Shown here piece after piece: positions 1 to 64,000 of a DNA stretch of 64,000 bases (position 1 is its first letter; every line of letters starts with the position of its first letter). The stretch is from Marinifilum sp. (GTDB lineage: Bacteria; Bacteroidota; Bacteroidia; Bacteroidales; CG2-30-32-10). The notes below the pieces were generated by a model. The model did not search any database. It saw only the letters and a program-made list of their open reading frames with translations, and was not told the DNA's origin. The position numbers and the translations under genes are program-made. The stretch spans positions 754-64,753 of the forward strand of contig DYDE01000001.1 of the NCBI GenBank assembly GCA_020718065.1, given 5' to 3'.

Positions 1-2
1 CA

Positions 3-290
3 ATGCTACATTTAAAAACAGGTTTGTCATATATTGAGAATAATAACTTATTGGTTTATGGTGAGTTTGTAAACATGCCTGAATTTAATAAATACGACCG
101 CATCATTATCGATGCTAATGAGGCATATGCTGCCAACTCTCTTTGGATTAATAATAAAGTTCTCGTTCCAAAAGGTTTTCCAAAAACGAAAAAGAAAATT
201 GAAAAAGCTGGTTATATTACCATTGAAGTGGACACTTCTGAATTCAGAAAATTAGATGGAGGTTTGAGTTGCCTTTCTTTAAGGTTTTAA
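3..290 (+). CDS. C-terminal fragment of an amidinotransferase-fold enzyme (dimethylarginine dimethylaminohydrolase / arginine deiminase-like); 5' end is outside the window
   Basis: The ORF is open to the window edge. The C-terminus ...EFRKLDGGLSCLSLRF resembles the catalytic-Cys-containing C-terminal motif of the DDAH/ADI superfamily. Confidence 0.5.
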   Translation: MLHLKTGLSYIENNNLLVYGEFVNMPEFNKYDRIIIDANEAYAANSLWINNKVLVPKGFPKTKKKIEKAGYITIEVDTSEFRKLDGGLSCLSLRF

Positions 291-323
291 TGTAACCTAA
301 AATAATTTGCATATTTTCTCATA

Positions 324-1850
324 TTAAAAAGGGCTATCCTCATCTGGATCATTCACTTTTGATCCCATAGTAATAACAGAAGGACCTTTATTATCAAAAT
401 CAGAATTTGCTGACATATTATTATAATGCTGGTAAGCATCATTATCCAAGTCTATAAATTTAGCAAACTTGTCAATAAAACGAAGATAAACATCACTTAA
501 AGCACCGTTTCTGTGCTTTGCAATAATAACTTCAGCCAAGCCTTTAGTGGGTCTGCCATCAATATCATCAATTTTGTAATATTCTGGACGATATAAAAAC
601 AAAACAAGGTCAGCATCCTGTTCAATAGCTCCAGATTCACGTAAGTCGGAAAGTATAGGCCGCTTGTTGCCACCTCTTGTTTCAACGGCACGACTTAGCT
701 GCGACAAAGCTATAATCGGAATGCTTAATTCTTTAGCCAAAGATTTAAGTGAACGCGATATATTACTAATTTCTTGTTCTCTGTTACCACTTTTATCACT
801 ACTACCAGCCATCAACTGAAGGTAATCTATAATAACAAGTTCAATATTGTGCTGGGCTTTCAATCTTCTGCATTTAGCACGTAGTTCAAAAATAGATAAA
901 GCAGGAGTATCATCAATATAAAGCTTTGCCCCAATCAATCCCTTTATTTTTTCATTAAGTTGAGTCCATTCATACTTTTCTAATTGTCCCCGTTTCAGTT
1001 TAGAAGCATCAAGCTCCGTTTCACTTGATATTAAACGAGTAACCAATTGCACTGCCGACATTTCCAATGAGAAAAAAGCAACAGGCTTTTTAAAATCTAT
1101 AGCAACGTTCTTAGCTAAAGATAACACAAAAGCAGTTTTCCCCATACTTGGACGAGCAGCAACAATAATTAAATCAGATTTTTGCCAACCTGCAGTTATT
1201 CTGTCAAGTTCTGTAAACCCTGAAGGCACACCACTTATATGCCCCTCCTGATTTGTTGCAGCTTCTATTTGTTTAACAGCTTCACGGACTAATGAATGCA
1301 TATCTTCGGAGCTTCTCCTGATATTGCTTTCACTTACAGAAAACAAGTTTTTTTCAGCATTGTCGAGCATGTCAAAAACATCTATACTGTCATCAAATGC
1401 ATCATGTTGTATTTCTGTTGAAATTCGAATGAGTTCTCTTTGAATAAATTTTTGTATTATAATACGGGAGTGAAACTCAATATTTGCAGCAGACGCTATT
1501 CTATTTGTTAATTGTGTAATAAAATAAGGACCACCTACAATATCTAATTCACCGGTTTTCTTAAGTTCATTGGTTACGGTCAGAATATCAACTGGCTCAG
1601 AACGATTAAATAAAGAAAGAATAGCTGTGTAAATCTTCTGATGATGCTCTTTATAGAACATATCAGGTTTAAGTATATCAATTATTGAAGTAAGTGCATT
1701 AGATTCAAGCATCATAGCACCAAGTACTGCCTCTTCCAAATCGGTAGCCTGAGGCGGCACCTTACCATGTTCAGAAAACGCTTGAGCCACAGTTGTTTTC
1801 TTTGTCCTTTTTCTTACAGATTGCTCTGAAGTATCATTAATCTCTTTCAT
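324..1850 (-). CDS. dnaB: Replicative DNA helicase DnaB
   Basis: 508 aa. N-terminal DnaB domain (PPQATDLEEAVLGAMML), Walker A ARPSMGKTAF, Walker B-like LVIIDYLQLM, RecA-like C-terminal domain (ALSQLSRAVETRG). Confidence 0.95.
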   Translation of the reverse strand: MKEINDTSEQSVRKRTKKTTVAQAFSEHGKVPPQATDLEEAVLGAMMLESNALTSIIDILKPDMFYKEHHQKIYTAILSLFNRSEPVDILTVTNELKKTGELDIVGGPYFITQLTNRIASAANIEFHSRIIIQKFIQRELIRISTEIQHDAFDDSIDVFDMLDNAEKNLFSVSESNIRRSSEDMHSLVREAVKQIEAATNQEGHISGVPSGFTELDRITAGWQKSDLIIVAARPSMGKTAFVLSLAKNVAIDFKKPVAFFSLEMSAVQLVTRLISSETELDASKLKRGQLEKYEWTQLNEKIKGLIGAKLYIDDTPALSIFELRAKCRRLKAQHNIELVIIDYLQLMAGSSDKSGNREQEISNISRSLKSLAKELSIPIIALSQLSRAVETRGGNKRPILSDLRESGAIEQDADLVLFLYRPEYYKIDDIDGRPTKGLAEVIIAKHRNGALSDVYLRFIDKFAKFIDLDNDAYQHYNNMSANSDFDNKGPSVITMGSKVNDPDEDSPF

Positions 1851-1870
1851 TACTGAATCTAAAATATATT

Positions 1871-4800
1871 TTAAGCATCTTTACCGTGACATTGTTTGTA
1901 TTTTTTACCACTTCCACAAGGACAAGGATCATTTCTTCCAACTTTCTTCTCAACTCTAACAGGTTCAACCTTTTCTTTTCTGGGTTGATTATTATCTAAT
2001 GGTATGTCCGATCTACCTGCTTTCAGTTTACTCATATCTGTTTTTTCTTCTTCCGCTTCTTTTACATTATCTGTATAAGTGATTGGAAGGTTTCCTTTAA
2101 ACAAGAAAGAAGATATTTCTTTGTTCACCTTGCTAAGCATTGTTTTAAACAGTTCAAAAGATTCTAATTTATATATTAACAAAGGATCTTTTTGTTCATA
2201 GGTAGCATTCTGAACCGATTGTTTCAATTCGTCCATTTCACGAAGATGTTCTTTCCATTCGTCATCAATAATAGCAAGAGTAATACCCTTTTCAATAGCT
2301 ATTCCAAGTTCTTTGCCTTTGGTTTCGTATGTTTTCTTTAAATCTGTGATAACTTGTAAAGTTTTAATACCATCAGTAATTGGCAAAGCAACTTTTTCGT
2401 AGGTTCGGGAACTGTTTTCATAAACATCCTTAATTATAGGATAAGCTTTATCTGTAAGAAATTGTGTTTTCTGTTTATAATAATTGATAATATCTTCATT
2501 TATTTTTTCGGTAATATCATCAGATTTCATGGCAAAGAAATCAGTTTCATCAATAGGACTATCTAATCCGACTGTTTTAAGCATTTCAAATTTAAACCCA
2601 TTGTAATCTCTGTTATCCTGATATTCAATAACCATATTTTCGCATATGTCATGCATCATGTTAGCAGTATCTATCGAAAGTCTGTCTCCATATAATGCAT
2701 TTCTTCTTTTCTTATAAATAACTTCTCTTTGTGCATTCATTACGTCATCATATTCAAGCAAACGTTTACGAATACCAAAGTTGTTTTCTTCAACCTTTTT
2801 CTGTGCTCGTTCAATGGATTTGGTAATCATGGAGTGCTGGATCACTTCCCCATCTTTCAATCCCATTCGGTCCATAATCTTGGCAATTCTATCAGAGCCA
2901 AACAATCGCATAAGATCATCTTCTAAAGAAACAAAGAACTGAGAAGTTCCAGGATCTCCCTGACGTCCTGCACGACCTCTTAACTGTCTGTCAACACGTC
3001 TTGATTCGTGACGCTCAGTACCAATAATTGCCAAACCACCAGCATCTTTAACACCTTCACCTAATTTTATATCAGTACCACGACCAGCCATATTGGTTGC
3101 AATAGTAACTGTTCCTGCTCTACCAGCTTCAAGAACTATTTGGGCTTCTCGTTGGTGGAGTTTTGCATTTAAAACATTATGTTTAATGTTACGCAATTTA
3201 AGCATTTTACTTAGCAATTCCGATATTTCAACTGATGTTGTTCCAACCAGAACAGGGCGACCTGCTTTAACTAATTCGCTAATTTCATTAATTACGGCAT
3301 TATATTTTTCACGTTTTGTTTTATAAACCAAATCTTCAAAATCTTTTCTCACAACAGCTTTATTGGTTGGAATTACAACCACATCTAATTTATAAATATT
3401 CCAAAACTCACCAGCTTCAGTTTCTGCAGTTCCAGTCATCCCAGCCAATTTGCGATACATCCTGAAATAATTCTGCAAAGTAACTGTTGCATAAGTTTGT
3501 GTTACAGCTTCAACTTTAACATTTTCTTTTGCTTCTATAGCCTGGTGCAAACCATCAGAATATCTTCTTCCTTCCAGCACACGACCTGTTTGTTCATCAA
3601 CAATTTTAATTTTGTTGTCCATAATAACATATTCAACATCTTTTTCAAACAAAGTGTATGCTTTTAAAAGCTGGTTAACTGTGTGAACACGTTCAGATTT
3701 GATCGTAAAATCCTGCAACAATTCGCTTTTCTTTAATACTTTTTCTGATACAGGAAGATTTGATTTCTCAAGATCTGCTATTTCTGAACCAATATCAGGT
3801 AAAATAAAAAACTTGTTATCAGTGGTATCTGAAGTAATATAATCAATCCCTTTTTCAGTAAGTTCAATTGAATTGTTTTTTTCGTCAATAACAAAATAAA
3901 GCTCTTCATCAACCAAATGCATATGTTTTGACTGTTCCTGCATATAGAAATTCTCCGTTTTTTGAAGAATTGCTTTAATACCTTGCTCACTCAAAAACTT
4001 AATGAGCGCTTTGTTTTTTGGCAATCCTCTGTATGCCCTTAGAAGAAGTTTACCTCCTTCTTTCTCTTGTTCTGAATTTGGATTATTTGATAAAATACGT
4101 TTTGATTCAGCAAGAATATTGGTAACCAATGTTCTTTGAACATTGTAAATACGTTCAATTTTTGGACGTAACTCATAAAACTCATGTTTGTCACCCTTTG
4201 GTGTTGGACCGGAAATAATTAAAGGTGTACGTGCATCATCAATCAACACCGAGTCAACCTCATCCACAATTGCATAATTGTGTCTGCGTTGAACCATATC
4301 TACAGGACTTTGTGCCATATTATCACGAAGATAATCAAAACCAAATTCATTGTTGGTACCATATGTAATATCAGCAAGATAAGCTTTTTTTCTATCATCT
4401 GAATTTGGTTCATGTCTGTCAATACAATCAACTTTTAATCCATGAAATTCAAATAAAACACCCATCCATTCAGAGTCACGTTTTGCCAAATAATCATTAA
4501 CTGTAACAATATGAACACCTTTTCCAGGTAATGCATTCAAATATACAGGAAGTGTAGCTACCAATGTTTTTCCTTCACCAGTTGCCATTTCGGAAATTTT
4601 ACCCTGGTGAAGCACAATACCACCTATTAATTGAGAATCGTAATGTACCATATCCCATGTTATAGTATTACCTCCAGCAAGCCAGTTATTGTTATAAAAT
4701 GCTTTATCTCCTTTAATTTCGACACTATTTTTAAAAGCAGCAAGATCTCTGTCTCTATCACTCGTAGTAACTTCAATAATCGGATTTTCTTTAAAACGTT

Positions 4801-5158
4801 TAGCAGTTTCTTTTATAACAGCAAATGCTTCTGGTAGTATCTCCAACAAAATAACTTCTATCTTCTCTGCAATTTTTTTATCTAGTTGGTCAAGTTTTTC
4901 AAATACTTTTTCTTTCTCATTACTATCCATCTCATACTCTAATTCGACTTTATCCTTCAGTTCTTTTACCTGATCTTCTTCTTCTTTAGTAAATTCATAA
5001 ATTTTGTTTTTGAATTCTGCAGTTTTGGCTCTTAGCTGATCGTTATCAAGTTTGCTTATAATTTCATAAGCTGTATGAATTTTACTAGCTAAAGGGTTTA
5101 TCTCTTTAATATCCTTTTCTGATTTTGTGCCAAATATTTTTTGGAAAATGCTAACCAT
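1871..5158 (-). CDS. secA: Preprotein translocase ATPase SecA
   Basis: 1095 aa. Motor motifs [33 protein letters not shown] and [14 protein letters not shown]-terminal zinc-binding tail [14 protein letters not shown]. Confidence 0.97.
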
Positions 5159-5311
5159 AACTATATTTTGATTATATTTTATGTTAAAAAAATGAAAAGC
5201 AAAATTAAACTAAATTGAGAGAATTTCTTTAATAATATTTTGTTTTTACTAACAATGAATTTTATTGAATATCTTTGTAATAACTTAGCATTTATATTCT
5301 TTAACTTGATT

Positions 5312-6691
5312 ATGACGAATATTCTGATTAAAAACGGCACTATAATTAATGAAAATTTATTTTTAAAAAAAGATATTCTGGTTAAAGACAATTTAATCAT
5401 CGCTATTGAAGATAATTTACAAAAACCAAATTCATCTACACAGATTATAGATGCTGGTTCAATGTATATATTACCTGGTGCTATTGATGCTCATGTGCAT
5501 TTAGACTTACCTACTCCTGCTGGGAATTCTTCTGACGATTTTAAAACTGGAAGCATTGCTGCAATAGCCGGTGGAACAACATCCATAATTGATTTTGTTA
5601 CTCCTGCAAAAGGAGAATCATTGTTAAAAGCACTAAAACACAGAAAAGAAGTGGCCACTCAATCACTTATTGATTATGGTTTTCATATGGGTGTGAGCGG
5701 CTGGAATAAAAACTCATCTTCTGAAATTGAACAATGTATTAAAAAAGAAGGCGTCACTTCTTTTAAGGTTTATCTTGCATATAAAGGCAGTATTGGTATA
5801 GAAGACACCGAATTGATTGAAATAATGCAAACTGTCGCAAAACATAAAGCACTTGTTACTGTTCATTGCGAACATGGTGATGTTATTAATAAATTGCAAA
5901 AAGATTTTATATCCAATAATCAAACTTCACCCTTCTACCATGCGCTATCTCATCCCTATCTAATTGAAACAGAAGCTATTAATAGAGTTTTAACAATTGC
6001 TAAAATAGTTGGATGCAAGGTTTATATTGTTCATGTTTCTGCAAAAGAATCTGAAAAGCTAATTGAAACTGCACAACATAACAAACAAGAAGTATTTGCA
6101 GAAACATGTCCACAATATTTATTGCTTGACGATAGTAAATACAAACTACCCGACTTTGAATCTGCTGCATATGTTATTAGTCCACCATTAAGAAAAAAAG
6201 CAGATAAGCTTGCACTATGGAAAGGTCTTAAAAATGGAACATTTCAAGTTGTTGCAACTGATCATTGTCCTTTTAATCTCAAAGGTCAAAAAGATATTGG
6301 GATCAATAACTTTTCAAAAATTCCAAATGGTGCAGGTGGTATTGAACATCGCATGAGTTTACTTTATACATATGGTGTATTAAAGAAAAAAATATCTTTA
6401 CATCAATGGGTACAGTTGTGTTGTACGCAACCTGCAAGAATTTTTGGCTTATATCCAAGAAAAGGAACAATTAGTATTGGTGCTGATGCTGATATTCTTG
6501 TATGGAATCCAACCAAAAAATCCACCATTTCAGTTAAAAATCATTTTCAACGATGCGATAGTGATATTTATGAAGGAATTAATGTTATAGGTTCTCCAGA
6601 ATGTGTAATTGTAAATGGGATTGTAGCTTTTGAAAATGGGAGAATTGCAAATGAAGATTTATTAAAAGGCAAATATCTTTATAGAAAATAG
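5312..6691 (+). CDS. Cyclic amidohydrolase of the dihydropyrimidinase / D-hydantoinase type
   Basis: Metal-binding DAHVHLD, lysine context SFKVYLAY, HCEHG, ATDHCPF. I prefer the ATG at 5312 (MTNILIKNGTIINE) because it matches the typical N-terminus. The track ORF begins at 5240 with 24 extra low-complexity codons. Confidence 0.8.
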   Translation: MTNILIKNGTIINENLFLKKDILVKDNLIIAIEDNLQKPNSSTQIIDAGSMYILPGAIDAHVHLDLPTPAGNSSDDFKTGSIAAIAGGTTSIIDFVTPAKGESLLKALKHRKEVATQSLIDYGFHMGVSGWNKNSSSEIEQCIKKEGVTSFKVYLAYKGSIGIEDTELIEIMQTVAKHKALVTVHCEHGDVINKLQKDFISNNQTSPFYHALSHPYLIETEAINRVLTIAKIVGCKVYIVHVSAKESEKLIETAQHNKQEVFAETCPQYLLLDDSKYKLPDFESAAYVISPPLRKKADKLALWKGLKNGTFQVVATDHCPFNLKGQKDIGINNFSKIPNGAGGIEHRMSLLYTYGVLKKKISLHQWVQLCCTQPARIFGLYPRKGTISIGADADILVWNPTKKSTISVKNHFQRCDSDIYEGINVIGSPECVIVNGIVAFENGRIANEDLLKGKYLYRK

Positions 6692-6715
6692 CATTTACAT
6701 TGTATAATATACATT

Positions 6716-7246
6716 TCAATAACTTGTGAAAGCTTTGTTTTCAGGTTTTATTAATTGAATAAGTTCTTCTATATTGATGCTTTCACCCTTAATGATGTAG
6801 TTTGCTTTGTTATAAAAGGGTTCTCTTAAAGCAAGTTTTTGTTCAATATAGTTCTTTAATTCAGACTCATCTTCAAAAGCTTCGATTAGTGGTCTTTTTT
6901 TGAAAGAATACTTTAATCTGTTGGTAAGTGAAGTTATACTCATTTTTATATAAACCGAAACACCATTTTTATTGATAATTTCCATATTGTCAAAACTGCA
7001 AGGAGTTCCTCCACCTGTTGAAATTACTGCATTATTATTTTCATTTAAAATTTTAATTAAAATATCCCGTTCTATTTCTCTATATTTTTCCTCCCCATAT
7101 TTTGAAAAAAAATCAAAAACACTAATGTTGTTCTGCTTTTCAAAAAATGTGTCTGTATCAATAAATTTACTTTGCAATAGTCTGGAGAGCTTTTTCCCTA
7201 TAGTTGTTTTGCCACAACCCATAAAACCAACTAAAATAATATTCAT
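6716..7246 (-). CDS. aroK: Shikimate kinase
   Basis: 176 aa. P-loop GFMGCGKTTIGKKLS and STGGG shikimate-binding motif. Confidence 0.9.
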   Translation of the reverse strand: MNIILVGFMGCGKTTIGKKLSRLLQSKFIDTDTFFEKQNNISVFDFFSKYGEEKYREIERDILIKILNENNNAVISTGGGTPCSFDNMEIINKNGVSVYIKMSITSLTNRLKYSFKKRPLIEAFEDESELKNYIEQKLALREPFYNKANYIIKGESINIEELIQLIKPENKAFTSY

Positions 7247-7343
7247 AAAATAATAATTCTAAAAAAAACAATTTACAAATCATTCTTATTTATAAATTTG
7301 AAAATTAATAAAATATTTTAAATAAATTTTAATTATATCAATT

Positions 7344-9605
7344 ATGAATAAAAAACATTTATTATTAATTTGTTTATGGCTTGTATTCGGATTTTACAAC
7401 AGCCTTTATGCTCAAGTAACATGTAAAGATATTACAAATGAAGATATTTGGAAGAGTGGAAAGTTTTTCCCTAAAACATATTCAGATGCTATTCCACTTA
7501 AAGATGGAGAACATTATTTGGTTAGCGAAGACGATGGCTTGATTATATATTCTTATAAAACCGGAACCAAATCAGGCACCTTGGTTGAAGCTGACAAACT
7601 AATACCTGAAGGACAAACCAAAAGTATTTCAATTGGCGATTTCGATTTAAATGCCGATGAAACAAAGGTTCTTTTTGCTTCTGAAACCGAATATATTTAC
7701 CGTCATTCATCAAAATCTAACTATTATGTTTGGGATATTAAGACACAAAAACTAACAGCTCTTTCAAAAGGTGGAAAACAACGTTTAGCAAGCTTTTCTC
7801 CTAATGGAAATATGGTTGGTTTTGTAAGAGATAATAATCTTTTCATCAAAGATCTTACTTCAGGCAAAGAAAGCCAGATTACAAAAGATGGGTTACAAAA
7901 CAATATAATCAATGGGACTACAGACTGGGTTTACGAAGAGGAGTTTGGTTTTACAAGAGCTTTTTTCTGGTCTCCTGATGGTTTAAAAATTGCATATTAC
8001 AAATTTGATGAAAGTAAAGTGAAACAGTTTACAATTTCTAACTACGGAAACCTTTATCCAGAACAATATCAATATAAATATCCTAAAGCTGGCGAAGATA
8101 ATTCCATTGTTAATATTTATGTTTTTAATATTTCCACAAGCGTTTCAAAAATGATGGATATTGGTTCTGAAACCAATCAGTATATTCCAAGAATTAAATG
8201 GACAAACAACAATAACCTGCTTGCAATTGAGAGACTAAATCGTTTACAAAACAAATTTGAAATTTTAATATGCAATGCAATAGACGGAAAAAATACTGTA
8301 TTAACCAGTGAAACTGACAAATCAAAATACAAAGACAATAATAAAGTTTCAAATTCAGAAACCAATAATGTCTTATATACTGAAGAGAACAAATTTTATG
8401 TTGAAATAACAGATGATCTGACATTTACTAAAGAAAATAACTTCATTATTACTAGTGAAAAAGATGGATACAACCAGATTTATTATTACGATTCAAAAGG
8501 AAAACTTATTAATCAGGTTACGAAGGGCAATTGGGATGTAACAAGTTTTCTAGGATATGATGAGAAAACAAAAACAATTTATTATATATCTTCAGAAGAA
8601 TCTCCTATAAACAGAACTTTATATTCAATTAAAATTGATGGTAAAGGTAAAAAGAAACTTTCTTCAAAAACAGGAACAAATGATGCAAAATTTAGTGCTA
8701 ATTACACCTACTTTATAAACACCTATTCTGATGCCAACACACCCCATTATGTCTCCATTAATAATGGGATAGATGGAAAAGAGATTAATGTACTTGAAAA
8801 TAACTCCAAACTAATTGAATTGCTTAAAGAATATTGTTTTGCAAAGCAAGAATTCTTTTCGTTTAAAACATCCGAGAACATTGAACTCAATGCAAGTATT
8901 ATAAAACCTGTTAATTTTGATCCAAAAAAGAAATATCCAGTTTTAATGCATGTGTATGGAGGCCCAGGCTCTCAAACTGTTCAAAACAAATGGGGTTATT
9001 ATGATTTTGTATGGTATCAAATGCTTGCTCAAAAAGGGTACATTATTGTATCCGTTGACAATAGAGGAACAGGTGCAAGAGGAGAAGCATTTAAAAAATG
9101 CACCTATCTTCAAATGGGTAAATATGAAACCATTGATCAGATAGAAGGAGCTAAATATCTTGGAACTTTAAATTATGTTGATAAAGATCGTATAGGTATC
9201 TGGGGTTGGAGTTATGGTGGTTTTATGTCAACTTTATGTATGACTAAAGGAGCAGATTATTTTAAAATGGGTATTGCTGTTGCCCCTGTTACTAACTGGA
9301 GATATTATGACAATATTTATACAGAAAGATTTATGAGAACCCCGCAGGAAAACCCATCTGGCTACGATGATAATTCACCCATTAATCATGTTGATAAACT
9401 AAAAGGTAAATATTTGTTGGTACATGGCTTATCTGATGACAATGTTCACGTTCAAAATTCAATGGATTTAATAACTGCATTGGTAAATAAAAACAAACAA
9501 TTTGAAATGCAATTTTATCCTAACAAGAATCATGGTATTTATGGTGGATACACACGACTGCATTTATATAACAGAATGACGGATTTTATCCTCCGCAATT
9601 TATAA
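7344..9605 (+). CDS. Dipeptidyl-peptidase IV (S9B prolyl oligopeptidase family), secreted
   Basis: Signal peptide. DPPIV N-terminal propeller motif DWVYEEEF. Catalytic serine in GIWGWSYGG, Asp in HGLSDDNVH, His in KNHGI. Confidence 0.9.
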   Translation: MNKKHLLLICLWLVFGFYNSLYAQVTCKDITNEDIWKSGKFFPKTYSDAIPLKDGEHYLVSEDDGLIIYSYKTGTKSGTLVEADKLIPEGQTKSISIGDFDLNADETKVLFASETEYIYRHSSKSNYYVWDIKTQKLTALSKGGKQRLASFSPNGNMVGFVRDNNLFIKDLTSGKESQITKDGLQNNIINGTTDWVYEEEFGFTRAFFWSPDGLKIAYYKFDESKVKQFTISNYGNLYPEQYQYKYPKAGEDNSIVNIYVFNISTSVSKMMDIGSETNQYIPRIKWTNNNNLLAIERLNRLQNKFEILICNAIDGKNTVLTSETDKSKYKDNNKVSNSETNNVLYTEENKFYVEITDDLTFTKENNFIITSEKDGYNQIYYYDSKGKLINQVTKGNWDVTSFLGYDEKTKTIYYISSEESPINRTLYSIKIDGKGKKKLSSKTGTNDAKFSANYTYFINTYSDANTPHYVSINNGIDGKEINVLENNSKLIELLKEYCFAKQEFFSFKTSENIELNASIIKPVNFDPKKKYPVLMHVYGGPGSQTVQNKWGYYDFVWYQMLAQKGYIIVSVDNRGTGARGEAFKKCTYLQMGKYETIDQIEGAKYLGTLNYVDKDRIGIWGWSYGGFMSTLCMTKGADYFKMGIAVAPVTNWRYYDNIYTERFMRTPQENPSGYDDNSPINHVDKLKGKYLLVHGLSDDNVHVQNSMDLITALVNKNKQFEMQFYPNKNHGIYGGYTRLHLYNRMTDFILRNL

Positions 9606-9608
9606 TAC

Positions 9609-9631
9609 AAAGGGGGTTTAGCCCCTTTTTT
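9609..9631 (+). terminator. Putative intrinsic terminator after the DPP-IV gene
   Basis: AAAGGGG-gtttag-CCCCTTT hairpin followed by further T residues, 4 bp after the stop codon. Confidence 0.6.
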
Positions 9632-9654
9632 AATGAATTTATAATTTTAATATT

Positions 9655-10260
9655 ATGGCTTCCAATTCTAAAAGAATTCTAAAACGCATCTTTAAGTATT
9701 TTATTGAAGGTTTGGTGCTTATAGCTCCAATTACCATTACAGTCTATGCAATAGTTAAGATTTTTGAAATAGTTGATGGGATATTACCATTCAAGATACC
9801 TGGTCTTGGTCTGCTTGTTATTTTGTTAATTATAACGTTAATGGGTGTTTTGGGTTCTACTATTATTGCAAAACCTTTATTTGCATATTATAACAGACTA
9901 CTTGATAAAATACCTCTAATAAAAATATTATATTCGTCAATTAAAGATCTGATGTCAGCATTTGTTGGGCAGAAGAAAAAATTCACAGAACCAGTATTGG
10001 TAAGAATGAGTAAAGACAGTGAAATTGAAAAGCTTGGGTTTCTCACACAAAAAGACTTAACAATACTTGGAGTTGATAAAGGCAAAGTAGCAGTGTATTT
10101 TCCGCATTCTTATAACTTTTCGGGTAATTTATTTATTGTGCCAATTGAAAATGTAAAACCTGTGAATGCCTCCCCTACAGAAATTATGAAATTTATCGTT
10201 TCTGGAGGAGTCACAGAGCTAGGCGAAACTAAAAAAGAAAATGAAGTTAAAACAGATTAA
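9655..10260 (+). CDS. DUF502-like inner-membrane protein
   Basis: 201 aa with two N-terminal hydrophobic helices followed by a soluble domain. Architecture and sequence feel match the DUF502 family; assignment from memory only. Confidence 0.55.
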   Translation: MASNSKRILKRIFKYFIEGLVLIAPITITVYAIVKIFEIVDGILPFKIPGLGLLVILLIITLMGVLGSTIIAKPLFAYYNRLLDKIPLIKILYSSIKDLMSAFVGQKKKFTEPVLVRMSKDSEIEKLGFLTQKDLTILGVDKGKVAVYFPHSYNFSGNLFIVPIENVKPVNASPTEIMKFIVSGGVTELGETKKENEVKTD

Positions 10261-10354
10261 TTTTTGTGGATTTGTAAATTTATTTAACTTTATCGCTTTT
10301 TAAATTATATTTAAACAATTATTAATAATCTTTAACTATCCAACATTTAAATTT

Positions 10355-11053
10355 ATGATTTGGAGATTTTTATTCATTTTAACCTTAACTACTGCTTACA
10401 TTGTGTCATTTGATAACGTTTGTATTGCCCAAACTTCATCAAAAACTATAGATTACAAACGTATTCCGCAAAAAAAAGTTAGAAAATTATTGAAACGCAT
10501 TGAACAATTTGGGATAAAGGATTTAAGTGATTTGAATGCTAAATGTTATGATTCGGATGACTCTTCAACATATTGCGTTCAAACAGATTCACACATTATT
10601 AAAGAAAATATTATTAATGTATGGAACAAAATGATGAAATTAAATTTATGTGAAGAATTTAGTGGCAGATTGGTTAGTTTAGGAATGATGTACTCAAAAA
10701 AACTGAATCAAATATTCTATAAAGACGATAAATTTGTTGGTATTGAAGAAGGACAGGTTTTTTATCTGAATCTTAAATTACTTGGAGGGATTAAAAACCT
10801 GGGTGTTGGATTGGAAGTTACAAGAATTGATAAAGATAAAAAATCAATTAAATTTTGTTATTTAAACCATGGAACCTCAGAAGGAACCCAAGAAATCAGA
10901 CTTACAGAAACAACAGATGGTTATTCAATAATTACTCAGGAAACCCGTTATAAGAGTAAATCTAAATTCAGAGACAAAAGGCTATACCCAGGATTTCATC
11001 GTAAATTTGTAAACGAACTTCACGAAAACCTCACAAAACTGATAGTTGGTTGA
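10355..11053 (+). CDS. Hypothetical secreted protein
   Basis: 232 aa with an N-terminal hydrophobic signal-like segment (FLFILTLTTAYIVSF...CIAQ). No motif recognised. Confidence 0.4.
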   Translation: MIWRFLFILTLTTAYIVSFDNVCIAQTSSKTIDYKRIPQKKVRKLLKRIEQFGIKDLSDLNAKCYDSDDSSTYCVQTDSHIIKENIINVWNKMMKLNLCEEFSGRLVSLGMMYSKKLNQIFYKDDKFVGIEEGQVFYLNLKLLGGIKNLGVGLEVTRIDKDKKSIKFCYLNHGTSEGTQEIRLTETTDGYSIITQETRYKSKSKFRDKRLYPGFHRKFVNELHENLTKLIVG

Positions 11054-11307
11054 TTACTTATTTTCAATCGTTAAATATAAAATAGCATTCTGTTTCAATG
11101 TCCACATTTTAAATTACAAATTTCCAATTTCAATATTATTGTATATAATCTGGTATCAAAAAGCCTTTATAAAGAAATTTGACTTAATATTATTTGCTAA
11201 ATTTTGATAACTTTGCAACCAAAAAAACATAATTAGGAAAATGTTTTATTCATCACTATTACCTGGTATTTTATAATCCTTATTTATCTTTCATCTAATT
11301 ATCTGTA

Positions 11308-12513
11308 TTGAAACCCATACTCGAAATACAAAATATCTCAAAAAAATTCCGCATTGGTGGAGATAGCGGAGGATACAAAACGTTAAGGGACAACTTATTT
11401 CCAAAAGACAGAAAAAAAAAGGACAAAACCGAGTTTTGGGCACTACAGGATGTTTCTTTCGATGTTTTTCCTGGTGATACCATTGGCATTATTGGCAAAA
11501 ACGGTGCAGGCAAATCTACCTTACTGAAGATCCTCAGCCGTATTACCCCTCCTACCAAAGGAAAAATTATCTGTAGGGGACGTATTGCTAGTTTACTGGA
11601 AGTAGGTACCGGTTTTCACGGAGAACTCTCGGGCAAGGAAAACATTTATCTCAATGGCTCCATATTAGGTTTAAAGAAAACAGAAATAAATAAAAAGTTT
11701 GATGAAATAGTTGACTTTTCTGGTGTTGAAAAATTTCTGGATACCCAATTAAAACATTACAGCAGTGGAATGCAACTAAGATTAGCATTTGCTGTTGCAG
11801 CACATCTTGAGCCGGAAATCCTCATTATTGATGAGGTATTGGCTGTGGGGGATGCGGAGTTTCAGAGAAAGTGTTTGGGAAAAATGGAAGAAGTTGGAAA
11901 TAGTGGAAGGACAATTATATTTGTCAGTCATAATTTGCCTCAATTACAATCTATTTGCAAGCAAGGAATACTTTTGGAACATGGCAGTATTAAATTTAAT
12001 GGTAAAACAAACAAAACTATTACTGAATATTTAAGGGCGAAAAATGCTGAAGGGGTAATAGATGTTATTAATATGCCAAAAGTGATTAAAAGTGATTTAT
12101 TTCAAATAAGCTCTTTTCGTTTTAAAAAGAATAAAGATTTTTTTGAACAAGAAAATATAGAAATGATTATTTGTTTTATAGTTACGGGAGTTATCAATGA
12201 GTTAAATATTGGTTTCTCCTTATCTGATTTGTCCAATAATTTATTAATTGAATGTAGGTCATCAGGAACCTATCCTTCATATGATGTTAAACCTGGTGAA
12301 TACGAGATAGCATTACAAATTAAACCCCAATTAAAAAATGGAGTTTATTATTTAAGTTTAGGCGCAAACTGTAGCAGTGGCAACCTTGAATACATACCAC
12401 ATGTAGCCGAAATTGAAATTCTTCCAACTCTCACGAATATTGAACTATGGAAAAACAACTCAAATGGCTTGTTAATAACTAATTCTACCTGGTCTATTAA
12501 TCAAACAAAATGA
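11308..12513 (+). CDS. ABC transporter ATP-binding protein, polysaccharide/O-antigen exporter type (Wzt/TagH-like) with C-terminal extension
   Basis: Walker A GKNGAGKSTLLK, signature YSSGMQLRLAFA, Walker B ILIIDEVLAVGD, H-loop VSHN. About 150 extra C-terminal residues, as in Wzt glycan-binding domains. Confidence 0.85.
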   Translation: MKPILEIQNISKKFRIGGDSGGYKTLRDNLFPKDRKKKDKTEFWALQDVSFDVFPGDTIGIIGKNGAGKSTLLKILSRITPPTKGKIICRGRIASLLEVGTGFHGELSGKENIYLNGSILGLKKTEINKKFDEIVDFSGVEKFLDTQLKHYSSGMQLRLAFAVAAHLEPEILIIDEVLAVGDAEFQRKCLGKMEEVGNSGRTIIFVSHNLPQLQSICKQGILLEHGSIKFNGKTNKTITEYLRAKNAEGVIDVINMPKVIKSDLFQISSFRFKKNKDFFEQENIEMIICFIVTGVINELNIGFSLSDLSNNLLIECRSSGTYPSYDVKPGEYEIALQIKPQLKNGVYYLSLGANCSSGNLEYIPHVAEIEILPTLTNIELWKNNSNGLLITNSTWSINQTK

Positions 12514-13184
12514 AACTATTAACAAAAATATTGCTGAATTTTAAAGCTTTAAGGGAATTGCTATATTTAAAAAGAAATGAAATGATTCAACGTGAGATAA
12601 AATTATCTCACGAATACAATGGTATTTATAAGGAATATGATAGTGATAATTTCTCAGGATCATCAAAAATTGGAAATTACTCTTATATTAACAATAGTCC
12701 TTTGATTGCAAATTGTGAAATAGGAAAATTTTGTTCTATCGCCCCCAATGTTATTGTGGGAATTGGAGACCATCCAATTAATTATGTGAGCACAAGCCCT
12801 ATATTTTACTCTGCTATTGCAGTATGTGGGAAATCTTTTGCCACTAAAAACCATTTTGCAGAAACAATGCCAGTAATTGTAAAAAATGATGTTTGGATAG
12901 GAGCAAATGTGTATATAAAAAATGGAGTTACAGTTGGAAACGGTGCAATCATTGCAGCAGGAGCAATAGTAGTAAAAGATGTTCCAGATTATGCTATTGT
13001 TGGTGGAGTTCCAGCTAAAATATTAAAATACAGATTTGAAAAAAATCAAATTGATAAATTACTTGAAATAAAATGGTGGGACTGGCCAGAAGATAAACTT
13101 ATACTAGCCCAGCCTCACTTTGTTAATGAAGATATAGATGAATTTATAGAATGGAGTATGAAAACAATGGATACACCTAGCTAA
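12510..13184 (+). CDS. Hexapeptide-repeat (left-handed beta-helix) acetyltransferase
   Basis: Hexapeptide repeats IGANVYIKNGVTVGNGAIIAAGAIVVKDVPDYAIVGGVPAK. 4-bp overlap (ATGA) with the upstream ABC ATPase gene. Confidence 0.8.
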   Translation: MKLLTKILLNFKALRELLYLKRNEMIQREIKLSHEYNGIYKEYDSDNFSGSSKIGNYSYINNSPLIANCEIGKFCSIAPNVIVGIGDHPINYVSTSPIFYSAIAVCGKSFATKNHFAETMPVIVKNDVWIGANVYIKNGVTVGNGAIIAAGAIVVKDVPDYAIVGGVPAKILKYRFEKNQIDKLLEIKWWDWPEDKLILAQPHFVNEDIDEFIEWSMKTMDTPS

Positions 13185-13219
13185 AAAACTTAAATTTCTG
13201 TTACAAAACTGTTTTTTTA

Positions 13220-14149
13220 ATGATAAAAAGAATTCACAAATCAATACTTAGACGAGCAAAAAATATTAATACTATATTTTTAAAACTAAATTGGGTTTTT
13301 AAGAAATGGTTATCTTTTGAGCATAAAGAAATTGTTAGGGAAGTTTCAGTTATTATTGTTGGTCGCAATGATAACTATGGTGGTGATTTTAGTAAACGGC
13401 TGCAAGTTACTTTTGATTGGAATCTTAAGCATTTTCCAAATTCTGAAATTATTTATATAGAATGGAATCAAATTAAAAATAGAAAAAGTGATTGTGAATG
13501 GATAAGTAAACGATATTCCAATGCCAGATGTTATATTGTTTCTGAAGAAATCCACAAGTGTAATTCATCAATTCCAGACAAAATGCCTGTAATGGAATAT
13601 TTTGCAAAAAATATTGGAATCAGAAAATCAAAAAACGATTGGTTGCTAATGATTAACGCTGATGTTTTCCTTGGAAATGATTTTATTGGCAATATGCATA
13701 AGCTTAATAATAACACAGTTTATGCTTCTCATTATATTGGAATAAAATGGAATGGGGAAGAAATAAATGACAAGATTATTAAAAATAAAAAAATCAGAGT
13801 TGTCAACTTTGCAGCTCCTTTTTCTTTGGGCTCAGTGGTTGGAAATTTAATTTTAACGCATAAAAAAAACTGGCTCTTGGCTACTGGATATGATGAAAGA
13901 CTTACTAATGTCAGGGCAGGTGTTGACACAAATGGGCTAAATCAATTACTTAACTTAGGTTTAAGAAAACAAGTTATTGGGCATCATTACCATTTAGACC
14001 ATACCGAATCTATTATTCATGGAAGCAATGTAACACATGGAAATCATGCATTTAATAATATACCTTACAAAAACCCTGATAATTGGGGATTTTTAGATTA
14101 TAAAGAAATTGAAATTGGCGAAAGAATATGGCGGTTAGAAAAAATTTAG
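13220..14149 (+). CDS. Putative glycosyltransferase (GT-A-like), weak assignment
   Basis: VSVIIVGRNDNYGG near the N-terminus and MINADVF (DxD-like) are reminiscent of the GT-A fold. Embedded in a glycan operon. Confidence 0.4.
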   Translation: MIKRIHKSILRRAKNINTIFLKLNWVFKKWLSFEHKEIVREVSVIIVGRNDNYGGDFSKRLQVTFDWNLKHFPNSEIIYIEWNQIKNRKSDCEWISKRYSNARCYIVSEEIHKCNSSIPDKMPVMEYFAKNIGIRKSKNDWLLMINADVFLGNDFIGNMHKLNNNTVYASHYIGIKWNGEEINDKIIKNKKIRVVNFAAPFSLGSVVGNLILTHKKNWLLATGYDERLTNVRAGVDTNGLNQLLNLGLRKQVIGHHYHLDHTESIIHGSNVTHGNHAFNNIPYKNPDNWGFLDYKEIEIGERIWRLEKI

Positions 14150-14937
14150 TTTTAGGAGGAAGCGGAACTATTGGCTCTGCTTTATGCAATCATTTGATTG
14201 CAATTGGTGAAGAGGTTATAAACCTCGATATTAAAGAAGGTTTCGATCTTCGTATAATGGATATTGACAATTATATGAATGTTGATTATGTTTGGTTTCT
14301 TGCATGGGATGTTGGAGGAGCAAAATATCTTTACAATACAGAACATCAAATAGAAATACTTAAAAATAATACTGGTATTTGTCGTCATGTTTTTCATTTT
14401 ATTGAAAAATATAAAATTCCATTTATATTTGCATCTAGTCAACTAGCAAATACGGATAACAGTTATGGGATAACTAAGCTTCTTGGTGAATTATGGACAC
14501 AACAATTAGGTGGAAAAACTGTTCGTTTCTGGAATGTTTATGGGTGGGAAAATCCTTCTGAAAAATCACATGTAATTCCAGATTTGATTATAAAAGCACT
14601 AACCGAAGAAAAAATAACCCTTATCACCAATGGACTTGAAGAAAGACAATTTATTTATATTGAAGATTGTGTTAGAAATCTGATGAAAATAAGAGATAGT
14701 AAATTAAATCTTTTTCACCTGACAAATGGTAATTGGATGCATATTAAAGATATTGCAAATAATATTGCCAACAAACTTAATGTCCCTTTAATTGTGGGTA
14801 ATGATCAAGGATACTCCTATAAAGTTGATCCTGATATTACTTATAAAATATTTGATTTTAAAGTTTCAATTGAGACTGGTATTGATATTTTAATTAAAAA
14901 AGCAAAAGACTACTTAGCTTCAAAAAATGGTTGTTAA
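14128..14937 (+). CDS. NAD-dependent epimerase/dehydratase (short-chain dehydrogenase fold)
   Basis: Rossmann motif LGGSGTIGSAL and catalytic YxxxK (SYGITK). Overlaps the upstream gene by 22 bp. Confidence 0.75.
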   Translation: MAVRKNLVLGGSGTIGSALCNHLIAIGEEVINLDIKEGFDLRIMDIDNYMNVDYVWFLAWDVGGAKYLYNTEHQIEILKNNTGICRHVFHFIEKYKIPFIFASSQLANTDNSYGITKLLGELWTQQLGGKTVRFWNVYGWENPSEKSHVIPDLIIKALTEEKITLITNGLEERQFIYIEDCVRNLMKIRDSKLNLFHLTNGNWMHIKDIANNIANKLNVPLIVGNDQGYSYKVDPDITYKIFDFKVSIETGIDILIKKAKDYLASKNGC

Positions 14938-15562
14938 ATTTATTAATTATTTACGTTTTAAACGATGGTATTTTCTTGGCAGGTTTAAAATAAGAAAAAA
15001 AATCAAAAGAGCTGCTAAAAAAGGAATTATTAAAGTATTACTTGGAAGTGCTGATACCAATTATGAAAATTGGATATCTACTGATTTGCCTCATTTTAAT
15101 ATTACCAAAGCTTCAGATTGGAATTTTTTTTTCAACAAAGTTAAGATTAATAATCTTTTAGCCGAGCATGTATTAGAACATCTCATTAAATCGGATGTTG
15201 ATATTGTAATCAGATTAGCTTATCAATATTTATCTAAGGGAGGTTGTTTTAGAATTGCTGTACCTGATGCTTGGCATCCCAATCCTGAATATGTGAAAAG
15301 AGAATCAGATACCTCAAATTACTATCCACCTCCACATAATCATAAAAGTTTTTGGAACATAAAATCGCTTTCAGATCTTTTGATTTCAGCAGGGTTTACA
15401 GTTGAATATCTAGAATATTGTAATGCAAAAAGAGAAATAATACCTTCAGGATTTGATTTTAATAATGGACCAATAAATAGAAGTATATCAAAAGGATTTA
15501 AATGTGAAATGGATAATTATTCCTCTTTGATAATTGATGCAAAAAAAATAAATATAACCTAA
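14927..15562 (+). CDS. Putative SAM-dependent methyltransferase (type 11/23-like)
   Basis: LAEHVLEHL and GGCFRIAVPD resemble the post-motif regions of class I methyltransferases. No clean GxGxG motif seen. Overlaps the upstream gene by 11 bp. Confidence 0.45.
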   Translation: MVVKFINYLRFKRWYFLGRFKIRKKIKRAAKKGIIKVLLGSADTNYENWISTDLPHFNITKASDWNFFFNKVKINNLLAEHVLEHLIKSDVDIVIRLAYQYLSKGGCFRIAVPDAWHPNPEYVKRESDTSNYYPPPHNHKSFWNIKSLSDLLISAGFTVEYLEYCNAKREIIPSGFDFNNGPINRSISKGFKCEMDNYSSLIIDAKKINIT

Positions 15563-15592
15563 GTGCTGGCTAATAAGTTTATATAATAATAA

Positions 15593-15623
15593 AAAGCCTA
15601 CCTAACAAATCAGGTGAGGCTTT
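15593..15623 (+). terminator. Weak hairpin downstream of the glycan operon
   Basis: AAAGCCT-ACCT ... AGGT-G-AGGCTTT stem with a one-nucleotide bulge, 30 bp after the stop. The T tract is short, so terminator function is uncertain. Confidence 0.35.
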
Positions 15624-15820
15624 CTGATCGATACAATTACATTGTTAATAGATTTATGGTACTCCTTTCAATTTCAGTTCTCATCATAACAATTATTCAT
15701 GCCTGGTATTTCACTACTAATCATGAATTAATATTTACAATCTATTCTTAATTTCACATTCTAACAAATTGCCTTACAGGTTATTTCCATTAACAAATAT
15801 AAAATCAAGGCAATTTTTCT

Positions 15821-16240
15821 TAAATCGGGTAGGTTTTTACCTTAAATCGGAGTGATTTGATGTCAAGTCAGGTTGATTTGATGTCAAATCGGGTTGGTTT
15901 TACCTTAAATCGGAGTGATTTTACCTAAAGTCAGGTTGATTTGATGTCAAATAGGGTTGGTTTGATGTCAAATCGGGTTGATTTTACCCTAAATCGGAGT
16001 GATTTTACCTAAAGTCAGGGTGATTTAAGGTAAAATCGGGTTGGTTTTACCTTAAATCGGATTGATTTGATGTAAAGTCAGGGTGATTTGATATCAAATC
16101 GGGTTGGAATGACATCAAATCAAGTTGGTTTGACATCAAATCGAGTTGGTTTGATATAAAGTCAGGTTGATTTGATGTCAAATCGGGTTGATTTTATCAA
16201 AAGTCAAGATGATTTATTCTCATATTGGGTTGGAATGGAA
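15821..16240. repeat. Tandem array 1: 20 units of exactly 21 bp (consensus about TCAAATCGGGTTGATTTGATG), 63-bp super-period
   Basis: I counted the units one by one: 15821, 15842, 15863 ... 16220, with no indels. Many units contain inverted arms TCAAATC-N5-GATTTGA. Junctions give GATTTGA-TG-TCAAATC. Confidence 0.9.
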
Positions 16241-16402
16241 AAATTTTACCCAAATCAACTTTTAATAATTCTTGGGACTTTGTAGTCAAATATTTCTTGC
16301 CACAAATCCACTAATTCAAAAACTTGAAAACTGGGAAACCAATAAATAATAAACCTCAAATATTGTTTATAATATTAAAAAGTCAAAATAATTAATTTTT
16401 AT

Positions 16403-16438
16403 AGATACAATTAAATAATTTGTATCTTTAGCTACTGA
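16403..16438. promoter_or_regulatory. Imperfect palindrome about 90 bp upstream of the kinase start (candidate operator or RNA hairpin)
   Basis: AGATACA-attaaataatt-TGTATCT, 7-bp perfect arms. Extendable to AGATACAATT / AATT(T)GTATCT with one bulge. Confidence 0.25.
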
Positions 16439-16527
16439 ATTATGCTATTGTTTCAATATTATACTTAAACAATAATCTATTTTAGAACAACATTTATAAT
16501 CTTAAGACCAACTTAAAATTAAACATT

Positions 16528-18726
16528 ATGGCCGAAGAAGACAAAACCCAATTGTATGGTGACAATTTAAATAACAAAACCGGAATTTACAACACTTCCG
16601 GCAACAATAAAACAGAAGTTTATTCCACGCAGGAAAACAAAAGCCTAAAAACATCGCAGGGCATTAGCGTAGGTGATAAAATAAGTCTCAAAGAAAAAGA
16701 ATACACTGTAAAAAAAATAATATCTGAAGGAACAGGTGAAGCAAATGTTTATCAGATTGACGATAATTCAGGTAATAAACTTGCACTAAAGTTATATTAT
16801 GAATTTAAATCCGAAACAGAAGAACCCAATGGTATTGCTCTCGAAAGAATTCAGAAACTAAACGATCCGGATATACTAAGATTAATTGATTTTGGTATTG
16901 GTACTGATAAGTATAATAGCAAAAATTGTTTTGAGATTTCAGATTATGCCGTAGGAGGCAATATACTTGAAGTTGCTGATTTTAAAAAAAAATATTCGCC
17001 GAAGTTTGTTGAAGAGAATGTTATTCCACAAATATATTTGGCTATTACCAAACTCCATGAATATAAAATATATCATTGCGATTTGAAACCAGGCAACATT
17101 CTTTACAAAGATCAGGAACAAACCGATATTATTATAGGAGACTATGGATCAGCAAAAGCATATGATTTGAAATCGGAAAAAGGTCTGCGAAAATCTACAA
17201 CAATTAAAGGTACTGAGTTCTACTTACCACCCGAACAGGCAAGAGGTATTGTCTCGGAAAAGAATGATTATTATTCATTTGGAATGGTTTTGCTTCATCT
17301 GATTTATCCTGAATCTCTCACATCTGACAGTATCTGTAGAGAAATAGATAAAGACAAATTCGAACAAATCGTTGAAAGACAATACAATCTTAAACCGGTG
17401 ATTGATTTTAATCCCAGAATGAAGCGATTAAATGTTCTAATTGAAGGTCTTACGCTGGTTAATCATATTAATCGTTGGGGGGCTGAAGAAATAGAAAAAT
17501 GGTTAAAAGGGGAAAATATACAGGTTTCTTATCGAACAAAAGGTGCTTCAGATGTAAAACCTTTAATAATTGGACCTGCAGAAATTTCAAATGCTGAAGA
17601 ATTTATTTCTTACATAGAATCGAAACAGACCTGGTTTCAGGATCTTTTTGAGGATCCTGAAGTATTTAAATATATCAGAGACTGGCTTGATAATTATATC
17701 GGAATACCCGACCGCAAAAGATTTGAGAAAGTTGTTAGCATTTATAAGTTGTCTGGAAAGCTTATTTTACAAGTAGCAATAACTTTATTCCTTCTCCCAC
17801 AAAGACCATTGAAAATTGATGAGATGGAGTTTGACTTTTTTAACACCAATAATTTATCAAAAACAATTTCTGATTTTATAGCAAAAATCGATAGTATTTA
17901 TAAGTTTACTACTATTGAAATTCTTACAAAGTATTTTTTTCAACTTGAATACTCCCTTAAAGCAATGCATTATCAGAATCCGGAAAACCAAACCATCCTC
18001 GCTCTTCTGAGTAAATTATACAACCCTCTTTCCTCTAAAACTAAACTTACAGAGGAATTCGACTTTAAAACCTTCTTACCCGCTCATATTATTCCAGCAA
18101 AAGGTCAACATAATTATGAATACATGATATGGGTTTTCAATGCATTTAATAAAGTAAGACCCTATCCTGATAATAACAATAAGCCTATTGAGCTTGCTGA
18201 AGATCTCACCGTATTCTACCTGAAAAATAAAAAACTCTATGATGATAAATATCATACTTTTGAAAGAAATGCATTACTGAAAAGCTTTAATTTGAATGGT
18301 TTTGCAAACACCTCATTATCTGAACTGGTTGGCAATACGCTTTCTAAATATGCAGAATCCGTAGTAAATATCGATTATATTTCTTTTGACAAGATATGTA
18401 ATGTTCATTATTCCATTATCAGTGTGCTCAACAGCTATCTTAAAGTTTTTGGTATTGATGAAATTATTTCTTTTAATGAAAAAAAAGGATTTATTTATGC
18501 AGAACAAAATAAAGGGTCTGCAAATAAAGCAGCAAAAGCATTTATTGAATACATCAAAAACGAACACAGAGAAGCAAGCTTCTCGCCAGAATCTATAGAA
18601 AGCATCAAAGCAAACTTCATTAAAGAACATAAGAAATTCAATCTTATGAATAATGTTGTAACTGTTGTTGCAACAATTCTTATTGTTATTATGTTAATTG
18701 CGATAATTCTAAGACTCGCAAGCTAG
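16528..18726 (+). CDS. Tail-anchored Ser/Thr protein kinase with a ~400-aa uncharacterised C-terminal region
   Basis: Hanks-type motifs: glycine loop SEGTGEANVY, lysine in LALKLYY, catalytic loop YHCDLKPGNILY, GDYGSAKA (DFG equivalent), GTEFYLPPEQ (APE equivalent). Single C-terminal TM helix VVTVVATILIVIMLIAIILRLAS. Confidence 0.85.
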   Translation: MAEEDKTQLYGDNLNNKTGIYNTSGNNKTEVYSTQENKSLKTSQGISVGDKISLKEKEYTVKKIISEGTGEANVYQIDDNSGNKLALKLYYEFKSETEEPNGIALERIQKLNDPDILRLIDFGIGTDKYNSKNCFEISDYAVGGNILEVADFKKKYSPKFVEENVIPQIYLAITKLHEYKIYHCDLKPGNILYKDQEQTDIIIGDYGSAKAYDLKSEKGLRKSTTIKGTEFYLPPEQARGIVSEKNDYYSFGMVLLHLIYPESLTSDSICREIDKDKFEQIVERQYNLKPVIDFNPRMKRLNVLIEGLTLVNHINRWGAEEIEKWLKGENIQVSYRTKGASDVKPLIIGPAEISNAEEFISYIESKQTWFQDLFEDPEVFKYIRDWLDNYIGIPDRKRFEKVVSIYKLSGKLILQVAITLFLLPQRPLKIDEMEFDFFNTNNLSKTISDFIAKIDSIYKFTTIEILTKYFFQLEYSLKAMHYQNPENQTILALLSKLYNPLSSKTKLTEEFDFKTFLPAHIIPAKGQHNYEYMIWVFNAFNKVRPYPDNNNKPIELAEDLTVFYLKNKKLYDDKYHTFERNALLKSFNLNGFANTSLSELVGNTLSKYAESVVNIDYISFDKICNVHYSIISVLNSYLKVFGIDEIISFNEKKGFIYAEQNKGSANKAAKAFIEYIKNEHREASFSPESIESIKANFIKEHKKFNLMNNVVTVVATILIVIMLIAIILRLAS

Positions 18727-18757
18727 CTTTTTTTAATACTATCAAAAGATTTAATTT

Positions 18758-20293
18758 ATGAGTGGCCCCAAAGTTATAGTATATAAAATGAACGCTTTCG
18801 ATGGCAGACTGAACGAATTTATGCGAAAACAAGCTCAGTTGGCACAAATGTGCATCGAAATGCAAGAAGCAGAAATAAGTGATGAAACTTTTAACATCCA
18901 TTTCAATTGCAAAGAAAGCTATGATAAAATAAAGACTGAAATTCAAAAAGCTTTAACAAGCATGGTTTTTGATTACAAAGGAACTATTGATAAAAAAACA
19001 TACGATTCGATTGACAATCAAATAAAGGAGAGAACTCAAAAATTAAATGAGGTTATCAATAAAAGCGAAACAATACTTTCTGAATACAATAGCAAGCAGA
19101 AAGACTATAAGTCTTTCTTAGATTATAATTTATTTGTACAGAATGCGCAGAATTCTCTTGAAAAATTCAAAACAGATACTAATGAAAACCTAAATACTAA
19201 TTTTGCAAAACAAAATGCTGTTTTGGTAGAAGAAGCAAAAAAGAAATACGGAACCATCGTTTATGAAAAAGCAAGCAAAGAATTTACCTGGGGTTTCGAC
19301 AAAATCGTTGAGAAAGAAAAAAATATGGTTGTCAATCACCTGATTGAAAAAGAAAACCTCATCAGAGACATAAGGCAGGAATTAATGGATAAAGTAATTG
19401 ATACTGATACTAAACAAAAAATTACCGCTACCATTAAAAAGAAAGTTGTAAAACCTTCAGAGGAAATCAATACTATTACCTTAAAAATTGAAATACTGAT
19501 AAACAATTGTAACGAAAAAACTATCAGCAATAATTACAGTAAACAATTCAACAAGCTCAAACAAAGCGAAAGTATGAACGATTTGTTTTTTTATCAGGAA
19601 CTACACGACAGGATTTTGGAAAATGAAACAAGTCGAAGGCATAAGCTAATTGTGAATGATATTATTGCTCATCTTAATTCTTCCAGTATTGATATTTCAC
19701 TGAATCAGGATAAAAAATTAATGCTTCAGAAAGCCATAAACTTATTGAACAATGCTAAGATCAGCGAAAAAGAAGCAAACTGTCTGAAAAAAGAAACTGA
19801 ATTGTTTTTTATAAGAAACAGAAAAGCAGCAGAAGATCGAGAAATAAAAAAGAAAGAACAACTTTTTGTAAAAAGCCAGATCATTATGAATTTCGAAAAT
19901 CTCGGTTATGAGGTGATGGATGACCTGAAAGTAATAGATTTCGAAAAAGAAGATGATTTTTATTTGAAAGCCCCCGGACAAGAAAACTTACTTAATATAA
20001 AATTCAAAGAAGATGGTTCTTTCAGATATGTTTTTGAAATACCTGAAAAAAAAGAAGAACTAAGTGTTGATGAACAAAAATTGAAGCTGCACGAAATGCA
20101 AACAACCTGTGATGATTTTGTTGCAATACTCAATGATCTTAAACAAATGGGGGTAAACGTAGAAGTTAAAAGTGACAAGCCAATTGAATTAAATTCGATG
20201 ATCACCATCCCTGAAGTAATAAGTACAAAATTAAAGACCCAAAAATCACAAACCCAACGCAAACAACAATTAAAAAAACTATACTTAGAATAA
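18758..20293 (+). CDS. Lys/Glu-rich predicted coiled-coil protein, unknown function
   Basis: 511 aa. Long heptad-like charged stretches. No enzymatic motif recognised. 31 bp after the kinase gene and 1 bp before the AAA+ gene. Confidence 0.6.
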   Translation: MSGPKVIVYKMNAFDGRLNEFMRKQAQLAQMCIEMQEAEISDETFNIHFNCKESYDKIKTEIQKALTSMVFDYKGTIDKKTYDSIDNQIKERTQKLNEVINKSETILSEYNSKQKDYKSFLDYNLFVQNAQNSLEKFKTDTNENLNTNFAKQNAVLVEEAKKKYGTIVYEKASKEFTWGFDKIVEKEKNMVVNHLIEKENLIRDIRQELMDKVIDTDTKQKITATIKKKVVKPSEEINTITLKIEILINNCNEKTISNNYSKQFNKLKQSESMNDLFFYQELHDRILENETSRRHKLIVNDIIAHLNSSSIDISLNQDKKLMLQKAINLLNNAKISEKEANCLKKETELFFIRNRKAAEDREIKKKEQLFVKSQIIMNFENLGYEVMDDLKVIDFEKEDDFYLKAPGQENLLNIKFKEDGSFRYVFEIPEKKEELSVDEQKLKLHEMQTTCDDFVAILNDLKQMGVNVEVKSDKPIELNSMITIPEVISTKLKTQKSQTQRKQQLKKLYLE

Positions 20294-20294
20294 T

Positions 20295-22151
20295 ATGGAA
20301 ACAAAAAACATTTTTCCTGCATGGTTACAGGAATTTAAGCGTTTTCAAGCCTTAAAATCGCAGCTTTTTCTCTTTGGCAACATTTACGATTGCTATTACT
20401 TTCCTGTCAACTATAAAGAAGCAAAAGACGAGTCGGAATTGAAATATGCAAAATTTAATGATATTAAAGAATTATTACAAAAATACCTCCTTTTACAGGA
20501 TTTCGAAGTAGTGAGTTATTTTGATGTAATTGATGGGATCAGTTTAACTTCTTCTGACCCCAAAATTAATATTGATAATGTTTGTACTTCATTACAATTA
20601 AAAAACAGAGATGCAGAAGCCTATCTAAAGAATGCAAAAGCTAAAAAACTCGACGATGCAGTAGCATTTTATCGGGAACTAATGAGCAATACCAACAAAC
20701 TTACGGCATGTATCATTAATTTTGCTTCACGTTTTACTTCCAATCCCAATGCATTGGAAGAAACAATAAAACCTACCTACCTAAAAATGGTAAAAGCTGC
20801 ACAGGAATCTTATGCTTTTTCAAATAAAGAAGGAATGCGTAATATTATAGTATTTATTTGTGACAAATTGAATGATGTACCAGCATGGATGTTAATAGAA
20901 AATCCTTTAACAAAAGAAATAAACATTTCGAAACCCGGTAGAGAAGAACGAGAACGCTTCTTTTTTCAACGCAATGCATTGTTTTATTCAGAAGGGCAGG
21001 AACCCAATCTAAAAGAAATTGGAAAAATTTTTCCAGACCTCACCGAAGGCTTCCCTAACAGGGAGCTGGAAAACCTGATAACTATTTCGAAGCAAGAAAA
21101 GATTCATATGAATAAGATGAAAGAAATTATCGAACTTTTCAAATATGGATTGAGAGAAAACCCTTGGGAAAAGCTTGATTATGCTAAGGTTGAAGAGGCA
21201 GCTGATGAACTTCGCAAAAGAGTATTGGGACAGGAAAAAGCAATTGAAAAAGCTGTTGAAATTGTTCGTCGTTCGAAACTGGGCCTGGATTCAATTGACA
21301 AGACCCGTCCTTCCAATAAACCAAAAGGTGTATTATTCTTTGCAGGTCCGACAGGAACTGGTAAAACAGAGTTGGCCAAATCGATTGCTGAGTTGATTTT
21401 CAGTGATGAAGATGCAATGATACGATTTGACATGAGTGAATATAATGACAGTAATTCGGATGTAAAACTGATTGGGAGCCCTCCAGGATATGTAGGTTAC
21501 GAAGCCGGTGGACAACTTACTGATGCAATCCGAAAAAAACCCTTTAGTATTTTATTATTTGATGAAATAGAAAAAGCCCATCCAAAAGTATTCGATAAAT
21601 TCCTGCAAATATTGGACGATGGACGGCTCACAGACGGGAAAGGCGAAACAGTTTATTTTTCTCAATCACTTATAGTATTCACCTCAAACCTGGGAATGTT
21701 CAAAGATGATGGTTCCGGAAAAAGGACACAATATGTACTATACAGTGATGATTATAAAACCATTGAAAAGAAAATTAAAGACGAAATAAAAACATTTTTC
21801 GGAAGCACCTTGAATCGCCCTGAAATCTTTAATCGTTTTGGAGACAACTTTGTAGTTTTCGATTATATCAGACCCGATATTGCTGCAAAAATAATTGTTA
21901 AAAACCTGAATGTTATCAAGACAAATCTTAAAAAAATCAAAAACATTGATTTTGCATATACCAATGAATTTATTGCTGAATTTTTCAAACAATGTGCAGA
22001 TGACAACCTTGAAATGGGAGGTAGAGGAATTGTAAACAGAATTGAAACCCATATTAAAAATGGTCTTACCAACTTTATGTTTGAGAGTCGTAAGGTAGAA
22101 AATTGTACTATTTCTGTAAAAGTTGTTAATTCAAAAATAGTATTTGAATGA
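20295..22151 (+). CDS. ClpB/ClpV D2-type AAA+ ATPase (AAA_2) with a divergent ~300-aa N-terminal half
   Basis: VLGQEKAIEKAVEIVRRSKLGL, Walker A FAGPTGTGKTELAK, LIGSPPGYVGYEAGGQLT, Walker B ILLFDEIEKAHP, FLQILDDGRLTDGKGETV, sensor-1 VFTSNLG. The N-terminal half lacks a P-loop (SQLFLFGNIYDCYY in the expected place). Confidence 0.9.
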   Translation: METKNIFPAWLQEFKRFQALKSQLFLFGNIYDCYYFPVNYKEAKDESELKYAKFNDIKELLQKYLLLQDFEVVSYFDVIDGISLTSSDPKINIDNVCTSLQLKNRDAEAYLKNAKAKKLDDAVAFYRELMSNTNKLTACIINFASRFTSNPNALEETIKPTYLKMVKAAQESYAFSNKEGMRNIIVFICDKLNDVPAWMLIENPLTKEINISKPGREERERFFFQRNALFYSEGQEPNLKEIGKIFPDLTEGFPNRELENLITISKQEKIHMNKMKEIIELFKYGLRENPWEKLDYAKVEEAADELRKRVLGQEKAIEKAVEIVRRSKLGLDSIDKTRPSNKPKGVLFFAGPTGTGKTELAKSIAELIFSDEDAMIRFDMSEYNDSNSDVKLIGSPPGYVGYEAGGQLTDAIRKKPFSILLFDEIEKAHPKVFDKFLQILDDGRLTDGKGETVYFSQSLIVFTSNLGMFKDDGSGKRTQYVLYSDDYKTIEKKIKDEIKTFFGSTLNRPEIFNRFGDNFVVFDYIRPDIAAKIIVKNLNVIKTNLKKIKNIDFAYTNEFIAEFFKQCADDNLEMGGRGIVNRIETHIKNGLTNFMFESRKVENCTISVKVVNSKIVFE

Positions 22152-22762
22152 TCTTTCGGTTAAATAAAATACAATATCCGGTTTACAATCTTGGTCCAGG
22201 TAAACGATTAGGTATTTGGCTTCAGGGGTGCAGCATACATTGCAAAAATTGCATCAACAAATCCACATGGTCAAATAAACAAGGAAAACAAATGCATATT
22301 ATTGATGTATATAATATAATTGAAATGATTTGTAAAAATTATGACGGCATCACCATCACTGGTGGCGAACCATTCGATCAATATCCCCAATTGATGGCAT
22401 TTGCATACCTGATAAAAAGAAAAACAAAATTAAATATCATTTGTTTTAGCGGATACTATCTTGAAGAACTGGTACAGAAATTTCCCGACAAAGCATTTTT
22501 TAATTGTTTTAACTATATAATAGATGGCAGGTATGAAAAAGAACTTGTTTCTTCAAATTCGTTAAAAGGATCAGAAAACCAAAGTGTTTACAAATTCAAA
22601 CACAATAAAGCAGTAAAAACTAACATTAACAATACAAAGAAAACCTGGTCATTAAACTTCGAAAATGAAACCATTTATATGGCAGGAATACCTGCACAAA
22701 AAGAAATGGAGACTGTTGCCAACAAAATGAAATTGAATGGTATTAATTTAAAATTAGTTTAA
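22148..22762 (+). CDS. NrdG-like small radical-SAM activating enzyme
   Basis: GPGKRLGIWLQGCSIHCKNCINKSTW carries the CxxxCxxC cluster motif and closely resembles my recollection of the E. coli NrdG N-terminal cluster region (...GC..C.GC.NK.TW). SAM-binding ITITGGEPF. 204 aa. ATGA overlap with the AAA+ gene. Confidence 0.85.
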   Translation: MIFRLNKIQYPVYNLGPGKRLGIWLQGCSIHCKNCINKSTWSNKQGKQMHIIDVYNIIEMICKNYDGITITGGEPFDQYPQLMAFAYLIKRKTKLNIICFSGYYLEELVQKFPDKAFFNCFNYIIDGRYEKELVSSNSLKGSENQSVYKFKHNKAVKTNINNTKKTWSLNFENETIYMAGIPAQKEMETVANKMKLNGINLKLV

Positions 22763-22768
22763 TAAAGT

Positions 22769-23395
22769 ATGTTTCAAATCATTTGTCCGACTTGTTCCAA
22801 TAAAAATCTATTCGAAACAACTGAACAAAAACCTGTTGAGTGTTCTTTTTGTTTTACTTCTTTCACAGATTCAATAAAAATAGAGGAAATTGCTGAAGAT
22901 AAGAAGTTGATTGGGTTAAGACTTATATACCAACAAAACTCAGAATCAGTATTGATTAATAATTGCAATTGCATCCTTGGACGCGAAAATATAGGTTCGC
23001 AATTACTTTCCAACATCAGGATAAATGGCAATCAGGTGATAAGTCGTAAACATTGTTCCATTAATTTAATTGATGGCAAATATTATATAAAAGACGAGGG
23101 TTCTCTTAATGGCACTTTTTATGGAGTGAGCAAAATAGATTGTTCCAAAGAAAACCATATTATAGAAAATAATAGTTTGATCTTCCTCGGAAAAGAAGCA
23201 TTTCTGGTCCAATTCCAATATGAAGATACCAAAAAAGAGTCAGTTGATCAGCAATCAACTGATACACCTAAAGAAACTCCAAAACCAAAAAAGTACAGAT
23301 GCAAAGAAGGATGTGGTTTTGAATCTGAATCTTATATGGACATATGCCCAAAGTGCATGTCGAACAATAGCATGGTTGCAATATATGAAAATTAA
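22769..23395 (+). CDS. Zinc-ribbon / FHA domain / zinc-ribbon protein
   Basis: N-terminal CPTC...CSFC. FHA core ILGRENIG...ISRKHCSINLIDGKYYIKDEGSLNGTFYG. C-terminal CKEGC...CPKC. Confidence 0.85.
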   Translation: MFQIICPTCSNKNLFETTEQKPVECSFCFTSFTDSIKIEEIAEDKKLIGLRLIYQQNSESVLINNCNCILGRENIGSQLLSNIRINGNQVISRKHCSINLIDGKYYIKDEGSLNGTFYGVSKIDCSKENHIIENNSLIFLGKEAFLVQFQYEDTKKESVDQQSTDTPKETPKPKKYRCKEGCGFESESYMDICPKCMSNNSMVAIYEN

Positions 23396-23406
23396 AATCC
23401 AATCAT

Positions 23407-24123
23407 ATGGTCTTTAATATTTGTGGGTTTACACATAAAGGTACTGGCATATACACTTCTAACGAAGACAATATGTTGATAAACGATACTCAGTTAAATG
23501 AAGGTGAGTTTTTACTATTCAACCAGCCCTCATGTGTATGTTTTATTTCAGATGGTGTTGGTGGCAGTAAAGCCGGAGACTTTGCTTCTGCATTTGTTTT
23601 GTCAAAAATAAAAGAACTAACAACTGAACAATTAAATGACTTAAACAATATACTATATAAAGTAAATGATAATTTGCTTGAAGTTTCGTTGAATGATGAA
23701 AACAAAAGAGGTTGTGCCTGCACCTTATCTGGTTTAATAGCTTTCGATGATTTCTTTGATTTTACTCATATCGGAGATTCTGAAATTTGGCTCTTACGCA
23801 ATGATATGTTTATAAAGATATCAAAAGATGAAGTTGCAGATGAAGATAATGTTCTAAGTCCGATAACCAATTATTTCGGAGGAACAAAAAACAACCTTAA
23901 AATAAATACAGCATGGGAAAAGCCAGAATTATTTGCAAATGATGTTTTTCTTCTTTGTTCTGATGGATTGTTCAAATCATTAAATGTGAAATTGGTAAAA
24001 CCTATCCTCTCTTCAACAAAGAGTTTGCAGGAAAAAGTGCTCAAACTTAAAGAAAACTGCCTGACACTTGGCTCTGATGATAATGTAACGGCTATTATCA
24101 TTGAAATAATAAGTAATGAATAA
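23407..24123 (+). CDS. PP2C-family (PPM) Ser/Thr phosphatase
   Basis: Metal-binding motifs FISDGVGGSKAG, HIGDSEIW, LLCSDGLF, GSDDNVTAIIIE. 238 aa. Confidence 0.85.
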   Translation: MVFNICGFTHKGTGIYTSNEDNMLINDTQLNEGEFLLFNQPSCVCFISDGVGGSKAGDFASAFVLSKIKELTTEQLNDLNNILYKVNDNLLEVSLNDENKRGCACTLSGLIAFDDFFDFTHIGDSEIWLLRNDMFIKISKDEVADEDNVLSPITNYFGGTKNNLKINTAWEKPELFANDVFLLCSDGLFKSLNVKLVKPILSSTKSLQEKVLKLKENCLTLGSDDNVTAIIIEIISNE

Positions 24124-24127
24124 CCAG

Positions 24128-25663
24128 ATGAACCGATTTACCAGAATTTCAAAAACACTCATATATTCTATGCTATTACTCATAAGTGTAAGTGTTGTTT
24201 GTTTTTTTGGTGATCAACCTGTTACTTTTATTGCTGCATACATTCCAATAGTGATAATTGCCTTACTTACCACTTATTTTATATTTGAGAAAAAAACCAG
24301 AGAAAAGCGGAAAACAATTAGAATTTTGAAATACCAAAAGGAAATTGCTAAAATTTTATCTGTTAATTATTCTCAAAATATGTTGATTTTGCAATTGCAA
24401 ATTCAAAATGCAAAGCATAATTATATTTCAAGTACGATTATCAACAAACCGAATCAAATTCAAAGTGCAAAATATACAAAAAACAAAAGTATTGAAGTAT
24501 ATGTAAACCCAAAAAATCAACATGATATTGCTATTCCCGATTTATATGGAAGACAAGCTCCAAAGCCGTTGATAGATTATTTTGCAGTGGTTTTCTTTCC
24601 TGTTTTGTCGTTTTGTTTTGCCATACCTTTTCTTTTTATTATAATAAGTGAATCGGATCGTATTTTTCAAGATAGTGCATTTATAAAGACAATTAATAAT
24701 CAGGGCAGTATTTGGGAAATATATTTCAAATCACCAAAAAAAACCTTCATTAATATTTACAACCCTTTTAAAAACGAGAAAATAATAACAATTAAAAATA
24801 AAAGAGACAAGGAGTTAAATAAACATACCAACTTTTTTATCAGTCAGCAAAAACAAAATGTTTTTGTTATTGGCACAGGTAATACTCCTGTATTTGATGT
24901 TTATAATGCAAACTCTTATGAGAAAACAACAGATATTAAAGCCTTCGAACAATCGCATAAAATACTAAACAAGGGTATAGCAACAATCGAACGGAGTCAG
25001 TTCTTTAGAAAATTCATAAAGGACGGGGTTATAAAAATTAGTACTAACGATAAGAAAGTATGTTACTTCAATATAACCCAAAATAAATTATATAATTCCG
25101 AAAAGGAAATACAAAAGTATTTCGATCAAATGGATTCTGCCTATATTAATAAACACCCGTATTCATTTGTTTTACCCTATATTCCAAACAGCTCCAATAA
25201 ATTTCAATTATACAAAATTGAAACAATGAATAATAAAGGGATAAATGAATTAATCAAATTGGCAGGAGACAATAGTATCAGCGTTGATTCCATCAAAGAA
25301 AACAATAAAAATTTTTGCAAGTTTAACCCTCTTTTAGCTTTCTATGATTATTTTACAGAAGCCAAAATCATTTATTTTGATAGTTCTTTAGTAGTTATTG
25401 AACACATAACAGATATAAACAAAGATAGAGAAGAAATAATTTCAGGTTTTGACATCAATAGAAAGAAGCTATTTGCTATAGAACAAAAAGAATATCCAAA
25501 TATTTCAAAAATGAAAGAGGATAAATATTTCCATAATTACTCTAAAAAACCAAAAACCGAAAGGGACAATGACAAACTTATAATTATTTTTGAAAAATAT
25601 GGCGCTTTATGTATCAATTTAGGATCAGGCAATATTCTTTGGAAATACAAACCTGTCTTATAG
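24128..25663 (+). CDS. Sensor-like membrane protein, paralog A (2 TM, DUF3592-like insert, TM, ~330-aa C-terminal domain ending in a PQQ-like blade)
   Basis: Start chosen by homology with paralog B (MNRFTRISKT vs MNRITRKTKI). The track ORF starts at 24116. Conserved blocks FFISQQ, GTGNTPVFDVY, CYFNI.Q, QLYKIET.NNKG, YGALCINLGSGNILWKYKP. Confidence 0.7.
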   Translation: MNRFTRISKTLIYSMLLLISVSVVCFFGDQPVTFIAAYIPIVIIALLTTYFIFEKKTREKRKTIRILKYQKEIAKILSVNYSQNMLILQLQIQNAKHNYISSTIINKPNQIQSAKYTKNKSIEVYVNPKNQHDIAIPDLYGRQAPKPLIDYFAVVFFPVLSFCFAIPFLFIIISESDRIFQDSAFIKTINNQGSIWEIYFKSPKKTFINIYNPFKNEKIITIKNKRDKELNKHTNFFISQQKQNVFVIGTGNTPVFDVYNANSYEKTTDIKAFEQSHKILNKGIATIERSQFFRKFIKDGVIKISTNDKKVCYFNITQNKLYNSEKEIQKYFDQMDSAYINKHPYSFVLPYIPNSSNKFQLYKIETMNNKGINELIKLAGDNSISVDSIKENNKNFCKFNPLLAFYDYFTEAKIIYFDSSLVVIEHITDINKDREEIISGFDINRKKLFAIEQKEYPNISKMKEDKYFHNYSKKPKTERDNDKLIIIFEKYGALCINLGSGNILWKYKPVL

Positions 25664-25697
25664 ATTCTCTTTGTTTATACATTTATAATATAAAATA

Positions 25698-27221
25698 ATG
25701 AACAGGATTACCAGAAAAACAAAAATTCTCACTTATGCTATGCTAATATTGATTAGCGTAAGTTCATTTTGTTTTCTGGGAGACCAACCTATAGCCTATA
25801 TTATTGCTTTAATTCCGATAGGATTAATTATTCTTTTCATCGCTTATTTTATTATTGAGAAAAGGACAAGAGAAACACGCAATATGATGAAAATTGCAAA
25901 ATTCAGAAAAGAATATGCGAAAATTATTGCCGTTGATTATCATATTGATTTACTTATTATGCAATTAAAAATATCAAATGGCAAAATTGATTATACAACT
26001 AGCCTTATTATCAATAAACCTGATCAGGAAATGAGAAGAGCATTTTCAGAAGGCGAAAGCATTGAAGTATGGGTAAATCCAAAAAATCAACATGATATTA
26101 CTATGATAAACATATACGAAAAATCTGTTGCCAGTCGTAATGTAAATTGGATAACAATTCTAGTAATATTTCTTAATATTTTTATTTTTACAATTAGTCC
26201 TATTGTTGATTATATAAATCCGAAAAAACAATTTCAGGATATTGCTGTAATTAATACTACTGACAAACCTGATATTATTTGGGAAATTCAATACAGTTCT
26301 CCTAAAAGTATCTATATTAAAATATACGATCCATTAAATGATAAGAAGATAAAAACAATTAAAGATAAAAAAGAAAAGGAATTTGATAACAATATAACTT
26401 TTTTTATCAGTCAGCAGAAAAAAAACGTGTTAATTGTTGGTACTGGAAGCACTCCTGTTTTTGATATTTATGATGCTTCTTCTTATAAAAAAATAGCTGA
26501 TATCAAAAACTTTGAAAAATCAAATACAATTTTTAGCACAGGCATATCATCAATAAAACATATAACTTCTGACTATTGGTATAATAATGATGATATGATT
26601 GAACTAACAACCAATGATGCCAACAAGTGCTATTATAATATTCAGCAAGATAAATTTCTTTATTCAGAGAATGATTTTGAGAAACATATTGAGGATTTAG
26701 ATTCATTTTTCATAGGACAACAAATGTTTGTATTTGCTCTTTCAAGCGTTTCAGATCATATAGACAAACGTCAACTCTACATTATTGAAACAAATGATAA
26801 AAAAGGCATAGAAACATTGAAAACGCATGAAGGGATAAACATATTAGATGTTGATAACTTTAATAACAATAAAAAATACAACCATTGCAACCTAATCCCA
26901 CTTTGTAGTGATACTTTTTTTCTGCGAGGGAATATAATATACATAGATTCTACAATGGCAATAGTCCACCATGTAAATTCTGTTAACAAAAATGCAGAAG
27001 AACTAATAAGTGGTATACACAAAAGTGGAAAGCAGCTTTTCCGCATATATGAAGCTGATTACCCTAATTTGAAAGACATGAAGAAAGATGAACATAAACC
27101 ACACAATCATATAATAAAAAGTACAAGAATAAGTAATAAAATTGTATTATTGTTTGGCAAATATGGCGCTTTGTGTGTTGATGTTAAATCCGGAAAGATA
27201 ATTTGGAAATACGAACCATAA
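25698..27221 (+). CDS. Sensor-like membrane protein, paralog B
   Basis: Same architecture and conserved blocks as A and C. C-terminus YGALCVDVKSGKIIWKYEP. Confidence 0.7.
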   Translation: MNRITRKTKILTYAMLILISVSSFCFLGDQPIAYIIALIPIGLIILFIAYFIIEKRTRETRNMMKIAKFRKEYAKIIAVDYHIDLLIMQLKISNGKIDYTTSLIINKPDQEMRRAFSEGESIEVWVNPKNQHDITMINIYEKSVASRNVNWITILVIFLNIFIFTISPIVDYINPKKQFQDIAVINTTDKPDIIWEIQYSSPKSIYIKIYDPLNDKKIKTIKDKKEKEFDNNITFFISQQKKNVLIVGTGSTPVFDIYDASSYKKIADIKNFEKSNTIFSTGISSIKHITSDYWYNNDDMIELTTNDANKCYYNIQQDKFLYSENDFEKHIEDLDSFFIGQQMFVFALSSVSDHIDKRQLYIIETNDKKGIETLKTHEGINILDVDNFNNNKKYNHCNLIPLCSDTFFLRGNIIYIDSTMAIVHHVNSVNKNAEELISGIHKSGKQLFRIYEADYPNLKDMKKDEHKPHNHIIKSTRISNKIVLLFGKYGALCVDVKSGKIIWKYEP

Positions 27222-27312
27222 AAAACACCTAAAGTGAACAAAAGTTTGATGTTACTAAACTTAAATTGTATTAATATTTTAATTATCCAGAAACAGAATT
27301 AAAACAATATCT

Positions 27313-28836
27313 ATGACAACTGATAATATAAAAAAAATAATTTTATTAATAGTTCTAATATTAGTATTTGGAATTATACAGTTATTTATTAAAAACAATA
27401 TCATTGCCATTTCTTTATTGAGCTTGATGGTAATCGGTATTTTAATTTATCTGAAACGTTCAAATGCAACATCAATAAGACAAAAAAACAAAATAATCCA
27501 GCATGGCAAAAGAGTAAAGGCCCATATTTTATCTGTTAAAACGGTTAACCATAATTCAATTATCTTGTCTTTACTTGTTGAGCATCCGGAAAAGTTTTAT
27601 GTTACAAGCTATATTACCAATTCTTATATGATGACAAGAGAGTCATATAAAAAAGATCAGCAGATAACTGTTTTTGTAAATCCTATTAATCAATATGAAG
27701 TAATTATTCCTGAAACAAAAAAAGAAACAAATCCTGCTCCAAAAACCGCTTTTTGGGGCGTATTTACAACAGTTGGCATTATTGCTCTTTCATTTGGAAT
27801 ACCATTGTTCGTTGCTTTATTCGACACTTCAGAAAGAGAATTTAAAGACATAACTATTATTCAAAGCAATAAGCAGGAATACATATGGGAAATTCGTTTC
27901 GAATCTCCAAAGAAGGTTTTTTTTAAAATATACAACCCCATTACTAATGAAAAAATCAAGTCCTTTAAAGACAAAAAAGACATAAAACTTGATCATTATA
28001 CCAATTTCTTTATCAGTCAGCAAGAACTGAAAGTTTATATCATTGGAACAGGCAATACACCTGTTATTGATGTCTATGATGCAGTAACATTAGAAAAAGT
28101 TTCGGATATCGAAAAATTTGAACAATCAGATAAGATTCTTAGAAAAGGAATTGCTTCAATTCATTTTGAAACACCTAATAACAGGCTAACTAAAGATAAT
28201 GTGATAACTATAACCACCAATGATGGAAATAAATGTTTCTACAATATTCAACAAAATGAATTCTATTATTCTGAAAAAGAATTAAAAGATTATTTTGAAG
28301 AATCAGATTATGCCCTATTGAGTAAGCAAATGTTTGTATTCGTGCAATCGAACATTCCAAATAGTGTTAATAAACATCAGCTTTATATTATTGAAACAAA
28401 TAACAAAAAAGGGATTGAATATTTGCAAAGACATGCCGGTTCTATTAACCTGGATGTTGATTACTTTAATAAAAACAGGAAATATTCTTTTAAATACTGT
28501 AATCTTATACCACTTTGTCCTGAAAATTATTTTCTGGAAGGTAAGTTTCTATATTTCGATGCTTCCATTGCAATTATTCAACATGTCACTGCTATTAACG
28601 ATACTGCTGATGAATTAATAACTGGTATCAATAAAAGCGGTAAGACTTTATTTGCTATAAATCAAAGTGATTATCCAAATATAAAAGACATGACCGAAAA
28701 CAATCACAAACCGAACTACAACAACAAATTAAAGGTTATAAGGAACAGCAATAAAATTTATTTACTTTTTGATAAAAATGGAGCAATGTGTATGGATATA
28801 AATACAGGTAAAATTCTTTGGAAATACGAACCTTAA
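27313..28836 (+). CDS. Sensor-like membrane protein, paralog C
   Basis: Same architecture. 48 of 94 residues identical to paralog B in the IWEI...GI.SI block, which I aligned by eye. C-terminus NGAMCMDINTGKILWKYEP. Confidence 0.7.
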   Translation: MTTDNIKKIILLIVLILVFGIIQLFIKNNIIAISLLSLMVIGILIYLKRSNATSIRQKNKIIQHGKRVKAHILSVKTVNHNSIILSLLVEHPEKFYVTSYITNSYMMTRESYKKDQQITVFVNPINQYEVIIPETKKETNPAPKTAFWGVFTTVGIIALSFGIPLFVALFDTSEREFKDITIIQSNKQEYIWEIRFESPKKVFFKIYNPITNEKIKSFKDKKDIKLDHYTNFFISQQELKVYIIGTGNTPVIDVYDAVTLEKVSDIEKFEQSDKILRKGIASIHFETPNNRLTKDNVITITTNDGNKCFYNIQQNEFYYSEKELKDYFEESDYALLSKQMFVFVQSNIPNSVNKHQLYIIETNNKKGIEYLQRHAGSINLDVDYFNKNRKYSFKYCNLIPLCPENYFLEGKFLYFDASIAIIQHVTAINDTADELITGINKSGKTLFAINQSDYPNIKDMTENNHKPNYNNKLKVIRNSNKIYLLFDKNGAMCMDINTGKILWKYEP

Positions 28837-28896
28837 AAGACCATATTACTTTGTGTTAAGAGCAACTAGAGTTAAAATAAACAGATCAATAACTAT

Positions 28897-29661
28897 TTAA
28901 CAATTTATCCATTTAACAATCTCCTTTCTCATTCCAACAATAACATCAGGGTCAACACTATGCATGTTATTTTCATTATTATTCAAAGCAGTATTCAAAG
29001 CAATTTTATGATTATAATATTGCATCTCACTTTTTTTGGTTGTTTTGGCTGATGTATGAAATTCCTTTGCTTTAGTAGTTTGCATTAACTCTGCAATATT
29101 CTCTGCTCTCACTCCTCCACCCGGCATAATAACAATTCTATCTTTTGCCTTTTCAATTAACTTCGACAACAAATGTGCTCCTTTCACTGCATTTACCTCC
29201 AGTCCGGAAGTAAGTATCCTGTCGAAACCACATTCAATTATCACATCCAAAGTATAAAATGGTTCATTCACCATATCAAAAGCACGATGAAAAGTTGTTG
29301 ATAATGGTTTTGCCAATTCAACCAATTCTTTACATCTTTTTTCATCAATACTCCCATCATCCTTTAGTATTCCAAATACAACACCGTGTACTCCAATTGT
29401 TTTGCATGTTTCAATATCCAGTTTCATTATTTCCAATTCCAGATTGGAGTACAGAAAATCACCCCCACGAGGTCTTATCATTACATTTATTGGAATATTT
29501 AATTTGCTTTTAGCTAACTTTATATTTCCATAAGAAGGAGTAGTGCCGCCTTCAGCATAATTTTCGCATAACTCAATTCTGTCGGCTCCGGCTTGCTCTG
29601 CAATTAAAGCAGATTCTAGTGTGAAAGTACAAACTTCCAGAATAATTTTCTCCTTACTCAT
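28897..29661 (-). CDS. cutC: Copper homeostasis protein CutC family
   Basis: LEVCTFTLESALIAEQAGADRIELC...GGTTPSYG, and the RAFD and PGGGV motifs typical of the CutC TIM barrel. 254 aa. Confidence 0.88.
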   Translation of the reverse strand: MSKEKIILEVCTFTLESALIAEQAGADRIELCENYAEGGTTPSYGNIKLAKSKLNIPINVMIRPRGGDFLYSNLELEIMKLDIETCKTIGVHGVVFGILKDDGSIDEKRCKELVELAKPLSTTFHRAFDMVNEPFYTLDVIIECGFDRILTSGLEVNAVKGAHLLSKLIEKAKDRIVIMPGGGVRAENIAELMQTTKAKEFHTSAKTTKKSEMQYYNHKIALNTALNNNENNMHSVDPDVIVGMRKEIVKWINC

Positions 29662-29794
29662 ATATATGAAGTTTCTTATTTTGGTTATATTAAGTGCTTT
29701 TGTAGCTGATATTTCTTGCCACTAAATCACCAAAGCACCAATATTCACTAAAAATAACAATTAAACAATATAACCATTAAACAATTTATAAATA

Positions 29795-32089
29795 CTATTC
29801 CACAGAAATCTCATCCACAAACAACCATGCTGGCTCTCCTGCTCCCGGCATTCCTTCGGGAATTTTGCCAATATTCTCTGCTACAACTTTAATATATCTT
29901 GCTGATGTTTTATCAAATATCAATTCTATTGCTCTTCCTTGTTTTATTATTTCCTCTTTATTAAGGCTTTTTAGCTCCTTGTAGTTGGTACCATCCTTCG
30001 AAACAAACACTTTGATGCCCTTTGGTAAGTGAATCCAGCTATTTTCATCACCTAAAACATCAACAGTTATTTTGGTAAAACTTTCGGATTTATTCAGATC
30101 AATAACTGCTTCGAGGTTTTCTCCCAAAAAGCCAAGCCATTCCTTGCCATACCATGGAATAACACCTTTTATACCATCAACCAATGTAAAAGCACCTCCA
30201 TTGTTATATTTTTCATGAGCTTGTTTTGTTAAGCTTATTCTTTTTCCACTTGCTTTGTTAACATAAAACTGTTGTTCAAAGATATTACTTTTTCTTGCAT
30301 TGGTCTGAAAAAGAGCAGTTTTAACTTTTGTGTTTGTCAATATATAAAATGGACCGGTATATTTGTTAGAAAAAATGGTTGGATCGCTTCCATCTATGGT
30401 GTAATAAACGTCAGGATTGGGCATATCGGAAGAAATACTAACACTCACTCCATTTCCACTGGGAGTTTTACCGGAATTTATTACCAGATCAAACAATGCT
30501 TTCGAATAATTGATTTTATGAAAATCAAGATAAGAGAAATGATCTATAAGTCTTGGTTTAAAGGCTTCCCAACTACGATAATCCTTTGGTGTCCATAGAA
30601 CTTCTGCCAATGCACACATTCTTGGGAAAATCATATATTCTACTTTATCCGTTGTGCCAATATATTCAGTCCATACATTTGCTTGTGCCCCTAAAATATA
30701 TTTTTGTTCGTTAACAGATAATTCTGTTGGTGTCGGTTCATAAGAATAAACTTTTTCTACAGAAATATAACCTCCAATTGCAAGTGGCTCAAATTTAGGA
30801 TTACCCTGATAATAATCAAAATAACAATGACTGCCAGGCGACATCACCACATAATGGTTTTGTTTGGCAGCAGCCACTCCTCCTTCTGTCCCTCTCCATG
30901 ACATCACTGCTGCATTGGGTGCAAGCCCTCCTTCTAATATTTCATCCCAACCAATAATGTTTCTACCTTTTGAATTAACGAACTTTTCGATACGTTTTAT
31001 AAAATAACTCTGTAGTTCTGCTTCATCTTTCAATCCTTCTTTTTTAATCAAAGCCTGACAATATGCACATTTCTTCCATTTTTCCTTCGGAACTTCATCC
31101 CCACCAATATGAATATATTTACCAGGGAATAAATCCATCACTTCGGTCAACACATCTTCCAGAAATTTGAAAGTTTCTTCTTTTGGACAAAAAACATCAT
31201 CGAATACACCCCATAACTTTGATGCCTCAAATGGACCTCCGGTACATGAAAATTGAGGATAAGCACTTAATGCAGCCAAACAATGCCCGGGCATTTCTAT
31301 TTCAGGAACAATAGTAATATGTCTGGCAGTGGCATAAGTAACAATTTCTTTAATATCGTTTTGAGTATAATATCCTCCATAACGAATAGTATCGTATTGA
31401 TGCGGACTGTTGCGATAAGCACCAATCAATGTTCCATTTCTATATCCCCCTATTTCGGTTAATTTAGGGTACTTTTTAATTTCTATCCTCCAACCCTGAT
31501 CATCGGTAAGATGCCAATGAAAAGTATTCATCTTATACAAAGCAAGGAAATCAATATATTTTTTAATAAAGGCTGTGGGGAAAAAATGTCGCGAAACATC
31601 CAGGTGCATACCTCTCCATGCATATCGTGGATAATCGGTAATTTTGTAACAAGGAATGTTGATTTTATTTTGCTTGGTAAGTGGAAGCAATTGTTTAATA
31701 GTTTGTAAGGCATAAAAGATACCTGAAGCATCCCCTTGTATCCTTATCTCCTCAGGTGAAATATTGAGAGAATAACCTTCAGCAGCCAAAGTTTTATTAA
31801 CTTCAGGTTCCAGCCATATACAATTGCCTTTTTTGAAAGAAGAAACAACTTCTATTTTTGTTTTGAACCCATAATACTGAAATAAATATTCATTAAACAA
31901 CTCGGCATCCATTTTACTTGTTTCGGTAGAATAAAAAATTATTGTTTTGTCCGACAACTCAAAATTACCCTCTGAATTCTTTACAGAAACAGGTTCCGGG
32001 ATAAGGAAATAGTTTGATGCTTTAGCAATATTAACATGTATAAACAATATAGAAATTAATATTATAAATTTAAATCTGATTGATTTCAT
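29795..32089 (-). CDS. Beta-N-acetylhexosaminidase (GH20) with C-terminal discoidin/F5-8 type C-like domain, secreted
   Basis: Signal peptide. GH20 catalytic region RGMHLDVSRHF, FHWHLTDDQGWR, HIGGDEV. C-terminal about 150 aa resembles a carbohydrate-binding module. Confidence 0.9.
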   Translation of the reverse strand: MKSIRFKFIILISILFIHVNIAKASNYFLIPEPVSVKNSEGNFELSDKTIIFYSTETSKMDAELFNEYLFQYYGFKTKIEVVSSFKKGNCIWLEPEVNKTLAAEGYSLNISPEEIRIQGDASGIFYALQTIKQLLPLTKQNKINIPCYKITDYPRYAWRGMHLDVSRHFFPTAFIKKYIDFLALYKMNTFHWHLTDDQGWRIEIKKYPKLTEIGGYRNGTLIGAYRNSPHQYDTIRYGGYYTQNDIKEIVTYATARHITIVPEIEMPGHCLAALSAYPQFSCTGGPFEASKLWGVFDDVFCPKEETFKFLEDVLTEVMDLFPGKYIHIGGDEVPKEKWKKCAYCQALIKKEGLKDEAELQSYFIKRIEKFVNSKGRNIIGWDEILEGGLAPNAAVMSWRGTEGGVAAAKQNHYVVMSPGSHCYFDYYQGNPKFEPLAIGGYISVEKVYSYEPTPTELSVNEQKYILGAQANVWTEYIGTTDKVEYMIFPRMCALAEVLWTPKDYRSWEAFKPRLIDHFSYLDFHKINYSKALFDLVINSGKTPSGNGVSVSISSDMPNPDVYYTIDGSDPTIFSNKYTGPFYILTNTKVKTALFQTNARKSNIFEQQFYVNKASGKRISLTKQAHEKYNNGGAFTLVDGIKGVIPWYGKEWLGFLGENLEAVIDLNKSESFTKITVDVLGDENSWIHLPKGIKVFVSKDGTNYKELKSLNKEEIIKQGRAIELIFDKTSARYIKVVAENIGKIPEGMPGAGEPAWLFVDEISVE

Positions 32090-32364
32090 ATCTAAGGCTT
32101 TTAAAATTGTTTTATAAACATCAAAATAAATGAAAATTAATCACTTTTTAAAAGAAATGTTGTTGATTAATTTAATGATAGTATGATAGGATAATAAGAC
32201 AAGAGGATAATGAGATGATAGGATTACAAGATAATTGCTAAATTGAAAGTTACAAAACAGCGTAGTATTATTTCTTTTGGATTTGTTTACATTCCTTTAG
32301 CAAAAAAGAGCAAATCATGATTCTTAGAAAATGTATTTGTAATTGTGTTCAATCATAACTATTG

Positions 32365-32503
32365 GAGGGTTCTAAAATTAAGCTTCTCCCGCAGATTTCG
32401 CTAATTTTCGCAGCATAAAAAACACAACGCATTGAAAACCAATCTGCGAATATTTGCGAAATCAGCGGGAAACTATTTGTTTTTGAATTTTTAGAACTGC
32501 CCT
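32365..32503. repeat. MITE/REP-like palindromic element, copy 1
   Basis: Outer inverted termini GGGTTCTAAAATT (32367-32379) and AATTTTTAGAACTGCCC (32486-32502). Inner inverted repeat TCCCGCAGATTTCGC (32387-32401) / GCGAAATCAGCGGGA (32456-32470). Confidence 0.6.
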
Positions 32504-32674
32504 ATTATATTTTCTGCGCTAAAATACTGCCCAAAAATAGTTGCTAAACTTAAAAACCAATTGTAAATATTTTATATACATGCCTGCAAATACAAAGGCA
32601 TACATTACCATCAACATTTCCATGGGAGAAATTATTAGGTTTATTGGATAAAACCTTAAAACAAATTTCCCGAT

Positions 32675-33136
32675 CTCAAGTACCCTTGCCTCAATGCTTG
32701 AGACAATTGCCTCGAATCTCGGGACAAGGATTTTTTTCCTTGAGGCAAGGTTACCCGACCTTGAGGCAATTGCCCCGAACCTCGGGACAAGGATTTTTTT
32801 CCTTGAGGCAAGGTTACCCGACCTTGAGGCAATTGCCCCGAATCTCGGGACAAGGATTTTTTTCCTTGAGGCAAGGGTACCCGACCTTGAGGCTATTGCC
32901 CCGAACCTCGGGACAAGGATTTTTTTCCTTGAGGCAAGGGTACCCGACCTTGAGGCAATTGCCCCGAACCTTGGGACAAGGATTTTTTTCTCTGAGGCAA
33001 GGGTACTTTCCTTTCAGGCAAGTGTACCTGACTTTGGGGCAAGTGCCCCAAACTTTGAGGCAATTGCCCCAAGCTTCGAGGCAAGGATTCCTGACCTTGA
33101 GATAAAGAAATATATCTTCGAGTCAAGAATATCTAT
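32675..33136. repeat. Tandem array 2: about 22 units of exactly 21 bp, 63-bp super-period (CCTTGAGGCAAGGTTACCCGA / CCTTGAGGCAATTGCCCCGAA / CCTCGGGACAAGGATTTTTTT)
   Basis: Super-units start at 32738, 32801, 32864, 32927 and 32990 (exact 63-bp steps), degenerating toward 33136. Mini-palindromes CCTTG-agg-CAAGG and CCCGA-acc-TCGGG. Confidence 0.9.
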
Positions 33137-33494
33137 TAATGATTAAAAGGTATTTAAAAAGAGGCAAAGGATTTTTGGCTCAGGAGAAATCAGATATTAT
33201 AATAAGTCCCTAAGCTATATTATTCATGGAAAAATCATTACTTTTACAAAAAAATGGCAGAAATAAACAAACATTAAATATCAATGTTAGTAATGATTTT
33301 ATTTATTAATTGGTATCATTTTTTCAATGTAAATATTTAATGATTTCATGAAACAAAACATAAAATTTAATATCCTTTTCATTAATTAAAATATATAAAA
33401 TAATTTTATGAAACATTTAAAATTTTATTTAGTCTAGTTTTGCATTTTATTAATAATTTCGTGTAATAAGAACAAAAATCCTTTATTAAATATT

Positions 33495-34658
33495 GTGACT
33501 CCTTCAAATAATTACTCTATTTACAAAGGTGATAGTATAATTATTAATGTCCAAGCAAATGATCCTGATGGACTAATAGAAAATATAGATTTTATTATTG
33601 ACAATAATAATGTTTATCAAGCCAAAATTGAGCCATATAAATATGTATGGCACACAAACGATGCCAAAGGCGGCCAACATTCTATTAAAATCACTGCAAC
33701 TGATAATGAAGGATCACATACTTCAAAAATGATTAATATTGAAATAAAAACTATTTCTCCAATAATACAAACATTACCAATTTCATTTATTGGAACAACT
33801 TATGCGACATTAAAAGGAAATGTTACCTCAACAGGAATTCCAGCTATTTATAATATGGGAGTATGCTGGAATACAAGTGGAAATCCAATAATTGAAGATA
33901 ATAAAACAATATTAGCAGGTGATACTGGAACATATATTGGAGAATTAAAAGAACTTTTGTTGGGAACCAAATATTTTGTTAAAACATATGCTCGAAATAT
34001 AGATACTATTGTTTATGGAGATGAAGTAAGTTTTTCAACCTATAATATTTATTACTCAGATTCTGGTTCATTTACTGATAATCGCGATTCTACCATATAT
34101 AAATGGATTAAAATAGGAAATCAGATATGGATGGCAGAAAATTTAAAATATTTAGCTAGTAATATTCAAGCGTATGTCCCAAATTATTACGATCCTACTT
34201 ATCCATGGAACTATACAGGACCTCGATACATAAGAGATATTCCTCTAGCAAGAGCTTCGGAATATTATCAAACATATGGTTGTCTTTATCATGATCAGAC
34301 AAATCTTTGTCCAAATGGATGGCATATACCATCTAGCACAGAATTTTTAGAATTAATTAATTATGTTGGTGGAAAAGATGTTGCAGCTGGAGTTATGAAA
34401 GAATCAGGAACTGAACATTGGGATAGTCCAAATACAGGAGCAACCAATAAAACAAATTATACTGTATTAGGTGCAGGAAGCTTAAATAATAAATATAATG
34501 ATAATTACACCGGACTAAAAACTCGTTGTGCTTTTTGGACTTCGGATTTGTATTTAGTCCGAATTCAATATGATTCTGAGGGTATTATAAATTTTGGCCC
34601 AGCTATCTATCCTGAAGACACATGGTGTTTTTATAGTATAAGATGTATTAAAGATTAA
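33495..34658 (+). CDS. FISUMP-domain protein (Fibrobacter succinogenes major paralogous domain) with N-terminal Ig-like domain; lipoprotein signal peptide appears cut off by an in-frame TAG
   Basis: C-terminal FTDNRDSTIYKWIKIGNQIWMAENLKY...CPNGWHIPSSTEFLEL...FWTSD matches the FISUMP pattern. The track ORF starts at a GTG. 87 bp upstream and in frame lies ATG 33408 encoding MKHLKFYLV-TAG-FCILLIISCNKN (lipobox). Confidence 0.75.
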   Translation: MTPSNNYSIYKGDSIIINVQANDPDGLIENIDFIIDNNNVYQAKIEPYKYVWHTNDAKGGQHSIKITATDNEGSHTSKMINIEIKTISPIIQTLPISFIGTTYATLKGNVTSTGIPAIYNMGVCWNTSGNPIIEDNKTILAGDTGTYIGELKELLLGTKYFVKTYARNIDTIVYGDEVSFSTYNIYYSDSGSFTDNRDSTIYKWIKIGNQIWMAENLKYLASNIQAYVPNYYDPTYPWNYTGPRYIRDIPLARASEYYQTYGCLYHDQTNLCPNGWHIPSSTEFLELINYVGGKDVAAGVMKESGTEHWDSPNTGATNKTNYTVLGAGSLNNKYNDNYTGLKTRCAFWTSDLYLVRIQYDSEGIINFGPAIYPEDTWCFYSIRCIKD

Positions 34659-34791
34659 AGTATCCCTACTCAGCAAAGAATTGCACTTTTATTTTAATAA
34701 ATATTTTCATTTGTTTTTTTATACCATTAGGTTATTTTTGTATTATTATAAAATTAAAATACATTTGTATGCATAAACAAAATTAAAAGAT

Positions 34792-37700
34792 ATGAAAAAA
34801 ATCAGTATTCTTATCATTTTCACCCTTTTTTGTATTCATTTTGGTTTTACACAATTCCAGAATATAAGGTTGCAGAAAAACATAACCATTCCAAACAAAG
34901 GATCTTGGTCCGAATTTCAAGAGAAGACTAACGTTTCTCCAAGTCATAATCCTGATTTATTGAATGCACCTTTAACATCTGGTTTAAACTGGCAATATTC
35001 TGATGGATTTTCTATTGGTAATTATGTTAAAGTTTCTTCACAAAGTTTGAAAACAATTGCAGCATGGGGAACAAATGACCAACGGATTTCACTTTATGGA
35101 GACACAAATACACCTATTTGGGAGGTTCCTTTTACTATTACAGGAGGTGATGAGGTTATTGACATGACCGAAGACGGAGCTTATATTGCAAATGTAGTAA
35201 ATGACCAGGTAGAAGTTTATGCATCTGGTTCTTCAACCCCAATTTGGTCAACTACTATTTCTTCTAGATATACAAAAGGTGTTCAGATAAGAAACGATGG
35301 TCAACAAGTATTTGTTGCTGCTGTCGATATGGGCACACAAGATTCTTCATTTATATACTGTTATAATATAGGACAGAATACACCAGTTTGGATTAAATCT
35401 TTTGCAGGAAATTACACTGCACTTGTTTTAAGTAAAAACGGAAATCGACTCCTTCTTGGAGAATATGGCGGAGGAAATAATAAGCTATTTGTATTAAACC
35501 CGGCAACTGGTAACCAAATATTTCAAACTGCTTTTAATGATCAATATCCACCAGCTATTTCTGACGATGGAAAATACATTGTAAGTGGAGACTTTAGTGG
35601 TCATGTCTTTCTATTAGAATACAATGAATCATCAGCAACTTATTATGAAAAATGGAATTATACTGTAAGCGGAACAAGTTCATGGGTTGCAGGCATGGGA
35701 ATTTCTGGTGATGGAAGTACAATTGCTATCGGCACCTTAATCTTTACCTCTGGTGGTTATGATGGTGAATTGTATGTTTTCAATAATTATTCGCCTGTAC
35801 CATTGTGGATTTACTCAAATATGGGGGATATGGTTCAATGTGTTGATCTTAATTATGATGGATCAATCATTGCGACAGCAGGATGGGGACCTATTGGTAA
35901 TACCAAACCTGATCTAATGTTATTTCGTAAACAAAGCAATACACCCTATTTGACTATCAATACACCCGGATCAAATTTTTGTCTTGATCTTTCGGCAGAT
36001 GGAAAACTTTGTGTTGCTGGTGGAAAAGCAGTTCATGCCAGAGAAATGGGGTATGGTGGTGTGTTATACAATATTAATTCCAATCTGGGCGGAGGGACTC
36101 TAAGTGGACTTGCTGTTAAATCAGGATCATCTGATTTGGCTGGTGCTAAGATTGAAATTATTGGTTTAGACAATTATTTTTGCTTTTCAAATGACACTTC
36201 TTCCTATATTCTCAAATACATTCCTGCAGGAACCTACACAACAAGGTATTCTGCTGTTGGCTATATTACTCAGAATAAAGAAGTGCAGATTATTTCAGAT
36301 CAGATAACAAACCAGAATGTTACTCTTTTACCAACCGGCAATCCTCCAATAAACCTTACTGCAACCCAAGGTGCAACATCTAATGTAAAACTGAATTGGC
36401 AACCATCATCGGCAACTGGTATTACTGGTTATAAAATTTATCGCAAACAGTATTTATTTGATTTTTATCCTGAAACTCCTATTGGAACTGTGAGTGCAAC
36501 CGACACAACATACATTGATAATACTGCCCTTCCACTTATACATTATTATTATGCTGTTACTGCGCAGTTAACCGGAAACATCCAAACACCATATACAAAT
36601 GATGCTGAAGGATGGACTGCAACGGGTTTTATTACTAATGAAATATCTGCATGGGTTGGTTCAACACCCACTATTGATGGAGTGATCAGTCCTGGTGAAT
36701 GGAATGATGCTTTTAAGATTGATATCTCTAATATGTTAGGTAGAAAAGATAATATTATCAGACCAGTAGGAAGCGTAATGGCATGGTTCAAAGTAAATGC
36801 TTCAAATAATTCGCTCTATGTAGCAGTAAATAATACCAACGACACCATATATGAAGATCATGATGAAATTGCATTATATATTGACGACAACAACGACGGT
36901 CTTTATCCAGCACCAGGTGACACCACTGAAGGAAATTATTGGGCTACACATTATGCATCAGGAGATGTAATCAAGTTTCGCCCAATTTATGGGACAGGAG
37001 GAGTAGGTAATACTATTTATCTTTCCAATCCTCAGATTAAGGTATCAAATGCAACTGGTCATTTAGTTTATGAATTTGTAATTCCACTTGGCTCTGCTTC
37101 TCACTGGCAAATAGGTTTTAACAATCAGAATCAGAGCGGTATTTTCATCTTTGCGCTCGATGATCCAACAAATTATGATGGATGGTGGCCATGCCTTAAC
37201 CAGAATATATTTACAGCCGAAGGATATGGTATTATAACTTTCGGCGCCATTGACGGGACACCCCCACCACCAGAAAACATTGTTGTTGAAAACCCTGTTC
37301 CTCAGAATATCATGCTGAAATGGGATCAGCCAAATATTAGTGATTTTGATTATTTTAACATTTACTGGTCAATCAACAATGGTGCAAGCTTTGTTAAACT
37401 AGATAGTACTATAGGTGTGCAGTATTTTCTCACTGCACCTTCTAATGGAAATTATATGTTTTACATAACTACAGTTGACCGTGCAGGACATGAATCAACA
37501 CCTTCAAATACTGTTAATGCAAATGTGAATACTGGTATCAAAGAACCATGGCAAACAAATGACATCCAAATGATTAAAATGGGACCAAATCCATTTAATC
37601 AACAACTTACTATTAATTTCAGGATAGGAAAGGAAGCCAATCTTGCTATCCTTATTTTTGATATAAATGGAAAATTGGTTAAAACACTTTATGATGCGAA

Positions 37701-37836
37701 AGTTTCCAATGGTGAGCACTCCATAGAATGGAATGGGAAAAATACTATAGGAAATGATCTGAACCCAGGAACTTATATAATTCAGTTCCAAACATCAAAT
37801 AGAAATCCTTTGTCATTCAAGATTGTGAAAAGATAA
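34792..37836 (+). CDS. Large secreted multidomain protein: beta-propeller region, CarboxypepD_reg-like domain, Fn3 domains, CBM9/DOMON-like domain, T9SS C-terminal sorting domain
   Basis: Signal peptide. GAKIEIIGLDN...IPAGTYTTRYSAVGYITQ (carboxypeptidase regulatory-like). Fn3-like PPINLTATQG...GYKIYR and PPPPENIVVEN...FNIYWS. C-terminal GPNPFNQQLTINF...LAILIFDINGKLVKTL...GTYIIQF typical of Por_Secre_tail. Confidence 0.8.
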   Translation: MKKISILIIFTLFCIHFGFTQFQNIRLQKNITIPNKGSWSEFQEKTNVSPSHNPDLLNAPLTSGLNWQYSDGFSIGNYVKVSSQSLKTIAAWGTNDQRISLYGDTNTPIWEVPFTITGGDEVIDMTEDGAYIANVVNDQVEVYASGSSTPIWSTTISSRYTKGVQIRNDGQQVFVAAVDMGTQDSSFIYCYNIGQNTPVWIKSFAGNYTALVLSKNGNRLLLGEYGGGNNKLFVLNPATGNQIFQTAFNDQYPPAISDDGKYIVSGDFSGHVFLLEYNESSATYYEKWNYTVSGTSSWVAGMGISGDGSTIAIGTLIFTSGGYDGELYVFNNYSPVPLWIYSNMGDMVQCVDLNYDGSIIATAGWGPIGNTKPDLMLFRKQSNTPYLTINTPGSNFCLDLSADGKLCVAGGKAVHAREMGYGGVLYNINSNLGGGTLSGLAVKSGSSDLAGAKIEIIGLDNYFCFSNDTSSYILKYIPAGTYTTRYSAVGYITQNKEVQIISDQITNQNVTLLPTGNPPINLTATQGATSNVKLNWQPSSATGITGYKIYRKQYLFDFYPETPIGTVSATDTTYIDNTALPLIHYYYAVTAQLTGNIQTPYTNDAEGWTATGFITNEISAWVGSTPTIDGVISPGEWNDAFKIDISNMLGRKDNIIRPVGSVMAWFKVNASNNSLYVAVNNTNDTIYEDHDEIALYIDDNNDGLYPAPGDTTEGNYWATHYASGDVIKFRPIYGTGGVGNTIYLSNPQIKVSNATGHLVYEFVIPLGSASHWQIGFNNQNQSGIFIFALDDPTNYDGWWPCLNQNIFTAEGYGIITFGAIDGTPPPPENIVVENPVPQNIMLKWDQPNISDFDYFNIYWSINNGASFVKLDSTIGVQYFLTAPSNGNYMFYITTVDRAGHESTPSNTVNANVNTGIKEPWQTNDIQMIKMGPNPFNQQLTINFRIGKEANLAILIFDINGKLVKTLYDAKVSNGEHSIEWNGKNTIGNDLNPGTYIIQFQTSNRNPLSFKIVKR

Positions 37837-37930
37837 AAATTAATACTTCGTTTACTCCCTGTCTGGTATTGACAATTACATCAAATTGTTAAAAACAACC
37901 AACAAAAATAGAGTAATGAACAAAATGCAA

Positions 37931-37962
37931 AGAGGCTACCCAAAAGGCAGCCTCTTTTCTTG
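37931..37962. terminator. Hairpin with flanking T/A tracts between the convergent T9SS-cargo and toxin genes
   Basis: AGAGGCTACC-caaaa-GGCAGCCTCT (one mismatch) followed by TTTTCTTGTTTT, and preceded by an A-rich run on the other side. Confidence 0.4.
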
Positions 37963-38162
37963 TTTTATGTATTTTAATTGCAGACTTAGTGTTTATAATT
38001 TTGAACCAACAGCTACAAAATTATTTACCTTCTTTCTTACCCTTCTCAGCGAAGTCTTATATGCTTACTTTTGCATTTGCAGTCTTCGTCGTTAATCATT
38101 TTAATTATTATTATCTATAAATTATCTACCAAAGTTGGTGCTTTTAATGAATAATTTGTCTA

Positions 38163-38432
38163 TTATTCAGGAAAATATTTGTAGATATCCTTTCTATGAA
38201 GGAAGCAAACAAAAAAGACTATATTATTTTCAATATTTAAGCCTATTCTGAAATCTTTTATTTTTATTCTGTAATAAGTTTTATAGCCTATTAATTTTTT
38301 TATATTAGCTATTTCTTTAGTATTACTGACAGATTCTACGTTATTGATTGCTTTATAAATCAGTAATAGTATGTTTTTGTCATTTATTTTTTTAATGTCT
38401 TTACTAAAACTGGATTTAAATTCAATTTTCAC
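38163..38432 (-). CDS. Type II toxin, RelE/ParE superfamily
   Basis: 89 aa. The pattern ...LIGYKTYYRIKIKDFRIGLNIENNIVFFVCFLHRKDIYKYFP matches the RelE/ParE consensus (yR.r.gdyRi......i....v.hRk.iY). Confidence 0.75.
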   Translation of the reverse strand: MKIEFKSSFSKDIKKINDKNILLLIYKAINNVESVSNTKEIANIKKLIGYKTYYRIKIKDFRIGLNIENNIVFFVCFLHRKDIYKYFPE

Positions 38433-38626
38433 TTTTTTAATGTTTTTAAAATTGTGTCTTTAGAAACAGTTTTAGTTTTCATTCCACTTGAGATTGAGCG
38501 CCCTAATGCAAAATCTTCTTTTTCCTCTTCTGATAAAGTTTTTGCAACAGCTCCAAATCGTTTTGCTAAATCAATGAAAAATTTAACATCTATTTTATTA
38601 GGTATATCAATAATTAATGTCGTCAT
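38429..38626 (-). CDS. Putative cognate antitoxin
   Basis: 65-aa ORF immediately upstream of the toxin with a 4-bp overlap. No family recognised; call rests on position and size. Confidence 0.5.
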   Translation of the reverse strand: MTTLIIDIPNKIDVKFFIDLAKRFGAVAKTLSEEEKEDFALGRSISSGMKTKTVSKDTILKTLKK

Positions 38627-38745
38627 AGCCTTATAATTTTTTTTACAAATTTACAACAAATATCAAAAATTACCAAAAAAGCTAAACTTGATGAAGTCTT
38701 GCATGTTAACTTTTGCATTTGTAAACTTTGTCGTTTTATTAAAAA

Positions 38746-38875
38746 GGGTTTCTAAAAATTAGATTTTTTGAGGCAGACAAAATTTTAAAACCGGAGTTTA
38801 CATTAGTAAATGAGGATTTTAATCCCGATTAATCGGGAGAAGTCCAACGAAGAAAAAGCAATTTTTAGAAGTCCC
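38746..38875. repeat. MITE/REP-like palindromic element, copy 2
   Basis: Outer inverted termini GGGTTTCTAAAAATT (38746-38760) and AATTTTTAGAAGTCCC (38860-38875), matching the termini of the 32365-32503 element. Different internal hairpin: TCCCGATTAATCGGGA. Confidence 0.6.
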
Positions 38876-38898
38876 GTAAAGTTTTTTTAGAACCTATT

Positions 38899-41058
38899 TT
38901 AATAAACAATATTCATCTCTTTAAGTAAATAACCTGCTCCGGCATATTTATCCATAACAAAAAGACAATAGCGAATATCCAGAGTAACATTGCGGCATTC
39001 GTTTGAATCGTAAAACAAATCACTCATAGTTCCTTCCCAAACCCTGTCGAAATTAAGACCTATTAATTGTCCTTCTGCATTAAGAACCGGACTACCCGAA
39101 TTGCCACCACTGGTATGATTTGTTGCTATAAATGAGGTATGCATTTTACCATTTTCACCATATACTCCATAATCTTTGTTATGGTATAATTCTTTTAATT
39201 TTGGAGATACCACATATTCACTGTTACCCGTTGCTTCTTTTTCAATGATGCCATCAAGCGTAGTATAATAGTTGTAATAAACACCATCTTTTGGCTCATA
39301 TCCTTTAACTTTACCATAAGTAATACGGAGTGTTGAATTCGCATCCGGATAAAATACTTTATCCTTATCCATTTCGCGAATTACATTCATATAAATATTC
39401 ATCAGGCTATCTACTTTTCCATTATAATAGGTATAATCAGGAACAACAGTAGTTATTATATGGTCATACAAACTATTTGCTAAAACAAAAGCTGGGTCTT
39501 TAAGTATGGTTTTGTATTTAGAACTGCTATATTCAGCAAGCAATTTATTCACCTTCTCTTCAGATACAAAAATTGATTTCTCAAAAACATAATCAGCATA
39601 TTTTGTATAATCACCTTTATACTTTCCGTTTATTGTATTGTATATAGTAGGATAATTGTTTTTATCAAGATTTGCAAAATAGAGTTTAAGCATTTCTGCC
39701 AATAATTTTTTATCGGTTGGCGCATTGTAATTAACAAAAAAGGTTTTTGTTTGTGTTTTTAATGGCTCAATAAGCTTAGACAGGTTTTTATTTTTGTCTT
39801 CCATGCTTTTTGTCACCAAATTATTAAAACCATAAACAAATTTAACAATTTCTGCACCAAGTGCTGCCTCAAAAAAGCTTTCGTATATTAGATTTAAAGG
39901 TGTAAAAGCAGTATATGTTTTTTCAAATTCACTTATTAAGTTGCCATATTTTTGTTTGCGCTTTTCATCGCTATTTACCCATTGAATAAACTTTTGTTCA
40001 ATGATTTTCTTTTTTTCTATAGCATCAGTACGTTTTAAACCACGGTTTTCGCCCATCCACTTTTTCCAGTAATTGGCAATACCTGCATATTTAGAAGCAT
40101 ACTTAATACGAATCAAATCACTTTGTTTCATATCAGTTCCAATAATCTCAAGCTTCTTATCACGAACTTTAATATTTGAAGGGTTTTCGCTTTCATAGAT
40201 CATTTTCAAGGCATAAGAAGTCAGATATTCTGTTGTAGTTCCCGGATAACCATATACAAATGTAAAATCGTTTTCTTTTACCCCTTTCAATGAGATGGTC
40301 AATGATTTTTTAGGTTTATAAGGAACATTGTCTGCGGAGTATTCTGCAGGTTCGTTGTTTTTATCAGCATAAATTCTGAAAACAGAGAAATCACCGGTGT
40401 GGCGAGGCCACATCCAGTTGTCGGTTTCACCACCAAACTTACCTATAGAAGATGGAGGCGCACCAACCAAACGTACATCTTTGAAAACCTCGTAAACAAA
40501 AAGATAAAACTGATTGCCATAATAGAACGACTTAACCTGTGCTGTATATTTGTTACCATTAACGGCTTTTTTTTCAATGTCCTTTATATTACTTTTAACA
40601 ATAGTAATTCTTTCTGATTGTGTCATAGTAGGTTCTACATCTTTTAAAACCTGCGATGTAACATCCTCCATACTCACCAAAAAACTTACAGATAAATTTG
40701 CATTTTTTAATTCCTGTGATTTGTTCATTGCCCAAAACCCATTGGTAAGCAGATCATTATCAACTGTGCTATGTGCTTGGATAGCACCATAACCACAATG
40801 ATGATTTGTTAATAACAATCCTTCGTCTGAAACAATTTCGCCTGTACAACCTCTTCCAAACAAAACAATTGCATCTTTAAGACTTGTTTTGTTAACACTA
40901 TAAATATCTTCTGCGTTTAGTTTTAAACCCATATTTTGCATATCTTTTTCATTGAACTGTTGCAAAAGTAGTGGCAACCACATACCTTCATCTGCTCTGG
41001 CATTAATACAAAAAAGTTTTGCAAATATTAATAATGATAATAAAAAAAGCTTTTTCAT
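38899..41058 (-). CDS. S46 family dipeptidyl-peptidase (DPP7/DPP11-like), secreted
   Basis: Signal peptide then ADEGMWLP. Catalytic His in LLLTNHHCGY and Ser in GGNSGSPVLNAEGQLIGLNFD. 719 aa. Confidence 0.9.
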   Translation of the reverse strand: MKKLFLLSLLIFAKLFCINARADEGMWLPLLLQQFNEKDMQNMGLKLNAEDIYSVNKTSLKDAIVLFGRGCTGEIVSDEGLLLTNHHCGYGAIQAHSTVDNDLLTNGFWAMNKSQELKNANLSVSFLVSMEDVTSQVLKDVEPTMTQSERITIVKSNIKDIEKKAVNGNKYTAQVKSFYYGNQFYLFVYEVFKDVRLVGAPPSSIGKFGGETDNWMWPRHTGDFSVFRIYADKNNEPAEYSADNVPYKPKKSLTISLKGVKENDFTFVYGYPGTTTEYLTSYALKMIYESENPSNIKVRDKKLEIIGTDMKQSDLIRIKYASKYAGIANYWKKWMGENRGLKRTDAIEKKKIIEQKFIQWVNSDEKRKQKYGNLISEFEKTYTAFTPLNLIYESFFEAALGAEIVKFVYGFNNLVTKSMEDKNKNLSKLIEPLKTQTKTFFVNYNAPTDKKLLAEMLKLYFANLDKNNYPTIYNTINGKYKGDYTKYADYVFEKSIFVSEEKVNKLLAEYSSSKYKTILKDPAFVLANSLYDHIITTVVPDYTYYNGKVDSLMNIYMNVIREMDKDKVFYPDANSTLRITYGKVKGYEPKDGVYYNYYTTLDGIIEKEATGNSEYVVSPKLKELYHNKDYGVYGENGKMHTSFIATNHTSGGNSGSPVLNAEGQLIGLNFDRVWEGTMSDLFYDSNECRNVTLDIRYCLFVMDKYAGAGYLLKEMNIVY

Positions 41059-41213
41059 TTTCTTAATTTTTAAATTTTGATTTTAATTCAGAGAAACAAT
41101 TTTATGTAAGAAATTTATTATTTTATTCTGATGTGGGGCGTTAAAAAATATTGTTACCAAATCAACAAAACACGATGTTTTCAAATAAATATTTCTTTAA
41201 ACAACATTTAATA

Positions 41214-41588
41214 CTAAACAGCAATCACAGAAATCTCGACATTGGCATTTAAAGGAAGTTTTGCAACCTGCACAGTTTCTCTGGCTGGGAAAGCAGAAGT
41301 AAAATAACTGCCATATACTTCATTCATCTGAGCAAAATTCCCCATATCCATTATAAATATACTTGTTTTTATAACATTGGTATAATTCATACCTGCTACC
41401 TTCAGGATTGCACCAATATTTTCCATCACTTGCTTGGTTTGAACTTTAATATCTTCCGATTCTATCTTGCCACTTATAGGATTAACAGGTATCTGACCTG
41501 ATATATAAAGTGTGTTATTTACCAAAACAGCCTGACTATAAGGACCAATTGGTTTGGGTGCATTTGATGTTGTTATTATTTTTTTCAT
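41214..41588 (-). CDS. ridA: RidA/YjgF family reactive-intermediate deaminase
   Basis: 124 aa. APKPIGPYSQA, SGQIP and PARETVQVAKLP motifs. Confidence 0.9.
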   Translation of the reverse strand: MKKIITTSNAPKPIGPYSQAVLVNNTLYISGQIPVNPISGKIESEDIKVQTKQVMENIGAILKVAGMNYTNVIKTSIFIMDMGNFAQMNEVYGSYFTSAFPARETVQVAKLPLNANVEISVIAV

Positions 41589-41640
41589 TTGGTTTATGTT
41601 TTATAAGTATAAAATTAAAACTATTCTAATTGATTTAATA

Positions 41641-44196
41641 TTAATATGTTAAATTATTATCAGATTTCTTTTCAAGTTTCAAATCCTGTAACATTGATGC
41701 TTTCACCCTAATAGTGAAATTATAACTTTGTCTGGCACCATAAGGAGTCCAGTTTAAAAGCATTTCCCAACAATGCAGATCTCTATACAAAGTTACTGTT
41801 GTATAAGATAATTTTTTCCCAACAAAATCATAGCCCGAAAATACGCTTATTTTCCATTTAGGTGTTAGACTCAGATCACCATTTAAGGATAAGGTCTGGA
41901 GAATTGTATTTTTCTTTTTAAATGTAGGTTTTGCATAAATATCCGTTGAAGACAAAGAATAGCCTATATTCATACTCCAGGGAACATTATAAAAATTAGT
42001 TTCGGTTTTAGTAGTATTTTCAGTATTTTTCTTTTTAAAAGTTTGTGGTGAGAGGTTGTAATTTAGGTTAAACTCCCATCTGGTACTTGTATGTCTGAAT
42101 AGGTGTTTACTTTCATTATATTCAAATCTATTATATCTATTACCAAGCGTATCCATATAGTAAGGATCCCACTCACTCCTGTATGTAACATCTAAAACTT
42201 TAAATAGTTTTGTTCTCCCGCTAATAAAAAGTGGTGCCCATTTTAGTGAATCCTTTGCAATATCATAACTCGTGGAAAAACTAAAATCCTCAATCAGAAT
42301 TATTTTTTTAATGCCATTTATTGTATCTTTTTTAGACCTGACTTTCATTTCGAGGTTATTTGACAGCCTGAAATTCAAACTTCCTGATTCGTTTGCTGGT
42401 GGTTGACCATATAAACCACTAAATATTGAATATTTTTGTGGTGTTACTTTGCCTGAATTTTCGATACTATTTACATAATATTTGTAATAACCCCAATTTT
42501 GCTTACTGAAATCAGGGTTGTAGGAACAACCAAATGTAGGTGTGATAACATGTCTCAATGCTTTTACATAAAATTTCTTAAATTGATACATACCATATAG
42601 TTTTGTACTCAAACTGGTATTAAAACTAAAATACCGGGCTGCTTTAAACCCATTTATAGTATCAATTTCAATTTTACCAGTATTTGTTGACGGATTATTA
42701 ATCCAATTTTGATCATATGTATGCAAATACCAACTTTCAGTATAACTAAATGTATTTGACAAATTAAAATACTTTAAAACTTTTGTAGAATAACTAATTG
42801 GTATGCTATGATTCATTCCATTCCTCATTTGTTTGAGCATGTCTGAATTATATTTTACTGTATCATATGTTGAAAGACTATTACGAATATCATTTGAATA
42901 TCCTACACCTATATTTTCATACCATTTGAGCTTTCCTTTTAGAATTTTCTTTCTTAATGGATAGAATTTATCTGCACTAAATGATATATGTGGTAATTCG
43001 AAATTTATCTGATGATTAGAAGTGTTTTGGTTGTGAGATAAATCAGCAGTTAAATGATATTTTTGAAAAAGAGTTGTAGAATAACTTATTCTGGAATTCA
43101 TTTCATTTGACAAGTATGCAGTAGTGGAACTAGTTAAGCTTCGTTGGTCATATTTGTTGGTACTTGCATTAACATTTGCACTAAAACTACTATTAGGGCG
43201 AGACTTAGGGTCTTGCGCATGTGTCCAGAAAATTCTAAATGCTTTGTTCTTTTTAAAGTCGCCAGCACCAAATTCTCCTGTTTTAATAACTACATAATTT
43301 AGTTGAATGTTTCCTCTATACTTGTATCTTTTATTATACTGGGTAGTGCTTTCCATTCCCCAACTACCTTTAGAATATATATCGCCGGTTATTTTTGTAT
43401 CAACCATATCGCTAATACCAAAATAATAACCACCTTTTTGTAAATAAAATCCTAATTCAGTTGATTCGCCATAAGCAGGAAAAACAATTCCAGAAGCTCT
43501 ACCTTTTTTATTGGGGAAATATCCAAAAGGAATCATCAAAGGAGTTGGCACATCGCCAATAATAAGATCTGCTGGTCCTATAACTATTTTATCATTGGGA
43601 TAAACCTTCCCCTTTTTAAATTGAATTTGATAATGTGGGTGATCCAAGTCGCATGTTGTGTATAGTCCACTCTTTATTAGGATTTCATCATTGGGTAATT
43701 TCTTAATTGTGGTACCATGAAGAAAACCTTCACCTTCTTGTGTAATTACTTCCTTGATTATCCCTTTTTTACTTTTATAATTGTAGGTCATTTCTTTTGA
43801 GCGGAATTTTTTTTCTCCTTCTATAAAAACAGGAGTACCATATTCCTTGCCCGCAGAATCTAAAAGTCCTTTGGCATAAATGGTATTTTTTTCAAAATTT
43901 ATTTCAACATATGCGGCAGTTAAGGTGATATTTTGGTATTTAATTTCTGCATCTCTGTATAAAAACACTTTTTGATCTTTGATATTGAATATCATAGAAT
44001 CTGTACAGGTATATTCTACTTTTGCTTCCAGTGCATCACTTGATGTTTTATGTTTTGGGGTAACAGTAAAAGTAATACTATCTTTTTCAGTAATACTATC
44101 CTTTTTTACAATGGTATCCTGTGCTTGAATTATTCCACAATAGGGAAAAATAAAAACAAAGATTATAAAAAGTTTTATGCTTAGTTTTGCAAACAA
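41641..44196 (-). CDS. LptD-like outer-membrane LPS-assembly protein (Bacteroidota type)
   Basis: 851 aa. Signal peptide, OstA-like N-terminal beta-jellyroll pattern (QKVFLYRDAEIKYQNITLTAAYVEINFEKNTIYAKG), then a long aromatic-rich beta-barrel-like sequence. Divergently adjacent to the amidase gene. Confidence 0.7.
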   Translation of the reverse strand: MFAKLSIKLFIIFVFIFPYCGIIQAQDTIVKKDSITEKDSITFTVTPKHKTSSDALEAKVEYTCTDSMIFNIKDQKVFLYRDAEIKYQNITLTAAYVEINFEKNTIYAKGLLDSAGKEYGTPVFIEGEKKFRSKEMTYNYKSKKGIIKEVITQEGEGFLHGTTIKKLPNDEILIKSGLYTTCDLDHPHYQIQFKKGKVYPNDKIVIGPADLIIGDVPTPLMIPFGYFPNKKGRASGIVFPAYGESTELGFYLQKGGYYFGISDMVDTKITGDIYSKGSWGMESTTQYNKRYKYRGNIQLNYVVIKTGEFGAGDFKKNKAFRIFWTHAQDPKSRPNSSFSANVNASTNKYDQRSLTSSTTAYLSNEMNSRISYSTTLFQKYHLTADLSHNQNTSNHQINFELPHISFSADKFYPLRKKILKGKLKWYENIGVGYSNDIRNSLSTYDTVKYNSDMLKQMRNGMNHSIPISYSTKVLKYFNLSNTFSYTESWYLHTYDQNWINNPSTNTGKIEIDTINGFKAARYFSFNTSLSTKLYGMYQFKKFYVKALRHVITPTFGCSYNPDFSKQNWGYYKYYVNSIENSGKVTPQKYSIFSGLYGQPPANESGSLNFRLSNNLEMKVRSKKDTINGIKKIILIEDFSFSTSYDIAKDSLKWAPLFISGRTKLFKVLDVTYRSEWDPYYMDTLGNRYNRFEYNESKHLFRHTSTRWEFNLNYNLSPQTFKKKNTENTTKTETNFYNVPWSMNIGYSLSSTDIYAKPTFKKKNTILQTLSLNGDLSLTPKWKISVFSGYDFVGKKLSYTTVTLYRDLHCWEMLLNWTPYGARQSYNFTIRVKASMLQDLKLEKKSDNNLTY

Positions 44197-44266
44197 TTTA
44201 TATTATGTAATTTTGTATTTGAAATGCTACATTTTCAGAGGTCAAAACTAACTAAAAATTGCTAAA

Positions 44267-45460
44267 GTGAAACGAATAATTCTGTTTTTTAGTATTTTTT
44301 TAACATTTTTTAACAATTCATACAATCAGAAAACTGATAATAAACGCTCTATAAATACGGTTATTATTGATGCAGGACATGGCGGCAATGACCCTGGTTG
44401 TCTTGGTTCAAAATCTAAAGAAAAAGATGTTGCACTTTCAATAGCTCTAAAATTAGGTGATTATATAAAAAAAGGCTTCCCAAATGTTAAAGTAATATAT
44501 ACCCGTAGCACTGATGTTTTTGTGGAACTATACAATCGAGCTAAAATTGCAAATGATAACAAAGCTGATTTGTTTATTTCTATTCATTGCAACTCTGGTA
44601 AATCAACTGCTTTTGGCACTGAAACCTGGGTAATGGGCTTAAATAAAACAGAAGCTAATTTAGAAGTATCTAAAAAGGAAAATTCATCTATTCTGATGGA
44701 AGAAGATTATCAAAGCAAATATGATGGTTTTGACCCTAACTCACCTGAAGCCAATATAATTTTTTCGCTCTTTCAAAACGCATTCCTCGATCAAAGCATA
44801 AATTTTGCTGCCCTGGTTCAAAAACAATTTAAAACAAAAGTTTTGATGAACGACAGGGGTGTTAAACAAGCTGGCTTCCTTGTACTATACAAAACAACAA
44901 TGCCAGGTGTGCTTGTTGAAACAGGTTTTTTATCTAATAAAAAAGAAGAGGAATTTTTAACAACTGTTAAAGGACAGGAATTAATTGCTTCAGCAATTTA
45001 CAGAGCATTTAAAGAATATAAAATTAGCTATGATGCCAATGCTTTTACCAATAAAGATTTGGTTTATTATGACACAAATACTATCAATAATAAAACGATT
45101 GACTCATCAACAATAAAAATTAATAAAAAAGACTCTGTAAAAAATATTAAACCTAAGGATGTAACCAATATAATTGATAACTCAAAAAAACAAGATGTTT
45201 TATTTAAAGTGCAGTTTACTACTTCTCCTACAAAAAAATCATTAACATCAAAAGAATTTAAAGGGCTGACAGATGTTGATGTTTATTTCCATGCTGGACT
45301 ATATAAATACGTTGTAGGAAATGAAAAAACCTTACAAGGTGCTGTAAATCTTCAAAAAAAAATGCAGACAAATGGTTATAAAGATTCTTTTGTTGTTGCA
45401 TTTTTAAATGGTGAAAGAATTTCTCCTTCGGATGCGGTTAAGATTTTAAATAAAAAATAA
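44267..45460 (+). CDS. N-acetylmuramoyl-L-alanine amidase (Amidase_3) with C-terminal SPOR-like domain
   Basis: VIIDAGHGGNDPG, DLFISIHCNS, GTETWV. C-terminal LFKVQFTTSP...YKYVVGNEKTLQGAVNLQKKMQTNGYKDSFVVAF. Confidence 0.85.
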   Translation: MKRIILFFSIFLTFFNNSYNQKTDNKRSINTVIIDAGHGGNDPGCLGSKSKEKDVALSIALKLGDYIKKGFPNVKVIYTRSTDVFVELYNRAKIANDNKADLFISIHCNSGKSTAFGTETWVMGLNKTEANLEVSKKENSSILMEEDYQSKYDGFDPNSPEANIIFSLFQNAFLDQSINFAALVQKQFKTKVLMNDRGVKQAGFLVLYKTTMPGVLVETGFLSNKKEEEFLTTVKGQELIASAIYRAFKEYKISYDANAFTNKDLVYYDTNTINNKTIDSSTIKINKKDSVKNIKPKDVTNIIDNSKKQDVLFKVQFTTSPTKKSLTSKEFKGLTDVDVYFHAGLYKYVVGNEKTLQGAVNLQKKMQTNGYKDSFVVAFLNGERISPSDAVKILNKK

Positions 45461-45573
45461 ATTAATAAATTTGCAGAAAACAAATATTATCAAATAAACA
45501 AGTTTGCAAAAAAACACCTAACCCATTAAAAATTAAAATGGTATTCTAATTGACTTAAACAAATAAATTACGA

Positions 45574-46524
45574 ATGAAAAGAAAGAACGAAATAAAAATT
45601 GCAATAATAGTCATTGTAAGTATAGTATTGTTTATTTGGGGTTTTAACTTTCTGAAAGGCAAAGATATTTTTTCTAAACAACGAACTTTTTATGCAGTTT
45701 ATCCTCAAGTAAATGGGTTGGTGGAATCAGCACCTGTCGTAATAAATGGTTTAAAAGTGGGACAGGTAAACAGCATTTATTTAAATCCGGATAATTCAGG
45801 CAATGTTATTGTTAAACTTTTAATTGAAACAGATTACAAATTACCTATAAATACAATAGCAAAAATTGTAAACACCGATCTTATTGGTTCGAAAGCCATT
45901 GAATTAAAAATCGGAAACAAACCAAGCTTACTGAAAGATAACGACACCCTTATTTCTGAAATACAAACTTCTTTTCAAGAGATCGTAAATAAAAAATTAG
46001 CTCAGATCGATTCTATCTTTACCAATATTGGAAACATTCTTGGACCAGAAAATCAGGATCATATTACCAAAAGTCTTGCCAGTATTACTATCGTTTTAAA
46101 AAATCTTGAATCAACTTCTTATCATCTCAGCCAATTAATGGGCGACGAAAAAAGCCGTTTAGCTAATATAATTGAGAACCTTGAATCAATTTCTAAAAAT
46201 CTGAAAAACAACAACCAGAAACTGAATAATATTTTTACAAATTTCTCTTCCCTGAGCGACACACTTGCAAAATCAGAAATAAAAAGCACTATTGCAAATA
46301 TCAATTCCACAACCGGCAATTTATCAGCTGTTCTAGACAAGATAAATAAAGGAGATGGAACTATGGGAATGCTTGTAAACAATGACAGCCTTTACAATAA
46401 TCTTACCGCTACTTCAGAACAATTAAACAAACTTCTCGAAGATCTTAGAGTAAATCCAAGACGTTATGTTCATTTTTCTCTTTTTGGAAAAAAAGATAAA
46501 GACAAAAATAAAAACAAGAAATAG
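45574..46524 (+). CDS. MlaD/MCE family protein
   Basis: N-terminal TM anchor, MCE domain pattern (VNGLVESAPVVINGLKVGQVNSI), then a long helical C-terminal region. Confidence 0.8.
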   Translation: MKRKNEIKIAIIVIVSIVLFIWGFNFLKGKDIFSKQRTFYAVYPQVNGLVESAPVVINGLKVGQVNSIYLNPDNSGNVIVKLLIETDYKLPINTIAKIVNTDLIGSKAIELKIGNKPSLLKDNDTLISEIQTSFQEIVNKKLAQIDSIFTNIGNILGPENQDHITKSLASITIVLKNLESTSYHLSQLMGDEKSRLANIIENLESISKNLKNNNQKLNNIFTNFSSLSDTLAKSEIKSTIANINSTTGNLSAVLDKINKGDGTMGMLVNNDSLYNNLTATSEQLNKLLEDLRVNPRRYVHFSLFGKKDKDKNKNKK

Positions 46525-46608
46525 TTTTTTTTAATACCTAAAGTTTGAATTGCCGAAAAATACCTATTGTATATAGACAATCTAAAAACTTTAGTTCACT
46601 TCAGACGC

Positions 46609-47937
46609 TTATAATTTTATAAACTCAACCCTCCGGTTATTTGCTTTTCCTTCAGTCGAAGTATTTGGAGATACCGGCTCCTTTTCTCCTTTCCCATCTG
46701 TTTCCATCCGAGATGCATCAATAACAAAGTCTTTTATTAACGAATTCTTTACTGCTTCAGATCTTTTCTTTGACAAGCTCAAATTAGCAGCATCGTCTCC
46801 ATCGCTATCAGTATGACCTACTATTTTTACTTTTACTGTTGGGTTGTCTTTCAACACTTGTGCAATATCTTTTAAAGTACCATATGATTCTGGTTTTATT
46901 TTATCAGAACCTGAGTCAAATTTGATGCCGGTTGTAACAAATTTCCCATCTGTTAATAATTTGTTTCTTGTGTCTGGCAACCCCATAGCAACACGCACGT
47001 TGGTTATAAATAATGCTTGTTGACCACTTCCACCTGTTTCAAACAATATTCTATTGTATTTAGCATCCAGAGGCATCAATTTAGGCAGATCGAACACTTT
47101 CTTTTCGTCAATATACAAACGAAAACGTTGTTTCTGGCACCAGATTGAAATATGAGTTGGGTTGCTGTATTTTTTATCTTTACTCATTATTCCATGATTT
47201 TGAATATCAGAACTGGCAAAATCTTCTTCATTTGAACGAGAATATAATTGTGCTGTTTCTGGCATAAGGTCAATATGTGTATAATCTTTATTATATCCAT
47301 TAATTTTCCATCCGGTTTCTGCTTGCAATAAAAAGATATAAAATGCTTCATTCCAGCTATTATCTGGATCTATTCCAAATATCATATCAAATTCTAAAGT
47401 AAAATTATCACCAAAAGGAATTTCAACTTCTGGAGTGAAGTATGCATTGGGGTTCATACCAAACCACTTCCCTGGATATAGATTCATGGTTTTCACCTCA
47501 GCCGAACCAGTTGTATTCCATAATGCAGGAAAATCTCCAATATTATCCGTTGCAAAATCATCAAAGAATACTACTTTATCTCCTGGAATAAAATCATATT
47601 TGGAATAAGATACCAATGGGTCATCTTTCTTTTCAGTTGGAGTATTATTATTATTGTTTGAATTGTTATTATTGTTATCTCCAGAGTTGGTATTGGTTTC
47701 AGTTTTGGTATCGTCTTTCTTGTCTTTTTTATCCTTGTCTTTTTTCTTTCCTGAATTTTCAATATCATTTTCTACTGCATCGAGACCTTTGTCAATACCT
47801 TCATCCACTTTATTGTTCAGTTTTGAATTGGTTTTGTCAATTATTTTTCCAGGTACATCAATAACAATTTGTGCTGAAGTATATTTAACAAAAAGCATTA
47901 AAAATGCTACTATTGCTAATAATTTAATTTGTTTCAT
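46609..47937 (-). CDS. OmpA-family peptidoglycan-binding protein with low-complexity Lys/Asp and Asn-rich linker
   Basis: Signal peptide. KKKDKDKKDKKDD and NNNNSNNNNNT tracts. C-terminal OmpA domain VKIVGHTDSDGDDAANLSLSKKRSEAVKNSL...NRRVEFIKL. Confidence 0.85.
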   Translation of the reverse strand: MKQIKLLAIVAFLMLFVKYTSAQIVIDVPGKIIDKTNSKLNNKVDEGIDKGLDAVENDIENSGKKKDKDKKDKKDDTKTETNTNSGDNNNNNSNNNNNTPTEKKDDPLVSYSKYDFIPGDKVVFFDDFATDNIGDFPALWNTTGSAEVKTMNLYPGKWFGMNPNAYFTPEVEIPFGDNFTLEFDMIFGIDPDNSWNEAFYIFLLQAETGWKINGYNKDYTHIDLMPETAQLYSRSNEEDFASSDIQNHGIMSKDKKYSNPTHISIWCQKQRFRLYIDEKKVFDLPKLMPLDAKYNRILFETGGSGQQALFITNVRVAMGLPDTRNKLLTDGKFVTTGIKFDSGSDKIKPESYGTLKDIAQVLKDNPTVKVKIVGHTDSDGDDAANLSLSKKRSEAVKNSLIKDFVIDASRMETDGKGEKEPVSPNTSTEGKANNRRVEFIKL

Positions 47938-48076
47938 AATAACTGTTTTTAAATTTATAGTATATAGAAAATTTGCAATTACAAAAATAAAGATGTTACT
48001 TATTTTTCAACTACCTTTTTTAAGGTATTTTATAAAATAATCAAATCCAAATTTAATAAAAAAACTTTGATTTTGT

Positions 48077-48664
48077 TTATTCTGTTTTATTTAAATAACT
48101 ATTGGCAAAAGCTATCACTTGTGGAATGAATTGTTTAAATTCCGCTTCGTACAAATGATAATCTATACGAAGATCCTCAGTTACCTTTTCCATACCGGAA
48201 ACAAATGTAGTTCTTCTTGCCATTCCTTCGAAATGAAGTTTTAATTTATCAATATCTGTATAAGAAACGAACCAATTATAATATATCATAAATGGCAAAA
48301 TACGAACTATTTTAGGGGGAAGTATTGTATAATGCTTTAATAAAATCCCATAAGCATCATGAGCAGTTTTTTCTAGGTTTATAGAAGAATATTCTTGCCA
48401 ATTTTTAGCAAGAAAATGATCATAAAACATATCTACAATCACTCCGGCATATTTATGATATTTGCTATATAAGCGTTCTTTACTACTTCTAACATAGTTA
48501 TTTGAATCAGTATATTGGTCAACTGCTCTATGTAATTGAATTCCTTTAATAACTTCTTCTTCATAAATATCCAGATGATTGCCTTTTATAGCATCAGTAA
48601 TAAGACTACCCAATATAATTTTAGGATTATCGCCTGCCAGAAAAGTATGTGCCAGATAATTCAT
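48077..48664 (-). CDS. acpH: Acyl carrier protein phosphodiesterase (AcpH family)
   Basis: N-terminus MNYLAHTFLAG and overall size (195 aa) match the AcpH family. Assignment from memory of the family N-terminus. Confidence 0.75.
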   Translation of the reverse strand: MNYLAHTFLAGDNPKIILGSLITDAIKGNHLDIYEEEVIKGIQLHRAVDQYTDSNNYVRSSKERLYSKYHKYAGVIVDMFYDHFLAKNWQEYSSINLEKTAHDAYGILLKHYTILPPKIVRILPFMIYYNWFVSYTDIDKLKLHFEGMARRTTFVSGMEKVTEDLRIDYHLYEAEFKQFIPQVIAFANSYLNKTE

Positions 48665-48839
48665 AAAAAAGAGTTTAAAGTTTAGAGTGAACTAAAGTTT
48701 GCTTTCAAGAATACCAGGTAAAAAGATGACAATTTAATAATTTGAATTGCAAAGCTCTTAGTCCTGATTTCTAATAATCTCGCAAATTCTTTATATTTCA
48801 TAAACAATATCTTAAGTTCTCTTTCAACTTTAGTTCACT

Positions 48840-50207
48840 TTAAGTACTTTTTATAAGTTTTTCCGCAAGTACATTAAAATCAATTTCATCAAAATTACCA
48901 GAACTCATCATTAAAAGATTCTTATCATTCATATCTGTTTTAACTAAATCCTCCAGCAACTTCAGAGAGTCATTATAAACAATAAGATTTGCTCCTCCTC
49001 CAAAAGCCAGTTTAACTTGTTCCTGAGATATAGCAGGGAGTTTTTTATGTTCAAGGGTATGCAAATTATAATATACAATTGCAATATCTGCTTCAGACAT
49101 TGAATTATTATACTCTTTTAAAAATTTCTCATTCAAACTACTGAATGTATGGAGTTCAATACAGGCAATTAGTTTTCTCTGAGGATATTGTTCTTTAACA
49201 GCATTAATTGTTGCTTTAAGTTTTGAAGGAGCATGCGCAAAATCTTTGTAAACCGCACTAGAATTATTGCTTTTAACAAGTTCCAATCGTTTTGAAGCTC
49301 CTTTAAATGACCTGATTGCTTCATAAAACCTGTCATCTTCAATCCCAAGCTGATTACAAACAAGTCTTGCTCCATTAATATTCAACAAATTGTGTTTGCC
49401 AAATATTTTTAAAGGATACTTTTTGTTATTATAGATGATGTTGGTTGTATTGTTTTCAATTGAATAAGTGGGTAAGGAATATGGTAATTTATTTATATTG
49501 TTCCTTGTTGATTCACAAATATTTTTAACATTAACATCATCAGAAGAATAAATTATAGATCCACCTTCAACAATTTGATTTAAGAAGATTTGAAATTGTT
49601 CAATATAATTCTCGAATGTGGGAAAAACATTTATATGATCCCAGGCTATTCCGCTCAATAATGCTATGTTTGGTTTGTACAAATGAAACTTTGGTCTTCT
49701 GTCTATGGGAGAAGTCAGATATTCATCACCCTCTAATATAATAAAAGATGCATCATCAGACAATTTAACCATTACTTCAAAACCTTCAAGCTGGGCTCCA
49801 ACCATATAATCGCAATCTATATGATAATAATTCAGAGCATGAATAATCATCGCAGTAATTGATGTCTTTCCATGGCTTCCTCCAATAACTACCCTTGTTT
49901 TTGCTTTTGATTGTTCATATATATATTCAGGGTAAGAATAAATGTTTAAACCCAATTCCTGAGCTTTAATCAATTCTGGATTATCAATTCGGGCATGCAT
50001 ACCAACAATAATAGCATCAATTTCTTTTGAAATCACTTTTTCATCCCAACCGGAATATTTAGGCAAAAGATTGTATTTTTCCAACCTGCTTTTCGATGGT
50101 TCAAAGATTTCATCATCTGAACCACTAACAAAATAACCTTTTTTGTGCAGGGCAATTGCAAGATTGTGCATTGCACTTCCACCTATGGCAATAAAATGAA
50201 CCCTCAT
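48840..50207 (-). CDS. mpl: UDP-N-acetylmuramate:L-alanyl-gamma-D-glutamyl-meso-DAP ligase (Mpl) / MurC-like ligase
   Basis: IAIGGSAMHNLA N-terminus, P-loop GGSHGKTSITAMI, and Mur ligase middle and C-terminal domains. 455 aa. Confidence 0.8.
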   Translation of the reverse strand: MRVHFIAIGGSAMHNLAIALHKKGYFVSGSDDEIFEPSKSRLEKYNLLPKYSGWDEKVISKEIDAIIVGMHARIDNPELIKAQELGLNIYSYPEYIYEQSKAKTRVVIGGSHGKTSITAMIIHALNYYHIDCDYMVGAQLEGFEVMVKLSDDASFIILEGDEYLTSPIDRRPKFHLYKPNIALLSGIAWDHINVFPTFENYIEQFQIFLNQIVEGGSIIYSSDDVNVKNICESTRNNINKLPYSLPTYSIENNTTNIIYNNKKYPLKIFGKHNLLNINGARLVCNQLGIEDDRFYEAIRSFKGASKRLELVKSNNSSAVYKDFAHAPSKLKATINAVKEQYPQRKLIACIELHTFSSLNEKFLKEYNNSMSEADIAIVYYNLHTLEHKKLPAISQEQVKLAFGGGANLIVYNDSLKLLEDLVKTDMNDKNLLMMSSGNFDEIDFNVLAEKLIKST

Positions 50208-50215
50208 AATTTTAT

Positions 50216-50869
50216 TTATTGAGATTTCTTATAATCAGCTAAAAATTTTGCCAATCCAATATCTGTTAATGGATGGTTAAATAAAGCAAGAATTGCATCC
50301 AAAGGACAGGTTACAACATCTGCACCTGCTTCTGCACACATAATAATATGCATAGGATGGCGAATAGAAGCAGCAAGTACCTGTGTTTTATAATTGTAAT
50401 TCCTGTATATGTGAACTATTTGTTCAATTAGTGAAACACCATCTGTACTTGTGTCATCGAGTCTCCCAATAAAAGGCGAAACATAGGTTGCACCTGCTTT
50501 TGCCGCCAATAATGCCTGACCAGCAGAAAACACCAATGTACAATTAGTTTTAATATTATGTTCTGAGAAATATTTTATTGCTTTTATACCATCTTTTATC
50601 ATTGGAACTTTAACAACAATTTGTGGATGCAATTTTGCTAGTTTCAAACCTTCTTCAATGATTCCTTCATAATCTGTTGATATTACTTCTGCGCTCACGT
50701 CTCCGGAAACTGTTTTACATATATCAATATAATGTTGTGTAATATTTGCCTGTCCTTTTATTCCCTCTTTTGCCATTAAAGATGGATTGGTGGTAACCCC
50801 ATCCAAAACACCCAAAGATTGTGCTTCTTGAATTTGTTTCAAGTTAGCTGTATCTATAAAAAATTTCAT
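50216..50869 (-). CDS. Fructose-6-phosphate aldolase / transaldolase (TalC/Fsa subfamily)
   Basis: [28 protein letters not shown] and the Schiff-base lysine context VVKVP. 217 aa. Confidence 0.9.
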
Positions 50870-50897
50870 ATTTATTTATGTTTTAGTTTATAACTAT

Positions 50898-51854
50898 TTA
50901 AAAAACAGTTTCTGCAATTTTTTTAATATTATCTGATATCCCGATTGTAAAATAGTGCAAAGCAGGAACTCCAAATTTAATAAGTTCTTTTGACTGCTTA
51001 ATTCCCCATTCTATTCCCACCTGAAAAGCTTGTTCATTGGTGCTGCATTTATTTATTTCTTTTACCAGATCTTCGGGTATATCAATATTGAATATCTGAG
51101 GCAAAACCTTAATATCATTTAAAGTAGTTATAGGCTTTAACCCAGGGATAATTGGAATTGTTATTCCTTCATTTCTGCACAATTCAACAAAATCAAAATA
51201 TTTCTTATTGTCAAAAAACATTTGTGTTACAATATATTCAGCTCCATTTGCTATTTTTTCTTTCAGATACCTCAAATCAGAAAGCATATTGGGAGCCTCG
51301 TTGTGTTTTTCAGGGTAGGCAGCAACTCCTACACAAAAACTTGTAGATGTGGAGTTTTCTAATTCATTATCTAAATATTTTCCCTGATTCATCTCCATAA
51401 TCTGAGTAATTAAATCAGAAGCATGTGCATATCCGTTCTTTTCAGGAATAAAAACCCTGCTCGATTTAGGAGGATCGCCACGCAATACAAGTATATTATC
51501 TATTCCAAGAAAGTTAAAATCAATCAAAGCATATTCGGTCTCTTCTTTTGTAAAACCTCCACAAATTATATGAGGTACTACTTCTACTGTTGGGTATTTA
51601 TATTTTATAGCAGCTGATATTGCAACCGTACCAGGACGTTTTCTGATTGTTTTTTTCTCTAATAAGCCGTCTTTAAGTTTTTTATAAACAACTTCTTCCT
51701 GATGGTAGGTAATATTAATATGCGAGGGGTTAAACTGCATCAATGGATCAATAGCTTTGTATATTGGAACGATACTATTGCCTTTTAAAGGCGGTAATAG
51801 TTCAAACGAAAAAAGTGCTTTTTTAGAATTGTTAATTATATCAATTACTTTCAT
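50898..51854 (-). CDS. metF: 5,10-methylenetetrahydrofolate reductase
   Basis: FSFELLPPLKG start, LVLRGDPP, and AAYPEKH motifs. 318 aa. Directly downstream of metH. Confidence 0.9.
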   Translation of the reverse strand: MKVIDIINNSKKALFSFELLPPLKGNSIVPIYKAIDPLMQFNPSHINITYHQEEVVYKKLKDGLLEKKTIRKRPGTVAISAAIKYKYPTVEVVPHIICGGFTKEETEYALIDFNFLGIDNILVLRGDPPKSSRVFIPEKNGYAHASDLITQIMEMNQGKYLDNELENSTSTSFCVGVAAYPEKHNEAPNMLSDLRYLKEKIANGAEYIVTQMFFDNKKYFDFVELCRNEGITIPIIPGLKPITTLNDIKVLPQIFNIDIPEDLVKEINKCSTNEQAFQVGIEWGIKQSKELIKFGVPALHYFTIGISDNIKKIAETVF

Positions 51855-51873
51855 AAATTTATTATTGTTGCTT

Positions 51874-54800
51874 TTATTTATAATTTAAATTGCTGGATAG
51901 CCATTTTTCTGCTTCTTCTGTTGATATGTTCTTTCTTTTAGCATAATCAACAACTTGATCTTTGGATATTTTACCTAAATTAAAGTATTTACTTTGCTCA
52001 TTTGCAAAATACCAACCACTTACTGAAGCTGCAGGGTACATTGCATAAGATTCTGTTAACTTAATAGTTGTATTCTTTTCTGTTTCCAGCAAATTGAAAA
52101 TAGTTTTCTTTTCAGTATGGTCAGGACATGCAGGATATCCTGCTGCAGGTCTTATTCCAGTGTATGATTCAGTTAATATTTCAGAGATTTTAAGATTTTC
52201 TTCCTTTGCATAAGGCCAATATTCTGTCCGCACCTTGTGATGGAGCAACTCTGCAAAAGCCTCTGCTAATCTGTCAGCCAATACCTTTGTCATTATGGCA
52301 TTGTAATCATCATTGCTTTCTTCAAATTGCTTAACAAGCTTCTCAATTCCAATACCGGCTGTCACAGCAAAACATCCAATATAATCATTGATTCCCGATT
52401 CTTTAGAGCTGATAAAATCTGCTAAACTCAAATTTGGAACATTTGATTCCTTTATTTCCTGATTTCTTAAAAAATAAAATTTCGAAAATAGCTCTTTTCT
52501 CTTTTCATCAGTATAAATTTCTACATCATCTCCCACCGAATGGGCAGGATAAAAAGCAAAAACACCATTGGCTTCTAATAAATTATTATCTATAATATTT
52601 TTTAGCAATACTTGTGCATCTGTAAAAAGTTTTTTTGCCTCTTCACCTTTTATTGGGTCTTCCAAAATTGTCGGATATTTTCCAGTTAATCGCCATGCAT
52701 GAAAGAAAAATGTCCAGTCTATATATTCACTAATCTCAAATAAAGAATATTTTTTTAATACTTTTATTCCTAAAAATATGGGTTTAATTACATTTGTTTT
52801 TTTCCAATCAATAATTAACTTATTTTTTCTGGCATCAGCTATTGATTTATATATATGTTCTGTTTGTTGAGATAAATATTCATTTCTGATAACCTCATAA
52901 TCATTCTTAACAGAAATTACAAAATTGTCTTTTTCAACTGGTGAAAGTAATTTACTAACAACACCAACACTTTTTGAAGCATCTCTCACATACACAACCG
53001 GAGCATGGTATTTGGGAGCAATTTTAACTGCGGTATGAATTTTTGAAGTTGTAGCACCACCAATAATTAAAGGAATATTCAAACCTCTGCGTTCCATTTC
53101 TTTTGCAATAAAGACCATTTCATCCAAGGAAGGAGTAATCAATCCACTTAATCCGACTATGTCAACTTTGTTTTCTATTGCAGTATTAATGATTTTATCA
53201 GTAGGAACCATCACTCCCAGATCAATGATTTCATAATTATTACAAGCCAAAACCACGCCAACAATGTTTTTACCAATATCATGAACATCACCTTTAACAG
53301 TTGCAAGTAATATTTTACCTTGTTTTCTCTGATTCCCCTTCTCTCCTTTCTCTAGTTCAATATAAGGAGATAAAATGGAAACTGCTTTCTTCATTACCCT
53401 GGCACTTTTTACTACCTGAGGAAGAAACATTTTTCCAGCACCAAAGAGATCTCCAACAGTATTCATTCCATCCATCAATGGCCCTTCTATTATCTCCAAA
53501 CTATATTTATAGTACTTTCTTGCTTCTTCAATATCTACATCAATATATTCAACAATTCCTTTTACAAGTGCATGCGAAATTCTTTCTTGTATACTCCCCT
53601 TTCTCCATTCATCTGTTTTTGTTTCTTTTGTTTCAACAGATTTAAAGTTTTCAGCAAAAGCAATCAACCTTTCTGTTGCATCCTTTCTTCTATTTAGTAT
53701 AACATCTTCAACCAATACCAGCAAATCTTTGGGTATCTCATCATACACTTCCAATTGACCGGCATTTACAATTCCCATATCCATACCAGCTTTTATTGCA
53801 TGATAAAGAAATGCAGAATGCATTGCTTCTCTAACCCTGTCATTTCCTCTGAACGAAAAGGACAAATTACTTACACCACCACTTATTTTAGCATAGGGAA
53901 GATTCTCTTTTATCCACTTGCATGCTTTAATATAGTTTACAGCATAATTATTATGCTCATCCATTCCAGTTGCTATTGCAAGAATATTTGGATCAAATAT
54001 TATATTTTCTGCAGGAAATTCTACCTTTTCTGTTAAAATTTTATAAGAACGTTCACATATCTCTATTTTTCGCTCATAAGTATCAGCCTGTCCTTTTTCA
54101 TCAAATGCCATTACTATGGCTGCAGCACCATAGCGCTTAATCTTTTTAGCATGTTCAATAAAAACATTTTCCCCTTCTTTAAGACTTATTGAGTTTACTA
54201 TAGATTTTCCTTGTGTGCATTTCAATCCTGCCTCAATAACTGACCATTTAGATGAATCTATCATTATTGGCAATTTTGAAATATCAGGTTCGGAAGCTAT
54301 TGAATGAAGAAAAACTGTCATTTCCTTTTCAGAATCAAGCATAGCTTCATCCATACTCACATCAATTACCTGTGCTCCTCCATCAACCTGTTCTTTGGCA
54401 ATACTTAAAGCCTCTTCGTATTTCTTTTCTTTAATTAATCGCGCAAACTTTTTAGAACCTGATACATTTGTTCTTTCACCAACATTTATAAAATTACATC
54501 CTTTATATACTTTAACCGGTTCTAATCCACTATAGGTACTAATTGGTTCAACCAATGGTATCTGTCTGGCTTTATATTTTTTTGCAATCAGAGCAATTTC
54601 TCTTATATGTTCAGGAGTAGTTCCACAACATCCTCCAATGATATTAATAAGTCCATTTTTTAAATACTCTTCCACCTCTTTAGCCATTTCAACAGGAGTT
54701 TGATCATATTTACCAAAAGCATTTGGCAATCCAGCATTAGGATGTGCACTTATATTGGTTGGTACAATATCCGAAAGTTCCTGTAAATAAGGCATAAGTT

Positions 54801-55548
54801 GGTTGGCTCCCAACGCACAATTAAAACCAATGCTCAACAATGGTATATGCGAGATAGAATACAAAAATGCTTCTGGTGTTTGCCCTGAAAGTGTTCTTCC
54901 ACTTGTATCAGTTATAGTTGCTGAAATCATAACAGGTATTCGGTTACCTGTCTGATCAAAATATTCTTCTGCTGCGTAAATTGCAGCTTTACTGTTTAAT
55001 GTATCAAATATTGTTTCTATTAATAATATATCAACACCTCCCTCAACCAATCCTTTAATTTGTAAAGAATATGCAGCAACGAGGTCATCAAAACTCACGG
55101 ATCTGAATGCTGGATTATTAACATCAGGAGACATCGACGCCGTTTTATTGGTTGGACCTATCGAACCTGCAACAAAACATTTCTTTTCTCTGTTATTTTT
55201 TACAAAATCTTCTACTGCTTCTTTTGCAATTCTGGCAGCACTATGGTTTATTTCATATACCATATCTTCCATGTGATAATCTGCCATAGATATGGTATTG
55301 GCATTAAAAGTATTGGTTTCAATAATATCTGCTCCTGCTTCTAAATATGCAGTATGAATTTCCTTAATAATACCTACTTGAGTTATAGATAATAAATCAT
55401 TATTTCCAGATAAATTATACGGAAAGTTTTTAAAACGTGTACTTCTAAATTGTTCTTCAGTTAATTTATAGCGCTGAATCATCGTACCCATAGCTCCATC
55501 CAGAACCAGAATACATTCTTCTAACAATTTCGCAATATCGCTTTTCAT
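51874..55548 (-). CDS. metH: Cobalamin-dependent methionine synthase
   Basis: 1224 aa. Homocysteine-binding domain ([11 protein letters not shown]), pterin-binding domain, B12-binding motif [11 protein letters not shown], and C-terminal AdoMet activation domain. Confidence 0.97.
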
Positions 55549-55791
55549 TATTTTTAATTTTGCACAAAATTAGCAAAAATAGAAAAGCTATCATCTTATT
55601 AATTAGATTTTCTGATATAGTAAAGTCCATTTAACTTACCAAAACCATGATAGATAAATATTCATTAACAATTAAAATTTTTAAATTATTTTTGAAATCA
55701 AAAATCGAATAAAAATGATTTTGTATATTTAAAATTTAAATAATTAATAAAGCTATAACATTAATCATAAATCCAAAATAAAAAATAAAAA

Positions 55792-56334
55792 ATGCCCAAT
55801 TTTAAAGCATTATTAAAAGTTGACAGTTCCAGAGTAATTGCAAATCAAATAGTAGATGCTGTTGGCAATAATCCAGAATATTTTAAAACTGTTCTTGATT
55901 TATGTTTTAACGAAGGCTATCCTATTGCTATGCGAGCTGGAAGGGCTGTGGCGTTATGCAGCGAAAAGTATCCATCTTTGATAGTTCCATATCTCGAGCA
56001 ATTGGTTAAAATTATAAAAGATTCAAAAATTGATGGAGTAAAAAGAGGAATACTCAAAACTTTTTGCGAATCTGTTGACTTGAATAAATTAACAAACCTT
56101 GGCGAACTGGTTGATATTTGTTTTAACTGGTTGGCTAATCCAAAAGAATCAATTGCAATAAGATATTACAGTATGGAAATACTTTATAAAACCTGCCTCA
56201 TTGAGACTGAACTAAAGAATGAACTTATACCTATTCTTGAAAATCTAACCTTTGAATCAAGTGCAGGTATAGTCAGTCAAGCTAAAAAGTTGTTGAAATT
56301 ACTAAAAAAAAAAGAAACAATAAGACAACTCTGA
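55792..56334 (+). CDS. Hypothetical all-alpha (HEAT/ARM-like) protein
   Basis: 180 aa with a helical repeat feel. No motif recognised. Confidence 0.35.
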   Translation: MPNFKALLKVDSSRVIANQIVDAVGNNPEYFKTVLDLCFNEGYPIAMRAGRAVALCSEKYPSLIVPYLEQLVKIIKDSKIDGVKRGILKTFCESVDLNKLTNLGELVDICFNWLANPKESIAIRYYSMEILYKTCLIETELKNELIPILENLTFESSAGIVSQAKKLLKLLKKKETIRQL

Positions 56335-56655
56335 AAAGAGTTTTATAAACCATATTTAAAAAAATGTTCCAGATTATACTAATTACCACAGATTTAATTT
56401 TTCAAAATTAGTGAATCGATGGTTAAATTTAGTTTTTATGATTTTTAAGAGTGGTCTCAAAGATTAGTAAATATAATATATTTTTAATCAACATAACTTA
56501 TAGGATTTTTTTCCACAAGAATTACTAACCAAACTTTTCAGTAAGCAATTCCACAAAATTGGACAGAAGGGTTTGAAATTATTTTTTTTGTTGTTTGTGA
56601 TATACTATTTATAAATCATGTCTTTTAAGGGAATCATTATTTACCTAAGAGTTTT

Positions 56656-56949
56656 AGGGGGTTTTATGTGAAAGAAAAACACTTTTTTGAAAGTCTCGGG
56701 AAGTCTCATGTAAGCCTTGGGAAGACATAAATAAGCCTTGGGAAGTCTCATGTAAGAAAAAAATACTCTCATGTGAGCTTCGGGAAGTTTCATGAAAGGC
56801 TTGGGAAGACTTAAATAAGCCTCGGGAAGTTTCATATAAGAGAAAAATGCTTTAAAGTAAGGCTTGGGAAGTATAAGATATAGAGGGGATAAGGACATGG
56901 GGGTATAGAGGAATAAAGGCATAGAGGTATAAAGGTAAAGGGGAGTATC
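56656..56949. repeat. Tandem array 3: about 14 units of exactly 21 bp (GGGAAGTCTCATGTAAGCCTT type), 84-bp super-period
   Basis: Units start at 56698, 56719, 56740, 56761, 56782 ... in exact 21-bp steps. The four-unit block 56698-56781 is repeated at 56782-56865. The array degenerates to GGATAAGGACATGGGGGTATA-type units toward 56949. Confidence 0.85.
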
Positions 56950-57074
56950 TTATGAAGTGTGTAAACTAAAAAGCTTAGTATTTTTTTCATTATTTACTAA
57001 CAAGCTCTTCCTTTTATTTCATTTTAATTAATTTTACTTTTTTTTTATACCATTTGATTTTCTATAACAAGATT

Positions 57075-60000
57075 ATGCCCGACTTTACTCATTTACACGT
57101 ACATACTCAATATTCCATTCTCGATGGAGCTGCCGATATTTCTGTTTTAATCAATAAAGCAAAAGAATACGGGATGGATTCTATTGCCATAACTGATCAT
57201 GGAAACATGTACGGAGTAATGGAATTCCAGGAAACAGCTCATAAATATGGTGTAAAACCTATTATCGGCTGCGAAACATATGTTGCTGAAGGAACACGTT
57301 TCGAGAAAAAAGGAAAAGAAGACAGAAGTGGTTTTCATTTAATACTACTTGCCAAAAATCTTATTGGATATAAAAATCTTTCGAGGCTAAGTTCACTTGG
57401 ATTTGTTGAAGGTTTTTATTATACTCCCCGCATCGATAAAGAAATACTTCGCAAATACAGCGAAGGTTTAATAGCTTGTTCTGCTTGTTTGGGTGGTGAA
57501 ATTCCTGATGCTATTATTAATAAAGGAGAAGATAAAGCAGAAGAAATAATCAAAGAGTATCAATCCATTTTCAAAGAAGATTTTTATCTCGAACTTCAGC
57601 GTCATGGCTACGAAGAACAAAAAACTGTTAATGAAGCTTTAATAAGATTATCTAAAAAGCTTGGCATCAAACTTATTGCTACAAACGATGTCCATTACGT
57701 AAACAAAGAAGATGCAGAAGCACACGACATTTTAGTTTGTTTAAATACAGGCAAAGACTTTGAAGATGAAAAAAGGATGAAATACTCCGGTCATGAATAT
57801 CTGAAATCACCTGAGGAAATGCTGGAATTATATAAGGATATTCCTGAAGCAATAGAAAACACCAGAGAAATTGTTGAAAAGATTGAAACATTTAATATAA
57901 AAAGTAAAGAGATCTTACTCCCCGAATTTCCTCTTCCTGAAGGTTTTGAATCAGGTGATGATTATCTGAAACACTTAACTTATAAAGGAGCAGAAAAATT
58001 CTATCCCAATCTCACTCCAGACATCCAAGACAGAATTGATTTTGAATTGAAGGTTATTAAAGATATGGGATTTGCCGGCTATTTCCTAATCGTTCAGGAT
58101 TTTATAAACGAAGCACGTAAGAGAGATGTGAGCGTCGGTCCTGGCAGAGGATCTGCGGCAGGTTCGGCTGTAGCTTTTTGCACAGGTATTACAAGTGTCG
58201 ATCCAATACATTATAATCTTCTTTTTGAAAGGTTTCTTAACCCCGAACGTATATCAATGCCCGATATTGATATAGACTTTGATGATGATGGAAGACAAAA
58301 AGTTATTGATTATGTTATTGAGAAATATGGCAAAAACAAAGTAGCACAAATTGTAACCTTTGGAACCATGGCAGCCAAATCTTCGATCAGAGATGTTGCA
58401 AGAGTACTAAAACTTCCATTGCCTGATGCCGACAAACTTGCTAAATTAGTTCCCGAAGCACCAAATACTAATCTTAAAAAAGCTTATAGCGAAGTAAAAG
58501 AACTTGCTGATTCAAAAAAAAGCGACAATCCACTTATCAGAAAAACATTAGTTTTTGCAGAAACCCTCGAAGGTTCAATACGTCATACTGGAACACATGC
58601 GTGTGGTGTTATTATTGGCAGAGATGATTTAATGGAGTATCTTCCTTTAAGCACTTCCAAAGATACCGATCTAATGGTAACCCAATACGAAGGCAAATAT
58701 GTTGAGTATGCAGGTATGTTAAAAATGGACTTTCTTGGTCTAAAAACGCTTTCTATAATAAAAGATGCTTTAGAAAATATCAAACTAAGACATAAAATCA
58801 CTCTTGACATTAATACGATTCCATTAGAAGATAAAAAAACCTTTGAACTTTTCCAAAGAGGAGACACAATAGGGATATTCCAATTTGAGTCGGAAGGAAT
58901 GCGGGCGTATATGAAAGATCTAAAGCCCACATCCATCGAAGACCTCATTGCCATGAACGCATTGTATCGCCCAGGACCAATGGATTTTATTCCTACTTTT
59001 ATTAATAGGAAACAAGGCCGCGAAAAAACGGAATACCCCCATCCTATGCTCGAAGAACTCCTAAAACCAACCCATGGAATTATGGTTTATCAGGAGCAAA
59101 TCATGCAAACAGCACAAATAATGGCAGGTTTTTCGTTAGGTGCTGCAGACTTACTTCGAAGAGCAATGGGGAAAAAACAGAAGGATGTGATGGCTCAGCA
59201 AAAAGAAAAATTCGTGGAAGGTGCTTTTGCTAAGGGAATAGATAAAGAAAAGGCAGCAGAGGTTTTCACAGTAATGGAAAAATTTGCTGAATATGGTTTC
59301 AATCGCTCTCATTCTGCTGCCTATTCAATTGTTGCTTATCAAACAGCATATCTTAAAGCCAATTATTCGGCAGAATATATGGCAGCAATTCTTACACATA
59401 ATCTAAACGATATTAAGAAGATAACATTTTACATGGATGAATGCAAAAGACAAGGTATAAAAGTGTTTGGTCCTGATGTAAATGAAAGTTATTTTAACTT
59501 TACTGTAAACAAGAATGGAGAAATTCGTTTTGGACTTGGTGCTGTTAAGGGAGTAGGAAGTTCTGCCGTTGAATCAATTGTAAACGAAAGAAACACCTCA
59601 GGATTATTTACAAATATTTTTGATCTTGCAAAAAGAATAAACCTCAGGGCTTGTAATAAAAAAAATCTGGAGGCTCTTGCAATGGCTGGGGCATTTGATA
59701 GTTTTGAGAATTCACATAGAGCACAATATTTTTATTGTGTTGGTTCGGAAGAAACAAATTTTATTGACAAAATTATTAAACATATCAATTTGGTTCAGTC
59801 AAGAATTGATGCATCACAACATTCACTATTTGGAGATGCAGAAGAAGGAAAAATACCTGACCCTAAATTGCCGGAATGCGAACCATGGTCTAAACTCGAA
59901 CAACTTAAAAACGAAAAAGATACAACTGGTATATATATTTCTGGTCATCCTTTGGATGATTATAGGGTTGAAATGGAGCAATTTTGTAATTACTCCTTAG

Positions 60001-60533
60001 CTGAACTCAAGGAACTAGAGCAATTAAAAAACAAAGATATCACAATAGCTGGCATTATTACAAGTGTTGCAGAAAGAACCTCCAAAAGTGGGAGTTTGTT
60101 TGGGGTATTCACACTTGAGGATTATAATGACTCTTACCAACAAACACTATTCTCAAAAACATATATGACATTAAAAAATTATTTAGTAAAAGGTTATTTT
60201 GTTTTTATAAGAGGGAAAGTAGAATTACGTTATCAATCAGACAACCAGTACGAATTCAGAATCAACAGTATTATGATGTTATCTGATGTTCTTGATACTT
60301 ATGTAAAATCATTAACAATGCAAGTTGCAATAGCCGATGTTACTGATGATTTTGTTGATAATATTTACAAGGTAATAAAATCTTCAAAAGGTAAGTGCCC
60401 ATTAAAAGTTTCATTGATCGACCAGATAAGTAATGTATCTGTAGAAATGTCTTCCAAAAAACACAATATAGATCCAAAGAAATTCTTAAAATCAATAATT
60501 CAATATCCTGAAATAAAATTTAGGTTAAATTAA
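57075..60533 (+). CDS. dnaE: DNA polymerase III alpha subunit
   Basis: PHP domain FTHLHVHTQYSILDGA, polymerase core (MPDIDIDF, GLLKMDFLGLKTL, RAMGKK), C-terminal OB fold. Start at ATG 57075 (MPDFTHLH) is preferred over the track start 57054. Confidence 0.95.
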   Translation: MPDFTHLHVHTQYSILDGAADISVLINKAKEYGMDSIAITDHGNMYGVMEFQETAHKYGVKPIIGCETYVAEGTRFEKKGKEDRSGFHLILLAKNLIGYKNLSRLSSLGFVEGFYYTPRIDKEILRKYSEGLIACSACLGGEIPDAIINKGEDKAEEIIKEYQSIFKEDFYLELQRHGYEEQKTVNEALIRLSKKLGIKLIATNDVHYVNKEDAEAHDILVCLNTGKDFEDEKRMKYSGHEYLKSPEEMLELYKDIPEAIENTREIVEKIETFNIKSKEILLPEFPLPEGFESGDDYLKHLTYKGAEKFYPNLTPDIQDRIDFELKVIKDMGFAGYFLIVQDFINEARKRDVSVGPGRGSAAGSAVAFCTGITSVDPIHYNLLFERFLNPERISMPDIDIDFDDDGRQKVIDYVIEKYGKNKVAQIVTFGTMAAKSSIRDVARVLKLPLPDADKLAKLVPEAPNTNLKKAYSEVKELADSKKSDNPLIRKTLVFAETLEGSIRHTGTHACGVIIGRDDLMEYLPLSTSKDTDLMVTQYEGKYVEYAGMLKMDFLGLKTLSIIKDALENIKLRHKITLDINTIPLEDKKTFELFQRGDTIGIFQFESEGMRAYMKDLKPTSIEDLIAMNALYRPGPMDFIPTFINRKQGREKTEYPHPMLEELLKPTHGIMVYQEQIMQTAQIMAGFSLGAADLLRRAMGKKQKDVMAQQKEKFVEGAFAKGIDKEKAAEVFTVMEKFAEYGFNRSHSAAYSIVAYQTAYLKANYSAEYMAAILTHNLNDIKKITFYMDECKRQGIKVFGPDVNESYFNFTVNKNGEIRFGLGAVKGVGSSAVESIVNERNTSGLFTNIFDLAKRINLRACNKKNLEALAMAGAFDSFENSHRAQYFYCVGSEETNFIDKIIKHINLVQSRIDASQHSLFGDAEEGKIPDPKLPECEPWSKLEQLKNEKDTTGIYISGHPLDDYRVEMEQFCNYSLAELKELEQLKNKDITIAGIITSVAERTSKSGSLFGVFTLEDYNDSYQQTLFSKTYMTLKNYLVKGYFVFIRGKVELRYQSDNQYEFRINSIMMLSDVLDTYVKSLTMQVAIADVTDDFVDNIYKVIKSSKGKCPLKVSLIDQISNVSVEMSSKKHNIDPKKFLKSIIQYPEIKFRLN

Positions 60534-60648
60534 AAAAGAATTCACTTCTTTAAAAAAGTGAACAATTTTACTCATTTATATATTAATAGAGAATTCTTAA
60601 TTAATTCACTTTTCGTATTATTTTTGTAGAAATTTAAAAATAAAAAAA

Positions 60649-61809
60649 ATGAATTATTATTTAAAAGTATTACAGAATTATTCAACATTCAATGGAAGAG
60701 CAGATCGAAAAGAGTATTGGATATTTTTCTCTTTTAATTTTATTTTTTCATTTGGTTTAACTATTATTGATAGACTTGTAAGTTTTAATAATGCTCGTTA
60801 TGGATTAGGTTTCATTAATATTTTTTTTTCAATAGTAGTTTTTATACCCTCTTTTGCAGTTGGTGTTAGAAGAATGCATGACGTTGGTAAAAGTGGTTGG
60901 TTTTTGTTAATACCTATTTATAATTTAATTTTAGCATGTTCTAAAAGTCAAAAAGGTATAAATAAATATGATACTGAACCTGAAATGAAACTTAAAGCTT
61001 TATTTTTATGGGTTTTTTCGATAATTTTCACTATGGGAATAGCTTATTATCAAAGAACAACAGGTCCAACATACCCTTTAAAAAAGTCAGTAGTTATAAA
61101 TGATATTAAAATAAAATGCAAACTTCCGCGTGCATATGGTGGTGAAGGAGATGCAGAAATTAAAGTTTTAGTTTCCGATACAGCAATTAAAGGATTTCTT
61201 AAATTTAAACGTTTTAAAAGTTTTGATGAATGGTCAGAAATACCAATGGATAGAGAAGGTGATCATCTTATTGCTAAAATACCTCACCAACCACCTGCTG
61301 GAAAAGTAAGTTATGAATTATATTTTATTGATAAAAATGTCAAATACACATTAACTGAAACTCCGGTTATTATTAGATTCAGAGGTGATGTTCCAGCTTG
61401 GGTGCTAATACCTCATATAATTTTTATGTTCGGAGCTATGTTATTTTCAACCAGAACAGGTCTTGAAGCTTTAACAAAAGGCAAGAACACTTTTAAATTT
61501 ACTTTTATCACTGTTATAGCTCTTTTCATTGGAGGATCCATTCTCGGACCAGTTGTTCAGAAATATGCTTTTGGTGCATACTGGACAGGCTGGCCATTTG
61601 GGCACGATCTTACAGACAACAAAACAGCTGTGGCATTAATATTTTGGATAATTGCATTAATAGTTATGTGGAGAAAAAAAGATAATCGTTTCTGGGCAAT
61701 ATTTGCAGCATTTATGTTATTGGTGGTTTATTTAATACCACATAGTGTTTTAGGATCGGAAATTGATTATACAAAAAAGACCGAAACTGTGAATCTACCT
61801 TTGAAATAA
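60649..61809 (+). CDS. DUF805-domain protein fused to a larger polytopic membrane domain
   Basis: The N-terminal about 105 aa carry DUF805 hallmarks (GRADRKEYW, VGVRRMHDVGKSGW). These continue without a stop into about 280 aa containing a soluble insert and four or five further hydrophobic helices. Confidence 0.6.
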   Translation: MNYYLKVLQNYSTFNGRADRKEYWIFFSFNFIFSFGLTIIDRLVSFNNARYGLGFINIFFSIVVFIPSFAVGVRRMHDVGKSGWFLLIPIYNLILACSKSQKGINKYDTEPEMKLKALFLWVFSIIFTMGIAYYQRTTGPTYPLKKSVVINDIKIKCKLPRAYGGEGDAEIKVLVSDTAIKGFLKFKRFKSFDEWSEIPMDREGDHLIAKIPHQPPAGKVSYELYFIDKNVKYTLTETPVIIRFRGDVPAWVLIPHIIFMFGAMLFSTRTGLEALTKGKNTFKFTFITVIALFIGGSILGPVVQKYAFGAYWTGWPFGHDLTDNKTAVALIFWIIALIVMWRKKDNRFWAIFAAFMLLVVYLIPHSVLGSEIDYTKKTETVNLPLK

Positions 61810-61901
61810 ATAAACTAAAACCTCTAACATATTACACAATTTCTTTCATTTTTCTTATAAAAATTGTAGGTTTGTTATCGTTTATCAATAAATAAAACAA
61901 G

Positions 61902-62636
61902 ATGAATATTTACAATACGATTGCAGATAAAATTAAGCAACAAAAAAAACAGTTTGCTGTATTGATAGATCCTGATAAGACCAACAAAGAAAAACTCACA
62001 CATATCATAAAAGAAGCTGTCAAGAATAATGTGGATTATTTTTTTATTGGCGGAAGCCTAATAACTGACAATAATTTTGAAGATTACATTCAGCAAATAA
62101 AAGAAAATTGTGATATTCCTGTAGTAATATTCCCTGGAAACACCATGCAAATAAGTAGTTATGCTGATGCCATTCTATTTCTTTCTCTTATTTCAGGTAG
62201 AAATCCTGAGATGCTAATAGGGAAGCATGTGGTTGCTGCACCATACCTTAAAAAAAGCAAGCTGGAAATTATTCCAACAGGTTATATGTTAATAGACAGT
62301 GGCAGACCAACTACAGCTTTATATATGAGCAATTCTTCGCCTATTCCTGCTGATAAACCCGACATCGCCATGTGTACTGCTATGGCAGGTGAAATGTTGG
62401 GATTGAAAATGATTTATATGGATGCAGGAAGTGGTGCAGATAAAATTATTTCCGAAATGATGATTAAAAAAGTAAGAAATAGCATTTCACTACCTTTAAT
62501 TATAGGTGGAGGAATAAAAACAGCAGAACAAGCACTTTCTTGTTTCAATGCTGGTGCAGATATTATTGTAGTTGGTAACGCCATTGAGGAGAATGATTCC
62601 TTAATTGAACATATCGCCAATAGCATTAAAAAATAA
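61902..62636 (+). CDS. Geranylgeranylglyceryl/heptaprenylglyceryl phosphate synthase family (PcrB/GGGPS)
   Basis: 244 aa TIM-barrel pattern: FFIGGS, YMDAGSGA, LIIGGGIKTAEQA..GADIIVVGNAIE. Confidence 0.8.
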   Translation: MNIYNTIADKIKQQKKQFAVLIDPDKTNKEKLTHIIKEAVKNNVDYFFIGGSLITDNNFEDYIQQIKENCDIPVVIFPGNTMQISSYADAILFLSLISGRNPEMLIGKHVVAAPYLKKSKLEIIPTGYMLIDSGRPTTALYMSNSSPIPADKPDIAMCTAMAGEMLGLKMIYMDAGSGADKIISEMMIKKVRNSISLPLIIGGGIKTAEQALSCFNAGADIIVVGNAIEENDSLIEHIANSIKK

Positions 62637-62641
62637 GTTTT

Positions 62642-64000
62642 TTATTTTATCATTTCTTTTAAGACTTTGTAATCTGTTTTTCCGGTACCCAGTAGGGGAA
62701 TTTCTTCGATTTCTATGACCCTATGAATTTTAACAAGATTTGAAAAGCCACTTTCTTTAATATATGTATTGGTTTCATCGATATTCATTTTCATTGTTGA
62801 AAATAAAACAATCTGTGGAGGGTCTACGTTATCGCGGCCTTCTACAGCAAGTACAACTTTTTCGTCATTACCAAATTTCTTAAGTAAGGCATTTTCAATA
62901 GCAGGAAGGCTAATCATTTCACCAGCAATCTTGATAAATCTTTTTAATCTACCAGTAATAAATAAAAAGCCATCTTCATCCAAGTAGCCCAAGTCGCCTG
63001 TTTTGTAGTAGTCAAAGCCATTAATTTTCACAAATGGAGAAGCAATGATGTTATCCAAATAGCCTTTAAACACATTGTCGCCCCTGACCATGATCATCCC
63101 TTCCGTTCCATGTGTTAATGGAGCATAGGTATTAATATCTGTAATTAAGCAATCCAATCCTTCTATGAACTTACCAACACTTTTCTCTTTTTGCTTTTCG
63201 AGCAGGTTCATTGATATGATAGGAGCGCATTCGGTGATTCCATATCCTTCGATGAGGATGGCATTCTCATTCGCTTTTTCGTAAAAAGATTTAAGGATGG
63301 ATGGATGTAAGCTTTCTGCCCCAATAATTGCCAAATCAACACGTTTCAAATCAATGGGGGAGGTAATAGCAAGCAGCATTTTTAGAAATGTTGGGGTCGC
63401 TAATAATGTGTTGGCCTTGGTATGTTTTAATATTTTCAATACTTCGCGGCAGTCGGTAGGGTCAGGAGTGTAGGCTACTTTAATTCCTGAAATTAGAGGC
63501 AATATTGTCAATATAGAAAATCCAAAACTATGAAATGGAGGCAAGAAAGCCAGGAATATTTTATCACTGCTTAAAGTTAAATAATATAAAGCGCCACTCA
63601 GATCCGAAAGAATGTTTTTATGAGTTAGAGGAACTGCCTTTGGCAAGGCTTCGCTGCCTGAGGTAAATAAAATGACTGCAACATCATCGGTTTTAATATT
63701 AGGAACAAATTGGAAATACGAATTGAGTAAACCAGCAATCTTGGTAGAAGTGGAGGTTTCTTTCACTTTTTGTTCGAAGAAAATGCATTTTTCTTTCACA
63801 GAATCAGGCAATATCTCTGAAACTTTATCAAAAAATGTTTTTGCAGTAAGGATGCTTTTTAGTTCTACACTTTCGACACAATGTTCCAATGTTTTCTTTC
63901 CGACAGTCCAGTTGAGCATTACCGGAGTTTTTCCTGCTAAATAAGTTGCTATAACCAGCAATGCAGTGCTTTGCAAGGCAGGCAACATAATGCCGACATA
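62642..64000 (-). CDS. AMP-dependent synthetase/ligase (acyl-CoA / acyl-ACP synthetase-like); 5' end is outside the window
   Basis: AMP-binding motifs ILFTSGSEALPKAV, GYGITECAP, YKTGDLG, GRLKRFIKIAGEMIS. The reading frame stays open upstream of the track Met to the window edge (YVGIMLPAL). Confidence 0.8.
   Translation of the reverse strand, partial: YVGIMLPALQSTALLVIATYLAGKTPVMLNWTVGKKTLEHCVESVELKSILTAKTFFDKVSEILPDSVKEKCIFFEQKVKETSTSTKIAGLLNSYFQFVPNIKTDDVAVILFTSGSEALPKAVPLTHKNILSDLSGALYYLTLSSDKIFLAFLPPFHSFGFSILTILPLISGIKVAYTPDPTDCREVLKILKHTKANTLLATPTFLKMLLAITSPIDLKRVDLAIIGAESLHPSILKSFYEKANENAILIEGYGITECAPIISMNLLEKQKEKSVGKFIEGLDCLITDINTYAPLTHGTEGMIMVRGDNVFKGYLDNIIASPFVKINGFDYYKTGDLGYLDEDGFLFITGRLKRFIKIAGEMISLPAIENALLKKFGNDEKVVLAVEGRDNVDPPQIVLFSTMKMNIDETNTYIKESGFSNLVKIHRVIEIEEIPLLGTGKTDYKVLKEMIK

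Follow-up and report, generated by a model that had tools for sequence, protein, structure and literature searches.

A phased, non-coding 21-bp tandem array beside a conserved kinase operon in Bacteroidota: a candidate young minisatellite

The stretch of DNA analysed here (64 kb, hereafter referred to as the window) is an ordinary piece of Bacteroidota chromosome carrying dnaB, secA, lptD, metH, dnaE and genes for proteins with type-9 secretion tails; the closest dnaE sequences in species-level genomes belong to uncultured Bacteroidales (64% identity), and exact look-ups of several proteins of the window returned no record. Pfam scans of the open reading frames (ORFs) of at least 100 residues, minus those nested in longer genes or formed by one of the repeat arrays (Array 2, see below), revealed no gene for a transcription factor, a transposase, Rep, ParA or ParB, and no cas gene in the whole 64 kb; likewise, no tRNA or tmRNA was found. 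The subject of the present report, a tandem repeat designated Array 1, is located between an upstream operon for polysaccharide synthesis and a downstream operon of nine genes, the two being co-oriented. The latter opens with a Ser/Thr protein kinase (16528-18726, + strand) and also encodes a 511-residue protein without known function, a ClpB-like AAA+ protein, an NrdG-like radical-SAM protein, an FHA protein, a PP2C phosphatase, and three paralogues of about 510 residues; that it might be a defence system was considered and rejected, PADLOC returning only generic kinase and AAA+ matches.

The intergenic gap between the two operons (15563-16527) is 965 bp long and, as the first-pass annotation of this DNA had reported, contains no convincing ORF, the only frames inside it encoding 44-45 residues. 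The perfect 10-bp inverted repeat described in the same annotation is indeed present, its arms AAATTGCCTT and AAGGCAATTT lying at 15766-15775 and 15807-15816, separated by a spacer of 31 nt and followed by TTTTCT; placed directly 5' of Array 1 and assigned to neither strand, it may represent a hairpin or the terminator of the upstream operon. Array 1 itself (15821-16240, likewise without a strand) is bordered on its 3' edge by a partial inverted unit, AAATTTTACCCAAATCAAC (16241-16259, no strand assigned), that pairs with the last, degenerate units. From the end of the array to the kinase ATG at 16528 there are 287 bp, in agreement with the earlier figure of about 290 bp, and in this interval two conserved blocks are found on the + strand: a distal one (…TAATTTTTA…TTGTATCTTTAGCTACT…, 16390-16442), which belongs to the control region of the kinase operon and aligns with a relative (L082, see below), Array 1 being upstream of it, and a proximal one (ATCTTAAGACCAACTTAAAATTAAAC, 16499-16527), which directly precedes the kinase ATG.

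Array 1 spans 420 bp and is composed of 20 in-register units of 21 bp, as counted in this one assembly, with the consensus TCAAATCGGGTTGATTTGATG. The existence of a tandem 21-bp array at 15821-16240, first proposed from the bare sequence, is borne out by the layout of the units as well as by computational tests: TRF calls, over 15844-16194, a period of 21 with 16.7 copies, 73% matches and 0% indels, together with overlapping periods of 63 and 84 bp; self-match is 0.69 at a lag of 21 bp as compared to 0.34 and 0.35 at lags of 20 and 22 bp; a 22-mer derived from the unit has 7 matches at up to 3 mismatches (0.00 in 100 shuffles), and a three-unit half-site pattern has 10 matches (again 0.00 in shuffles). 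Since no signal is seen at lags of 7 or 14 bp, 21 bp has to be regarded as the fundamental period; a 3 x 7 heptamer sub-structure was dropped, these two lags being silent in all three arrays of the window. The claim that the 20 units follow each other without an indel needs a small correction: the register is held from 15821 onwards, but unit 1 contains a compensated 1-nt shift. Four unit types (A, B, C, and D) can be recognized, arranged in blocks of three, four and seven units in the order A'BC ABC D ABC ABC D D D C A C' D', the seven-unit block being repeated once and the units degenerating at the 3' end. A three-unit super-period of 63 bp is thus only part of the picture: the 63-bp lag is present (0.725), but the 84-bp lag is higher (0.75) and the higher-order blocks are a mixture of three, four and seven units.

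The internal symmetry of the units is less perfect than had been supposed. The arrangement TCAAATC-N5-GATTTGA, attributed to many units, is perfect in none of them; the shorter 12-base core CAAATC-N5-GATTTG is exact in none either, 7 units coming within one mismatch of it. The palindromes expected at the junctions between units, originally written as GATTTGA-TG-TCAAATC, fare better, in that the cleanest palindromes of the array do span junctions, with a central YR in place of the fixed TG (GATTTGA-YR-TCAAATC at 15875, at 16085, where it reads GATTTGATATCAAATC, and at 16169). The most conserved positions of the unit are the half-sites AARTC and GRTTT, which alternate at steps of 10 and 11 bp and therefore all lie on one face of the helix, so that the one-face geometry ascribed to the array stands.

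Array 1 is real and non-coding. Evidence against an artefact of assembly comes from two other assemblies, in which both edges are found base for base: L001, a short-read contig (run ERR628383), is identical to the window from 7521 to 15894 and ends within the array, and L134 (GCA_017973835.1), whose kinase is identical in 728 of 732 residues (that is, 4/732 residues differ), begins at window position 16155 and is identical through the final 86 bp of the array and all of the spacer that follows; as both contigs break inside the array, the count of 20 units is that of one assembly only. Moreover, any exact repeats within Array 1 are shorter than 41 bp, so that ordinary reads tile it uniquely and a collapse, the kind of artefact that the first-pass annotation had envisaged, is unlikely. 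As to coding capacity, a coding repeat is ruled out by stops in every frame, the TAA of one unit type recurring in the frame of the unit, and the neighbouring genes are normal under the standard code. In view of these data, an explanation of Array 1 as a misassembly, or as a coding repeat of seven codons per unit, be it decayed or unusual, is barely tenable, even if short-read assemblies do break at this point and 21 is a multiple of three.

The gene order of the nine-gene operon is kept in several relatives, namely L082 (82% kinase identity), L130-L133 (66%) and a contig designated P0007 (63%), and in none of them is Array 1 found upstream of the kinase. The upstream gap is 1.48 kb in L082, which carries an unrelated 21/42-bp array of its own (CTTAATAAACAAAGAAAATAA) about 1.2 kb from the kinase; it is 695 bp in L130, without any tandem repeat, and only 100 bp in the 63% relative. 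When the gaps of the window and of L082 are aligned, only about 16390-16442 and 16499-16527 match; the conserved stretch beside the kinase ATG amounts to about 140 bp only, and Array 1 falls outside it. The suggestion that the array controls the expression of the operon is not supported, the operon being kept without it at 82%, 66% and 63% identity. Judging from these comparisons of sequence, Array 1 is probably not a conserved switch, because close relatives with the same operon lack it.

A self-match scan of the whole window identified only three tandem arrays in 64 kb, all with a period of 21 bp or a multiple of it. Array 2 (32697-33137) is composed of 21-bp units (CTTGAGGCAAGG…) organized in a 63-bp higher-order repeat of 95% identity and is located in a divergent intergenic region; Array 3 (56691-56879) has 21-bp units (AAGCCTYGGGAAGTCTCATGT) in an 84-bp higher-order repeat and is located upstream of dnaE, neither of the two having a strand assigned. 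The unit sequences of the three arrays are mutually unrelated, and an all-against-all comparison of the intergenic regions revealed no shared flanks, leader, tail or terminal inverted repeats. Array 3 too is missing upstream of dnaE in the relatives L127 and L129 (81-82% dnaE identity); one relative keeps the same upstream gene, and only about 60 bp by the ATG are conserved. The absence of Arrays 1 and 3 from relatives, and the presence in L082 of an array of its own, indicate that these arrays are young and turn over quickly.

The distribution of such arrays was surveyed in Bacteroidota loci that surround dnaE and the kinase, 1.63 Mb in total, counting non-coding arrays of at least 3.5 copies. 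A base period of 21 bp was assigned to eight arrays by script and to a ninth by eye (L071, 8872-9053, misclassified by the script through a spurious antisense ORF), in addition to one array of 42 bp; periods of 10, 11, 12, 14, 16, 17, 40 and 117 bp were represented by one to three cases each, and these other arrays were mostly very short. In this census non-coding arrays therefore have a base period of 21 bp more often than any other, and those that have it cluster in a few genomes: three of the 21-bp arrays are in the window, two each in L020 and L071 and one each in L082, L006 and L027, and there are none in about seventy other loci of the census. Two different 21-bp arrays are also found within 13.5 kb of L096, a contig of metagenomic origin that encodes a type-9 secretion protein. 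Convergent gene pairs flank none of the 11 arrays of the 21-bp class that were inspected, which hints at a link with promoter regions. By eye, several 21-bp arrays have a T-Y-R-G-G core in common (TCGGG, TCAGG, TTGGG). No description of 21-bp arrays in Bacteroidota was found in the searchable literature. Array 1 may thus be placed, loosely, in a class of 21-bp intergenic arrays that is patchy across other Bacteroidota.

Copies of the unit were searched for, as the first-pass annotation had advised, and no second copy was found in the window, the JGI metagenomes, plasmids or phages. In particular, a degenerate 22-mer specific to Array 1 had no match in the JGI metagenomes, even though the 82% relative L082 comes from there, and blastn against plasmids and phages returned nothing. 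A looser pattern of half-sites at 21-bp spacing was found in 41 metagenome loci and in no viral contig; these loci are heterogeneous (GC 0.21-0.66, some of them telomere-like or coding repeats) and are read as chance members of a general pool of 21-bp arrays rather than as homologues.

Among the functions that had been proposed for Array 1, a structured RNA finds little support. Folded in silico, as the first-pass annotation had advised, both strands do beat shuffled sequences by far (z = -11.2 and -183 kcal/mol for the + strand, z = -8.5 and -134 kcal/mol for the - strand); strong folding of both strands is, however, what any chain of inverted arms produces. A transcript of the + strand would consist of about 20 short hairpins (stem of 6-7 bp, G-rich 5-nt loop GGGUU, GGAGU, or AGGUU) and could act as a sponge for a protein, or else separate the co-oriented operons in the manner of a terminator or insulator built of many hairpins; we consider this improbable. 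In its favour, besides the larger z-score of the + strand, are the 16 one-sided stem changes, all of them (16/16) compatible with G-U pairing and on the + strand only, which is a mild hint, and three two-unit hairpins with T-rich tails that resemble terminators, as compared to 0.5 in shuffles. Double changes are seen in three stem pairs, a number reached in 2 of 500 shuffles, in units that are related by duplication. Against it, aligning the 20 units as a hairpin gives 88.6% paired positions versus 86.5% in shuffles, which is little sign of covariation; and the wobble changes are common to duplicated units, hence represent few independent events. Furthermore, Rfam gives no match at gathering score in the whole window, and the E-value search only sub-threshold generic hairpins (eukaryotic miRNA precursors); no TAnnTTTG, the promoter box of Bacteroidota, is found inside or facing Array 1; and the array is missing from the corresponding site of L082 and L130-L133. 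The units themselves contain only a weak promoter look-alike, TTGATTTG. A CsrA-like sponge was rejected, GGA being present in only 4 of the 20 loops. As to the sister arrays, Array 2 folds equally on both strands and Array 3 has no fold signal at all, which also speaks against an RNA and, for the whole class, favours the DNA level over an RNA role; what the arrays have in common is their period, a property of double-helical DNA.

At the DNA level, Array 1 could be a multi-site operator or titration platform, on which a dimeric regulator (a symmetric HTH dimer, or an AraC/HTCS- or LytTR-type factor using the 21-bp spacing) would bind the near-palindromic 19-bp units or else the palindromes of 16 bp at the junctions, cooperatively and on one face, thereby setting transcription of the kinase operon. 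We hold this to be rather unlikely. The conservation of AARTC and GRTTT on a single helix face, the position of the array upstream of the promoter region and the lack of class arrays between convergent genes are what such a platform would show; the operon without the array in relatives, the position of the array outside the conserved control blocks, the lack of a transcription-factor gene in the window, the lack of a single-copy site of the same palindrome elsewhere in it, and the fact that no unit is perfectly palindromic all argue to the contrary, and the pattern of conserved and variable positions itself derives from only about four ancestral unit types. Twenty tandem copies also far exceed known operators. 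The comparison with HTCS/AraC operators of the same phylum is instructive: in Bacteroides their direct half-sites are 21 bp apart (Ravcheev et al. 2013, PMC3878776), with footprints about 21-22 bp apart (PMC13292587), which shows that two-turn spacing is a native grammar of Bacteroidota regulators. Array 1 has this spacing and the one-face disposition of sites; unlike these operators, which consist of two direct half-sites beside a PUL and its regulator, it is composed of 20 dyad units with neither a PUL nor a regulator adjacent, and the window has no gene for an HTCS/AraC- or LytTR-type regulator. A similar partial likeness exists with sequences that load replication and partition proteins. 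Direct repeats of this kind are known from the plasmid iterons of R6K and RK2, and sopC of F has 12 units of 43 bp that each contain an inverted repeat. Array 1 resembles them in its direct repeats at about two helical turns (the 21-22 bp phasing of iterons) and, as regards sopC, in the inverted repeat of the unit, and the one-face geometry typical of iterons would suit cooperative loading of a protein; it differs from them in its context, which is not that of a replicon but that of chromosomal housekeeping genes (dnaB, secA, dnaE, metH) with no rep or par gene next to it, in a copy number larger than that of typical iterons, and in that three arrays with different units lie near one another. 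Still less probable is that Array 1 forms the minisatellite inside a non-autonomous mobile element, such as a BrickBuilt MITE or a REP/BIME cluster. BrickBuilt of Porphyromonas gingivalis (Klein et al. 2015, PMC4596501) is indeed the closest published case, being, like Array 1, an intergenic spacer-less tandem repeat of a member of the Bacteroidales, with a unit of about two helical turns (23 nt, as compared to 21 bp), a similar copy number (up to 22.8, that is about 23 at most), imperfect units in which some positions are conserved and others variable, and a distance of 50-600 nt from the neighbouring genes; moreover, an inverted repeat is present locally, 5' of Array 1. BrickBuilt is, however, a single unit family dispersed over 19 loci that have a leader, a tail and IS5-like terminal inverted repeats in common, whereas in the window each locus has its own unit, which has no second copy in 64 kb, and the all-against-all comparison gave nothing significant in the way of a MITE or of shared ends; in addition, the 10-bp inverted repeat has both its arms 5' of Array 1 instead of flanking it, no transposase is nearby, and metagenomes, plasmids and phages hold no homologous array or DNA match. 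The REP/BIME elements of enterobacteria share with Array 1 the intergenic chain of imperfect palindromes in alternating orientation; they are dispersed in hundreds of near-identical copies, whereas the palindromic core of Array 1 is found nowhere else in the 64 kb, and they were ruled out. A CRISPR array was ruled out as well, the units being contiguous and without spacers and the window without cas genes.

Of the options put forward in the first-pass annotation, an element prone to recombination and expansion is the one that fits best, given the higher-order blocks, the decay at the 3' end, and the absence of the array from relatives. We therefore regard Array 1, with moderate confidence, as a young, species-specific, non-coding minisatellite that arose by in-register amplification and lies beyond the conserved control region of the kinase operon. 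Indeed, it shares with the bacterial VNTRs and minisatellites used in MLVA typing its non-coding nature, locus specificity, higher-order blocks, decay at the edge, lack of conservation in related species, and tendency to break short-read assemblies; it differs from them in one respect, namely that VNTRs have no preferred unit length, whereas three of the three arrays of the window have units of exactly 21 bp, a length that also prevails among the non-coding arrays of the Bacteroidota loci surveyed. The process may have started from a 21-bp unit with partial dyad symmetry, which would have been amplified in register, most likely by slipped-strand mispairing or by unequal exchange, the units being added singly or in blocks of three, four and seven; operators of the HTCS/AraC type, with their 21-bp spacing, could have seeded such in-register slippage. 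One helix face would thereby display some 40 half-sites in alternation, together with phased T/A tracts, the predicted result being a 420-bp block, bent, rich in dyads and of changeable length, upstream of a promoter, which a symmetric DNA-binding protein could coat. The effect of Array 1, if any, is probably architectural or one of protein loading, exerted at the level of DNA, and through it transcription might conceivably be affected.

Some observations sit less easily with a minisatellite. Neutral slippage alone fails to explain either the exact length of 21 bp or the clustering of such arrays in few genomes; the wobble-compatible changes and the better fold of the + strand mildly favour an RNA of that strand; and the three terminator-like hairpins, as well as the absence of arrays from convergent gene pairs, also have to be mentioned here. 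The common length of arrays that are otherwise unrelated is the surprising feature, and it points to a constraint or a factor. One could think of a dedicated factor, a protein able to gauge a length of two helical turns, that either produces 21-bp arrays or is loaded on them, which would make these a new chromosomal class of protein-loading or architectural elements, or else an RNA platform built on the T-Y-R-G-G core; the occurrence of several arrays per genome, in a patchy subset of Bacteroidota and always in gaps that contain promoters, is the basis of this proposal, which we put forward as speculative and of low probability.

For the interpretation of Bacteroidota genomes, Array 1 is above all a caution, since it is not to be read as the regulator of the kinase operon that it adjoins. 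If the 21-bp pattern proved true genome-wide, it would imply either a mutational process specific to the lineage or selection for two-turn phasing, as for example by seeding from the 21-bp-spaced operators typical of Bacteroidota; in practical terms, arrays of this kind break short-read assemblies at predictable places and could serve as strain markers.

Downstream of Array 1, the 20 units of 21 bp preceding the Ser/Thr kinase gene, lies a nine-gene operon (16528-28836) that is conserved, with the same gene order, in relatives at 82%, 66% and 63% identity; its products are the Ser/Thr kinase, a 511-aa unknown protein, a ClpB-like AAA+ protein, an NrdG-like radical-SAM protein, an FHA/Zn-ribbon protein, a PP2C phosphatase and, as the last three, unknown proteins of ~510 aa that are paralogues of one another. 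In PADLOC, these nine genes returned generic domains only and matched no defence system.

Two further 21-bp arrays are present in the window. Array 2 (32697-33137), built of 21-bp-phased units CTTGAGGCAAGG… / CTCGGGACAAGGATTTTTTTC that bear no relation to the Array 1 unit, has a higher-order repeat of 63 bp (95% identity), is richer in GC (0.50) than the window on average (0.31) and is flanked by divergent genes for a GH20 hexosaminidase and a Fib_succ_major protein; two ORFs of ~150 aa arise from the repeat sequence itself. Array 3 (56691-56879), upstream of dnaE, consists of 21-bp units AAGCCTYGGGAAG… with an 84-bp higher-order repeat, and is directly followed by purine-rich 16/24-bp repeats, GGTATAGAGGAATAAAGG (56879-56935); a purine-rich motif resembling the latter occurs on the opposite strand of L082, a relative carrying the same kinase operon, at 4560-4600. 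Array 3 is absent from the dnaE relatives at 81-82% identity, one of which (L129, 82%) carries a Y1-transposase gene (IS200/RAYT-like, PF01797; 122-556) for which no connection to the 21-bp arrays was found. Elsewhere in the window, two small overlapping ORFs of 89 and 65 aa on the minus strand (38163-38626), in an otherwise empty gap of 1.06 kb, look like a candidate toxin-antitoxin pair.

Other Bacteroidota contigs likewise have intergenic arrays whose unit measures 21 bp (or 42 bp), one or two per contig: L020 (3041-3291 and 13752-13960), L071 (8872-9053 and 22705-22949), L096 (1311-1604 and 9542-9772) and L006 (8732-8836). The unit sequence differs from array to array; several share a TCGGG/TCAGG-type core, and the units of the L006 array and of one L071 array (L071b) are palindromic, as in Array 1.

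Contigs of other assemblies matching the window end exactly inside Array 1 (L001 at window position 15894, L134 at 16155) and Array 3 (L126 at 56801); Arrays 1 and 3 therefore fragment short-read assemblies and are expected to be under-represented in MAGs. Since the 82% relative contains a dispersed CTTTGAGTAACTTTGTGT repeat family (L082 ~4000-4200; L127 13485-13861), which at one site forms a 133-bp tandem repeat, long intergenic regions full of repeats appear to be a trait of the lineage.

What the first reader, a model, noticed from the sequence alone, without database searches (positions are those of the whole stretch)
32675..33136. Array 2: about 22 strictly phased 21-bp repeats (63-bp super-unit) in a 1.4-kb non-coding gap upstream of the FISUMP gene
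Seen: the 63-bp super-unit CCTTGAGGCAAGGTTACCCGA-CCTTGAGGCAATTGCCCCGAA-CCTCGGGACAAGGATTTTTTT recurs at exact 63-bp steps (32738, 32801, 32864, 32927, 32990). It then decays over six or seven further 21-bp units. It contains mini-palindromes (CCTTG-agg-CAAGG, CCCGA-acc-TCGGG, CAATTG). The sequence is unrelated to arrays 1 and 3, yet the period, the absence of indels and the position upstream of a plus-strand gene are the same. It is locally much more GC-rich than its surroundings. Inference: three different sequences obeying one 21-bp rule suggests a shared generating or selecting mechanism rather than three coincidences.
Basis: partly seen in the sequence, partly recalled or inferred. Interest (0 to 1): 0.55.

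Follow-up and report, generated by a model that had tools for sequence, protein, structure and literature searches.

The report
Phased 21-bp non-coding minisatellite array
A real, non-coding array of 22 head-to-tail 21-base repeats lies between two ordinary genes of an uncultured groundwater Bacteroidales bacterium, and it is one of several unrelated arrays in that genome that all keep the same 21-base period, which points to a shared but still unidentified molecular ruler.

Summary
Window 32675-33136 holds 22 units of 21 bp in one unbroken register: one inverted unit at the left edge, two diverged units, four near-identical 63-bp higher-order copies, then seven decaying units. GC is about 51% against 15-33% in the flanks.

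It is not coding, not a known RNA, not a BrickBuilt-type MITE, not phage or plasmid DNA, and very unlikely an assembly artefact.

The 21-bp rule holds up. This MAG (GCA_017973795.1, Bacteroidales-like) carries a fourth 21-bp array just outside the window. A second Bacteroidetes MAG has two such arrays in 8 kb. In 1.24 Mb of related control loci there is none. Unit sequences of different arrays are no more alike than chance. Array 3 is missing from the syntenic spacer of a relative.

Three arrays in divergent intergenic regions, including array 2, start with one inverted unit, an iteron-like layout. Within array 2 an 11-bp core stays conserved while the other 10 bp vary.

My best reading, at low to moderate confidence, is arrays amplified in place at the DNA level, with the period set by a two-helical-turn pitch of protein binding. 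Function and ruler remain unproven. Copy number of the 63-bp unit is unresolved.

The parts
32675..33136 (.). Array 2 as a whole: 22 units of 21 bp in one register
32675..32695 (.). Left-edge unit in inverted orientation. It is the reverse complement of unit a (TTGAGGCAAGGGTAC) and forms a head-to-head junction with the first direct unit.
   Evidence: 17-mers match the inverted consensus at 14-16/17 and the direct consensus at 8-10/17. There is a 16-nt perfect complement to 32993-33008.
32696..32737 (.). First, slightly diverged b and c units (GCTTGAGACAATTGCCTCGAA, TCTCGGGACAAGGATTTTTTT)
32738..32989 (.). Four near-identical 63-bp higher-order copies (a = CCTTGAGGCAAGGKTACCCGA, b = CCTTGAGGCAATTGCCCCGAA, c = CCTCGGGACAAGGATTTTTTT). 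Each copy is marked by 1-2 SNPs.
   Evidence: lag-63 identity 0.98
32990..33136 (.). Seven progressively decaying units. The GAG.CAA core persists while the rest drifts towards AT.
29795..32089 (-). Left neighbour, transcribed divergently: GH20 beta-hexosaminidase gene
   Evidence: Pfam Glyco_hydro_20, E = 5.6e-125
33408..34658 (+). Right neighbour: lipoprotein gene with Big_7 and Fib_succ_major (FISUMP) domains. The ATG is at 33408, there is an in-frame TAG at 33435-33437, and the open frame resumes at 33495.
15819..16240 (.). Array 1: about 20 units of 21 bp (TCAAATCGGGTTGATTTGATG, higher-order periods 63 and 84), with stop codons in all six frames. It belongs to the same class as array 2 but has an unrelated sequence.
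   Evidence: an independent contig spans it identically
56691..56880 (.). Array 3: about 9 units of 21 bp (AAGCCTTGGGAAGTCTCATGT, higher-order periods 42 and 84), upstream of dnaE. It is absent from the syntenic spacer of a relative.

Best explanation
Array 2 is a non-coding minisatellite that works at the DNA level. It belongs to a lineage-specific population of phased 21-bp arrays in an uncultured groundwater Bacteroidales genome.

Shown:
- The arrays arise in place in intergenic regions that carry promoters. They share no flanks, show no sign of mobility, and array 3 is missing from the same spacer in a relative.
- They grow and are homogenised by slippage or unequal exchange. The signs are 42-, 63- and 84-bp higher-order units, a homogeneous centre and decaying edges.
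- Their unit sequences are unrelated, but the period is always 21 bp.
- Inside array 2 an 11-bp core (CYTYGRGRCAA) is kept while the other 10 bp vary.
- The three arrays in divergent intergenic regions start with one inverted unit.

Inferred:
- The common period is a ruler of two helical turns. My model calculation gives 21 bp as 1.98-2.00 turns.
- The ruler is most plausibly imposed by proteins that occupy one unit each, so that all lie on the same face of the helix. Known examples are plasmid iterons (monomers on direct repeats, a dimer on the inverted copy), ARG boxes (18 + 3 bp) and LytTR sites (9 + 12 bp).
- Only duplications of that length can then expand and persist.
- The likely consequences are modulation of the flanking promoters or of local chromosome structure, and variation in copy number.
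For: - Strict register and core conservation: 21 cores sit at one offset. Columns 1-11 carry 33 mismatches, while columns 12-21 carry 94.
- Same period in four of four arrays in this genome and in two of two arrays in a second MAG, with none at 21 bp in 1.24 Mb of control loci.
- Units of different arrays are unrelated.
- No shared leader, tail or terminal inverted repeats.
- Array 3 is absent from the syntenic 205-bp spacer of a relative with 82% DnaE identity. That relative's upstream gene is 66% identical.
- Array 2, L003a (2189-2356) and L003b (6702-6921) each carry an inverted unit at the edge facing the divergent gene.
- The dyad of the b unit pairs in 74.6% of cells, against 21-52% when the partners are slid.
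- In L003b the array ends about 48 bp upstream of a TAnnTTTG -7 box of the downstream gene.
- The iteron precedent, dimers on an inverted repeat and monomers on direct repeats, is described in PMC4857107.
- Coding is excluded and no known RNA family matches.
Against: - No binding protein was identified. The neighbours are ordinary housekeeping genes with no regulator, rep, par or transposase gene.
- Unrelated cores would need a different sequence-specific binder for each array, or a binder with little sequence specificity.
- Ten to 22 sites is far more than known operators or iterons have.
- The arrays are not conserved in near relatives, so any function is dispensable or very young.
- Predicted intrinsic curvature is unremarkable for arrays 2, 3 and 4.
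- No compensatory changes maintain the dyad.
- A filter based on helical phase alone would also allow periods of 10-11, 31-32 and 42 bp, and none was seen.
Confidence: 0.35

Rival explanations
1. The arrays are neutral or selfish satellites made by a lineage-specific mutational ruler. An integrase, transposase or template-switching process duplicates exactly 21 bp at GC-rich palindromic seeds, and unequal exchange then expands them. The arrays have no function.
For: - Array density is high in two MAGs and low in controls: about 60 per Mb against about 3 periodic regions per Mb, none of them at 21 bp.
- The unit sequences are unrelated, as expected if the unit is simply the local target.
- The arrays are not conserved in relatives.
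- The head-to-head junction at one edge suggests a palindromic seed.
- No binding protein or regulator lies nearby.
Against: - To my knowledge no known enzyme makes 21-bp target duplications.
- No array is interrupted by an inserted element, and no transposase or integrase gene lies in the 64 kb that was scanned.
- Conservation inside array 2 is uneven, with the core at 14% mismatch cells and the remainder at 45%. Uniform neutral decay does not predict that.
Confidence: 0.25
2. The arrays are transcribed as hairpin-array RNAs. They could be a long structured leader, a small RNA that sequesters an RNA-binding protein, or a series of terminators or stabilisers, in the way cyanobacterial STRR repeats have been proposed to act.
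For: - The arrays fold far better than shuffles, with z-scores of -4.3 to -7.9.
- They are GC-rich islands in an AT-rich genome.
- Each 63-nt module of array 2 ends in a T7 run on the plus strand, and one copy scores as terminator-like.
- Array 1 folds much better on the plus strand: -46 against -23.8 kcal/mol.
- GGA or GGG recurs every 21 nt in most arrays.
- STRR repeats are thought to form hairpins that affect transcript stability (PMC2670836).
Against: - Array 2 folds equally well on both strands, which fits DNA dyads better than a selected RNA strand.
- There is no covariation.
- No Rfam family matches.
- No plus-strand TAnnTTTG promoter box lies upstream of the window arrays.
- The better-folding strand is not the same relative to the neighbouring genes from one array to the next.
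- Nothing about RNA explains a 21-nt rule.
Confidence: 0.15
3. The array is a minisatellite carried by a miniature transposable element, like BrickBuilt or PgRS of Porphyromonas gingivalis.
For: - BrickBuilt also occurs in the Bacteroidales. [quoted passage not shown]
- A MITE-like hairpin lies 180 bp left of array 2, and another lies near array 4.
Against: - The arrays share no leader, tail or terminal inverted repeats.
- Each array has its own unit, found nowhere else in the window.
- The MITE-like ends occur only twice in the window, and one copy has no array beside it.
Confidence: 0.05
4. The array is the remnant of an integrated plasmid origin or centromere, that is, true iterons or a sopC/parC-like array.
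For: - Direct repeats of about 21 bp sit next to an inverted copy and a very AT-rich stretch.
- The iteron architecture of pPS10 is described in PMC4857107.
Against: - No rep or par gene is present and the neighbours are housekeeping genes.
- DnaA-box-like sites occur at the chance level and none lies in this spacer.
- There is no similarity to 72,556 plasmids or 50,697 phages.
- Four different arrays within 67 kb of chromosome cannot all be origins.
Confidence: 0.03
5. The array is an assembly artefact linked to the default smallest k-mer of 21 in de Bruijn graph assemblers.
For: - The period equals the usual minimum k.
- Contigs of other assemblies break inside arrays 2, 3 and 4.
- All the data for this genome come from one read set.
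Against: - Units differ by 5-46%, are arranged in higher-order patterns and decay at the edges. A graph cycle would not produce that.
- Array 1 is spanned identically by a k = 127 contig.
- The two k = 127 contigs that meet inside array 2 match the window exactly.
- A MAG from a different study shows the same kind of array.
- The 82 control loci, metagenome contigs from many projects, show none.
Confidence: 0.03
6. The array encodes a protein made of heptad repeats (21 bp = 7 codons).
For: - Array 2 is open in three frames. Two are plus-strand ORFs of 153 and 150 aa, and gene callers called pieces of them.
- Mismatches in array 1 show a 3-base periodicity, p = 8e-6 uncorrected.
- Array 4 shows changes that look synonymous in one frame.
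Against: - Several frames are open at once, which is what GC-rich repeats in an AT-rich genome produce.
- Array 1 and L003a have stop codons in all six frames.
- Third-position GC of the array ORFs is 0.49-0.54, against 0.23 +/- 0.04 for 40 real genes.
- No Pfam family reaches its cut-off.
- A word-indexed search of 5.8 billion proteins found nothing.
- The exhaustive HMMER search hit only low-complexity heptad ORFs such as SRVPDTS and LGSRISD, not a family.
- The periodicity in array 1 rests on about 12 independent events once the higher-order copies are discounted.
Confidence: 0.02

Closest known systems
BrickBuilt and PgRS minisatellites of Porphyromonas gingivalis (PMC4596501)
   Same: Both are found in the Bacteroidales and are strictly intergenic. 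Both are spacer-less tandem arrays of a unit about 20 nt long, with up to about 23 copies that are imperfect within an array. [quoted passage not shown] Function is unresolved for both.
   Different: The BrickBuilt unit is 23 nt (PgRS 41 nt) and has 0-6% indels. It is one sequence family present at 19 loci, with conserved leader and tail segments and IS5-like terminal inverted repeats. Here the period is exactly 21 bp and every array has a different unit. There are no shared flanks or terminal repeats, and three arrays carry a single inverted unit at one edge.
Plasmid iterons with an operator inverted repeat (for example pPS10 RepA, PMC4857107)
   Same: Both have contiguous direct repeats of about two helical turns, each a conserved core plus a variable spacer. 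Both have an inverted copy at one side and adjoin AT-rich DNA.
   Different: To my knowledge iterons number 3 to about 9 and lie next to their rep gene and DnaA boxes on a replicon. Here there are 10-22 units on a chromosome, no rep gene and no DnaA-box cluster, and several different arrays lie close together.
Operators phased at 21 bp: ARG boxes (18-bp palindromes 3 bp apart) and LytTR sites (9-bp direct repeats 12 bp apart). These are recalled from my own knowledge and were not checked here.
   Same: The centre-to-centre distance is 21 bp, which puts successive protein subunits on one face of the helix. Each site has a core plus a spacer. In the ARG box each unit is a dyad.
   Different: Known operators have two or three sites, lie next to regulated genes and are conserved among relatives. 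The arrays here are ten times longer, unrelated to each other and not conserved.
Cyanobacterial STRR repeats (PMC2670836)
   Same: Several unrelated repeat sequences in one lineage share a single period. They are intergenic, able to form hairpins, and of unknown function.
   Different: The period is 7 bp rather than 21 bp and the phylum is different. No 7-bp sub-period is visible in the arrays here.

Membership tests
BrickBuilt-type MITE with internal minisatellite | Spacer-less tandem direct repeats of about 20 nt, located between genes | tested here: met
   22 x 21 bp lie between the GH20 and FISUMP genes.
BrickBuilt-type MITE with internal minisatellite | Conserved leader and tail segments shared by the copies | tested here: not met
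   blastn among the five array-bearing spacers found no match longer than 15 nt. The flanks have no other copy in the window.
BrickBuilt-type MITE with internal minisatellite | IS-like terminal inverted repeats at the ends of the element | tested here: not met
   No common terminal repeats were found. The nearby MITE-like ends occur at only two places and are not tied to arrays.
BrickBuilt-type MITE with internal minisatellite | The same unit sequence at many loci of one genome | tested here: not met
   Each core occurs only in its own array within the window. Consensus units are unrelated. Only about 67 kb of the genome could be examined.
CRISPR array | Repeats separated by unique spacers of similar length | tested here: not met
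   The units abut with no spacers.
Plasmid iteron origin or centromere-like array | Direct repeats phased at about two helical turns, with an inverted copy nearby | tested here: met
   The register is a strict 21 bp and there is an inverted unit at 32675-32695.
Plasmid iteron origin or centromere-like array | An adjacent initiator (rep) or partition gene, and DnaA boxes | tested here: not met
   Pfam on the neighbours gives GH20, CutC, FISUMP and a T9SS-sorted protein. DnaA-box-like sites number 24 against 24 expected, with none in the spacer. There is no plasmid or phage similarity.
Protein-coding heptad repeat | One frame that is open, uses the genome's codon preferences and has homologues | tested here: not met
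   Three frames are open at once. GC3 is 0.49-0.54 against 0.23 +/- 0.04 in real genes. There are no true homologues.
Known structured RNA family (Rfam 15) | A match at or above a family's gathering score | tested here: not met
   There were no matches in the window. Only weak miRNA-like hairpin noise appeared at permissive thresholds.
REP/BIME elements (RAYT-associated) | The same palindromic unit dispersed over many spacers, in alternating orientation, with a Y1 transposase | tested here: not met
   The units are not dispersed and run head to tail. No Y1 transposase appeared among the proteins scanned.
Phased operator of a response regulator or repressor (LytTR, ArgR type) | Sites 21 bp apart centre to centre | tested here: met
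Phased operator of a response regulator or repressor (LytTR, ArgR type) | A cognate DNA-binding protein binds the sites and regulates the neighbouring gene | not testable with these tools
   No regulator gene lies in the neighbourhood. Binding and expression data do not exist for this uncultured organism.

The most novel reading that the evidence does not exclude
A few Bacteroidota lineages may possess a dedicated molecular ruler. It could be a DNA-binding or DNA-processing protein with a 21-bp pitch, for example an iteron-binder-like or integrase-like factor. This ruler would seed arrays at short palindromes and extend them in one direction. The product would be a new class of polar, phased palindromic minisatellite, scattered at roughly one per 15-25 kb and able to tune or insulate the neighbouring promoters.
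Probability: 0.2. Interest if true: 0.8.

Novelty: new variant of a known kind. Interest (0 to 1): 0.55.

Why it matters
Bacterial intergenic minisatellites are known, but they are usually a single sequence family or isolated loci. Here several unrelated sequences in one genome, and in a second unrelated MAG, obey one exact period, and related genomes lack such arrays.

That pattern is hard to explain without a shared physical ruler, whether helical phasing, a protein pitch or an enzyme. It offers a concrete way to find that ruler: compare the gene content of genomes with and without arrays.

There is also a practical point. These arrays break short-read assemblies (four contig ends fell inside them) and are wrongly called as genes, which matters for MAG quality and annotation.

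Tried and rejected
- **Coding.** Six-frame translations, stop-codon and GC3 statistics, Pfam, a word-indexed search of 5.8 billion proteins using concatenated frames (no hit), and an exhaustive HMMER search (only low-complexity heptad ORFs). Rejected.
- **Known RNA.** Rfam at gathering and at permissive thresholds on the window, L003 and L086 gave nothing. No tRNA or tmRNA.
- **MITE or BrickBuilt.** Flank comparisons found no shared leader, tail or terminal repeats.
- **Phage or plasmid origin.** Two viral-contig pattern scans and blastn against plasmids and phages found no match.
- **Common ancestry of the arrays.** Circular comparison of consensus units on both strands against shuffles was not significant. 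The exceptions were the units within array 2 and array 2 against L003b, which my search pattern had selected.
- **Intrinsic curvature.** I used a wedge model whose parameters I recalled from memory. Array 1, L003a and L003b come out curved, but arrays 2, 3 and 4 do not, and none is exceptional against random 21-mers in tandem.
- **Compensatory changes in the array 2 dyad.** None beyond shuffles.
- **Strand asymmetry of RNA folding.** Strong for array 1, array 4 and L003a, absent for array 2, and not consistent relative to the neighbouring genes. Inconclusive.
- **Bacteroidetes-type promoter boxes (TAnnTTTG).** Found at the background rate, and on the plus strand only next to L003b.
- **Replication-origin features.** DnaA boxes are at the chance level.
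- **Homologues of a gene between arrays 1 and 2, to fetch syntenic loci.** The gene is an orphan, so that search was wasted.
- **Extending the window.** Only about 1 kb more on the left and 2.3 kb more on the right could be reached.
- **Literature.** Searches for 21-bp tandem repeats in Bacteroidetes found no precedent.

Full report
**1. What is there**

Window 32675-33136 lays out as 22 consecutive 21-bp units without a single indel. A GAGGCAA-like core recurs at 21 successive positions from 32700 to 33120, always at the same offset modulo 21.

The units come in three types:
- a = CCTTGAGGCAAGGKTACCCGA
- b = CCTTGAGGCAATTGCCCCGAA
- c = CCTCGGGACAAGGATTTTTTT

Together they form a 63-bp higher-order unit. 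Four near-identical copies start at 32738, 32801, 32864 and 32927, and each is tagged by one or two SNPs. Tandem Repeats Finder gives period 63, 4.9 copies, 95% matches and no indels.

The 63 bp before them are a diverged copy. Seven units after 32990 decay towards the AT-rich flank. Identity at lag 63 reaches 0.98, whereas the best value in 500 shuffles of the array was 0.47. GC is about 0.51 in the array and 0.15-0.33 around it.

I add three details:
- The very first unit (32675-32695) is an inverted copy of unit a.
- The first 11 columns of the unit are far better kept than the last 10, with 33 against 94 mismatches.
- The 63-bp unit is tiled with short dyads: CCTTG-AGG-CAAGG, GGGTACCC, GGCAATTGCC, CCCGA-ACC-TCGGG and CAAGGA-T6-TCCTTG.

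**2. Where it is**

The window is part of contig JAEMOL010000020.1 (84.6 kb) of MAG GCA_017973795.1, from groundwater metagenome ERR628383. Its DnaE is 81-82% identical to two uncultured relatives. It is 64-66% identical to proteins labelled 'Bacteroidales bacterium'.

The array lies in a 1.3-kb divergent spacer between a GH20 hexosaminidase gene (minus strand) and a FISUMP lipoprotein gene (plus strand). Every other gene I scanned in the window is ordinary chromosomal housekeeping. There is no transposase, integrase, rep, par or regulator gene next to any array.

**3. Is it real DNA or an artefact?**

The period equals the usual smallest k-mer of metagenome assemblers, so I checked.

- The units differ from one another, form higher-order patterns and decay at the edges. 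A graph cycle would not produce that.
- An independent k = 127 assembly of the same reads spans array 1 identically.
- The two contigs of that assembly that meet inside array 2 (ending at 32959 and starting at 32889) match the window exactly.
- A MAG from another study has the same kind of array.
- The 82 control loci, metagenome contigs from many projects, have none.

The arrays are real. The number of 63-bp copies in array 2 is a minimum estimate.

**4. The 21-bp rule**

- Arrays 1 (15819-16240) and 3 (56691-56880) also have period 21, with higher-order periods of 63/84 and 42/84.
- A fourth array lies about 1.5 kb beyond the left end of the window, and a contig ends inside it. It is at L086 8525-8826, with unit TTRCATGYCCTCCGGAnnnnn and a higher-order period of 63.
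- A pattern scan of 185,579 species genomes returned an uncultured Bacteroidetes MAG (L003, Umea1_bin-1585). It has two 21-bp arrays within 8 kb. One shares the GAGGCAA core, which my pattern selected. The other, CTGGCGAAACATAGCTACGTT x 8, is unrelated and was not selected.
- The same scan returned a weak five-unit case in a Rhodoblastus genome.
- An autocorrelation scan over lags 8-69 finds only lag 21 and its multiples in these sequences.
- In 82 control loci from relatives (1.24 Mb) the same scan finds four periodic regions, with periods 27, 69, 51/24 and 23, and none at 21.
- The nearest relatives (44 kb in all) have no such array.
- The syntenic spacer upstream of dnaE is 205 bp in L091, against 740 bp with array 3 in the window. 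The proximal promoter region is conserved.
- Consensus units of different arrays are no more alike than shuffled units.

The rule is therefore real, specific to certain lineages and independent of sequence. I could not run the whole-genome census, because only about 67 kb of this genome was reachable.

**5. What it is not**

*Not coding.*
- Three frames of array 2 are open at once.
- Array 1 and L003a have stop codons in all six frames.
- Third-position GC of the array ORFs is 0.49-0.54, against 0.23 +/- 0.04 in 40 genes that use all three stop codons.
- No Pfam family reaches its cut-off.
- Neither database search found a real family: a word-indexed search of 5.8 billion proteins gave no hit, and an exhaustive HMMER search gave only low-complexity heptad ORFs such as SRVPDTS and LGSRISD.

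*Not a known RNA*.

*Not a BrickBuilt-like MITE.* There is no shared leader, tail or terminal inverted repeat, and no second copy of any unit (PMC4596501).

*Not phage or plasmid DNA*.

*Not an origin.* There is no excess of DnaA boxes.

**6. Clues to mechanism**

(a) Polarity. Array 2, L003a and L003b, the three arrays that lie in divergent spacers, each begin with one inverted unit on the side of the minus-strand gene. In L003b this makes a perfect 22-bp palindrome, TCCTTTGCCTC|GAGGCAAAGGA. Such a match at an array edge has a chance probability of roughly 1e-3 per array, by my own estimate.

(b) A conserved core with a variable spacer within array 2.

(c) The centre is homogeneous and the edges decay, which is the signature of unequal exchange.

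(d) Under standard twist values, 21 bp equals 1.98-2.00 helical turns (parameters recalled from memory).

(e) L003b ends about 48 bp upstream of a Bacteroidetes-type -7 box.

This layout, direct repeats at a pitch of two turns plus one inverted copy, is that of plasmid iterons. There, initiator monomers bind the direct repeats and dimers bind the inverted repeat (PMC4857107). The 21-bp spacing is also that of ARG boxes and LytTR sites, which I recall from my own knowledge.

Against a simple operator model:
- No binding protein is evident.
- Each array would need its own binder.
- The number of sites is ten times that of known operators.
- The arrays are not conserved.

Intrinsic curvature does not explain array 2. 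The b-unit dyad is well formed, with 74.6% of cells paired, but shows no compensatory change. RNA folding is strong on both strands of array 2. Its strand bias differs among the arrays in no consistent direction.

**7. Verdict**

The best-supported reading is a DNA-level minisatellite amplified in place, whose period is fixed by a two-turn ruler. The ruler is most plausibly the pitch of protein binding on one face of the helix. I hold this with a confidence of about 0.35.

The main rivals are a neutral satellite made by an unknown 21-bp duplicating process (0.25) and a transcribed hairpin-array RNA (0.15).

The closest known things are the BrickBuilt and PgRS minisatellites of P. gingivalis. 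They share the order, the intergenic position and the unit size, but they are a single family borne by a MITE, with a 23- or 41-nt period. By analogy only, cyanobacterial STRR repeats also combine several sequences with one period (PMC2670836).

I class the finding as a new variant of a known kind. What makes it interesting is the exact common period across unrelated sequences in two genomes, together with the inverted unit at one edge.

Noticed in passing
window 33408-33497: The FISUMP lipoprotein gene has an ATG at 33408 and a typical lipoprotein signal, MKHLKFYLV*FCILLIISCNK. An in-frame TAG at 33435-33437 interrupts the signal, so the open frame only starts at GTG 33495. This could be a pseudogene, a sequencing error or an alternative start. 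The genome uses all three stop codons normally.
   Followed up: partly
L086 8525-8826 (about 1.5 kb left of window position 1, beyond the end of the source contig): This is a fourth 21-bp array, with at least 14 units and a higher-order period of 63 bp. The unit is TTRCATGYCCTCCGGAnnnnn and contains the palindromes RCATGY and TCCGGA. Both the ENA contig and, apparently, the NCBI contig end at or near it.
   Followed up: yes
window 32360-32500 and 38746-38874; L086 8162-8310: These are MITE-like elements of about 130-150 bp with shared ends (GGGTTTCTAAAAATT ... AATTTTTAGAAsTCCC). The one at 32360-32500 is a long imperfect hairpin 180 bp left of array 2. The L086 copy is 80% identical to 38745-38881 and lies about 215 bp from array 4. 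The elements are not systematically linked to arrays.
   Followed up: partly
window 15842-16219: Mismatches among the units of array 1 fall mainly on every third column (43 of 75; p = 8e-6 uncorrected), even though all six frames have stop codons. Once copies of higher-order units are discounted, only about 12 independent events remain, so the signal is marginal and unexplained.
   Followed up: partly
window 24116-28836: There are three tandem paralogous genes of 507-515 aa, about 42% identical to each other, with no Pfam domain. The one searched has no homologue among 5.8 billion proteins. They lie downstream of a kinase / FHA / PP2C / AAA+ / radical-SAM gene cluster.
   Followed up: partly
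window 38163-38626 (minus strand): A small ParE/RelE-type toxin (89 aa) and antitoxin (65 aa) pair sits in an otherwise empty 1-kb spacer.
   Followed up: no
window 56879-56950: Directly after array 3 comes a purine-rich stretch with short repeats of 16 and 24 bp (ATAGAGGAATAAAGGC).
   Followed up: no
L004 206-308 (Rhodoblastus sp. 17X3): A five-unit, decaying 21-bp repeat keeps an AGGCAA/GGCAA core. It lies in a divergent spacer of an alphaproteobacterium. It was retrieved by my pattern, so it may be a chance hit.
   Followed up: partly
L089 13485-13861 and L091 8940-9000: Relatives carry other repeats near dnaE. L089 has a 133-bp unit repeated 2.8 times downstream of the gene, and L091 has a 16-bp unit repeated 3.8 times in the upstream spacer. 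Neither has a 21-bp period.
   Followed up: no
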